Positions 1-43,945 of a DNA stretch of 43,945 nucleotides are shown here, piece by piece (the stretch's first letter is position 1; each line of letters opens with the position of its first letter). The notes beneath the pieces are model-generated. The model was not told the origin of the DNA and made no database searches. It saw only the letters and a program-made list of their open reading frames with translations. Source of the stretch: Candidatus Tenderia sp. Lineage in GTDB: Bacteria > Pseudomonadota > Gammaproteobacteria > Tenderiales > Tenderiaceae. Location of the stretch: positions 1-43,945 of the forward strand of contig JANOSY010000027.1 in the NCBI GenBank assembly GCA_031416075.1, written 5' to 3'. A program made the position numbers and the translations under genes.

Positions 1-160
1 ATCTAACGCGTGGACAGTGGCCGTCTGCTTCTTGGAGGTTCAACCCCGTCAAAAAACCTGGCCCAGGGGGAACTGCGGACCCATCTGTGGCGGCACCTTC
101 GGGTGACCCCGTTTAGGAAATTGATTAAATCCGAGCCCCCCGTCCCGCACTGTTAATCTT
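1..160 (+). ncRNA. Putative bridge RNA (IS110 guide ncRNA), possibly 5'-truncated by the window
   Basis: ACAGTG(14-19)/CACTGT(148-153) closing stem; CACC-TTCG-GGTG tetraloop hairpin (94-105); TTAGGAAA (113-120) identical to the presumed element right end (1541-1548); position upstream of an IS110 transposase. Confidence 0.55.
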
Positions 161-173
161 GAGGAGGTGGATC

Positions 174-1544
174 ATGTCCGGAAATAAAGCAAAGTCCAAG
201 CCCACGGGGTTGTCCATCATTCATGAGCGTGCCGCAGGCATCGACATTGGTTCTCGATTTCATGTTGTCGCCGTCAGCCCCGATCTTAGCGATGAACCGG
301 TGCGAACGTTTCAAGCCTTCACGAGTGATTTGCAACGCATGGCTGATTGGCTGATCGCGACCGGTATCAAGACCGTGGCGATGGAATCGACAGGGGTGTA
401 CTGGGTCGCGGCCTACGAGGTTCTCGAATCGCGTGGGATTGATGTCATTTTAGCCAATGCACGTGAGGCACGAGCTGTCCCTGGTAGAAAGAGTGATGTC
501 AATGATGCCCAGTGGCTGCAAAGGCCCCACGCCTGCGGATTGCTGCGCGCCAGCTTTCGCCCCGGACGTGACATTGCAGCGCTGCGAGTCTACTTACGTT
601 CACGTGAACGTCATCTCGACTATGCTGCGGCACACATCCAGCACATGCAAAAGGCGCTGACCTTCATGAATCTGCAGCTGCACCATGTCATCAGCGACAT
701 TACCGGTGCGACGGGCATGAAGATTATTCGCGCCATCATCGCGGGTGAACGCGATCCCGGTATTTTGGCGGCGCTGCGTGACGCACGTTGTAAGGCTAGT
801 GTCGAGACAGTACGTGCCGCCCTCGAAGGTAACTATCAACCAGAACATCTGTTCGCTTTGAAGCAAGCACTTGCGCTCTATGACTTCTATCAGCGCTGTG
901 TGGCAGAATGCGATGCGCAGATTGAACAGGTGGTTGCAGTCCTTAATGCGGAGCGGCAAAAACCCGCAGCGCCGCTGCCCAAGCCACGCCACCGTACCAA
1001 GCAGCCCAATGATGTAAACTTCGATGTGCGCACTGCCATGTACCCATTGGTTGGCACTGATCTGACCCAAATTCACGGCATTGGCCCGTTCCTCGCATTG
1101 CGCCTGGTAGCTGAATGCGGCACCGATCTATCCCGCTGGCGCACTGCCAAACATTTCACCTCATGGTTGACGCTATCGCCGGGCTGTAAAATCAGCGGTG
1201 GCAAGGTACTCTCCGCCCATACACGCAAGACCAGCAATCGGGTGACGGCAGCTTTACGCCTGGCCGCCGTCACGGTAGGCCGCACCAATACTGCCCTCGG
1301 CGCGTTCTACCGGCGACTGGCAGCCCGGATCGGCAACGCCAAGGCAGTGACCGCGACAGCGCGTAAGATTGCCGTACTCTTCTACAATGCCATGCGCTTC
1401 GGCATGGATTACCAAGACCCCGGCGCAGACCATTATGAACAACAATACCGCGAACGCGTCCTGAAGCAGCTCCATCGCCGCGCGGCGCAGTTCGGATTAA
1501 TACTACAACCGCATGACACCTCGGTTGTGGAGTGTGTTTCTTAG
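174..1544 (+). CDS. IS110 family transposase/recombinase
   Basis: RuvC-like DEDD residues in GIDIG, AMESTGVYW and KSDVNDA; HhH IHGIGP; Tnp-domain serine motif ISGGK; RBS GAGGAGG at 161-167 favours ATG 174. Confidence 0.95.
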   Translation: MSGNKAKSKPTGLSIIHERAAGIDIGSRFHVVAVSPDLSDEPVRTFQAFTSDLQRMADWLIATGIKTVAMESTGVYWVAAYEVLESRGIDVILANAREARAVPGRKSDVNDAQWLQRPHACGLLRASFRPGRDIAALRVYLRSRERHLDYAAAHIQHMQKALTFMNLQLHHVISDITGATGMKIIRAIIAGERDPGILAALRDARCKASVETVRAALEGNYQPEHLFALKQALALYDFYQRCVAECDAQIEQVVAVLNAERQKPAAPLPKPRHRTKQPNDVNFDVRTAMYPLVGTDLTQIHGIGPFLALRLVAECGTDLSRWRTAKHFTSWLTLSPGCKISGGKVLSAHTRKTSNRVTAALRLAAVTVGRTNTALGAFYRRLAARIGNAKAVTATARKIAVLFYNAMRFGMDYQDPGADHYEQQYRERVLKQLHRRAAQFGLILQPHDTSVVECVS

Positions 1545-1547
1545 GAA

Positions 1548-1624
1548 AGGCAGGATGATTAGAGGGAGTGTCCACACAGACTCCCCAGTCTGGAGTGAGC
1601 CAGTGACGACTGGTGATCCTGTCT
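1548..1624. repeat. Multi-hairpin palindromic element abutting the IS right end
   Basis: AGGCAGGAT(1548-1556)/ATCCTGTCT(1616-1624); CAGACT-CCCC-AGTCTG (1577-1592); CCAGT-GACG-ACTGG (1600-1613); alternative pairing GGGAGT(1564-1569)/ACTCCC(1580-1585). Confidence 0.5.
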
Positions 1625-1687
1625 GCTTTATATGAAACGGTCTGGAACGTACTGTGCCTGTTTATGTTGATGTGGTAAATTAGCGTA

Positions 1688-3001
1688 ATGAGCATTCAGA
1701 ACTCTTTGGGTGGTATCCCCGTTGTTGTTGAGGGGCGTAAACCGAGTCAAAAACTCCACTGGCAGCGGCGTGCCTTTCAGTATGGGGTGCTGCTGCTGCT
1801 GGTGTTGGTTCCTGTCACCGGATTATTTCGTATCGACCCCATTCAGGGCGCTTTTGTTGTCTTGGGCCGGCAGATCTGGTTTTCTGACTTCAGTATTGTC
1901 TTTGGCTTTTGGGCCATCATGGCTTGCCTGTTAGCGATGTTATATTCGTTGATGGGGACTGTCTTTTGTGGTTGGGCCTGCCCCCAGAATACCCTGTCGG
2001 AATGGGCTAATAACTTGACCTTTAAGCTATTGGGTAAACGTGCGGAGGTGAGTTTGGATGGCTCGCCAATGCAGCTCTCCCAGATTAAAAACAGGCCTTT
2101 GAATTGGCTGGTTTTGATTGCCCTTAGTGCCGGAGTTGCAGCAGCGGTGGCGTTAATTCCGCTGTTCTATTTTTACGAGCCGTTTTTAATATGGAAGTTT
2201 GTTACCTTCCAGCATGATTCAGGGTTGGCACCTTCATTACACTGGATTTATACGATATTTTTTCTGGTGATTCTGGTAGATATCACCATGATTCGTCACT
2301 TTATGTGCCGTTTTATGTGTGTTTACAAGGTGTGGCAGCATACCTTTAAGACTAAGCAGACTTTGCATATTGCATACGATGAGAGCCGTGCCAGCGAGTG
2401 TGAGAAGTGTAACTACTGTGTTACCTCCTGTTTTCTTGCGATCGACCCACGTAAAACGGATCTCTACGACACCTGCATTAACTGTGGTGAATGTGTCACA
2501 GCATGTGACAATCTGCATGCCCGGAAGGGAGAAGGTGATAGTCTGTTGCGTTTTGCCATGGGCGAGCGTAAGAGTGCAGGGGCGGTAGAATTTAAAACCA
2601 ATATGAGTGATCTTTTCTCTCGGGTTACTTGGTCGTTCCCCATTTTATTATTTGGCCTAGGTATGTTTGTATGGGGGCTTTGGAGCTATGAGCGCTACCA
2701 TATGAGTGCTTACCGTGCTGACATCGCACAGGGGGGGCAGATTCTTGACTATCGCATCTCTCTGGCGAATAAGCTTTATGAACCCACCCGCTTGCACGTT
2801 GAGGTGGAGGGGTTAAGTGATGAACAGTATGCGTTGGCGACAAAAGAGGTAGACTTTCAGACGGCCGGGCGGATTAATGTTGAGTTGAAGATTAGTCCCG
2901 GCTTGGCAAAGGGGTTGTATCCAGTGCTGGTGCGGGTAACCTCCGAAGATGGTTGGCAAGATAGTTTCCGTCTACAACATTTTTCAGCAGGTACGATATG
3001 A
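1688..3001 (+). CDS. CcoG/FixG/RdxA-like membrane 4Fe-4S protein (cytochrome c oxidase accessory protein)
   Basis: Several TM helices, FCGWACPQ and MCRFMC motifs, two ferredoxin motifs (CEKCNYCVTSC, CINCGECVTAC), C-terminal TM followed by an Ig-like region. Confidence 0.85.
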   Translation: MSIQNSLGGIPVVVEGRKPSQKLHWQRRAFQYGVLLLLVLVPVTGLFRIDPIQGAFVVLGRQIWFSDFSIVFGFWAIMACLLAMLYSLMGTVFCGWACPQNTLSEWANNLTFKLLGKRAEVSLDGSPMQLSQIKNRPLNWLVLIALSAGVAAAVALIPLFYFYEPFLIWKFVTFQHDSGLAPSLHWIYTIFFLVILVDITMIRHFMCRFMCVYKVWQHTFKTKQTLHIAYDESRASECEKCNYCVTSCFLAIDPRKTDLYDTCINCGECVTACDNLHARKGEGDSLLRFAMGERKSAGAVEFKTNMSDLFSRVTWSFPILLFGLGMFVWGLWSYERYHMSAYRADIAQGGQILDYRISLANKLYEPTRLHVEVEGLSDEQYALATKEVDFQTAGRINVELKISPGLAKGLYPVLVRVTSEDGWQDSFRLQHFSAGTI

Positions 3002-3429
3002 GCGACGAACGTAGTAAGCCGTTACCCAAAGATAAATTGACATCCATTGACAGCCACTGGGGTGAGACGCCCAATGACCATTTTGGTTACGCATCTGCTG
3101 AGGAGCGTTTGGCTAAACGGGGCATGGAAGATTGGGAGATGCTGGAGGCGATTCCTGACTCCCAGAATGGCGTACCAAAATGGTTTATTGGCGTGGTGTT
3201 GATGGTGTTGTTGGTCGCTATTGGCTTGAGTTTTCCTTTTTGGGGCGACCGGCCAGGTTATGAGCGACAATGGATCGACTGGGGCTTTGGCATAGCGATA
3301 CTTTATCTGGCGGTGGCATCTACCTTTGTCTGGTTTATGGTTCGGCTTTATGGATCAAAACTTGGTGGCCAGCTTGATCTGGATAAAAGTGATTACGATA
3401 AAGATAAGGATGTTGATGCTAAACCGTAA
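2998..3429 (+). CDS. Two-TM membrane protein of unknown function
   Basis: ATGA overlap with the upstream gene; acidic N-terminus, two hydrophobic helices, charged tail. Confidence 0.75.
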   Translation: MSDERSKPLPKDKLTSIDSHWGETPNDHFGYASAEERLAKRGMEDWEMLEAIPDSQNGVPKWFIGVVLMVLLVAIGLSFPFWGDRPGYERQWIDWGFGIAILYLAVASTFVWFMVRLYGSKLGGQLDLDKSDYDKDKDVDAKP

Positions 3430-3718
3430 TGTGGTTAGTTCGGTTGCACTATTGGTATTGTTTACAGGGTGTGACATCTCTTCCGGCGGTGTTGGCAAGG
3501 TGCTGCTGCCGGAGCCTGAGTCGCGCGGAGCGTTGGTGATGAAGGAGAGCTGTTCTAGCTGCCACGCGGCCCCCAGCCCGGGGGTTCATACCGCCGAAGA
3601 GTGGCCAAATGTTATCTATCGAATGCAGGAGCATCGTCGCATGACGGGTTATACATTGATTGCGCCTGAAGAGCTTGAACCGTTGCTGGACTACTTGCAG
3701 CGTCACGCTAAAGGTTGA
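3416..3718 (+). CDS. Monoheme c-type cytochrome, probable lipoprotein
   Basis: RBS AAGGA 3406-3410; signal peptide with lipobox-like LFTGC; CSSCH heme motif; HTAEEW...RM segment. Confidence 0.8.
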   Translation: MLNRNVVSSVALLVLFTGCDISSGGVGKVLLPEPESRGALVMKESCSSCHAAPSPGVHTAEEWPNVIYRMQEHRRMTGYTLIAPEELEPLLDYLQRHAKG

Positions 3719-3719
3719 G

Positions 3720-4115
3720 ATGAGACCTCTTATTGTTTTATTGCTATCGTTGTTACTGTTGTGCGCATGTGGTGCTCCGGACAATGAATACCAGATCCCC
3801 GCTCAGAAGTGGGAGGATGTGGTTGTACAGGTCCAGAGTCGCCCGACTGTAGTGACTGTTGGTATGAATGAGTTTTTGGTGCTGGCGACCTTGGAGCGTG
3901 GCAAACCAGTACATGACTTGATCATCTCTTTGCGTGCCGGTGACGAACAGTCGTGGCAGCAGGCAATTCAGGATGGGCATAGTGGTGTCTATCGCAAGGC
4001 GGTTGTTGTCCCCCCAGGTGTTGATACGCTGCAGGTTCAGTTGCGCAGGAAGGGAGAGGACAATGAGCGCGCGCTCTATTTTCCGCTTTTTTCAGGGCGG
4101 CCAGCTCTCCAGTAA
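3720..4115 (+). CDS. Lipoprotein, YtkA/FixH-like Ig-fold protein
   Basis: MRPLIVLLLSLLLLCAC signal/lipobox; beta-rich body with G.NEF and GVYR motifs; starts 1 nt after the upstream stop. Confidence 0.65.
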   Translation: MRPLIVLLLSLLLLCACGAPDNEYQIPAQKWEDVVVQVQSRPTVVTVGMNEFLVLATLERGKPVHDLIISLRAGDEQSWQQAIQDGHSGVYRKAVVVPPGVDTLQVQLRRKGEDNERALYFPLFSGRPALQ

Positions 4116-4201
4116 CGCTGCTATTTTGTTAAGTGGTGGTTGGTACCGCAGAGTCTTTTGTGGTTGTTTGTCGTTTCACACGCGGTGTTAGCAATTGTGT
4201 T

Positions 4202-4717
4202 CTAAGATTCTGTTTTCATACGTTTTTTTAGTCGTGAACTCTCTTCCCAGCGCCGCAGTAACATGATCTTGGCCCCGCCCTGTTTTTCAGCGCAGTTTGT
4301 GCAAGTAAGGTAGCTGAGATAAAGTTCTTTTGGCATGTGCCCAGCATCGAGAAGCGAGGACTGCATCTCTCGTATGCTGTTTTTGATGCTGCCAATGTCG
4401 CCTTTATGTAATTTGACTCGCAGCTTGAAAGGGCTGGGTAGATGAATGACATGGCGTGATGGCGAGTCCCCTTGCTGGAGTGGGGCGAGAATCTGACCGC
4501 GCATCCAGCCTGTCCGCGTAAGGTAAAACCCGGGCCAGGGTGTATTGAGTTCCAGCTGCGTGATCAGGTGGCGAACTCGCCCCAAGTAGACCTCATAGCC
4601 CATAGGCATGTGCATGAAGGTGGCGATGGAGAAGTTGAACATCGGTTCACCGCCCAACTCAACATCTTTACCATCCCATGGTGGGAGCTGCTCGGGGCAG
4701 CCGCAGGGCAGTGTCAT
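4202..4717 (-). CDS. Soluble Cys-motif protein (N-terminal CGCP, C-terminal YLTCTNC), resembles the uncharacterised 'bacterial hydrolase'/GyrI-like family
   Basis: 171-aa ORF with ATGA overlap to the upstream gene; CxCP..PWD and YxTCxxC motifs. Family call is from memory. Confidence 0.65.
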   Translation of the reverse strand: MTLPCGCPEQLPPWDGKDVELGGEPMFNFSIATFMHMPMGYEVYLGRVRHLITQLELNTPWPGFYLTRTGWMRGQILAPLQQGDSPSRHVIHLPSPFKLRVKLHKGDIGSIKNSIREMQSSLLDAGHMPKELYLSYLTCTNCAEKQGGAKIMLLRRWEESSRLKKRMKTES

Positions 4718-5223
4718 GACTTGCAGCAGGCCTGCTTCAGCGACATCAGACCATTCAGCAGGAAGGACCAGAGTCCTAACCCCATAATGGTGGCCGCAAC
4801 AGCTACCGTTGGCCCATATATCGCCTTGACCTCATCGATCTTAGGGTCGCTAGCAAGTAGCAGCTCCCCCATCCACGTACCAAAAATCATAAGCGTTGAA
4901 TAGAAACAGATAACACCGGTAGTGGTACCCCAAAAAGAGAAGGTCATTAGTTTTTTTGACCAGATCTCTTTACCCGTCAGGATGGGGATCAGGTAATAGG
5001 ATACTGCCATAACCAAAAACATGACTCCGCCAATCAGGTTGATATGCGCATGTGCAAGTGGGTCGATGAGATGGCCAGGGCCACCGTAGGGGCTGCCTAT
5101 GGAGTCGAGCCAGGCACGTACGGAGGGGATGAGTTGTACGACACCATGCATGCTGCCAGCAAAAAAGAAGAGGAGCGAGGCGGCGAGAAATTTGATGAGA
5201 TGTCTGTTGCTTTGTTCTGGCAT
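4714..5223 (-). CDS. Small four-TM protein homologous to part of heme-copper oxidase subunit I (CcoN-like)
   Basis: Four hydrophobic helices; GSMHG and LAHAHINLIGG (HxH) motifs; YYLIP.LTGK.IWS.KL...SFW pattern typical of CcoN helices. Confidence 0.75.
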   Translation of the reverse strand: MPEQSNRHLIKFLAASLLFFFAGSMHGVVQLIPSVRAWLDSIGSPYGGPGHLIDPLAHAHINLIGGVMFLVMAVSYYLIPILTGKEIWSKKLMTFSFWGTTTGVICFYSTLMIFGTWMGELLLASDPKIDEVKAIYGPTVAVAATIMGLGLWSFLLNGLMSLKQACCKS

Positions 5224-5259
5224 GGGTCATTCCTACTGCTGCTACATCTTACAGTGCTG

Positions 5260-5265
5260 ATTATA
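5260..5265 (-). promoter_or_regulatory. Possible sigma70 -10 element for the mini-CcoN gene pair
   Basis: Perfect TATAAT on the minus strand about 40 nt upstream of ATG 5223; no good -35. Confidence 0.35.
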
Positions 5266-5280
5266 GTGTGGTTATTTTAC

Positions 5281-5315
5281 ATGAAAAAAGCCCGGCAGGA
5301 CCGGGCTTTTTTCAT
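5281..5315. terminator. Intrinsic terminator (symmetrical, could act on both strands)
   Basis: Perfect 15-bp inverted repeat ATGAAAAAAGCCCGG-cagga-CCGGGCTTTTTTCAT. Confidence 0.85.
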
Positions 5316-5336
5316 TGTCTGGACGTTTGCCTGGGG

Positions 5337-5447
5337 TTAGTCAGGTTGACGTCTGTGTTCGATGTTTTTGATGGCAGAACCGGCTAAAACCAAACCGAAA
5401 AGAACAGTTATGCCAAAAAAGATCCCTATTGGAACTAAGATACCCAT
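5337..5447 (-). CDS. 36-aa single-TM small protein (MGILVPIGIFFGITVLFGLVLAGSAIKNIEHRRQPD), not in the ORF track
   Basis: Strong RBS GGGAGGG a few nt upstream of the ATG; one hydrophobic helix plus charged tail; terminator 21 nt after the stop. Confidence 0.7.
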   Translation of the reverse strand: MGILVPIGIFFGITVLFGLVLAGSAIKNIEHRRQPD

Positions 5448-5532
5448 TGTTTTCCCTCCCCTAAAAGGTTACTGCAAAATAGCAGTAATAAACTAACAAA
5501 TTTGGTTGCTCGAGTCTATACAAAACTTACGG

Positions 5533-7532
<2,000 letters not shown>

Positions 7533-7564
7533 TTACCTTTCCTAAATAAGTGACAAAGGGGGTG

Positions 7565-8050
7565 CTATTTTAACGCAAATTTCTGCTGTAGGGCGTGATA
7601 AACCTGTGGGTGTACCGAGTCTTTGACGTCTCCGCCGAGGCGCGCCACCTCTTTAACGAGGCTGGAGGAGATGTAGCCGTACTGTTCAGCGGGCATCAGG
7701 AACAGGGTCTCAATGCCGGGGGCCAGTTTGCGGTTCATGCCGGTCAGCTGGAACTCATACTCAAAGTCGGAGACGGCCCGCAGTCCGCGCAAAATGACAC
7801 TGGCATTGCATTGTTGAGCAAACTTGACCAGCAGTATGTCGAAGCCGCAGATCTCAACATTATCCATGCCCGCCAGGGCTGCTTTGGCCAGTCCAATCCG
7901 CTCTGCCAGCGAAAAAAGCGGCGCTTTGCCACTGCTGGCGGCGATGGCGACAATCACCTTGTCGAAGAGTGGCCGGGCTCGCTGAACCAGATCGGTGTGG
8001 CCGCTGGTGATGGGATCAAAGGTGCCAGGATAGATTGCAACCCCTTTCAC
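7565..8050 (-). CDS. coaD: Pantetheine-phosphate adenylyltransferase
   Basis: [32 protein letters not shown]; AGGAGG RBS favours GTG at 8050. Confidence 0.96.
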
Positions 8051-8115
8051 CGTCACCTCCTCTCTCTAATGTCAAAAAACAAAAGCTGGCGCGCATCATA
8101 CCACGAAGCCCTATT

Positions 8116-8709
8116 TTACGCTGTTGCGACAGTTTGACGTTGGGCAAGATGGTAGCCCACATCCCCGGCTTTTTTGCTGCGGACCAGTTGCCAGTGGTCG
8201 GGTAGTTCAGGAGTGCCGTTTTTGGCGTTATCCTCGAGATAGATATAGGCGTGTTCTGCCAGCCAGCCGTTCTGTTCCAGCAGTTGGCAACAGGAGGCCA
8301 GCAGGTTGAGGCGGTAGGGGGGGTCGATAAATACCACGTTGTGTGGTGTCCCCGCCGATTGCAGGAAGCGGAGGACGTCGCTGCTTTCTACCCGGCCATT
8401 GGTGCAGTTTAAGGTTTGCAGGTGTTGGCGGATCTGGGCAGCGGCGCTACGTTCCTGTTCCACCATAACCACTTCGCGGGCACCGCGTGAGAGTGCTTCC
8501 AGCCCCAACGCGCCGCTGCCGGCAAAGAGGTCGAGGCAGCGGCTGTCGGCAATCTGCATCTGTAGCCAGTTAAAGAGTGTTTCCCGCACCCGGTCGGGGG
8601 TTGGGCGCAGGTCGGCAACGGCGGGGAATAGCAGTTTTCGGCCACGCCATTCACCGCCGATGATACGGAGCTGCCCGGTTTGGGGCGGGTTGTTGACGAA
8701 AGGCTTCAC
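8116..8709 (-). CDS. rsmD: 16S rRNA (guanine(966)-N2)-methyltransferase
   Basis: LRIIGGEWRGRKL, LRPTPDRVRETLFNWL, LDLFAGSGALGLEALSRGA, IDPPY. Confidence 0.96.
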   Translation of the reverse strand: MKPFVNNPPQTGQLRIIGGEWRGRKLLFPAVADLRPTPDRVRETLFNWLQMQIADSRCLDLFAGSGALGLEALSRGAREVVMVEQERSAAAQIRQHLQTLNCTNGRVESSDVLRFLQSAGTPHNVVFIDPPYRLNLLASCCQLLEQNGWLAEHAYIYLEDNAKNGTPELPDHWQLVRSKKAGDVGYHLAQRQTVATA

Positions 8710-10046
8710 TCCTGCTGTGCCGCCGTATCGCTTGAGCCGCCCACCATAATGGTGACCATGTTGTCAGGTTGTAGACGGCGTTTGAAGGCGTCGCGGATCT
8801 GCTCGATGGTGACTGCGTCTACCTTGCTGGTGTAGCTGTCGAGGTAGTCGAGTGGCAGTTGGTAGAAGCCGATGGCAGCAATGTTGTCGATGATCTTGGC
8901 GTTGCTGTCGAGCCCCAGTGCAAAGCCACCAGTGATGTTCTGCGTGGCGGCTTTCAACTCATCTGCTGTTGGACCGTTGTTGATGAACTCTTTAAGGGTT
9001 TCGTTGAGCAGCTTGAGTGCTTCATCGGCCTGGTCGTTACGCGTCTGTAACCCCATGATAAACGGGCCACTTTGGCGCATCGGTGCAAAGTAGCTGAAGG
9101 TGCTGTAAGAGAGTCCGCGTTTTTCGCGGATCTCAGCGGTCAGTCGTGAGACAAAGCCACCGCCACCCAGGATGTAGTTGCCAACATGGAGCGCAAAGTA
9201 GTCTGGATCGTTGCGGCTCAGGGCAGGCTGTCCAACCTGGATGTGGGTCTGGCTGGAGGGGAACGGCTGTTTCACTAACTGTGGTTTTGTCAGTGCGGCC
9301 ACCTCCGGAATGGTGGGGGCAGCTTCACCGGCAGGCAGTTTGCCTATCACACGTTCGGCCAGTGCCTCGGCCTGTGGGCGATCCACGGCACCTACGATGG
9401 CGATGATGGCGTTTTTGCCGACGTAATAGCGTTTGTAGTGGTTGAGCAGATCCTGACGTTTAATCTGTTTGACGGAGGTTTCGTTGCCGGAGGCGTCGTT
9501 GGCATAGGGGTGGTTGCCATAAACGGACTGGAAAAAGGCGTCGCTGGTGAGTGCGTCAGGGGACTGTTTTTTGGATTGAAGGGCGATCAGCAGACGGTTG
9601 CGCTCCCGGTCCAGCGCCTTTTGCGGGAAGGTGGGCTGGGTGACAACAGTGGCGAGTGTGCTGGTGGCGCGCTCCAGTAGCTCTGTTTGTGTCAGGCTGC
9701 GCACGCTGATGACCGACATGTCGCGGTGTGAACTGGCCCCGAAGTTGGCCCCGACGGCGGCAAAGCGGTCGGCGATCTGGTCAGCGTTGAGTTTGCCCGC
9801 CCCCTCTTCCAGCAGACCGTTGGTCAACAGCGCCAGCCCAGGCAGCTTGCCGTCCCGCGCCCCGGCGGCGTCAAAAATGATCCGCAGATCGACCATCGGC
9901 AGCTCTGGGGCGTTGACAAAATAGACACGGGCACCGTTGCTGGTCTGCCACTGCTGGATGTCAGGGGTGGCATTTGCCAGTGGGTTGGCCATGATCAGGC
10001 AGGTGGCCAGTAGCCACTGAGCGCTGTATTTAATCCAATTATTCAT
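8706..10046 (-). CDS. M16 (pitrilysin) family peptidase, non-catalytic partner subunit
   Basis: Signal peptide; M16 fold motifs (ILGGGGFVSRL, IREKRGLSY) but no HxxEH; start taken at ATG 10046. Confidence 0.9.
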   Translation of the reverse strand: MNNWIKYSAQWLLATCLIMANPLANATPDIQQWQTSNGARVYFVNAPELPMVDLRIIFDAAGARDGKLPGLALLTNGLLEEGAGKLNADQIADRFAAVGANFGASSHRDMSVISVRSLTQTELLERATSTLATVVTQPTFPQKALDRERNRLLIALQSKKQSPDALTSDAFFQSVYGNHPYANDASGNETSVKQIKRQDLLNHYKRYYVGKNAIIAIVGAVDRPQAEALAERVIGKLPAGEAAPTIPEVAALTKPQLVKQPFPSSQTHIQVGQPALSRNDPDYFALHVGNYILGGGGFVSRLTAEIREKRGLSYSTFSYFAPMRQSGPFIMGLQTRNDQADEALKLLNETLKEFINNGPTADELKAATQNITGGFALGLDSNAKIIDNIAAIGFYQLPLDYLDSYTSKVDAVTIEQIRDAFKRRLQPDNMVTIMVGGSSDTAAQQE

Positions 10047-10082
10047 CTGTATATAGTCCTGTTTCTGGTTATATATCAATTA

Positions 10083-11450
10083 TTAATGCTTTATGCCGCT
10101 GCTGGGGAGGCGCGGCTTTTTTTGATCCAGCGGCAGTGGTTCGAGCACTGCGACGGTCAGGCGGTCATCGATCAGGTATTTACGTGCTACGTCACGTATC
10201 TGCTGCGCCGTTACCTGTCGGATCTTGTCGGCATATTGTTGGCCGACACGCCAGCTGAGCCCCATGGTCTCCAGTGAGCCAATCTGCATCGCTTGATAGA
10301 AGACGGAATCTTTTTCGTACACTTCAGAGGCGATCACCTGGGCCTTGATGCGCGCCAGTTCGTCACTGCTGACCAGCTCCTCTTTTACAATTTTAATCTC
10401 GGCGCGAATCGCCTTTTCCAGCTCGGCAATGGTGTGTCCTTTGGCGGGCTGGCCATCAAACATAAACAGGCCGTCAAGCCGGGCAAACGGGCTGTAACCC
10501 GCGCCGGCACTGGTGGCAATCTGTTGGTCGCGGATCAGCCGTTTGGCAAAACGGGCGCTGTTGCCATCATCAAGAATGGAGGAGAGTACCGCCAGGGCAT
10601 ACGGTTCCCACTCATCATTGTTGCCTTTGGCAACGGGTGTTTTGTAGCCCATTAAGAGATAGGGGAGTTCCGCTGGTGCCTTGACCGTAATGCGGCGCTC
10701 ACCCATCTGTGTGACCTCTTTAACCGGTTTAGGCGGGGTGATGGTATCGGGCTGGAGTGGGCCAAAGTACCTCTTTGCCAACTCAAAGACCTCCTCGGGC
10801 TTGACGTCACCTACCACCACCAGCGTGGCGTTATTGGGGGCATACCAGGTTTTGTACCAGGCGCGAATGTCGTTGGCGGTCATATTCTCCAGGTCATTCA
10901 TCCAGCCGATCACGGGCCAGCGGTAGGGGCTGTTGACGAAGGCAACGGCATTGAACGCCTCGCTGGTGAGCGCTTCGGGATCGTCGTCGGTACGCATCCG
11001 ACGCTCCTCCATCACTACCTGCACCTCTTTGGCAAACTCCTCGTCCAGTACCTTCATGTTGCGCATCCGGTCAGACTCCAGCTCCAAGCTGATCGGCAGA
11101 CGATCTTTATGCAGGCGCTGGAAGTAGGCGGTGTAGTCGCGGCTGGTGAAGGCGTTATCCTGGCCGCCGTTGGCAGCGATAATGCGTGAAAACTCCCCGG
11201 GGGCGTGTTTGTCGGTCCCCTTGAACATCATATGCTCAAGGACATGGGCGATGCCGGTGGTGCCGTTCTGTTCGTAGCTGCTGCCTACCTTGTACCAGAC
11301 CATGGAGGCGACAACTGGTGCGCGGTGGTCCTCTTTGACAAAAATTTTCATCCCATTATCGAGACTGTATTCGTGAACTTCGCTGGCGATGACAGGTTGT
11401 ACTATTAATAGTGCGCCAAAAAGGGCGACAAGGGTGTTTCTCTGCTTCAT
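10083..11450 (-). CDS. M16 family zinc peptidase, catalytic subunit
   Basis: Signal peptide; inverted zinc motif HVLEHMMFKGT; NAFTSRDYT; EERRMR. Confidence 0.93.
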   Translation of the reverse strand: MKQRNTLVALFGALLIVQPVIASEVHEYSLDNGMKIFVKEDHRAPVVASMVWYKVGSSYEQNGTTGIAHVLEHMMFKGTDKHAPGEFSRIIAANGGQDNAFTSRDYTAYFQRLHKDRLPISLELESDRMRNMKVLDEEFAKEVQVVMEERRMRTDDDPEALTSEAFNAVAFVNSPYRWPVIGWMNDLENMTANDIRAWYKTWYAPNNATLVVVGDVKPEEVFELAKRYFGPLQPDTITPPKPVKEVTQMGERRITVKAPAELPYLLMGYKTPVAKGNNDEWEPYALAVLSSILDDGNSARFAKRLIRDQQIATSAGAGYSPFARLDGLFMFDGQPAKGHTIAELEKAIRAEIKIVKEELVSSDELARIKAQVIASEVYEKDSVFYQAMQIGSLETMGLSWRVGQQYADKIRQVTAQQIRDVARKYLIDDRLTVAVLEPLPLDQKKPRLPSSGIKH

Positions 11451-11577
11451 GGATGATTCCCTGGCTGAGGATTAATGCCTGAATGTGGTAGCATAGCCTA
11501 CCCGATTATGGTCGACGGTTCGACTGTATCATCAACGGAAAATTCAATTTTTATAACCACATAGCGGTCACAAGATT

Positions 11578-12615
11578 ATGTTCGGCTTTTTAAAGAAAAA
11601 AGACGCGGGCGCGACGCCTGAAAAGCTTGATCAGACGACGTCTGAGACGCCTGTTGTCTTGCCTCAGAGTGAACCCCCTGTGGATAAGGCGGGGTTTTTT
11701 GGTCGCCTGAAGGAGCGTTTAAGCCGTACCAGTAATAACATCACCGATGGGGTGGCGGCACTGGTATTGGGTAAAAAGGCGATTGACGCCGAAGTGCTTG
11801 AGGCGCTGGAGACCCAGCTACTCACCTCCGATGTGGGGGTGGAGGCAACACAGACGATCATTGCTGATCTGACAGCGCGTATGCAGCGTAAACAGCTTAG
11901 CGATGTTGATGCCCTGTTTGCGGCGTTACGCGAGAGTATGTTGCAGATCCTCAGGCCGGTGAGCCGACCATTGCAGGCGACGGTGGAGGGGGGGCCTTTT
12001 GTGATCTTGATGGTGGGCATTAACGGCGCGGGTAAGACCACCACCATCGGCAAGTTGGCCAAACGTTTCCAGGGTGAGAACAGGGCGGTGATGTTGGCGG
12101 CGGGTGATACTTTTCGTGCTGCTGCGGTTGAGCAGTTGCAGGTCTGGGGTGAGCGCAATGGGGTGCACGTTATTGCTCAGCAGCGCGCGGCCGATCCTGC
12201 CGCAGTGATGTTTGATGCGGTGCAGGCCGCCAGGGCGCGGGGTATTGATGTTTTGATTGCCGATACCGCCGGGCGTCTCCATACCCAGTCTAACCTGATG
12301 GAAGAGCTGAAAAAGATCAAACGGGTGATGGGCAAGGTTGATCCCCATGCCCCCCATGAGGTGTTACTGGTTCTGGATGGCGGGATTGGCCAAAATGCTG
12401 TGGTTCAGGCTGAGCAGTTCTATCAGGCGGTAGGTGTGACGGGGCTGGTGCTGACCAAGCTGGATGGTACCGCCAAAGGTGGCGTGATCTTTGCCATTGC
12501 CAAAAAACTGGGGCTGCCGATCCGTTTTATCGGTGTTGGGGAGGGGATTGATGATCTACGTGATTTTAATCCAGAAGAGTTTGTCGACGCACTGTTGGCA
12601 AGACCAGAGCAGTAA
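11578..12615 (+). CDS. ftsY: Signal recognition particle receptor FtsY
   Basis: GINGAGKTTTIGKLA, DTFRAAA, DTAGRLH, TKLDGTAKGG. Confidence 0.97.
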   Translation: MFGFLKKKDAGATPEKLDQTTSETPVVLPQSEPPVDKAGFFGRLKERLSRTSNNITDGVAALVLGKKAIDAEVLEALETQLLTSDVGVEATQTIIADLTARMQRKQLSDVDALFAALRESMLQILRPVSRPLQATVEGGPFVILMVGINGAGKTTTIGKLAKRFQGENRAVMLAAGDTFRAAAVEQLQVWGERNGVHVIAQQRAADPAAVMFDAVQAARARGIDVLIADTAGRLHTQSNLMEELKKIKRVMGKVDPHAPHEVLLVLDGGIGQNAVVQAEQFYQAVGVTGLVLTKLDGTAKGGVIFAIAKKLGLPIRFIGVGEGIDDLRDFNPEEFVDALLARPEQ

Positions 12616-12639
12616 TTTTCAGGGCAGTACACTTCGCAC

Positions 12640-13317
12640 ATGATTCAATTTACCAAAGTCAGCAAGCGCTACACCAATGGGTTTGTGGCGCTGAACAACG
12701 TTAGTTTCCAAGTCGAGCGCGGCGAGATGGTATTTCTCACCGGCCATTCGGGGGCGGGCAAGAGCACAGTATTGAAGATGATCCCGCTGCTGGAGCGCCA
12801 GAGTGAGGGGCAGATTGTTATTGATAACAAGGAGTTGAGCGGCATCAAACGACGCCATATTCCGGCGTTGCGTCGTGATATCGGCATTATCTTCCAGGAC
12901 AGTAAGTTGCTGAATGACCGGAATGTCTTTGATAACGTGGCGCTGCCACTGCTGCTTTCGGGTGACCACCATCCGCGTGAAATCGGGCGGCGAGTGCGGG
13001 CAGCACTGGATAAGGTGGGATTGCTGGAGCGCGAACAGGAGTCAACGCTGGCGCTCTCCGGCGGAGAGCGCCAGCGGGTGGGCATCGCCCGGGCGGTGGT
13101 GAATCGCCCCAAGGTGCTGATTGCCGACGAACCTACGGGGAATCTTGATCCAGCACTGTCGCAAGAGATCATGACACTTTTTGAACAGTTTCAGCAGGTG
13201 GGGGTGACGGTGTTGATCGCCTCTCACGACCTTGGGTTGATTGGTCGTATGAACAAGCGGATTTTGGCGCTGGACCATGGGCAGTTGGTGGAGTTTCAGG
13301 CGGAGGAGTCTTTATGA
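12640..13317 (+). CDS. ftsE: Cell division ATP-binding protein FtsE
   Basis: GHSGAGKST, LSGGERQR, IADEPTGNLD; ftsYEX order. Confidence 0.96.
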   Translation: MIQFTKVSKRYTNGFVALNNVSFQVERGEMVFLTGHSGAGKSTVLKMIPLLERQSEGQIVIDNKELSGIKRRHIPALRRDIGIIFQDSKLLNDRNVFDNVALPLLLSGDHHPREIGRRVRAALDKVGLLEREQESTLALSGGERQRVGIARAVVNRPKVLIADEPTGNLDPALSQEIMTLFEQFQQVGVTVLIASHDLGLIGRMNKRILALDHGQLVEFQAEESL

Positions 13318-14291
13318 GCAGCAGTGAACGCCGTCCGCCCAGTGTGCGGCGTAACCGTCCAAGCCTCAAGGCGCGGCTACAGAACTATCTCGCCCTCCAT
13401 TTCCATGTCTTGACCAGCAGTCTTGGGCTGTTGGGGCGGATGCCGCTCTCAACGTTTATGGCAGTGATGGTGATAGGTGTCGCTCTGGCGTTGCCCGCCA
13501 TGCTCCACGTATCGCTCAGTAAGGTACAGAGCCTAGGGGCGGCGTGGCAGGAGTCAGCCCAGATCTCCCTGTTTCTACGCGATACCCTCTCAGAAAATGG
13601 CGCGTTGGCACTGCAGTCAGAGGTGAAGGGCTGGCCTGAGATCAGCAGCGTTAAATATATTAGCGCTGAGCAGGCGCTGGAAGAGTTTCGTCAGGGCTCA
13701 GGCCTGGGCGATGTGATTCATATGCTGGATAAAAACCCCTTGCCTGCGGTATTGGTGGTCTACCCCAAACTTGATCAGAGCACAACGCTGGATACCGAGG
13801 TGCTGCTGAGCAAGCTGCGCGCCCGCCCAGAAGTGGAGCAGGCCCAGCTTGATCTGGAGTGGGTACAGCGGCTGCATGGGCTGATCGATCTGGCTAACCG
13901 TGCGGTGCTGGTATTTGGCCTGCTGCTGGCACTGGCGGTGCTGTTTGTGATTGGCAATACCATTCGCATGGCGATCCAGAACCGTCGTGATGAGATTGAA
14001 GTGATCAAGCTGATAGGGGGGAGCAACGCCTTTGTGCGTCGCCCATTCCTTTATAGTGGTATCTGGTACGGCCTGTTTGGCGGATTGGTCGCGTGGTTGC
14101 TGGTGAATGTATTGTTGCTGCTGCTGGATGGCCCGGTGCAGCAGCTGGCGGCCCTGTATGGCAGCGATTTTGCCCTTGGGTTGATTGGTTTGGATACCAC
14201 ATTGTTGTTGTTGCTGGCCGGACCTCTGTTGGGTTTAATGGGGGCCTGGCTGGTGGCTGGGCGGCGCATACGGACGATTGAGCCTGTCTGA
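13314..14291 (+). CDS. ftsX: Cell division permease FtsX
   Basis: Four TM helices, NPLP, IGNTIR, KLIGGS.AFVRRPFLY. Confidence 0.96.
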   Translation: MSSSERRPPSVRRNRPSLKARLQNYLALHFHVLTSSLGLLGRMPLSTFMAVMVIGVALALPAMLHVSLSKVQSLGAAWQESAQISLFLRDTLSENGALALQSEVKGWPEISSVKYISAEQALEEFRQGSGLGDVIHMLDKNPLPAVLVVYPKLDQSTTLDTEVLLSKLRARPEVEQAQLDLEWVQRLHGLIDLANRAVLVFGLLLALAVLFVIGNTIRMAIQNRRDEIEVIKLIGGSNAFVRRPFLYSGIWYGLFGGLVAWLLVNVLLLLLDGPVQQLAALYGSDFALGLIGLDTTLLLLLAGPLLGLMGAWLVAGRRIRTIEPV

Positions 14292-14318
14292 GATGGACCG
14301 TTTTTGTCAGGATGTGCT

Positions 14319-14346
14319 GAACTTTTGCCCCAGATTCGCACTCCTA
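14319..14346 (+). promoter_or_regulatory. Putative sigmaE (RpoE)-dependent promoter of rpoH
   Basis: GAACTT -35 at 14319-14324 with a TCCTA -10-like element at 14342-14346; sigmaE promoters upstream of rpoH are established in Gammaproteobacteria. Confidence 0.5.
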
Positions 14347-14361
14347 GAAGCTGAGTGCTAA
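14335..14361. promoter_or_regulatory. CIRCE element (HrcA operator)
   Basis: TTcGCACTC-N9-GAGTGCTAA, one mismatch to the consensus TTAGCACTC-N9-GAGTGCTAA, upstream of rpoH. Confidence 0.85.
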
Positions 14362-14487
14362 TATGTTATGTAGTAAAGTACTGTTAAAAGAACCCGTCCG
14401 CTGCCGTTAAGAGCGACGCCGGGGTTGAGAAAATACTTGAACGTCTACACCTAAAAATACTTTCGGGAATAGAAGGGTACGCTGACA

Positions 14488-15339
14488 ATGAGTAAAGGTA
14501 TGGATTTGGAACTGGTTCTCCCAACGGGCAGCCTGGAAGCCTATCAGGCCGCCGTCTCCCGTATTGCGGTGCTGAGCGCCGAGGAGGAGCTGGAACTCGC
14601 CACCCGGTTACACCGTGATAATGATCTGGACGCAGCCCGTCGGCTGGTCCTCTCTCACCTCCGTTTTGTCGCCTATATTGCCCGCGGTTACCGTGGTTAT
14701 GGCCTGCCGGAGGCGGACTTGATTCAGGAGGGCAGTATTGGCCTGATGAAGGCGGTTAAACGGTTTGACTCGACTATGAACGTGCGTCTGGCCTCGTTTG
14801 CTGTGCATTGGATTAAGGCAGAGATCCACGAATATGTGTTGAGGAACTGGCGCATCGTCAAGGTGGCGACCACTAAAGCCCAGCGCAAGCTCTTTTTCAA
14901 TCTGCGTAAAGCCCGTTCACGCCTCGGCTGGATGACGCAGGAGGAGATTGAGGCGGTTGCCAATGATTTAGGGGTGACAACTGAAAATGTGATGGAGATG
15001 GAGGCGCGCCTCAACTCTCACGACGCCTCGTTTGATCCTTATGTGGGGGAGGGTGATGATGACCATTTTGGTGCCCCTGCTGGCTATCTTACCGATCAGC
15101 GTCTCGATCCTGCCATGGAGCTTGAGGAAGAGCAGTGGGCAGAGCAGAATGAGGCGCAGCTTAAAAACGCGATGGCGCAGCTCGATGAGCGCAGCCTCGA
15201 TATCCTGCATAGTCGCTGGCTGGCGGATGATAAGGCAACATTGCATGAGTTGGCGGATAAGTATGGGGTCTCTGCTGAGCGGGTCCGCCAGCTTGAGGGT
15301 AACGCCATTAAAAAGCTGAAGGCGGCATTTGTTGCCTGA
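14488..15339 (+). CDS. rpoH: RNA polymerase sigma-32 factor
   Basis: RpoH box region [24 protein letters not shown], region 4 [10 protein letters not shown]; lies after ftsX. Confidence 0.97.
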
Positions 15340-15362
15340 TAGTGGTTAATTCTGTCAGTCAG

Positions 15363-15394
15363 GAACCGGGCCCCAAGTGGCCCGGTTCTGTTTT
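15363..15394 (+). terminator. rpoH intrinsic terminator
   Basis: GAACCGGGCC-ccaagt-GGCCCGGTTC followed by TGTTTT. Confidence 0.8.
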
Positions 15395-15444
15395 AGGGGT
15401 TAACAGCCAGCGACACTGGGGGGAAATCCGGTTAAAATCCCCGA

Positions 15445-16905
15445 ATGTTTTTTAGTGACGACCGTAAACATTTTTTTCGCCCCCTCAACAGCAAATACCG
15501 CGAACAGATCGTGGAGTGTCTGCGAGAGCTTTACGCCCGTCTCTATAGTTCGGTGGCCGATTATCGCCGTGCCTTAAACCGTGAACAGCTGGTTGAAATC
15601 TTCCAGGAGGCGTTGGTGCGCGCGCCGCTGCTCGACGAAGATGTTGCTAACGAACATACGGCCCCAGCACGCAGTGAGCGCGAACAGGCCAACTGGATAC
15701 TCAACCAGCTGCTTGATTACGGTTGGCTCGAACGTCTTGTTGATGAGGCGACCTTGCAAAGCAGTTATGCCTTTACCCGCGTTGGCCGCCTCTTCACCCA
15801 GCCGATGGTCGAGACCGCCGGTGGCCGCTTCCGCACCCGTCATCGCAACACCCGTAACACCCGCAACGCGCTGCAATCGTTTCTCGACAAGGGCGAGGTC
15901 TACGACTTGCTCGACGCCTTTGAATATTCAGAGCGCATCATCAGCGACTTCAGCGACTTCAGCGACGTCATCGCCGAACTCGACGAACGCAAACGGCAGC
16001 TGGTACAGGAGGTGGAGGCGCAGCAGATCGTGCAGCGCGCCAGCGATGAGTTCTTCGACTTTATGGAGAAGCGCTTCATGCCCGACCTGGCGGTGCGCCT
16101 CTCTGCCGACAGTGTCGAAAAGTATCGCGACGAGATTCAAACGCTCATCAATAATGCCCGCCGCAAGCGCAAGGAGTTTAAGGCCGATGCCGAGCGTGAG
16201 TTGCGTAAGGTTGCACCGGAGCTGATTGGCGATCCCAAACGCTCGCTATACCTCACTGTGCTTGATGGTATTGAGAGTCGTATGCACAGCGCTGCTGAGA
16301 CTATGTTGCCGGCACTGCGTCACGCGCTCAACAGCTTCACCCGTCGTGCTGACATTATTATTCGCCAGCTCAGTTATTCCACCGCAGGTCATCAGAACAG
16401 ATTGTTGGAGATCTGCCAGCAGCTCTGCGAGCTGCCCGTAGAGGAGCAGGCACAGCGACTTGCCGCCGCTGGTGAGGCATTGTCATCGCTGAATGTTGCG
16501 ATGGTCGATCCTGGCGCACTGCGTATACACACTGGCCGCGTGCGGCGCGTAGTCAATACCACTGTTGAGGTCCACGGTGAAGTGGATCGCGAGTCGCGCA
16601 AAAATCTCTTCCTGCACCAGGCGGTGGAGAGTGCCTTTGCTGTGAATAGCCAGGCGCAGCGCGAGTACGTGGTGGCGGCATTGAGTGGCGGCCACCGCCT
16701 GCGTAGCCAAAATCTACCGGTGCATAATGCTAAAGAGTTGTTGATGAGTGCCCATGTGATTGAGCTGGGTGCTGCCGGCAACTCCAGTGAATACCGTTTT
16801 CAAATTGAGGCGACCGGGCAGTTGGTGAGCACCGACTATTTTGAGACGTGCGACGAGTTTGTCATCGAACTTAAAGAACAAGAGCAGGATAACCATGCTG
16901 AGTGA
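15445..16905 (+). CDS. jetA: Wadjet JetA / MksF kleisin-like subunit
   Basis: 486-aa helical protein with winged-helix-like N-terminus (FFRPL, LLDYGWLE); first gene of an operon with JetB-, JetC- and JetD-like ORFs. Call relies mostly on size and context. Confidence 0.8.
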   Translation: MFFSDDRKHFFRPLNSKYREQIVECLRELYARLYSSVADYRRALNREQLVEIFQEALVRAPLLDEDVANEHTAPARSEREQANWILNQLLDYGWLERLVDEATLQSSYAFTRVGRLFTQPMVETAGGRFRTRHRNTRNTRNALQSFLDKGEVYDLLDAFEYSERIISDFSDFSDVIAELDERKRQLVQEVEAQQIVQRASDEFFDFMEKRFMPDLAVRLSADSVEKYRDEIQTLINNARRKRKEFKADAERELRKVAPELIGDPKRSLYLTVLDGIESRMHSAAETMLPALRHALNSFTRRADIIIRQLSYSTAGHQNRLLEICQQLCELPVEEQAQRLAAAGEALSSLNVAMVDPGALRIHTGRVRRVVNTTVEVHGEVDRESRKNLFLHQAVESAFAVNSQAQREYVVAALSGGHRLRSQNLPVHNAKELLMSAHVIELGAAGNSSEYRFQIEATGQLVSTDYFETCDEFVIELKEQEQDNHAE

Positions 16906-17572
16906 AGCGCTGCGCGACAGACTGGCGCGCGAAAACATAACGCTTGAAGAGTTTCAGGAGTTACTGATTCGCCTGATGAATTACGGCGTTTTGAGTCGTC
17001 AGGAGAGTCAGACCGAACAGCAGCTGTATGACCGTTATCTGCGTAGTGCCGAATGGGTGGATGAGTATCTCAGCCTGCTCGGCATCCGTATTCATCACGA
17101 TCGTCGTTTTGAATATATTCGTCTCTATCCGCCGAGCAGCCGTATACCCGGTATGGACGAGGCGGGTGATAACGCCTTCAGTGGCAGCCTGCGCGCCCGT
17201 CTCAGTCAAAACGAAGTGGCGCTGATCCTGATGCTGCGCAGCCAGTACGATAAGGCGCTGCGTGAAGGCAAGGTTGATGAACATGGCTATGTCGCTGAGT
17301 CGATGGAGTCGATCAGCATTGCGCTAAAAAATCTGCTGGGTCGTACCCTGCCCGACAAAATTATGGAACGTCGTCGTCTCTTTCAGCGTCTGCGTCAGTT
17401 GCGTCTTGTGCAATACAATCAGGATGAGACACTGGAGAGTGGCGAAGGGTGGCTGAGGATTCACCCTATGATTGTTAGTTTTGTGGATGATGAGGCACTG
17501 CTGGCGCTAGAGCAGGGTGGTGCAGTAGCCGCATCTGGCAAGGGTGATGATGAAGAGGCTCAATTCTCATGA
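16895..17572 (+). CDS. jetB: Wadjet JetB / MksE (DUF4194-like KITE subunit)
   Basis: 225 aa; EYLSLLGIRI, LILMLRSQYD, LRIHPMI pattern; overlaps the jetA stop; RBS CAGGA before ATG 16895. Confidence 0.82.
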   Translation: MLSEALRDRLARENITLEEFQELLIRLMNYGVLSRQESQTEQQLYDRYLRSAEWVDEYLSLLGIRIHHDRRFEYIRLYPPSSRIPGMDEAGDNAFSGSLRARLSQNEVALILMLRSQYDKALREGKVDEHGYVAESMESISIALKNLLGRTLPDKIMERRRLFQRLRQLRLVQYNQDETLESGEGWLRIHPMIVSFVDDEALLALEQGGAVAASGKGDDEEAQFS

Positions 17573-17645
17573 ATGGAAATATCGTCTTGTCATTTCACTG
17601 TCCTAGTCTGGATGTTAATACGGGTATTAGAAATTGGGGGCTTAT

Positions 17646-19121
17646 ATGATGCTTGATAGGGTAAGGCTAGAGGCAACCGCGAAAATGGATCGGCGGCAGC
17701 GCTCCGAGCTTGGACAGTTCCTTACGCCATCAAACATAGCCAGATTTATGGCGACACTCTTTCGTCCTGGTAATTTCGACAACAACATGGAAGATGCGCG
17801 TCTTCTGGATGCAGGTGCAGGAGTGGGTTCTCTCAGCGCAGCTTTTCTGGAGCGTTGGAGCGATGGCGAATTTAAATTCCGATCTGTCTCTGCGACTGCT
17901 TATGAGGTTGACGATAGTTTGAGAGGGCATTTAACACAGACTCTGAAAAATTATGTTGATCGGCTTAAATTATCTGTTGCTATTTCAGGTGATGATTTTG
18001 TCGAGAGTGCGGTTAATCAGCTTCAGTTTCAAAGGGGTATGAGTTTTACTCATGCGATCCTAAATCCTCCATATAAAAAAATTTCCAGTCGTTCTCATCA
18101 CCGTTTGTTGTTGCGGCAGGCAGGGATAGAGACGGTCAATCTCTACACGGCTTTTGTGGCATTGGCTATCTCCCTGCTGACCCCTGGAGGCCAGTTGGTT
18201 GCAATTATCCCGCGTAGTTTTTGTAATGGCCCCTATTATCGTCCATTCCGTGAGTTTTTGATGAGGCAGGTGGCTATCCATCATATTCATCTCTTCGCCT
18301 CCAGAAACAAAGCGTTCAAAGATGATGATGTGCTACAGGAAAATATCATTCTGATGCTGGAGCGGGACGCCGAGCAGGGAGCCGTGAAGATATCTACATC
18401 AACAGATGACAGCTTTGCTGACTACATGGAACATGACCATCCATTTGATCGTGTTGTCTTCCCAGGTGATATTGAGTCTTTCATCCATGTGCCCACAACG
18501 CCCGAACATAGCGCGATGGAGCTGTCATCAGCCTTTGTTTGCTCACTGGCAGATATAGGCATGAATGTTTCAACGGGACCGGTTGTAGATTTCAGGTTGA
18601 AAGAATTTTTGAGAATGAGTCCCGAGTCTGGCACTGTTCCACTGCTTTACCCAGCACACTTTACGGGTCAAAGAGTTGAATGGCCTAAGGAGGGTATAAA
18701 AAAACCCAATGCCATGGTCCATAACTCAGAGACAGAGAAATGGCTCTATCCTAATGGTTTCTATGTTGTGGTCAGACGGTTTTCATCCAAGGAAGAGAAA
18801 CGGCGCATCGTCGCAAGCCTTGTGAGTCCTGCGTTATGCGATACCACGCATATAGGTTTTGAAAATCACCTGAACGTGTTTCATTATTCAAAACATGGGC
18901 TGTCAGAAGATCTTGCCTGTGGGCTGATGGTCTATTTGAACAGTACAACAGTAGATGATCACTTCCGGCGCTTTAGCGGACACACTCAAGTTAACGCAAC
19001 GGACTTGCGGCTTATGAAATATCCAAAGCGTAAGACGCTTGCTGAACTTGGTTGTTGGGCAAAGGAGCGTGGAGAGCTGACACAACAACAGATTGACGAA
19101 AAGGTGGGGAGTATCGCATGA
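17646..19121 (+). CDS. Type II N6-adenine DNA methyltransferase (gamma class, M.BsuBI/M.PstI-like)
   Basis: GQFLTP, motif I LLDAGAGVGSL, motif IV ILNPPY, NLYTAFV, PRSFCNGPY, STGPVVDFR, FENHLN, FSGHTQVNATDL. Confidence 0.93.
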   Translation: MMLDRVRLEATAKMDRRQRSELGQFLTPSNIARFMATLFRPGNFDNNMEDARLLDAGAGVGSLSAAFLERWSDGEFKFRSVSATAYEVDDSLRGHLTQTLKNYVDRLKLSVAISGDDFVESAVNQLQFQRGMSFTHAILNPPYKKISSRSHHRLLLRQAGIETVNLYTAFVALAISLLTPGGQLVAIIPRSFCNGPYYRPFREFLMRQVAIHHIHLFASRNKAFKDDDVLQENIILMLERDAEQGAVKISTSTDDSFADYMEHDHPFDRVVFPGDIESFIHVPTTPEHSAMELSSAFVCSLADIGMNVSTGPVVDFRLKEFLRMSPESGTVPLLYPAHFTGQRVEWPKEGIKKPNAMVHNSETEKWLYPNGFYVVVRRFSSKEEKRRIVASLVSPALCDTTHIGFENHLNVFHYSKHGLSEDLACGLMVYLNSTTVDDHFRRFSGHTQVNATDLRLMKYPKRKTLAELGCWAKERGELTQQQIDEKVGSIA

Positions 19122-20062
19122 AAAATGATGAAATAATTGCCGATGCCATCCAGATCCTCGTGCAGGTGGGCTTGCCTCGTGCACAGCAGAACGAACGTTC
19201 AGCACTCTGTTTATTGGCGCTGATAAATCTTACGCCTGAGAAAAAATGGCGTCAGGCGGAGGCCCCCCTCATCGGTATTACTCCAATCATGGATTGGGCG
19301 CGTGATCATTATAATAAAGACTACGCTCCGAATACTCGGGAGACAGTGCGCCGACAGACCATTCATCAATTTGTAGATACAGGCATTGCTCTCCGTAATC
19401 CCGATGACCCAGATAGGCCCGTGAATAGTCCAAAAACTGTTTATCAGATTGAGACGGAAACTTTAGTATTGCTAAAAGCCTATAGAACAAGAGCATGGAA
19501 GAGCCAGTTGGCGGTCTACCTTGCTACACACCAATCACTCACCGAGCGTTACGCCCGTGAGCGTGAACATAATCGCGTCCCAGTACAGATTGCGCCGGGC
19601 AAGAAACTTTGTCTTAGTTCTGGCGAACATAGTGTTTTGATTAGAAATATTATTGAAAAATTTGCGCCATGCTTTGTGCCAGGCGGCACGTTAGTGTACG
19701 TCGGCGATACCGGTAATAAATGGGGTTACTTCGATGATGCCATGTTGCGGGATGAGTTGGGGGTTGTTGTCGACGCCCACGGCAAGATGCCAGATGTTGT
19801 GCTCTATTACCCCGAGCGTAATTGGCTGTTGCTGGTGGAGGCGGTTACCAGTCACGGGCCTGTGGATGGTAAGCGACATCATGAGTTGGCGCGTCTCTTT
19901 GCCAAGGCTACGGCAGGCCTTGTTTATGTCACTGCCTTTATTGATCGTGCGGCGATGGCTCGTTATCTTCCGGAGATTGCCTGGGAGAGTGAAGTGTGGG
20001 TTGCTGATGCACCCTCTCATCTCATTCACTTTAACGGTGAACGGTTTCTCGGCCCTTACTGA
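19118..20062 (+). CDS. BsuBI/PstI family type II restriction endonuclease
   Basis: YAPNTRETVRRQTIHQF, NSPKTVY, LSSGEHS, catalytic KMPDVV...LVEAVTSHGP, IAWESEVW, HLIHFNGERFLGPY; ATGA overlap with the methyltransferase. Confidence 0.93.
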   Translation: MKNDEIIADAIQILVQVGLPRAQQNERSALCLLALINLTPEKKWRQAEAPLIGITPIMDWARDHYNKDYAPNTRETVRRQTIHQFVDTGIALRNPDDPDRPVNSPKTVYQIETETLVLLKAYRTRAWKSQLAVYLATHQSLTERYAREREHNRVPVQIAPGKKLCLSSGEHSVLIRNIIEKFAPCFVPGGTLVYVGDTGNKWGYFDDAMLRDELGVVVDAHGKMPDVVLYYPERNWLLLVEAVTSHGPVDGKRHHELARLFAKATAGLVYVTAFIDRAAMARYLPEIAWESEVWVADAPSHLIHFNGERFLGPY

Positions 20063-20080
20063 TTTTGACAGGATTTTATA

Positions 20081-23000
20081 ATGTTTCTTAAAAGTTTTGT
20101 CTTCGTCAACTGGGGTAACATCCCCAGCCTCGAGTTTGAATTTGGTCCGGTAAATCTTTTCTCTGGTGGTAACGGTTCAGGCAAGACCACGGCGGCCGAT
20201 GCGATTCAGACCATCATGACCGCAGCGCACGAAAATCTGTTCCAGTACAACCCCGGGCAAGATGAGACAACGCAGCGCGGTCGTGGTGGTAAACGGGTAC
20301 GTACACTCTCTTCATACGTACTGGGTTGTGACGACGGCAGCTATGCGCGGCTTGATCCTACGGATGGTTATCTGGTGGCGGTATTTCATCCTACTGAAGA
20401 TGAGACGGCTGATCCTTTCACTGCCATTATTGCCGTACGTGCCTGGCTCGATCTCTCCGGTAGTAACAGCGTGGCGCGTCAAGACGATGCAATCTTTTTT
20501 ATTCTGCCCGGTGAACAGCTGTCGCTGAAACATTTTGTGCGTGAAGACAAAGTGGGTAAATATGTAACGCCACTTGATGAGCTACAAACGCTGTTGATCG
20601 CAGAGTTTGGCAAACGCGCCGTTGAAAAATACGATACCAAACGCGCCTATCTGCGTCGTCTTTATGGAGCCTTGCGCGGCTTGCGCGATGCGGTGGCGGA
20701 GCAGGAGGCGATGGCAGCAGCACGGGCCTTTTCACGCTTCATGGCCTACAAGCCGGTGCAGAGTATTAACAAGTTTGTCTCTGAAGAGATTCTGGAACGT
20801 AAAGATCTGGGTGAGGCCATTCGCTCCATCTCCAGTCAGCTTAAAACCATTCACGCCATGGAGCGCGATGCGGCGAAGCTGAAAGATTCAATCACCGTTC
20901 TTGAACAGGCGCGGCAGCAGGGTCAGCGCTACATCGAGCAGTGGATCGATCTCAATACCCTCGACTATACCTTGGCGCAACACGGCTATCAGCAGCGCCA
21001 GCAGGAGTATCTGAGTGCCAAAAAATTGCAGGAGGAGTTGCGTCGCAATCTCAAGGATAGCGATGAGGAGCTGGCCCTCAGCAAACAGCGTAGTGAACAG
21101 GTACACGATCAGCTGGTGACGCTGGAGGCGCAACGTATCGGCGTGCCGGCATTGCAGCAGAAGGATGAGCTGGAGACACGGCTGCGGAAAGAGGAAGGGG
21201 TGCTGGTCGAACAGGCCAAATTATTGCTGATTCAAGACAACACATTACAAAATAATATTCAGTTTAGCAGTCAGATTAAAAGTGATCTGCTCGCCGCTGA
21301 CTTGATCGAAGATCTGCCACAAGTTGCCGACCTTAAAACGGCATCACTCTGCAAACAGCTGCTGGAGCAGGGTAAACGTGGCGAGATCAACTTTCAGTCG
21401 ATGTTGCAGCGTGATATGACCAACGACCTTGCCGCGCTGGAGCTCCATCTCGATCAAGCCCGTACCATTCAGCAGCTGCACAACCAGTGGCATGACCACT
21501 GGCACAGCGCTGATTTACAGGGCGGTGTGACACTGCGTGATCAGCTGGCGCGCCTGGCGCACAGCCGTGAGCGCAGCTACAGTGACCTTGATGAACAGTA
21601 CCGCAGTAAACGCCGCGAGATCGAACGGCTTGAGTCTCATCAGGTCAGTTATCCGGGGTATGTCGAGCGCGCTATTGCTGAGATCAGACGCCACTGCCCT
21701 CAGGCTGATCCACGTGTGCTCTGTGATCATATCGAAGTGAAAGATGCACAGTGGCAGTCGGCCATCGAAGGTTATCTGGGAGGCGCACGTTTCTCTATTC
21801 TTGTCGAAGCGGCCCATGAGGCTGAGGCGATTCGCATCGTCAGGCGGATGCCAGGGCGCGATAATAAAGCACGTATCATCCAGGGTGAAAAGGCGCGGCA
21901 AGATGCCGAGCGCATGAGTGTTGATAGTGACTCTATCCTTCATGTATTGGAGTTCAGCCATGCCGTTGCCCGTCACTATGTGATGGCCAGTTACGGCACT
22001 GTCTTGCGGGTGAAGGATGCTGAGCAGTTACGCCATACCCGCCGTGGGTTGATAGCTGACGGCATGGCCTCTGGTAACTACAGCATGTGGCGCTGTGATC
22101 TGCCCGACAGCGAGTTGGTGTTTGGTATTGCCGCCCGTGAACGGGCGCTCAAGGCAAAACTGCAGGAGCTGGAGACTATTCAGGTCAAACGTAATAGCGC
22201 CAGTGAACGGATGCAGCGTGGTGCTGTATTGATTAAGGCGGTAGATGGCCTGGTACCATTACGTTATGCCGATGTTATCACCACACTGCTAGCAACACGG
22301 CGTGAGCTGCAAACCCTTGAAGCGCTTTTGGAGCAGCTTGATCTTACCGAATTTGAGGCCCTTGAAGAGCGACTCACACAGCTGCGTGATGACGAGAAAA
22401 AGTGGCGCAATCGTGAGCACGAGCTGATTTTATCCATGGGGCAATTCACAGAAAAATTGAGCGATACCGACAGACGTTGTCATGATCTGAGTGAAAAACA
22501 GGAGAAAAATCGCGCTGCGGTGGATGAGTGGGAAAATACGTTACGCACACTTGCGGCGGTCTGGCCCGATTTTGAGGTTGATATCCGACTCAATCACGCT
22601 GACTACGAGGCGCGTGAGTTGAATCTTGAATTTGCCGCACAGCAGCGCAAAGAGATTGAGAGTCAACTTCATAGCAGCGAACGGCGCATGGGTGATGCGT
22701 TGCAGACACACAATCAGCAATGTCGTCCCGGTGACTCGGTTATCTACTACGGCTTTGACGGTAATTACGACAGCCGACTCTTCAAGACGATCTGTGGCCT
22801 GCAACTTGATATCGATCGTGTCTATAACATCCTCAAGAACAACATCCTGGTGGAGAAGCACGAACAGTTGATGTTGTTGAAGGATAGCTTTAACAGTGCC
22901 TTTGTCACCAACCTCTGTCACTCCATTCATCAGGCGATCAACGATGGTAAACGTCAGGTCGATCTGCTCAACAAAGAGCTGCAACATCACAAATTTGGTG

Positions 23001-23713
23001 CAGATCGTGAGACCTTCCGTTTTGCCAGTGATTGGATACCGGAGTATCGCGACTACGCCCGCTTCTTTGAAGAGGTAGTGAAGTTCCCAGCGCTGGGTGA
23101 TGATGTCAGTCTGTTTGATGCAGAGCTGTCAGCAAAATCAAAAACAGTACGCGGCCAGGTGATGACCATGCTGCTGGCAGAGGATGAGATCAAGGCCTTT
23201 GCCGATCTTGAACGTATTGCCGATTACCGTAACTACCGTCTCTACGAAATCTATAAAGAGGTTGAAGGTAAACCGCCCATTGCATTGAGTGAATATGGGA
23301 CAGGCTCAGGCGGGCAGCTCGAAACTCCGGCCTATATCATTCGTTCGGCAGCGATCACCTCGGCCTTTAGATTTTCTGAAGGCAGCAGCCATCTGCGTAT
23401 GGTGCTGGTGGATGAGGCCTTTTCTAAAATGGACGAGACCCGCTCACGGGAGGTGATTCACTACCTCACCAATAGCCTTGGCCTACAGCTGCTCTTTATT
23501 ATGCCAACCAGTAAATGTGGTCCCTTTATGGACCTTATAAGCAATGAGTTTATCTTTGCTAAATGCCCGAGTGAAAAACCACGCGGTCAGCTGCTGACAC
23601 GTGTCTTTGTCGATCGCAAAAAATGTAACGAAGAGAAGATAAAAACCCTTTGGGCCAACCATCGGCGCATGGTTTATCAACAGGCCGAACTTGATTTTAT
23701 GGATATGGTGTAA
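20081..23713 (+). CDS. jetC: Wadjet JetC / MksB SMC-family ATPase
   Basis: VNWG start, Walker A GGNGSGKT, long coiled coils with central hinge (AIEGYLG..RF), signature GSGGQ, Walker B LVDEAFSKMD; 1210 aa. Confidence 0.92.
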   Translation: MFLKSFVFVNWGNIPSLEFEFGPVNLFSGGNGSGKTTAADAIQTIMTAAHENLFQYNPGQDETTQRGRGGKRVRTLSSYVLGCDDGSYARLDPTDGYLVAVFHPTEDETADPFTAIIAVRAWLDLSGSNSVARQDDAIFFILPGEQLSLKHFVREDKVGKYVTPLDELQTLLIAEFGKRAVEKYDTKRAYLRRLYGALRGLRDAVAEQEAMAAARAFSRFMAYKPVQSINKFVSEEILERKDLGEAIRSISSQLKTIHAMERDAAKLKDSITVLEQARQQGQRYIEQWIDLNTLDYTLAQHGYQQRQQEYLSAKKLQEELRRNLKDSDEELALSKQRSEQVHDQLVTLEAQRIGVPALQQKDELETRLRKEEGVLVEQAKLLLIQDNTLQNNIQFSSQIKSDLLAADLIEDLPQVADLKTASLCKQLLEQGKRGEINFQSMLQRDMTNDLAALELHLDQARTIQQLHNQWHDHWHSADLQGGVTLRDQLARLAHSRERSYSDLDEQYRSKRREIERLESHQVSYPGYVERAIAEIRRHCPQADPRVLCDHIEVKDAQWQSAIEGYLGGARFSILVEAAHEAEAIRIVRRMPGRDNKARIIQGEKARQDAERMSVDSDSILHVLEFSHAVARHYVMASYGTVLRVKDAEQLRHTRRGLIADGMASGNYSMWRCDLPDSELVFGIAARERALKAKLQELETIQVKRNSASERMQRGAVLIKAVDGLVPLRYADVITTLLATRRELQTLEALLEQLDLTEFEALEERLTQLRDDEKKWRNREHELILSMGQFTEKLSDTDRRCHDLSEKQEKNRAAVDEWENTLRTLAAVWPDFEVDIRLNHADYEARELNLEFAAQQRKEIESQLHSSERRMGDALQTHNQQCRPGDSVIYYGFDGNYDSRLFKTICGLQLDIDRVYNILKNNILVEKHEQLMLLKDSFNSAFVTNLCHSIHQAINDGKRQVDLLNKELQHHKFGADRETFRFASDWIPEYRDYARFFEEVVKFPALGDDVSLFDAELSAKSKTVRGQVMTMLLAEDEIKAFADLERIADYRNYRLYEIYKEVEGKPPIALSEYGTGSGGQLETPAYIIRSAAITSAFRFSEGSSHLRMVLVDEAFSKMDETRSREVIHYLTNSLGLQLLFIMPTSKCGPFMDLISNEFIFAKCPSEKPRGQLLTRVFVDRKKCNEEKIKTLWANHRRMVYQQAELDFMDMV

Positions 23714-23716
23714 ACA

Positions 23717-24844
23717 GTGATTGAAAAACCACGCTGGCTGGATGATGAGCCAGAGATTGCAGCGCTGTTGCATGCATTTATCGATAAGCTCGATAGAACG
23801 CCTGCTGAGCGCTGGAAAGAGGTGCCGGAGTTAAAACTAACGGCGCTGCTCTGTCCAAAGCTGTTCAGGCAGGATGAGGCAGCGGATAGAAGTTGGATAT
23901 TGCTTAAACAACTTGATCCGCTTGGCTGCTTGTTGATCATCACCAAACCCAGACGAGCCCCGTTTGATCCTGAATACAAAGATGCACGCCTGCTGTTCAA
24001 TCTTGATTTTGAAGAGACGCTGCGGGAGTGGTTGCAGCGGCCACACAAACCATCATTGCAGCGTGAATGGCAGGAGACTGTGATACAACGCGCCCATCAC
24101 TTCCCTGGTGAGGTGTTGCTGTTGCAGATACGCCCTATTATGGTTTCCGGCCGTTCGGAGGTGGAGATCCTTGAAGGGTTTGTGGCTATCTCGCACTATC
24201 AATCACAACGATTGACGCTGACACAGCTGAGCGCCCGCTGTTTCTGGGGGCAATCAAAATTTCTTGATGGCAGAGAAGATTTGATCACGGCGCTCTATCC
24301 CGATATTCAGCTTACACCGCGTCAGATTATCATCAATGTCTATCTGCCTGCGCGGATCGATGGTGTTCTGATGATTGAAAATCAGGACAGTTATTGTAGT
24401 GCCATCGATGGTAGACCAGCGACAGCGGCTAATTTGGCGCTGGTCTACTGTGCCGGTTTTCGTGGCAGTGCACAACGCATCCGCAGTCGTGAAGGGGTTA
24501 GTTTTCACTATCAAGGTGAATGCAGTCGCCAGTCTGAATTTGAGGAGTGGTGGTTTGGTGATGTACCTAGCAGCTATCCACTCTACTTCTGGGGCGATCT
24601 CGACTATAGCGGCATGGCCATTCTCAAGGCACTACGACAACGTTTTGAAACGATAGCGGCGTGGCAGCCGGGCTATGAACCGATGTTGCAACAGCTGCAC
24701 GAAGGGCATGGCCACACTGCGCTGCAGAGCAATAAGGAGGAGCAAATCGATCCGCGCGAAACAGGGGCTGATTATGCGGATACTACGCTGTTACCGGCAT
24801 TACGCTCGGCTGATCTGTTTGTGGATCAGGAGACAGTATTTTGA
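23717..24844 (+). CDS. jetD: Wadjet JetD / MksG TOPRIM nuclease
   Basis: QLSARCFWGQSKFL, MIENQDSY (TOPRIM Glu), WGDLDYSG (DxD), terminal DQE; 3 nt after jetC. Confidence 0.9.
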   Translation: MIEKPRWLDDEPEIAALLHAFIDKLDRTPAERWKEVPELKLTALLCPKLFRQDEAADRSWILLKQLDPLGCLLIITKPRRAPFDPEYKDARLLFNLDFEETLREWLQRPHKPSLQREWQETVIQRAHHFPGEVLLLQIRPIMVSGRSEVEILEGFVAISHYQSQRLTLTQLSARCFWGQSKFLDGREDLITALYPDIQLTPRQIIINVYLPARIDGVLMIENQDSYCSAIDGRPATAANLALVYCAGFRGSAQRIRSREGVSFHYQGECSRQSEFEEWWFGDVPSSYPLYFWGDLDYSGMAILKALRQRFETIAAWQPGYEPMLQQLHEGHGHTALQSNKEEQIDPRETGADYADTTLLPALRSADLFVDQETVF

Positions 24845-24886
24845 TATTGGCAGATCTGCCCAATTGTCAGTGGGCAAAGGCATGCA

Positions 24887-25738
24887 ATGGTCGATAGCCA
24901 TAAAGGCATTATTCTCTCCCTGCTAGGTTTCAGCTTGCTCTCCTTTGGCGATGCCACTATTAAGTATCTAAGCAGTTACTACACCACCTATTCGCTGGTG
25001 CTCTATAACTCCCTGTTTGGGTTGCTGGTGCTGTTACTGTTGTCGCCGTGGTTGGGGGGTATCAAAAACACGCTGAAAGATAGCCGTATCACGTGGCACT
25101 TGTTGCGTGGTGCGTTGGTCTTTGTGCAACTGTCGCTGATTGTTTACAGCTTTAGCCATCTACCCTTGGCTAAGGCGTATGCCATCGCATTTGTTGCGCC
25201 ACTATTTTCTGCATTGCTGGCGATTCCGTTGTTAAGGGACCGTCTTAGCTGGCACCATGTGATAGGTATGGGGGTAGGTTTTCTGGGTGTGCTTACTGTT
25301 TTGCGTCCGGGCATTATACCTATGGAGCTGGCTTCTATTGCGGCACTGCTATCGGCACTGTTTTTCTCATTGGTTAACATTACTGCGCGCCACATGCGTA
25401 GTAGTACTCATACGTTAATGTCGTGGTCGTTTTATCCTCATCTGGTCATTATTGCCATATCGTTACTGATTTTTAATGCAGAGCTGCAGTGGCTGCGTCA
25501 GGCAGATGTTGGGTATTTACTGCTCATGGGGGCTGTTTCGGCGCTGGGTGGAATCTGTCTGGCCCGAGCCTTTGCTTATGCCAATACCGCGACAGCGGCC
25601 TCGTTTCACTACGTGCAGATGCTTTGGGGTGTGGGATTAGGTTACTTTATTTTTGGAGAGGTGATCGATTTTTGGACGGCCATAGGTGCAGTGGTGATTA
25701 TTGTCAGTGGTATATGGCTGATCAGGATGGAGCGTTAA
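24887..25738 (+). CDS. DMT/EamA family transporter
   Basis: About 10 TM helices in two EamA repeats; LPLAKAYAIAFVAPLF, VLRPG, GYFIFGE. Confidence 0.9.
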   Translation: MVDSHKGIILSLLGFSLLSFGDATIKYLSSYYTTYSLVLYNSLFGLLVLLLLSPWLGGIKNTLKDSRITWHLLRGALVFVQLSLIVYSFSHLPLAKAYAIAFVAPLFSALLAIPLLRDRLSWHHVIGMGVGFLGVLTVLRPGIIPMELASIAALLSALFFSLVNITARHMRSSTHTLMSWSFYPHLVIIAISLLIFNAELQWLRQADVGYLLLMGAVSALGGICLARAFAYANTATAASFHYVQMLWGVGLGYFIFGEVIDFWTAIGAVVIIVSGIWLIRMER

Positions 25739-26086
25739 CGTATTTGTGGTTAGTGTGGTGTTATGTATTGGAGAGTCTTTTTACAATTTCATCAAGCCCA
25801 TTTTTAGCGGAGAAGACATATGATGGTAATAAATCATGTGTATATTCCGTCGTTTCAGATGGCAGAGCTAAAGGTGTGTTTCTGCTTGAGTGACTCTCCT
25901 TTGCCCATGATAGTTAATGGATTTCAGATGTGGAGAGGGCCGGTTTGTTACATTTATTAACATAATTAGCTGTTTATAAGTATAATAGCAGCCCTAAAAA
26001 ATTCAGAATGCTCAGTCAGGGATGTAAGCATTGTTTCTTGTTTGGCTAAGTGACAAGCCCTGTTTTGTGATGTGAGTCCTATCAGA

Positions 26087-28321
26087 ATGATTGAAGTTGT
26101 TAAGTCTGTTGTTAGTACCCCTACTGCTGTTGCGCCTGCCACCATTAATGAAACCCACTGGAAACCAGAACGGGAGATTTTTCTTGGCTGGTGCGGCATG
26201 GTTTTTACTCTTATTGCCAGTACTGTGGTTGTTTGGGAGCAGTCTGTCCTAATTAATCAGCAGATTGATAGTGCGCGCTGGGGGGATGTAGTGATGCATC
26301 TGTCATTTGCGCTGATTGTTGTTGCGTTGATATATGGCAGCCTGGTTTATCAGGTGACCCGTTTGGGGTATCTGAAACGTCGTCAGCAGCACCGCCCCGT
26401 TCACGATGATCTGCTCAACTCCACTTTTATGGAGCGTAACAGTGTTGAGCCGCTGGCCCTCCTGGTGCCTTCATATAAGGAAGAGCGCCGTATTATTTTT
26501 CAAACATTAATGTCGGCAGCACTTCAGGAGTATCCCAATCGTCGAGTTGTATTGTTGATTGATAACCCACCCATGCCCAAAGATATGGTTGATGTTGCGT
26601 TATTGGCTGAAGCACGGGCACTGCCGCAGCAGATCACTGCCATGTTGAAAAAAGCAGGGGCGTGTTATCAAACAGCGCTGGTTGACTTTTTGGCGCGTAA
26701 AGGGGATGGTCCCCTGAATTTTTCAGCAGAGGTGACAGTCCTAGTACAGCTATGGTGTCAGGCCGCTGAGTGGTTTGAAGTGCAGGCACGTGAATATGCC
26801 ATCAATGACCATACGGATTTTTTGTATGTAGACAAAGTGTTGAAAGGGCGTGCTGTCAGCCACAGGCGGCAGGCGCAACATCTGCGGGAGAGTTTTGACA
26901 ATAGCCATCCTCTATCAGAAGCGGTTATTGCCAGCCATTATTACAAGCTGGTCGCACTATTTGATTGCGAAGTAAGCAGTTTTGAGCGTAAGCGCTATGA
27001 AAATTTATCACACGAACCGAATAAAGCGATGAATCTCAATAGCTATATAGGGTTGGTAGGACGATGTTTTAGTGAACGAAAAACGGAACAGGCACTATTT
27101 CTTGACGAGGTGGTGAAAGAGAAGGCTGAGCTGACATTTCCCACTTGTCGCTATTTTGTTACGCTGGATGCAGACAGTATTTTATTGCCGGAGTATGCGT
27201 TACGCCTGATTCACGTTATGGAACAGCCAGGTAATGAACGTATTGCGGTGGCACAAACACCGTATAGCGCTATCCCCGGCTCTCCTTCTGAGCTTGAGCG
27301 TATTGCCGGCGCGACGACTGACATGCAGTATATTATTCATCAGGGATTTACCCACCACAACGCAACCTATTGGGTGGGTGCTAACGCGTTGTTGCGTTAT
27401 GAAGCGCTACAGGAGATTGTGATCACTACGGAAGAACGTGGTTATCCGGTGCAGCGTTTTATTCAGGACCGTACAGTAATAGAAGATACTGAATCCAGTG
27501 TTGATCTGGCCATGCGTGGTTGGACGTTGTACAACTATCCAGAGCGCTTGGCATACAGCGCTACTCCTCCTGATTTTGGTTCGCTGCTTATTCAGCGGCG
27601 GCGCTGGGCTAATGGCGGCTTGATTATATTGCCAAAACTATTGCGTTATTTAGCAAAAGCACCTCATCGTAAAATGACAGAGGGGCTGTTGCGAGTTCAC
27701 TACCTGATCTCGATAGCGGCTGTAAATATTGGGCTGCTTATTCTGTTGGCATTCCCCTTTTCCAGTAGCATTAACAGTATCTGGCTACCACTGAGTGCAT
27801 TGCCCTACTTCTTTCTTTATGGTCGCGATATGGTGTTATGTGGTTATAAAGCATCTGATTTATTACGTGTGTATGCACTCAATCTATTGATGATTCCCGT
27901 CAATCTGGGCGGCGTCCTGAAATCGATTCAACAAGGCATTACCGGAAAACAGATCCCCTTTGGGCGTACGCCTAAGGTTGAAGGACGTACGGCAGCGGCA
28001 CCACTATACGTTCTCGCTGCTTATCTGCTTTTTGCACAATGGGTTACGGGTGCTGCATTTGATGTTTATGAAGGGCATATTGCACACGCGATTTTTGCTG
28101 CATTAAATGCAACACTGTTATTGTATGGTATTCGTGTATTTATTGGCTATAAAGAGAGCTGCCAGGATCTGTTTTCCGCCAGACTAAAAGTATCATCACC
28201 GACAGTACGGATCATTCGGGTCTCGCAAAATAATGATGTCTCTGTTGTTGATGTGAATCTTGATAGCATGGCTGTTAATGAGGCGACGGGTAATGTAAGA
28301 GTGGCTTCAAAAAATGGCTGA
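26087..28321 (+). CDS. Processive GT2 glycosyltransferase (cellulose-synthase-like)
   Basis: Two N-terminal TM helices; VPSYKE, LLID, KAMNLN, TLDADS, AQTPY, VIEDT, QRRRW; C-terminal TM helices. Start could be GTG 26072 or ATG 26087. Confidence 0.9.
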   Translation: MIEVVKSVVSTPTAVAPATINETHWKPEREIFLGWCGMVFTLIASTVVVWEQSVLINQQIDSARWGDVVMHLSFALIVVALIYGSLVYQVTRLGYLKRRQQHRPVHDDLLNSTFMERNSVEPLALLVPSYKEERRIIFQTLMSAALQEYPNRRVVLLIDNPPMPKDMVDVALLAEARALPQQITAMLKKAGACYQTALVDFLARKGDGPLNFSAEVTVLVQLWCQAAEWFEVQAREYAINDHTDFLYVDKVLKGRAVSHRRQAQHLRESFDNSHPLSEAVIASHYYKLVALFDCEVSSFERKRYENLSHEPNKAMNLNSYIGLVGRCFSERKTEQALFLDEVVKEKAELTFPTCRYFVTLDADSILLPEYALRLIHVMEQPGNERIAVAQTPYSAIPGSPSELERIAGATTDMQYIIHQGFTHHNATYWVGANALLRYEALQEIVITTEERGYPVQRFIQDRTVIEDTESSVDLAMRGWTLYNYPERLAYSATPPDFGSLLIQRRRWANGGLIILPKLLRYLAKAPHRKMTEGLLRVHYLISIAAVNIGLLILLAFPFSSSINSIWLPLSALPYFFLYGRDMVLCGYKASDLLRVYALNLLMIPVNLGGVLKSIQQGITGKQIPFGRTPKVEGRTAAAPLYVLAAYLLFAQWVTGAAFDVYEGHIAHAIFAALNATLLLYGIRVFIGYKESCQDLFSARLKVSSPTVRIIRVSQNNDVSVVDVNLDSMAVNEATGNVRVASKNG

Positions 28322-28395
28322 TACAGAGTAATGATTGCTGTGTTAAGAAGGGATGGATTCTACATGGCCTGTTTAGCGAATGGGCTGTTATCAAA

Positions 28396-29910
28396 ATGAG
28401 ATGTATGAAGGTATATAGGTTTTGTTCTGTGCTTTTTTTCGCTGCGGTCATTTCTAATGCCTCTCTGGCAGATGGTCAGGCGTATGATGTTGATAGCGAG
28501 GTTAAAAAAGCCGCCGACCTTTGTGATAAGGGTGACTACTCATCAGGGTCTAAAATATATATTAAATTGTTATACGAAGGGTTGGCCAGTTTGTTACCCA
28601 TGGAGCGCTTTAATCTAATTAAAGTATTGGCTGAGTGTGATAGACCGTTGTTGGCCATTGATGAACTGAAGCGACTCTTGAAGAGTGAGCCACAGGTTGT
28701 TGAGGCAGAGCTTCTGTTGGCCAAGCTGCTCTCCTGGAATGGGTATCTTTTAGAGGCAGAGGCTGTAGCAAAAAACATTCTTTCCTCTTCTCCAAAACAT
28801 TATGAGGCACGACTGGTATGGGCAAACGCTGCTAATTGGCGTGGTGATTACGCGAGTGCATTGCCGCTCTACAGGGGTGTTTTGAGTGAAAAAGAGAATT
28901 TTGATGCCCGTTTGAATTACACCTATGCGTTGCTGGCGACTGCCGATTATCATGAGGCTAAAATTAGCCACTGGTGGTTATATGCCGGTAGTAAATCAAA
29001 CAAACATACAGTATTTGATGTCAATCAGGCGCTTATTGACCAGTCTAAAGAAAGCATCTCCTGGAAAACTGAATATCTGGCGGAGCAGGGAGATAGTCGA
29101 CGTTTGAATCAGCGGCTGTCGTTTAATGTCCCCTTCAATTTTTCTAACTTGTCAGTCACTCTTCGTCATCAGCAAACCTCAGCGCCTTGGGTTGTGGATG
29201 TGCAGGCACTGGATGAAATGAAGGTGGCCGGAAATTGGCGACTGAACAGTGGTTGGAAGGTGTCTGGAGAGCTGGGACGGGTTGTTGCCACAACTCAAAA
29301 CGAGAGCCATTTAAATGCTGAGATAGGAAGTTTATTGCAGATGAACCGCTGGCTCTGGAATGTGACACTACGCAGTGAACTCTTTGATAGCAGTGCTGCT
29401 ATTCTCGCTAAAAATATTCAACGCCAGTATGTTTACTCGGACGTTCAGTATACGTTTAATGACTGGTTCCGGATGAATGGCGACTTGCAAGCGACGACTT
29501 ACTCGGATGTTAACCGCTCTTATGAAGGGAGTATTCACTTTCGTTATGCATTGCGTTTACTGAAGCCCCGCATTGAGATTGGTTATAAATATTTTGAACA
29601 GGGTTTTCAATATCAGAAGAGCGATTATTATTCACCCGATAAAAGTAGTTTAGGGCAGTTAACATTAGGTTTTAATGGCTCAAGTGAACAGGTTTATATG
29701 TCCGGCGAGTTTTTTTACGGACGCCAGAAAACATCAATGCAAAACTTTAAGCAGCTGGACAATGTGGCAGGGTTGACGTTGAATCTGAATTACAGTGTGA
29801 GTCAGATGTTGAGTATTAATGGCTCATTGGAAGGAGGGGATTACGCCCTGGGTGTTCCCAATGGTTATTATTACTATATGGCTACTGTTGGTGTCTCTCT
29901 TTTCTTTTAA
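28396..29910 (+). CDS. TPR plus beta-barrel outer-membrane protein (YaiO/PgaA/BcsC-like export protein)
   Basis: Signal peptide (..ASLA), TPR-like helices (LAKLLSWNG, AANWRGDY), C-terminal half of alternating aromatic beta-strands ending in Phe. Confidence 0.75.
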   Translation: MRCMKVYRFCSVLFFAAVISNASLADGQAYDVDSEVKKAADLCDKGDYSSGSKIYIKLLYEGLASLLPMERFNLIKVLAECDRPLLAIDELKRLLKSEPQVVEAELLLAKLLSWNGYLLEAEAVAKNILSSSPKHYEARLVWANAANWRGDYASALPLYRGVLSEKENFDARLNYTYALLATADYHEAKISHWWLYAGSKSNKHTVFDVNQALIDQSKESISWKTEYLAEQGDSRRLNQRLSFNVPFNFSNLSVTLRHQQTSAPWVVDVQALDEMKVAGNWRLNSGWKVSGELGRVVATTQNESHLNAEIGSLLQMNRWLWNVTLRSELFDSSAAILAKNIQRQYVYSDVQYTFNDWFRMNGDLQATTYSDVNRSYEGSIHFRYALRLLKPRIEIGYKYFEQGFQYQKSDYYSPDKSSLGQLTLGFNGSSEQVYMSGEFFYGRQKTSMQNFKQLDNVAGLTLNLNYSVSQMLSINGSLEGGDYALGVPNGYYYYMATVGVSLFF

Positions 29911-29940
29911 CTGTGGCCTTTTAGATTGGAAGATATTTGA

Positions 29941-29980
29941 CTCTCTCCACGAGCGGTATACGTTCCGTTTGTGGAGAGGG
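29941..29980. terminator. Hairpin between convergent genes
   Basis: CTCTCTCCACGAGCGG ... CCGTTTGTGGAGAGGG stem with G-U pairs; no strong U-tract. Confidence 0.5.
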
Positions 29981-29997
29981 TGCCTATTGTTGATATG

Positions 29998-30582
29998 TTA
30001 TGGAACGATGTAGGTGTAGTCGCGATTCTGGAAATCGATAACGGCAGTTACTCCCGCTGGGACCATCTCTACACCCGGGATTAGATTGCTGCTGACCCAG
30101 CCACTACCACGCATGGTGTTTTGGCACATATAGACCTTTATGCCTTTGGCTATCAGTGCGGAGATCATGTCATCACTGGGGTTGGCAACACCGTAGGTTG
30201 CAGTATAGGCGGCATCGTTAAGCAACCAGCGGGCACCTGCACCATAGCCAACAATAATAGCTTTAAAATCTTTTCTTGACACCATGTCGTAGTTGTCGGT
30301 GTAGTCGTTATAGATGTTGTTGACGTTTAATGTTTGTTGGCTCCGCCCATTTCTTGGGTTTAAGTCGCTATTGTTCATTGCGATAACGATTTTTAAATCT
30401 TCACGTTTAGCTATGCACAAGGTTGCATCACCAGAGCCTACACCAAATAGTGCGTCTGCACTGGTGGTGACAACTTCAGGACAGGTTGAGTTTTTTAATT
30501 TCTTAAAGCTGGAGTCCGCCAGGGTGGCAGTGCTAACGCAAGCTAATAACCCGAGCATGATGATCTGTCTGTTTTTCAGCAT
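29998..30582 (-). CDS. Exported DsrE-family protein
   Basis: Signal peptide (..TATLA), IVGYGAG, LIAKGIKVYMCQNTM, LIPGVEMVPAGVTA; RBS GGAG upstream of ATG 30582. Confidence 0.85.
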   Translation of the reverse strand: MLKNRQIIMLGLLACVSTATLADSSFKKLKNSTCPEVVTTSADALFGVGSGDATLCIAKREDLKIVIAMNNSDLNPRNGRSQQTLNVNNIYNDYTDNYDMVSRKDFKAIIVGYGAGARWLLNDAAYTATYGVANPSDDMISALIAKGIKVYMCQNTMRGSGWVSSNLIPGVEMVPAGVTAVIDFQNRDYTYIVP

Positions 30583-30804
30583 AAAAGGTATCTCCATATA
30601 ATTGATGTGGGCTACATGCCGCCTATATTCCATTCCGCGAATATAAGCAAACTCTGTAAACTATAGCAGTGATTGGCTGGTTTGACAGAGTGAAAGCCCA
30701 ATAATTTTATTAACTAATCTTAATAAGCTGTCGATTTTTTTCATGATGAAGTGGTGGCCAGGGGTTGTATATGACTGTGATGTCTGAGCAGAAAATAATA
30801 TTTT

Positions 30805-32256
30805 CTATCTGATAATGTTGTTGATGAAGTGAGGGCAGAGACTGTCTTCAATGGCATCTGCTATTCGATTTATGCCCGCTTCGCGTAGTCCGTGATAATC
30901 GATCTGTTCAGCGTTTAGAAGACCTGCCCATTTTAGTAATGACTGGCAGGCGTTGGGGGACTCAAACAGTCCATGCAGGTAAGTGGCAATGATCTGTTTG
31001 TCATCAGATATCGCGCCATCATTTTGCCCATTCAGGGTAACTAACGGGGTATTAAGTGCAGGGCCGTGGCTGATGCCAGCGTGGATTTCGTAACCGTGTA
31101 TCTCAACGTTGTTCAGTAGCAGTTTGCCACTGACATTACGTAGCTGTTTCTTCTGTTGCAGTGTGGTGCTGAAGTTCAGAAGGCCAAGGCCAGGAGTGGT
31201 GCCTGCTGTGCCTTCAACACCTTCTGGGTCATGGATGGCATTGCCAAGCATCTGTAGTCCGCCACAGATACCTAGTAGCTTCCCACCGTAGCGTAGATGA
31301 CGTTGAATGGCACTTGCCCATCCCTGTTGATGTAACCAATGTAGGTCATCGCGTACATTTTTGCTGCCAGGCAGTATGATGAGGTCGGCGGTTGGAATGG
31401 TTTGATTGGGGCCGATGAACTGGATATCAACCTGAGGATGGTAACGTAGTGGGTCAAAGTCGGTATGGTTGCTGATACGAGGCACTACGGGTACGACTAT
31501 TTTCAGCTGTTTCCCATCACCGATTATTTGTTGTGACTGTATGGCATCCTCAGCATCAAGATGGAGGCCGTGTAAGTAGGGAAGAACACCAAGGACCGGC
31601 TTTTGTGTATCGTCTTCCAGCCAGTCAAGACCGGATTGGAGGAGCTTTATATCACCACGAAAGCGGTTGATGACAAATCCCTTGATCCGCTTCTGTTCTG
31701 ATGTGGATAATAGCGCCAATGTACCGTGTAGATGGGCAAAGACACCACCACGATCGATATCGGCAATGAGAATGACCGGACAATCCACGGCCTCTGCAAA
31801 CCCCATGTTGGCAATGTCGCGGTCGCGCAGATTGATCTCTGCAGGGCTGCCCGCACCTTCTACCAGGATGAGATCGTACTGTTGTTGCAGCCGGTTATAA
31901 GATTCGAGCACTGCTCTCATCGCGATGGATTTGTAGTTGTGGTACTCATTGGCCTGCATGTCATGAATGGCATGGCCGTGAATGATCACCTGTGCGCCGG
32001 TATCACTGTTAGGTTTGAGCAGCACTGGGTTCATGTCGCTGTGTGGCTGCAATCCAGCTGCCTGGGCCTGTAAGGCTTGTGCGCGACCAATCTCTCCACC
32101 ATCAATGGTGACGGCGCTGTTAAGTGCCATATTTTGGGGTTTGAAGGGGGTAACATGAATGCCACGTCGGTGAAACAGGCGGCAGAGTCCGGTGACCAGA
32201 GTGCTTTTTCCTGCATCAGATGTGCAGCCCTGAATCATGAGTGTTGGTTTGTTCAT
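30805..32256 (-). CDS. cobQ: Cobyric acid synthase
   Basis: [65 protein letters not shown]. Confidence 0.96.
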
Positions 32257-32339
32257 GGTGCTATTTTGACATAGCAGGTGATCAAAGGGTTGTCTGCGTT
32301 ACACTTCTTAATTGAAATATGTTTAGCTGGGATTGATAC

Positions 32340-33221
32340 ATGATGTTACGAAGAGTGTTGGGTTGTATATGGTTGTTATCCTGTTCCACCACCTATGCGG
32401 AGATAGCGGTGGTTGATGATACAGGTGCTAGGGTTACATTGGTACAGCCCGCGCAACGTATTGTCAGTCTGGCACCTCACGTGACGGAGATGCTGTTTGC
32501 AGTGGGGGCGGGCAGTAAAGTGGTGGGCGCTGTTGAGTATAGTGACTACCCGGAGGCGGCAAAATCGATTCCACGTGTTGGGGGTTATAGTGGCTTTGAT
32601 TTAGAAAAGGTGGTGATGTTGAAGCCCGACCTGGTGGTGGCGTGGCACAGTGGTAATAGTACAGCCACTGTTGAAAAATTAAAAAAGATGGGGTTTAAAG
32701 TCTACTTCTCCGAGCCACGGACACTGAATGATGTGGCCACAAACCTGGAGCGGCTTAGCCTGTTAACAGGTAATTCTGTGGCTGGGCAGACGGCGGCACG
32801 CAGCTATCGCGACGAATTGGCGCGATTGCAGCGGCGCTATGAGGGCCAGTCGAAGGTCAGTGTCTTTTACCAGATCTGGAATAGCCCGCTGATGACCATC
32901 AATGGGCAACATCTGATCGGCCATGTGATCGATTTGTGTGGCGGAGAGAATGTGTTTGCCACTTTGCCAACACTGGCCCCTCAGGTTGGTCTTGAGGCGG
33001 TATTGCTCGCCAATCCAGAGGTGATTATTGCCAGTGGCATGGGTTATGAGAGACCTGCCTGGCTGGATGAGTGGCGGCGTTGGCCACAGTTGGCAGCAGT
33101 GAAGAGCAACAGTATCTACGTGATACACCCCGATATTATTAACCGCCATTCACCCCGGATCCTGAAGGGTGCGGCACAGATGTGTGAACAGTTACAGGAG
33201 GTTAGAAAGGGGCGTAAATAG
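32340..33221 (+). CDS. btuF: Periplasmic cobalamin-binding protein (BtuF-like)
   Basis: Signal peptide, RIVSLAPHVTEMLFA, YSDYPEAA, CGGENVF, R.SPR...GA..MC; divergent from cobQ. Confidence 0.85.
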   Translation: MMLRRVLGCIWLLSCSTTYAEIAVVDDTGARVTLVQPAQRIVSLAPHVTEMLFAVGAGSKVVGAVEYSDYPEAAKSIPRVGGYSGFDLEKVVMLKPDLVVAWHSGNSTATVEKLKKMGFKVYFSEPRTLNDVATNLERLSLLTGNSVAGQTAARSYRDELARLQRRYEGQSKVSVFYQIWNSPLMTINGQHLIGHVIDLCGGENVFATLPTLAPQVGLEAVLLANPEVIIASGMGYERPAWLDEWRRWPQLAAVKSNSIYVIHPDIINRHSPRILKGAAQMCEQLQEVRKGRK

Positions 33222-33284
33222 AGGTTTATAAACGGTGAGGCTGGTCGATACATGACATGTCGGTATGCATGAGGAGCGGCCACA

Positions 33285-35024
33285 ATGGCTGATAGTCGGT
33301 CAGAACAGGATAAGTGGAAGTTTAAGTATCTTGAATCTTTAGAAGATTTTGAAAAAAAAGAGGAGAACTGGCGCGAGGCGGATCAGTTGTTGCGTCATGG
33401 TCTAAGCCGTATGGCCTTAATCTCCCATGGGGTTGATGCTACCCTCGATAACCACCTGAAGAAACTTCGTAAGGCGCTACAGAATGGGGCCAATGTCGAT
33501 ATCATTAGTGAAAGTGTCGACAAAATATCCAGTTATATGAAAATATTGGATGAGCAACGTGATGTCAGCAGCAAACTTCCTGATCCGGCTGTTATTTTAT
33601 TGCGGGCGGTTGAAGCGATAAATTTCCCGCAATCAGTGTCAATGGATGTAGCTGCGTTGAAGGCGCGCTTGGTTAAGGGGAGTGCAGCGGACCATATACA
33701 GCCGCTTGTTGATGAGTTTGCGCGTCTGATTGCATTGGCCTTTTATGGAACTGAGTCTGGCACAGAGATTATGTTACCTGAAAATAAGGCCACAGAGAGA
33801 CAGAGCTGGCTGCAGCGGGTTTTTAGCAGGGATGACAAAAAAGATGATGGCCGAGGGCTGCGGGCCGGAATTAAAAACGGAGCACTTGATGCTGAACAAA
33901 CACCCTCCACTTACTCTTCAACTTCTCTAACACCACCAGCTGATATAGATTTTCAGGCCGTCATTGATGCTACCCCAGCAAATAAATCCGTTGAAGATGT
34001 CTTTCTTGAGATCCTTGAGTCATTGGGTTTGCCTGCCGATTTTAGTGAGCGTGTACAGACACTAAAAGAGCAGCTAACTAAAGGTTTGACTTTAGCTTCT
34101 GTTAAAAGCATGACAGAGAACGTGGTTGCACTTGTTGTGGATATGCGCAGTGCACTAGAGCGTGAAAAGGCTGAGCTTGAGACCTTTCTTCAACAACTGA
34201 CTCAACGTTTAACAGAATTGGAGGCGATGGTGAGTGGTGTGGATTCACATCGGCTCTCATCATTGGTGGGTGGACGACAACTGGATGAGGTGGTGAAGGC
34301 CGAAGTGAATGATATAGAAAATACGGTCCAGACCTCAACCGATCTCCATCAGATGAAGAGTGCAATTCAGGTTAGTCTTGACAAAATACGTAAACATCTT
34401 GCGGAGCAGAAGAGTCATGAGGATCTGAACCAGGAGTGTATCGACAGTGAGTTAAAAGGGTTGACCCAGAAGCTGCAAAAAATGGAGCAAGAGAGTATCC
34501 AGTTAAAAGAGCGGCTTGCCAAGGAGAGGATTGAGGCGTTGACCGATCCATTAACAGGTGCCCCCAATCGTTTGGCGTATGAGCGACGTGTGGCACAGGA
34601 GTTTGCCCGTTGGCAACGGTATAAAAATCCTTTAACCATGCTGATCTGTGATGTTGATCACTTCAAGAAGATTAATGATACGTATGGCCATAAGGCTGGG
34701 GATCGCGCCCTGATAGCGATTGTGAAGACGATTGAGTACCATCTTCGTGAGACTGATTTTATTGCCCGTGTTGGCGGTGAAGAGTTTGTCATTCTTCTTG
34801 CTGAGACGACCCAGGAGGCGGCTAAAAATGTGGCCGATAAGCTACGTAAAAGCGTGCAGTTGAGTGAGTTTGTATACCAAGGGCAGCCTGTTCCCGTTAC
34901 AATTTCAGGGGGATTTTCTGAGTTCCAACGGGGCGATACAGTCGATGCCGTTTATCAACGCGCCGATAGGGCGCTTTATCGCGCAAAGAACAGCGGGCGT
35001 AATAAATTCATGGAAGCAACGTAA
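33285..35024 (+). CDS. Cytoplasmic diguanylate cyclase (DgcP-like)
   Basis: No TM helices; long coiled coil; DPLTGAPNR, DVDHFKKINDTYGH, I-site RETD, active site GGEEF. Confidence 0.92.
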   Translation: MADSRSEQDKWKFKYLESLEDFEKKEENWREADQLLRHGLSRMALISHGVDATLDNHLKKLRKALQNGANVDIISESVDKISSYMKILDEQRDVSSKLPDPAVILLRAVEAINFPQSVSMDVAALKARLVKGSAADHIQPLVDEFARLIALAFYGTESGTEIMLPENKATERQSWLQRVFSRDDKKDDGRGLRAGIKNGALDAEQTPSTYSSTSLTPPADIDFQAVIDATPANKSVEDVFLEILESLGLPADFSERVQTLKEQLTKGLTLASVKSMTENVVALVVDMRSALEREKAELETFLQQLTQRLTELEAMVSGVDSHRLSSLVGGRQLDEVVKAEVNDIENTVQTSTDLHQMKSAIQVSLDKIRKHLAEQKSHEDLNQECIDSELKGLTQKLQKMEQESIQLKERLAKERIEALTDPLTGAPNRLAYERRVAQEFARWQRYKNPLTMLICDVDHFKKINDTYGHKAGDRALIAIVKTIEYHLRETDFIARVGGEEFVILLAETTQEAAKNVADKLRKSVQLSEFVYQGQPVPVTISGGFSEFQRGDTVDAVYQRADRALYRAKNSGRNKFMEAT

Positions 35025-35049
35025 TTTTTATTTATTAAAAATAATAGTC

Positions 35050-35085
35050 AAAAGACAACGGCACATTCATGTGCCGTTGTCTTTT
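35050..35085. terminator. Bidirectional intrinsic terminator
   Basis: Perfect 17-bp inverted repeat AAAAGACAACGGCACAT-tc-ATGTGCCGTTGTCTTTT between convergent genes. Confidence 0.88.
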
Positions 35086-35096
35086 ATGGATGTATA

Positions 35097-36812
35097 TTAC
35101 TTGACCTTGGTAGTGACTGTGGCGCTATTGTCACCCGTATAACTATCAGGTGTGGCGCTGGTGACGGTTGCAGTGTTGATAAAAGTGCCACGTACATTGG
35201 CCTTGGCTGTGATAGTTACCGTGGCACTACCGCGTAGATCACCCAGGGCACAGGTTATTGTGACTGTTCCAGAGCAGGTGCCAGCAGTGGTTTTGGCTGA
35301 TAGCAGTGACAAACCATTGGGTAAGGTGTCATTTAATGTGACATTACGTGCGTTTAATGGTCCGCTGTTTGAGATGCTCCAAGTGTAGGTGATCGTACCC
35401 CCGCGTGTCGCTGTTGTCTGGCTATTGATGGAGTAAATGCTGATGGCAGCATTGTTTTCGAAAACCGTGAAATTGATCTTTGCTGTGTTGTTGTCAGGGT
35501 TGATGTCACTGTTTGAAGAGGTGACAACAGCGCTACTATTGTAATAGGCGGTGATGCTTCCCGTAGAGAGAGGTGTAGTTGTGGTGGTAATAACTACACT
35601 TTCACCCGCAGCAAGATTGCCAAAGGTGCAGGTGATGTTGCTAGTTCCACTGCAACTCCCTTTTGTTGATATAAGTGAGGTGTTGGTAAATCCAGTGGCT
35701 GGCAAGGTTTGTATCAGGGTGGCATTGTTGGCAGTGATGTTGCCTAGATTAGTAACAATGGTTGTGTAGGTCAGAGGTAAACCTACAATGGCCGGCAATG
35801 GTGTGGCGCTTAATGATGTACTTAAATCGACTGCCGCTGCGACAGGTGTCAAGCGGAAAGGCCTAAGGTAGGTATAGTCAAAATTTGTACACGCAGCTGT
35901 CATTTGCCCCGCATTGTTAATGTCGTACGCGGCACAATTGCCCGCCCCCAGTACTGCTGCCAAATCTCTGATGACACCATTTTCCCAAATGAAGGCACGA
36001 CCATATGGGGTGTTGGGTATAAAAAATCCGCCAACAATCTGTCCGGAGTTGTGAATCCCATAGGCATAGGATCTTGAGTCTGCGGGAAATCCGAGATCGC
36101 GTATTACACCATTTTCCCATACAAAGGCGCGCCATTTTCCGGTGCTGCTTATCGAGTAACCAACAGTCTGATTAAGATCGTTAACTGCATAGGCAATACT
36201 TCCAATGTCGCCGGGCAGTGTGCCTATCTCTTGTGCAGTACCGTTTTTCCAGATAATGGCGCGATATGATTTGGTATCGGGAAAATAAGCCGCCCCTACG
36301 GCAACCGTGTTGTTGTTGAGGTCATTGGCGTAACTGTTGGTGGTGGATAATGGTGTGGGTAGGGGCGTGACAGTGCCATTGGTCCAGATTCCAAATGTTC
36401 CTGAAAATGTGCCAACCAGTTGTCCCTTTCCATTGACGGCGCTTGGAGAGCCTGCACCAAGGTCTATCGTGGCACTACCATTTGAGCTGTAAAAACGATC
36501 AAGTTCTGAATAGATAACTGTGCCATCATCGGTGATGCCTGCTGTATTGGTATTCCTGGTATCTCCGGGTGTTAAATTAAAAAGCTGACCGGTTGAGTCC
36601 CAGTACACTGACCGTAAAGAGTATTCGCCATGGCTTGAGACACCTGCCACTGCACCATAAACATTAATGTCAGAGGGGACTGTAAATCCCTGGTCACCTG
36701 CTACAGGTTCGAGGGGTTCTACTTTATATACTGCTGCTATAGCAGGCGTTATCATTCCTGATAGCAATATGGCAATACAGGCCATGCTTGAGGCGTAATG
36801 GTGGGTTTTCAT
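35097..36812 (-). CDS. Secreted protein with HAF-type repeats and two DUF11-like domains
   Basis: Signal peptide; repeats of A..IN..GQ.VG...RAF.W.NG...DLG; two Thr-rich C-terminal modules (TYT..V/I.N.G...A.N.TL...LP...D..P.NN/DN). Confidence 0.85.
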   Translation of the reverse strand: MKTHHYASSMACIAILLSGMITPAIAAVYKVEPLEPVAGDQGFTVPSDINVYGAVAGVSSHGEYSLRSVYWDSTGQLFNLTPGDTRNTNTAGITDDGTVIYSELDRFYSSNGSATIDLGAGSPSAVNGKGQLVGTFSGTFGIWTNGTVTPLPTPLSTTNSYANDLNNNTVAVGAAYFPDTKSYRAIIWKNGTAQEIGTLPGDIGSIAYAVNDLNQTVGYSISSTGKWRAFVWENGVIRDLGFPADSRSYAYGIHNSGQIVGGFFIPNTPYGRAFIWENGVIRDLAAVLGAGNCAAYDINNAGQMTAACTNFDYTYLRPFRLTPVAAAVDLSTSLSATPLPAIVGLPLTYTTIVTNLGNITANNATLIQTLPATGFTNTSLISTKGSCSGTSNITCTFGNLAAGESVVITTTTTPLSTGSITAYYNSSAVVTSSNSDINPDNNTAKINFTVFENNAAISIYSINSQTTATRGGTITYTWSISNSGPLNARNVTLNDTLPNGLSLLSAKTTAGTCSGTVTITCALGDLRGSATVTITAKANVRGTFINTATVTSATPDSYTGDNSATVTTKVK

Positions 36813-36952
36813 GGGCTCTCCTTAGACTATGATGATGGTTTTTATGCCTTGCCTAATGGGTTGGAATGGATTCCTGGGCAGTATAAATCGTAGCTATGAA
36901 TAGTCACAAAAGTATCACGCACCCTTCACAATAAAATGGCTGTTTTTATCTG

Positions 36953-37588
36953 TTATTGGGTTGTGGCCGTTCCGTTGAATACAACAGATGTGCTTTTGCA
37001 GTTTAATAAGCTGGCCGGGGTGATGGTAAGTCGCTTCCAGGGTATGCCTTTGAAATACCATAAACGCCAGAACATGAGGCTGATTGATGGGTTTTTTTTG
37101 AATAGGGTCTCAAGGCTTTCAACAGTGCCCAGTGTTGTCCCGGTTGCATCGTGTAACACTTCTTGGACAAAACGTGAGCAAAACTGCCGTTTCGAATGCA
37201 TGTTAAATCCCGTGTCATATAATATTCCTGTACGCTGTTTTGCAGCAGCGGAAATCTTCTTTTCATGATCTGATGATAGTGGCATGTTAAGTCTCTTTGC
37301 CATGATTCGGTTCCCTTTTGAGCGGGAAATGAAGCTGCTTAATGTTGTTGCCCCAGAGAGAGGGAATCTGCTTTCGGAGACAACGGGTTCGTCATCTCGA
37401 ACCCCAGTCACTATGCCAACATGGTTGGACCAACATGCAGTGGCGATGGATATTTTCTGGAATGGAAGTGCCGGTACATCGATAAAAATGATATCCCCCA
37501 CCTTCAGCTGTTGAGCGAGTGTGATCAGCTCTGTTTTTGGCAGAATAATGCCGTCATCTTTTTTGGCTGTATGGATTATGTAACTCAT
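36953..37588 (-). CDS. YebB/YiiX-family permuted papain-like (NlpC/P60) enzyme
   Basis: GDIIF, WSNHVGIV, YDTGF...RQFCS (His before Cys), FWRLWY..IPW.R.TITP. Start uncertain; the longer ORF overlaps the divergent gene. Confidence 0.85.
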   Translation of the reverse strand: MSYIIHTAKKDDGIILPKTELITLAQQLKVGDIIFIDVPALPFQKISIATACWSNHVGIVTGVRDDEPVVSESRFPLSGATTLSSFISRSKGNRIMAKRLNMPLSSDHEKKISAAAKQRTGILYDTGFNMHSKRQFCSRFVQEVLHDATGTTLGTVESLETLFKKNPSISLMFWRLWYFKGIPWKRLTITPASLLNCKSTSVVFNGTATTQ

Positions 37589-37730
37589 GTTGTCAGATCT
37601 CACGGTTTTAATGTGGGAATGAGTATTGTCCGAGCGAGGAGATAAGTAAAACAGTGTTTTTGATGTGTTTGAATAGAGCTCCATGGGTATAAAAAGGATA
37701 TACTTTGCCCTGGTTTTTTGATGGAGATGG

Positions 37731-38477
37731 GTGGTGACACAGATAACCACATTGGTTGATACGTTAAAACAGACATTAAAGATTCATCATCTTACTTATG
37801 CCGATGTTGCCAGTAGACTGGAGATGAGCGAGGCCAATGTAAAACGCATGTTCTCTTCGCGACGTTTTACGTTGGATCGGCTGGAAGAGGTGTGTCAATT
37901 GATGCAGATGGAATTAAGCGACCTTTTTCAACTCTATGATGAGTCACGTCAACGTATTACAGAGTTGACCTTGGTGCAGGAAGAGGCGCTGGTCCGTGAC
38001 GCACAACTGCTGTTTGTCGCCGTCTGTGTGCGTAACAGGCTCAGCTTTGATGAAATAGTGAACCATTATCAGATCACTCCAAGCGAGTGTATCCGGGCAC
38101 TGGCGAAGCTGGATAAACTGAAAATCATAGATCTGTTGCCGGAAAACCGGATTAAATTACGTATCGATGAGGGGTTTCGCTGGATACCCAGTGGTCCGAT
38201 TAAGAGTTTTTTTGAGAAGCAGGTTCAAGGTCAGTTTTTAAGGTCAAGATTTGAGGGTGAGCTGGAGCAAAATCTGTTTCTGTTTGGGCTGTTATCTGAT
38301 GTGTCAATACAAACAGCTATCAATAAACTCCAGGCATTGGCCCGTGAGTTCCACGATCTACACCGTCAGGACGCCTGTATGCCACTGGAAAAACGGCACA
38401 GTATCGGTTTTATGCTTGCCTTACGTCCGTGGGAAATGGAGGTGTTTCAGCCATTTCTTCCGTTGAAAAAAGAGTAG
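37731..38477 (+). CDS. XRE/Cro-type HTH transcriptional regulator
   Basis: LTYADVASRLEMSEANVKRMFS HTH, followed by a second winged-helix-like region (LAKLDKLKII) and ALRPWE. Confidence 0.85.
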   Translation: MVTQITTLVDTLKQTLKIHHLTYADVASRLEMSEANVKRMFSSRRFTLDRLEEVCQLMQMELSDLFQLYDESRQRITELTLVQEEALVRDAQLLFVAVCVRNRLSFDEIVNHYQITPSECIRALAKLDKLKIIDLLPENRIKLRIDEGFRWIPSGPIKSFFEKQVQGQFLRSRFEGELEQNLFLFGLLSDVSIQTAINKLQALAREFHDLHRQDACMPLEKRHSIGFMLALRPWEMEVFQPFLPLKKE

Positions 38478-38663
38478 TGTCAAGCCATAGGGCCGGTATT
38501 GAATAAATATGCCGTCGGTATAGCCTGGCTCTATTTGGCGTAAATCTGTTTCTGCCTGTCATGTTTTCGTTGATGATTGCCGCCATGGTGCTGACTGGTA
38601 CTGTGTAGGCTTGGCTGTATTGTGAGTCAAAAATTCAAATAAGTTGTTATTCAGGAGAGCTGT

Positions 38664-40805
38664 ATGTTTAAAGACTTTCTGCGCTGGTTGTTGCGTTTGC
38701 TCTATAAGGTTGAGATCAAGGGCGAGGAGTATTTGCAGCAGTTTAGTGAGCGTACAGTGGTGGTGGCCAACCATACATCACTGCTTGATGCGTTGCTGTT
38801 TTATGCCTTTTTACCCGTGCCGGCAACGTTTGCGATTAATACCTATATCGCGCAGAACTGGATGGGACGTGTTGGGGCGCTGTTTAGTGATCTGTTTCCG
38901 CTGGATCCTGCCAACCCGTTGTCGATCCGTTCGTTGATCCGTCGTGTTGAAAAAGGCGGCTGTGTAGTGATCTTCCCCGAGGGGCGTATTACGGTCACAG
39001 GTTCATTGATGAAGGTTTACCACGGGCCGGGGCTGGTGGCGGAGCGCTCCCGTGCGACGATTGTGCCGATCCGTATTGATGGTGCTCAGTACACCCCGTT
39101 TTCACGTTTGCGTGGCAGGGTGCGGTTAAGCTGGTTTCCAAAAATCACATTGAACGTACAGCCACCGCGCTGTTTGTATATTGATCCGGCGCTTACGGGG
39201 CGTGTACGCCGTGAGCGAGCAGGGAATGTGCTGGCCGATTTAATGTCTGAGTTGATGTTTGAGACCGCCAACATGGAGCAGACCCTGGTTGAGCGCCTGC
39301 TAGAAGCACGTCGTATCCATGGTGGTTCACACGTTGTTGCAGAGGATGTTAACCGTACACCATTGAACTACAACACACTCATTACCCGTTCCGTAGTGCT
39401 GGGCGAACAGCTGGTGTTGCAGTGTGAGGGCGACCAGATGGTGGGAGTACTGTTGCCAAGTACCTTGGCAACGGTGGCCACATTCTGGGGGTTGCAGTTT
39501 TACGGCCGTGTCCCGGCGATGTTGAACTATACGATAGGGGCGCAGGGCATGATTGCTGCCTGCGAGACGGCGCAGCTGCGTCGTGTTGTAACATCGCGCC
39601 GTTTTATCGACCAGGCAAAACTGGGTGATGCTGTTGCCGCATTGGGTGAGAAGATTGAGTTGATCTATCTCGAAGAGGTGGCCGCGACGATTGGTCTGTT
39701 TGATAAGGTCAAAGGGTGGGTCAAGAGCCGTTTTGATATGCAGCTGTTAGGGCTTGCAGAGCGTGACTTCAGGGAACGGGCCGTTGTTCTGTTTACATCT
39801 GGGTCCGAGGGCATGCCCAAGGGTGTTGTGCTGTCGCACTGCAATCTGCTGTCGAATATTCAGCAGCTGGTGTCGCGTATTGATTTCAGTGCCCAGGATG
39901 TTGCCCTGAATGCGTTGCCACTGTTCCACTCCTTTGGCCTGACGGCAGGCATGGTGATGCCGATCACCTCCGGTGTTCGTGTCTTCTTCTACCCATCGCC
40001 TCTCCATTACCGAGTGGTGCCGGAGGTTGCGTATGAGATTAACGCCACGATCCTGTTTGGTACCAATACCTTTCTGGCCGGTTACGCCCGGTTTGCGGAC
40101 CCGTATGATTTTTATAGCCTGCGTTATGTCTTTGCCGGTGCTGAAAAATTGCAGGAAGAGGTACGACGCACTTGGTTGGATAAGTTTGGTGTGCGTATTT
40201 TTGAGGGGTACGGGGCCACAGAGGCAAGCCCGGTTATTGCCGGCAATACACCACTGGCCTACAGCCCCGGCACGGTCGGGCGGTTGATGCCCGGCATAGA
40301 GTATCGTTTGACGCATGTGCCGGGATTGACCGAGGGGCAGCGTCTGCAGGTGCGCGGACCCAATGTGATGTTGGGCTATCTGCTTCATGCCAACCCAGGC
40401 GTTCTGGTGCCACCGGTTACCGAGCTGGGTGAGGGGTGGTATGACACCGGTGACATTGTCACGATTGATGAGAAAGGTTTTGTTCGCATCTGTGGTCGTG
40501 CAAAACGGTTTGCAAAAATAGCCGGGGAGATGGTCTCGCTGACTTCGGTGGAGGTCTTGGCCAGCAAGGTGTGGCCAGACGCGCTACATGCAGCCATTGC
40601 CATTGCCGATGAGCGCAAAGGCGAGCAGGTGGTGCTGCTGACAACAGTGAAAGAGGCTGACCGTTCGGCGCTGTTACGTCAGGCACAGAGTGATGGTGTG
40701 GCCGAGATTAGTGTGCCACGGCAAGTACAATGTATCGCCCAGATGCCGGTATTGGGGACTGGCAAAATAGATTATGTGGCAGCGGCCAAACTGGTGGTCT
40801 CATAA
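38664..40805 (+). CDS. aas: Bifunctional 2-acyl-GPE acyltransferase / acyl-ACP synthetase
   Basis: ANHTSLLD and IFPEGR (PlsC-type), FTSGSEGMPKGV, EGYGATE, WYDTGD, GRAKRFAKIAGEM, GTGK. Confidence 0.92.
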   Translation: MFKDFLRWLLRLLYKVEIKGEEYLQQFSERTVVVANHTSLLDALLFYAFLPVPATFAINTYIAQNWMGRVGALFSDLFPLDPANPLSIRSLIRRVEKGGCVVIFPEGRITVTGSLMKVYHGPGLVAERSRATIVPIRIDGAQYTPFSRLRGRVRLSWFPKITLNVQPPRCLYIDPALTGRVRRERAGNVLADLMSELMFETANMEQTLVERLLEARRIHGGSHVVAEDVNRTPLNYNTLITRSVVLGEQLVLQCEGDQMVGVLLPSTLATVATFWGLQFYGRVPAMLNYTIGAQGMIAACETAQLRRVVTSRRFIDQAKLGDAVAALGEKIELIYLEEVAATIGLFDKVKGWVKSRFDMQLLGLAERDFRERAVVLFTSGSEGMPKGVVLSHCNLLSNIQQLVSRIDFSAQDVALNALPLFHSFGLTAGMVMPITSGVRVFFYPSPLHYRVVPEVAYEINATILFGTNTFLAGYARFADPYDFYSLRYVFAGAEKLQEEVRRTWLDKFGVRIFEGYGATEASPVIAGNTPLAYSPGTVGRLMPGIEYRLTHVPGLTEGQRLQVRGPNVMLGYLLHANPGVLVPPVTELGEGWYDTGDIVTIDEKGFVRICGRAKRFAKIAGEMVSLTSVEVLASKVWPDALHAAIAIADERKGEQVVLLTTVKEADRSALLRQAQSDGVAEISVPRQVQCIAQMPVLGTGKIDYVAAAKLVVS

Positions 40806-40807
40806 CC

Positions 40808-41986
40808 ATGAAACAGAACCTTTATAAGGTGTTAACAACGCAGTTCCTCACCGCCTTTGCCGACAACGCCGTGCTCTTTACCGCAATTACGCTGGTCATG
40901 AAACAGGGGGCGCTGGGGGGGTGGTACATCCCCGCCTTGCAAGCATCATTTTTGGTGGCGTTTGTTGTCTGTGCGCCATGGGTTGGGCGTTTTGCAGATG
41001 CCCGCCCCAAGCCGCGTATCTTGATGGGTGCCAATGTGATCAAGGCGGCGGGAGCCGGACTGTTGCTGTTTCAGGTAGAGCCGCTGCTGGCGTACGCCAT
41101 TATCGGTCTTGGCGCAGCGGCATATAGTCCAGCCAAGTATGGCATCCTGCCTGAACTGGTGGATGAGCAGTCACTGGTGAAGGCCAATGGCTGGATCGAA
41201 GGTTCAACCATCCTGGCGATTCTCAGTGGCACGTTGGTGGGGGCGGTAGTGGCGGAGTACTCCATCACGTTGGCGCTCACCTTTATTGTCGGGTTGTACA
41301 TCGCCTCTGCCTTGGTGGCGTGGACCATTCGCCACGATGTGGTGGTTGGGCCAGCCTCAGGCTCGGCAGTGGGCAACTTTTTTGTGCAGATGCGCGGCCT
41401 GCTGGCTACACCACGGGCCCGTTTTTCGGTGTTGGGTGTCAGCCTGTTTTGGTCGTCGGCAACGGTATTGCGGGTATTGCTGGTGGCGTGGGCACCGGTG
41501 GCGCTGTTGATTCACTCCACCACCGAGATTGCGTTGTTGACGATGTTTGTGGCGATCGGCATCGCGGTAGGCTCGGTACTGGTGCCGCGCCTGATCCCCA
41601 TGGCCTATCTGCGTCGGGCACGTTTGGCGGCGTATGTGATGGGCGTCGTCATTATTATGCTGGCGATGGTTGATGGTCTCTGGCCGGCACGTCTGGCGCT
41701 GTTTCTGGCCGGTGTCTGCGGCGGCCTGTTTGTGGTGCCTATTAATGCGGCACTGCAAGAGATCGGTCATAAAACCATCGGCAGCGGTGGTGCGGTAGCG
41801 ATACAGAATTTTTTCGAAAATCTGGCAATGCTGCTGGCGTCCGGGCTCTATGCGTTGATTGCTGGGGCTGGAGTAGGGCCGGTGGTCACCATGGTCTGTT
41901 TAGGGGGGATTGTGATTATTGCCACAGTACTGGTGTCGTGGCACCTGCCCCGTGATACAGGCTCACTGCTTGATAAGCAGCAGTGA
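40808..41986 (+). CDS. lplT: Lysophospholipid transporter (MFS)
   Basis: QFLTAFADNA, YSPAKYGILPE, KANGWIEG, VVPINAALQE, AIQNFFEN; directly after aas. Confidence 0.92.
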   Translation: MKQNLYKVLTTQFLTAFADNAVLFTAITLVMKQGALGGWYIPALQASFLVAFVVCAPWVGRFADARPKPRILMGANVIKAAGAGLLLFQVEPLLAYAIIGLGAAAYSPAKYGILPELVDEQSLVKANGWIEGSTILAILSGTLVGAVVAEYSITLALTFIVGLYIASALVAWTIRHDVVVGPASGSAVGNFFVQMRGLLATPRARFSVLGVSLFWSSATVLRVLLVAWAPVALLIHSTTEIALLTMFVAIGIAVGSVLVPRLIPMAYLRRARLAAYVMGVVIIMLAMVDGLWPARLALFLAGVCGGLFVVPINAALQEIGHKTIGSGGAVAIQNFFENLAMLLASGLYALIAGAGVGPVVTMVCLGGIVIIATVLVSWHLPRDTGSLLDKQQ

Positions 41987-42018
41987 GTACTTCAACTGCT
42001 GTTGATCAGAGGCTACAA

Positions 42019-42609
42019 CTATAAACTTTTGAGCTTACGTTCCAGCTGGGTGATGGCATCACTCATCTGGAACGAAATCTTGGCCATCTCCTGACGTAGA
42101 TAGATGTTCTCGATATGCATCTGGATATGGAAGGCCAGCTTCTCCAGAATCCTCAGATCGCCTTCGGTAAACTCATTCATCCCCACTTTATTGATTGCCT
42201 GAATGGCGCCTGTGATCTTGTCGGTGGTCACCCCGCGCACCGGCACACAAAGGGTATTGTAGGTAACGTAACCGGTCTTGATGGCAACGTTATCGTGGGC
42301 CCCCATCTGCTGCTGCATGTTGTTCTCAAATATGGGCTTGCCATTGGCAATGGTACGCCCCACCACAGAACCCGATTGTGGAACCTTGATCTGGCGCTCT
42401 TCAACATTGGTACCGCAGTGGACCCAGATGTGGGAGTCAACCGGATCGTGAATAAAGATACTCACCCGCTCGGCGTTGATGGTTTTGGGTAGGATCTCAA
42501 CAAAAAACTGTAACAGTTCGCGGTTGCCGGTCTTCTTCCAGGCGTTGTCGATCATTGACTGCTTGGTTTTAAGCTCTGCCAGCCGCTGTTCAAGGGCTAT
42601 TTTATCCAT
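42019..42609 (-). CDS. Stand-alone GAF-domain protein
   Basis: AERVSIF, SVVG, D..TGYVT..LCVP, GAIQAINK...FTEGD..IL (NKFDE-like); coiled coils at both ends. Confidence 0.88.
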   Translation of the reverse strand: MDKIALEQRLAELKTKQSMIDNAWKKTGNRELLQFFVEILPKTINAERVSIFIHDPVDSHIWVHCGTNVEERQIKVPQSGSVVGRTIANGKPIFENNMQQQMGAHDNVAIKTGYVTYNTLCVPVRGVTTDKITGAIQAINKVGMNEFTEGDLRILEKLAFHIQMHIENIYLRQEMAKISFQMSDAITQLERKLKSL

Positions 42610-42639
42610 GGTGTGGTCTCGTTATTAAAATCAACTTCA

Positions 42640-43839
42640 CTACTCCGCACGTAACGCCTCCACCGGGTCCAGCCGCGCCGCTTGGCGTGCTGGCACCAGT
42701 CCAGCAATCAGGCCGATGGTAATAGCCACCGTTTCGGCCAGGACGATATAAAAGCCGGAGAGGTGGACTGGCAGTGACGGGATCATGGTCTGCAGCAGCA
42801 GGGCACTGCCGACGCCCAGAATCAAACCACCAATACCACCCAAGGCACCTAATGTAACGGCCTCTCCTATGAACAAGATTAGGATCTGTTGCTGTTCAGC
42901 ACCGAGCGCCCGCAATAAGCCCACCTCACTGGTACGTTCGCTCACCGCAATGGTCATGATAGTGGTGATACCGATGCCACCCACCAGCAGCGAGATGCCA
43001 CCGATGGCAGCAACAGCCAGTGTCAATATATTAAGGATGGAGCTAAGGGTCTCCAGCATCTGTTCCTGGGTGGTGATGGTGAAATCCTCGCCGCCATGGC
43101 GGGCCATGAGCAGCTCCTTAACCCGCTGGGTAAGGGTAGTGGCGCTGGCGTCGGCCGCGTAAAGCAGGTTGATCTCCATCAGGCCATCGCGGTTAAAAAG
43201 GGTCATCGCCTGTGCTGTTGGCAGATAGACAGCATCGTCCAGATCAAACCCCAGCATCTGCCCCTTGCTTGCCATCACCCCAATCACACGGAAGCGGCTA
43301 TTGCCAACACGCACGTAACGGCCCAGCACACGCTCCTGGCCAAACAGCTCATGATGTACCTTGGAGCCCAGCACCACTAGGGCACGGCTGCCACTGCTAT
43401 CGTCATCGGGCAGAAACTGCCCCAGGGCCACCTTAAACTGCCAGACCTGCGGCGCAGCGTGGCCAACACCATAAACGGTCACACGGCGGCTGTGGGTACC
43501 GTTCTCAACCGCCGCATTGCCCTGCACCACCGGCACCACCTCCAGCACCTGAGGCAGATGTTTCAACGTCTGAGAATCCTCCAGCGACAGCGGACGTATA
43601 TTGCCAATCAACGCCCCCGGCACTCCCGCTGTGGCGGCCTTGCCAGGAACAACGCTGATCAGATGGGTACCAAATTGGGTAAACTCCGCCAGCACAAAAC
43701 GGTGAATCCCCTCACCGATGGCGGTCAGCAATACCACCGCCGCAATACCCACGGCAATGCCAAGCATGGTCAAAAAACTACGTAACCGGTAGTGGCGCAA
43801 CGCGCTAAGGGAGAGGGTAGTGGTATCGCTGAGTCTCAT
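42640..43839 (-). CDS. ABC transporter permease (MacB/FtsX family)
   Basis: LRSFLTMLGIAVG, periplasmic core, ISLLVGGIGI..IM..VSERT.E.G...ALGA, PARQAARLDPVEALR. Confidence 0.93.
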   Translation of the reverse strand: MRLSDTTTLSLSALRHYRLRSFLTMLGIAVGIAAVVLLTAIGEGIHRFVLAEFTQFGTHLISVVPGKAATAGVPGALIGNIRPLSLEDSQTLKHLPQVLEVVPVVQGNAAVENGTHSRRVTVYGVGHAAPQVWQFKVALGQFLPDDDSSGSRALVVLGSKVHHELFGQERVLGRYVRVGNSRFRVIGVMASKGQMLGFDLDDAVYLPTAQAMTLFNRDGLMEINLLYAADASATTLTQRVKELLMARHGGEDFTITTQEQMLETLSSILNILTLAVAAIGGISLLVGGIGITTIMTIAVSERTSEVGLLRALGAEQQQILILFIGEAVTLGALGGIGGLILGVGSALLLQTMIPSLPVHLSGFYIVLAETVAITIGLIAGLVPARQAARLDPVEALRAE

Positions 43840-43883
43840 GCTCCTATTTTAGGGCAGAGTTGTGGCAGAAGGCAGAGCAGTTT

Positions 43884-43945
43884 TCAGAGGATCTCCTTAT
43901 CGCCTGGCAATACCCACGCCTGCGGATGTCTCTCAAACCCAAGAT
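43884..43945 (-). CDS. 3' end of a probable GNAT N-acetyltransferase (partial)
   Basis: Minus-strand frame reads LGFERHPQAWVLPGDKEIL*, resembling the GF motif at the end of GNAT proteins; runs off the window. Confidence 0.5.
   Translation of the reverse strand, partial: LGFERHPQAWVLPGDKEIL

Follow-up and report, generated by a model that had tools for sequence, protein, structure and literature searches.

How does a complete type II restriction-modification (R-M) pair come to stand in the middle of a type I Wadjet operon, and do the two form one integrated defence? The locus that raises this question lies on a 43,945-nt stretch of DNA from Candidatus Tenderia sp., the whole of which we call the window. 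Its six genes run in one direction (+) in the order jetA, jetB, methyltransferase (M), endonuclease (R), jetC, jetD, with all motifs intact. The features of the locus and its flanks are as follows.

14488..15339, +, rpoH-like sigma factor (Pfam Sigma70_r2/r4); upstream flank, syntenic in four same-genus genomes
15445..16905, +, jetA, type I Wadjet kleisin-like subunit, 486 aa (PF18982, PADLOC JetA1)
16895..17572, +, jetB, DUF4194, MukE-like, 225 aa (PF13835, PADLOC JetB1)
17523..20080, +, inserted segment, 2,558 nt (homology break against four same-genus loci)
17523..17572, +, replacement JetB C-terminal tail, AVAASGKGDDEEAQFS plus stop (comparison with genus relatives)
17569..17649, +, 26-codon mini-ORF across the jetB-M spacer (read from the sequence)
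17646..19121, +, M, type II N6-adenine DNA methyltransferase, gamma class, 491 aa (PF07669, PADLOC MTase_II)
19118..20062, +, R, BsuBI/PstI/SdaI-family type II restriction endonuclease, 314 aa (PF17728 and PF06616)
20081..23713, +, jetC, SMC/MukB-like ABC ATPase, 1210 aa (PADLOC JetC1)
23717..24844, +, jetD, Toprim nuclease subunit, 375 aa (PF09983, PADLOC JetD1)
24887..25738, +, EamA-family transporter (PF00892); downstream flank, syntenic in genus relatives

The rpoH-like gene is preceded in the window by ftsY-ftsE-ftsX.

All four subunits of type I Wadjet (JetABCD / MksBEFG / EptABCD) are present at full length and retain their motifs. JetA matches PF18982 in Pfam (E 1.3e-24) and PADLOC JetA1 over residues 1-482 of 486 (E 1e-218); JetB matches the full PF13835 profile (1-165, E 6.5e-29) and JetB1 (E 1e-98); JetC matches JetC1 over 1-1209 (E 0) as well as Pfam AAA_29/SbcC_Walker_B; and JetD matches JetD1 (E 3e-104) and Pfam JetD_C. 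JetC carries GGNGSGKT (Walker A, 29-36) and MVLVDE (Walker B, about residue 1107), and JetD has ENQD at about residues 221-224 and GDLDYSG at about 292-298, which we take to be the catalytic Toprim acidic residues (E and DxD). With its type-1 PADLOC matches, intact ATPase and Toprim motifs, flanking synteny and jetA/jetB overlap, the locus resembles the type I Wadjets of its relatives, but its operon is broken by 2.56 kb between jetB and jetC. These two genes do not follow each other directly; between the jetB stop and the jetC start lie 2,508 nt (17573-20080), which hold M and R.

The intervening pair is equally typical of its own family. M matches PF07669 (the Eco57I methylase of Pfam) and PADLOC MTase_II (E 5e-206), with motif I (LLDAGAGVG) at about residue 58 and NPPY at residue 144 of the ORF; this stretch is conserved as ILNPPY[KR]K in 66/68 homologue alignments that extend across it. 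Identity falls from 93% for the nearest relative of M to 67% for the next. The endonuclease combines a BsuBI_PstI_RE domain with an N-terminal HTH domain (PF17728, E 5e-54; PF06616, E 6e-61), matches PADLOC REase_II (E 3e-147), and aligns over its full length with SdaI (PDB 2ixs; residues 10-314, E 3e-75). Its motifs read GKMPDVVL...LLVEAVTSHGPV, and among its homologues GKMPDV is found in 80/80 and E[AS]VT..GPV in 79/80. The two-domain endonuclease, the family motifs and the adjacent N6-adenine methyltransferase place the pair among the BsuBI/PstI/SdaI R-M systems, in which an Eco57I-type gamma methyltransferase immediately upstream of R forms a conserved unit (78/80 related metagenome loci). 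Unlike those systems, the pair in the window lies inside another defence operon and has no apparent promoter in the 73-nt spacer upstream of it. CTGCAG is the site of PstI and BsuBI, and CCTGCAGG that of SdaI; in this genome CTGCAG is only mildly under-represented, with 1,056 sites at an observed/expected ratio of 0.60, which ranks it 12th among 64 hexamer palindromes. The gene identities, the nested order and the intact catalytic motifs of M, R, JetC and JetD had been proposed in a sequence-only reading of the locus, and the ORF coordinates, Pfam and PADLOC bear them out.

The spacings given in that reading are likewise correct, once the start codons of jetB and M are picked by homology. The jetB ORF is open from a TTG at 16841 (16841-17572) and that of M spans 17634-19121. 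The ATG at 16895 gives jetB an 11-nt overlap with jetA and agrees with homologues of 224-226 aa that begin MLSE...; the ATG at 17646 places M 73 nt past the jetB stop. M shares an ATGA with R, R is followed after 18 nt by jetC, which has an AGGA 8 nt ahead of its ATG, and the jetC-jetD gap is 3 nt. The mini-ORF bridges the 73-nt spacer and shares an ATGA with its neighbour at each end, where its own ATG meets the jetB stop and its own stop meets the M start; it could serve as a translational coupler or have arisen by chance. Our promoter and terminator scan of the spacers was crude: it found no terminator-like site in the two new spacers, and no convincing promoter in them either, including the one upstream of M. 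At low stringency it does report terminator-like sites within coding sequence (20, against 10.9 +/- 3.1 in shuffled sequences). M and R therefore most likely use the jet promoter, and the spacing, together with the lack of promoter or terminator matches in the spacers, suggests that a single jetA-jetB-M-R-jetC-jetD message is most likely. Thus, the absence of a terminator claimed earlier holds for the two new spacers, and the co-expression claimed with it is probable, as judged from the spacing.

Is this order ancestral? In four other species of the genus, an uninterrupted jetABCD occupies the same chromosomal site, with rpoH upstream and eamA downstream. Homology to these loci ends at 17520-17522 and picks up again at 20081, and the closest relative has 36 nt in place of the window's 2,558 nt (17523-20080), with its jetB stop sitting inside the jetC start. 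An empty-site joint with the identical 36 nt is also present in sequencing run X3. Given this contiguity, the homology break and the 36-nt empty site, the R-M pair is an insertion between jetB and jetC and not part of the ancestral architecture. The displaced 36 nt held the final jetB codons and the 11-nt jetB/jetC overlap; the inserted segment supplies a new jetB 3' end, the 73-nt spacer, M, R and the 18-nt spacer, and ends exactly at the jetC ATG. We found no terminal direct or inverted repeats of the segment, and no target duplication or recombinase at it. A foreign origin is indicated by the low GC3 of M and R (0.45-0.48, against 0.52-0.66 in the jet genes; genome GC 0.528), by the rarity of R in the order (1/17 genomes), by the frequent occurrence of the R family on plasmids and temperate phages (87 plasmid and 98 phage records), and by the M-then-R units that lack jet genes elsewhere.

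Such an insertion could have been disruptive, leaving jetB uncoupled from jetC, JetB altered, Wadjet in decay and the R-M pair alone functional. In contrast to its relatives, the window has no jetB/jetC overlap, a feature kept at exactly 11 nt in 47/70 measurable junctions of related loci (largest gap 558 nt), and its JetB ends in a new, acidic tail of 16 residues. The loss of translational coupling and the new tail could impair Wadjet. Elsewhere, Wadjet loci such as L193 and L204 are indeed degraded. Nevertheless, jetA-D are free of stops and frameshifts and full length against their profiles, and jetC retains its AGGA ribosome-binding site. The replaced residues lie beyond the conserved DUF4194 core (which matches residues 43-220 of the JetB ORF), in a tail that varies freely among relatives; in those of the genus, JetB ends ...[DH]VS* over the jetC start. 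Against the closest relative, omega is 0.03 for jetA and 0.025 for jetC, within a range of 0.025-0.10 for jetA-D; these values span the whole branch and not just the time after insertion, but they point to Wadjet genes that are still under constraint. Since the arrangement also persists on two backgrounds (see below), we regard a crippled Wadjet as very unlikely.

It might also be argued that the assembler joined another organism's R-M pair to a Wadjet contig. The genome assembly is in 95 contigs, the GC content of the insert differs, and in run X3 the empty site has a depth of 74 and the R-M pieces one of 25. However, contigs from run X2, a second sample from the same study as the window's probable source, cover 17026-18229 and 19905-21056 with 0 differences and so bridge both junctions. 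The jetB reading frame runs in frame into the insert, and the resulting tail recurs in four other database proteins or contigs. A contig of another study, about 95% identical, bridges R into jetC as well. We have accordingly rejected an assembly artefact, which appears extremely improbable; the misassembly that the sequence-only reading had allowed for is contradicted at both junctions.

That 95%-identical contig, 2,219 nt long and from run X8, reaches from M across R into jetC, shows 115 differences, and leads to a second Wadjet background. Three JetB proteins (P0128, P0129 and P0008) have the insertion-type tail, with one or two substitutions, on a body of the type found in genome G001; P0128 matches P0127, encoded in the G001 locus, at 207/208 positions. 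P0128, M P0254 and R P0003 are all reported from an 11,556-nt Logan contig, P0008 and M P0132 are both reported from a 6,135-nt contig, and the size of the run X8 contig equals that given for P0006, an R variant one residue away from P0003. From these matching contig sizes and sources, and from the one bridging contig, we infer that JetB, M and R are co-located on this second background, and hence that the cassette probably sits on at least two diverged Wadjet backgrounds. The insertion would thus not be unique to one genome, the circumstance under which the earlier reading would have been abandoned. In DNA, the one cassette contig compared reaches about 95% identity, against 74-85% for the jet genes of the second background's reference genome (G000 against G001, dS 0.67-1.59). 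A cassette far less diverged than its flanks suggests spread between lineages. The flanks look native up to the junction on both backgrounds, and homologous exchange would need left crossovers within about 48 nt, which leaves room for a site-specific mechanism.

With respect to the claim that the locus is a designed two-layer hybrid, the wider distribution is telling. Such a selected, integrated system would show co-regulation, or an interplay of methylation or cleavage with loop extrusion, and more-than-additive protection. In its favour are the six intact, co-oriented and tightly spaced genes, the in-frame jetB end, the halt at the jetC ATG, the mini-ORF that joins the jetB stop to the M start, the retention on two diverged backgrounds, and the 67% identity of the nearest M outside a Wadjet association. 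However, the four other species of the genus lack the nested arrangement, and a gene-sized insert was found at none of the 114 evaluable jetB-jetC junctions in other species (0/70 close, 0/44 distant). Conversely, jet genes were found near none of the 80 related R-M pairs in metagenomes. Filled and empty alleles coexist within lineages, and we know of no mechanism that joins R-M and Wadjet activities. A purpose-built hybrid is therefore improbable, and the same empty junctions argue against the other suggestion, that jetB-jetC is a general hotspot for defence cargo. The nested insertion is real but lineage-restricted. It was found in two related lineages, the cassette being a presence/absence polymorphism within the genus, and does not amount to a hybrid system of wide occurrence.

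That one defence system can be embedded in another has precedents. Among the hosts described are Hma, BREX, DISARM and type I R-M systems, with 96.7% of embedded genes sharing the orientation of the host (bioRxiv 10.1101/2024.01.29.577857); in the parts of that preprint available to us, Wadjet figures only where ATPase and Toprim domains are compared. Like these embedded systems, the R-M pair is complete and lies on the same strand between host-system genes; the difference is that its embedding in Wadjet is rare, recurring only in this genus and on two backgrounds. Wadjet and a type II R-M have been described as separate plasmid barriers in one host (PMC12287153), and mobile R-M units are described as inserting into operon-like gene clusters (PMC2993543; PMC2853133). 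The cassette resembles the latter, as a bare pair without linked integrase or transposase that is present or absent within an operon among close relatives. It differs in having no long target duplication or flanking repeats, and in recurring with identical boundaries on two diverged host backgrounds.

We thus consider it probable that the locus is a mobile R-M cassette embedded in Wadjet, likely co-transcribed with it and additive in its action; of the alternatives in the earlier reading, the best fit is a mobile or addictive R-M unit that came to rest in the operon. On this view, a type I Wadjet operon of the chromosome, just downstream of ftsYEX-rpoH, has gained a foreign 2.56-kb cassette exactly at its jetB/jetC junction, methyltransferase first and PstI/BsuBI/SdaI-family endonuclease second, and all six genes have stayed whole and in one orientation. 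The likely route of transfer is recombination in short conserved blocks at the jetB end and the jetC start. The two systems would then act independently and additively: the methyltransferase would mark the host's CTGCAG-type sites and the endonuclease cut unmarked incoming DNA, and JetABCD would extrude loops and then cleave small circular DNA whatever its sequence. As a selfish, addictive guest, the cassette would make the whole locus harder to lose.

A stronger version, which we hold to be possible but unlikely, is that the cassette is a guest adapted to Wadjet operons, with Wadjet as its expression platform and landing pad. The cassette supplies an in-frame jetB 3' end of its own and finishes precisely at the jetC start codon. 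If this version is true, the mini-ORF may chain translation of the cassette to jetB, the host operon's promoter would be used, and the cassette would pass from species to species, each time entering the orthologous Wadjet locus at one and the same position; the R-M pair would guard the locus against loss and cover linear or large DNA invisible to Wadjet.

On the preferred reading of an embedded mobile cassette, both systems are typical of their families and nesting is known elsewhere, so views of how either works need not change. What the locus adds is a documented instance in which Wadjet hosts an embedded system; our literature search found no earlier report of this. The natural filled and empty alleles in close lineages offer a comparison for Wadjet's tolerance of lost jetB-jetC coupling, and also suit a test of whether co-expression with the R-M pair exceeds an additive effect. 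Finally, there is a hint that a bare R-M pair can pass from the operon of one species to the orthologous operon of another, its boundaries precise to the base and no mobility genes in sight, and such movement bears on how R-M systems spread.

By its Pfam and PADLOC profiles, the stretch from 15445 to 24844, which holds six ORFs in one orientation, is a type I Wadjet locus interrupted by a type II restriction-modification (R-M) pair, M being an N6-adenine methyltransferase and R an endonuclease of the BsuBI/PstI/SdaI family. In order, the genes are:

jetA, plus strand: Pfam JetA; PADLOC JetA1
jetB, plus strand, start ATG at 16895 by homology: Pfam DUF4194; PADLOC JetB1
M, plus strand, start ATG at 17646 by homology: Pfam Eco57I-type methylase domain; PADLOC MTase_II
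R, plus strand: both Pfam BsuBI/PstI endonuclease domains; PADLOC REase_II
jetC, plus strand: Pfam SMC/Rad50-like ATPase head (AAA_29, SbcC_Walker_B); PADLOC JetC1
jetD, plus strand: Pfam JetD_C; PADLOC JetD1

The PADLOC matches of all six proteins are close to full length (E-values from 1e-98 to 0) and give the genes the types that the sequence-only reading had assigned to them. The co-oriented layout that it described was borne out as well, and starts chosen by homology recover the same spacings: jetA and jetB overlap by 11 nt, 73 nt separate jetB from M, M and R share an ATGA overlap, and gaps of 18 nt and 3 nt precede jetC and jetD, respectively. Every enzyme of the locus has its catalytic and binding motifs, as had been claimed. 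R aligns end to end with the solved SdaI structure (PDB 2ixs, E 3e-75), and among 80 related endonucleases GKMPDV occurs in all 80 and E[AS]VT..GPV in 79; for M, no solved relative was found. NCBIfam left R, JetB and JetD unnamed and matched M below threshold only, and a search of the genome itself found none of the six proteins to have a paralogue. Purifying selection on the jet genes is strong (omega 0.025-0.10). The Wadjet and the R-M system are both complete.

The nested arrangement is real DNA. In sequencing run X2, a second sample of the study that is the window's probable source, Logan contigs span 17026-18229 and 19905-21056 with 0 differences and cross both junctions, which disposes of the suspicion of a misassembly. 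A run from another study (X3), compared with 17448-20114 of the window, contains, at a depth of 74, an empty-site contig in which 17522 is joined to 20081 through the 36 nt of the sister genome, together with pieces of M and R that are 98-99% identical to the window at a depth of about 25; in that community filled alleles (jetB-M-R-jetC) and empty alleles (jetB directly joined to jetC) may coexist, or there may be a second carrier of the cassette. A 2,219-nt contig from a third study (X8) runs from inside M through R into 125 nt of jetC with 115 differences. Run X4 has a word share of 0.40, yet nearly nothing in it matches the cassette.

The cassette is an insertion. When 40 related genomes were searched at the DNA level, rpoH-jetA-jetB and jetC-jetD-eamA proved to be adjacent in the four other species of the genus, and the match to all four loci ends at 17520-17522 and restarts exactly at 20081, the first base of the jetC start codon. 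The closest relative, whose jet genes are 91-96% identical to those of the window, has 36 nt between the homology breakpoints, with the jetB stop codon lying inside the jetC start (ATGTTTCTTAA). The window thus holds 2,558 nt (17523-20080) that replace 36 nt. The GC comparison proposed by the sequence-only reading sets the insert below its surroundings, GC3 being 0.45 in M and 0.48 in R versus 0.52-0.66 in the jet genes. Neither terminal direct or inverted repeats nor a target duplication were found at 17523 or 20080, and the left junction (17500-17660) left no trace of a donor, having no match in related R-M loci or in the rest of the genome. The endonuclease is present in only one of the 17 genomes of the order, and it has relatives on 87 plasmid and 98 phage records. 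The methyltransferase lies directly upstream of the related endonuclease in 78 of 80 metagenome loci, the remaining two being too short to judge, and none of the 80 has jet genes in its flanks. CTGCAG is only mildly under-represented, and so has no bearing on either specificity or residence time.

The surroundings of the locus are those of an ordinary chromosome:

upstream of the locus: ftsY, ftsE, ftsX and an rpoH-like sigma factor gene, preceded by two opposite-strand genes for M16 peptidases
downstream of the locus: an EamA transporter gene

No tRNA genes were found in the window, and a plasmid megablast with the whole locus gave no match. Among public species genomes, the nearest JetC relatives belong to metagenome-assembled Gammaproteobacteria, some of them titled Candidatus Tenderia. 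Downstream of the locus there is a long low-GC stretch (25000-38500, mostly 0.43-0.49 vs 0.53 for the genome), which may be another acquired region. Its genes include:

26072-28321: family-2 glycosyltransferase
28396-29910: TPR protein
within 25000-38500: DsrE-like gene

The insertion gives JetB a new tail, AVAASGKGDDEEAQFS, where the relatives in the genus end in ...[DH]VS; the residues that were replaced are not part of the conserved domain but belong to a tail that differs freely from one relative to the next. A protein search found this tail, with one or two substitutions, in three other JetB proteins (P0008, P0128 and P0129), the bodies of which are of the JetB type of another species in the genus. 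P0128 agrees at 207 of 208 body positions with P0127, a protein encoded exactly in the locus of G001 (a reference genome of the same genus with an empty junction), and the body of the window's JetB is only 88-89% identical to those of the three. Equal nucleotide size and source assign JetB P0128, M P0254 and R P0003 to one contig of 11,556 nt, and JetB P0008 and M P0132 to another of 6,135 nt. The X8 contig is as long as the one listed for P0006, an R variant that is a single residue away from P0003; another R variant, P0005, is more diverged (90% identical). Between the two backgrounds, divergence is 5-6.5% in the cassette proteins and about 5% in the cassette DNA; the jet genes are 74-85% identical, with dS of 0.67-1.59. 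The next nearest methyltransferase in a collection of 5.8 billion proteins is 67% identical, and the next endonucleases 73%. The simplest reading of these sequences is that at least two lineages segregate for filled and empty alleles, the cassette having crossed from one to the other since they split. The possibility that the arrangement is unique to this genome, which together with purely additive activities would have made it a chance insertion, did not survive the finding of the insertion-type tail, M and R on a second background. P0128 is G001-like until 16 residues before the junction and has a cassette-type residue at the junction itself, and the window's flanks resemble its own sister most closely as far as both junctions; the exchange must therefore have been resolved in short conserved blocks where jetB ends and jetC begins, unless some unseen mechanism was at work.

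Four further JetB variants of the genus (P0011, P0012, P0013 and P0017) end in ...EQHS, ...EPLS or ...QLS, not in the overlap-type ...VS, and the tails of all four are related to the insertion tail, though more diverged. Since these four jetB genes apparently do not overlap jetC, something may follow them as well.

It had been suggested that the jetB-jetC junction is a cargo hotspot, and such junctions were therefore tabulated in two sets of loci. In the close set, 78 loci of other species encoding a JetC relative, the junction could be measured in 70. In 47 of these, from many families, the jetB stop falls within the jetC start and the overlap is exactly 11 nt, of the ATGTTTCTTAA type, so that JetB ends in ...VS and JetC begins with MFLK; this overlap is a strikingly conserved coupling signal. 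Another 15 overlap by 1 nt or are up to 28 nt apart, and in seven the gap is wider, at 111-558 nt; the last, an apparent jetB-jetC "fusion" in locus L054, is an artefact of an NN within the junction. The wide set derives from 401 genomes of the phylum, 45 of which have JetB, the window's own included; the other 44 genomes gave 45 loci, 44 of them evaluable. In 40 of these 44 a JetC-like ORF begins no more than 92 nt past the jetB stop, and four (L193, L205, L212 and L214) are uninformative because no intact JetC-like ORF lies downstream. No M or R homologue was found in the 78 close loci, nor M or R in the 45 wide-set loci. With no gene-sized insert followed by jetC at 70 close and 44 distant junctions, we reject both a hotspot and a general architecture at this position. 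The observation itself is confirmed; its reading as a hybrid system receives only partial support.

Cargo at the other jet junctions of close relatives is rare; it was seen in L036, L041 and L042. In L036, a co-oriented, toxin-antitoxin-like pair (HTH/DUF433 and PIN_10, 4940-6080) occupies a 1,443-nt gap between jetC and jetD, and is further cargo embedded in a Wadjet, at another junction than that of the window. In L041 the interval from jetA to jetB measures 5.2 kb (4018-9306); its opposite strand encodes a short-chain dehydrogenase and a cNMP-binding protein, and two further ORFs (366 and 635 aa), co-oriented with the locus, lack Pfam or PADLOC matches. In L042, the jetA-jetB junction (1781-2504) holds a YkuD gene in reverse orientation, and the jetC-jetD junction (6796-7481) an ORF of 182 codons with no assigned family. 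Nine proteins, namely seven ORFs from these three loci and the small ORFs at the junctions of L060 and L084, had no match in a PADLOC scan. In three other JetC relatives (L039, L065 and L092), neither jetA nor jetB lies within the upstream 5-10 kb, which carry unrelated genes instead (an STT3-like transferase, a GAF-PAS cyclase and an amidohydrolase); the Wadjet loci of these three are partial or rearranged. Signs of decay are seen in two distant loci: L204 has JetC split into two ORFs, and L193 has an internal TAA in JetB and lacks the JetC head.

A sequence scan of the two new spacers found no promoter-like or terminator-like match, in keeping with the absence of terminators claimed earlier; together with the tight junctions, this suggests that the six genes are probably transcribed together from the jetA promoter. 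The 73-nt jetB-M spacer is bridged exactly by an ORF of 26 codons (17569-17649, MNGNIVLSFHCPSLDVNTGIRNWGLI), the ATG of which overlaps the jetB stop (ATGA) and the stop of which overlaps the M start (ATGA). This small ORF may be a translational coupler, or else a product of chance.

Enzymes of the PstI family cleave at unmethylated CTGCAG-type sites. JetABCD is described as restricting small circular DNA whatever its sequence (bioRxiv 10.1101/2022.10.04.510915), and in Clostridium cellulovorans a Wadjet and a type II R-M system are presented as separate plasmid barriers (PMC12287153). By analogy with these separate barriers and with what is known of the two families, the Wadjet and R-M of the window would be expected to act additively and independently. 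The R-M would also be expected to be addictive and in this way to stabilise the locus; operon-like clusters are described as targets for the insertion of R-M units (PMC2993543).

Each component of the locus is an ordinary member of its own family. Among the hosts of nested defence systems, the available text of a study of such embedding (bioRxiv 10.1101/2024.01.29.577857) lists Hma, BREX, DISARM and type I R-M, with 96.7% of the guests co-oriented with the host system; Wadjet is named in that text just for domain comparisons. In full-text searches of the literature we found no published account of an R-M system inside a Wadjet, with the proviso that Figure S8 of the same study may list a Wadjet host. 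The R-M pair within Wadjet is a new host-guest combination of an already known phenomenon. Added interest comes from the natural coexistence of its filled and empty alleles and from the recurrence of the cassette at a base-precise position on two backgrounds.
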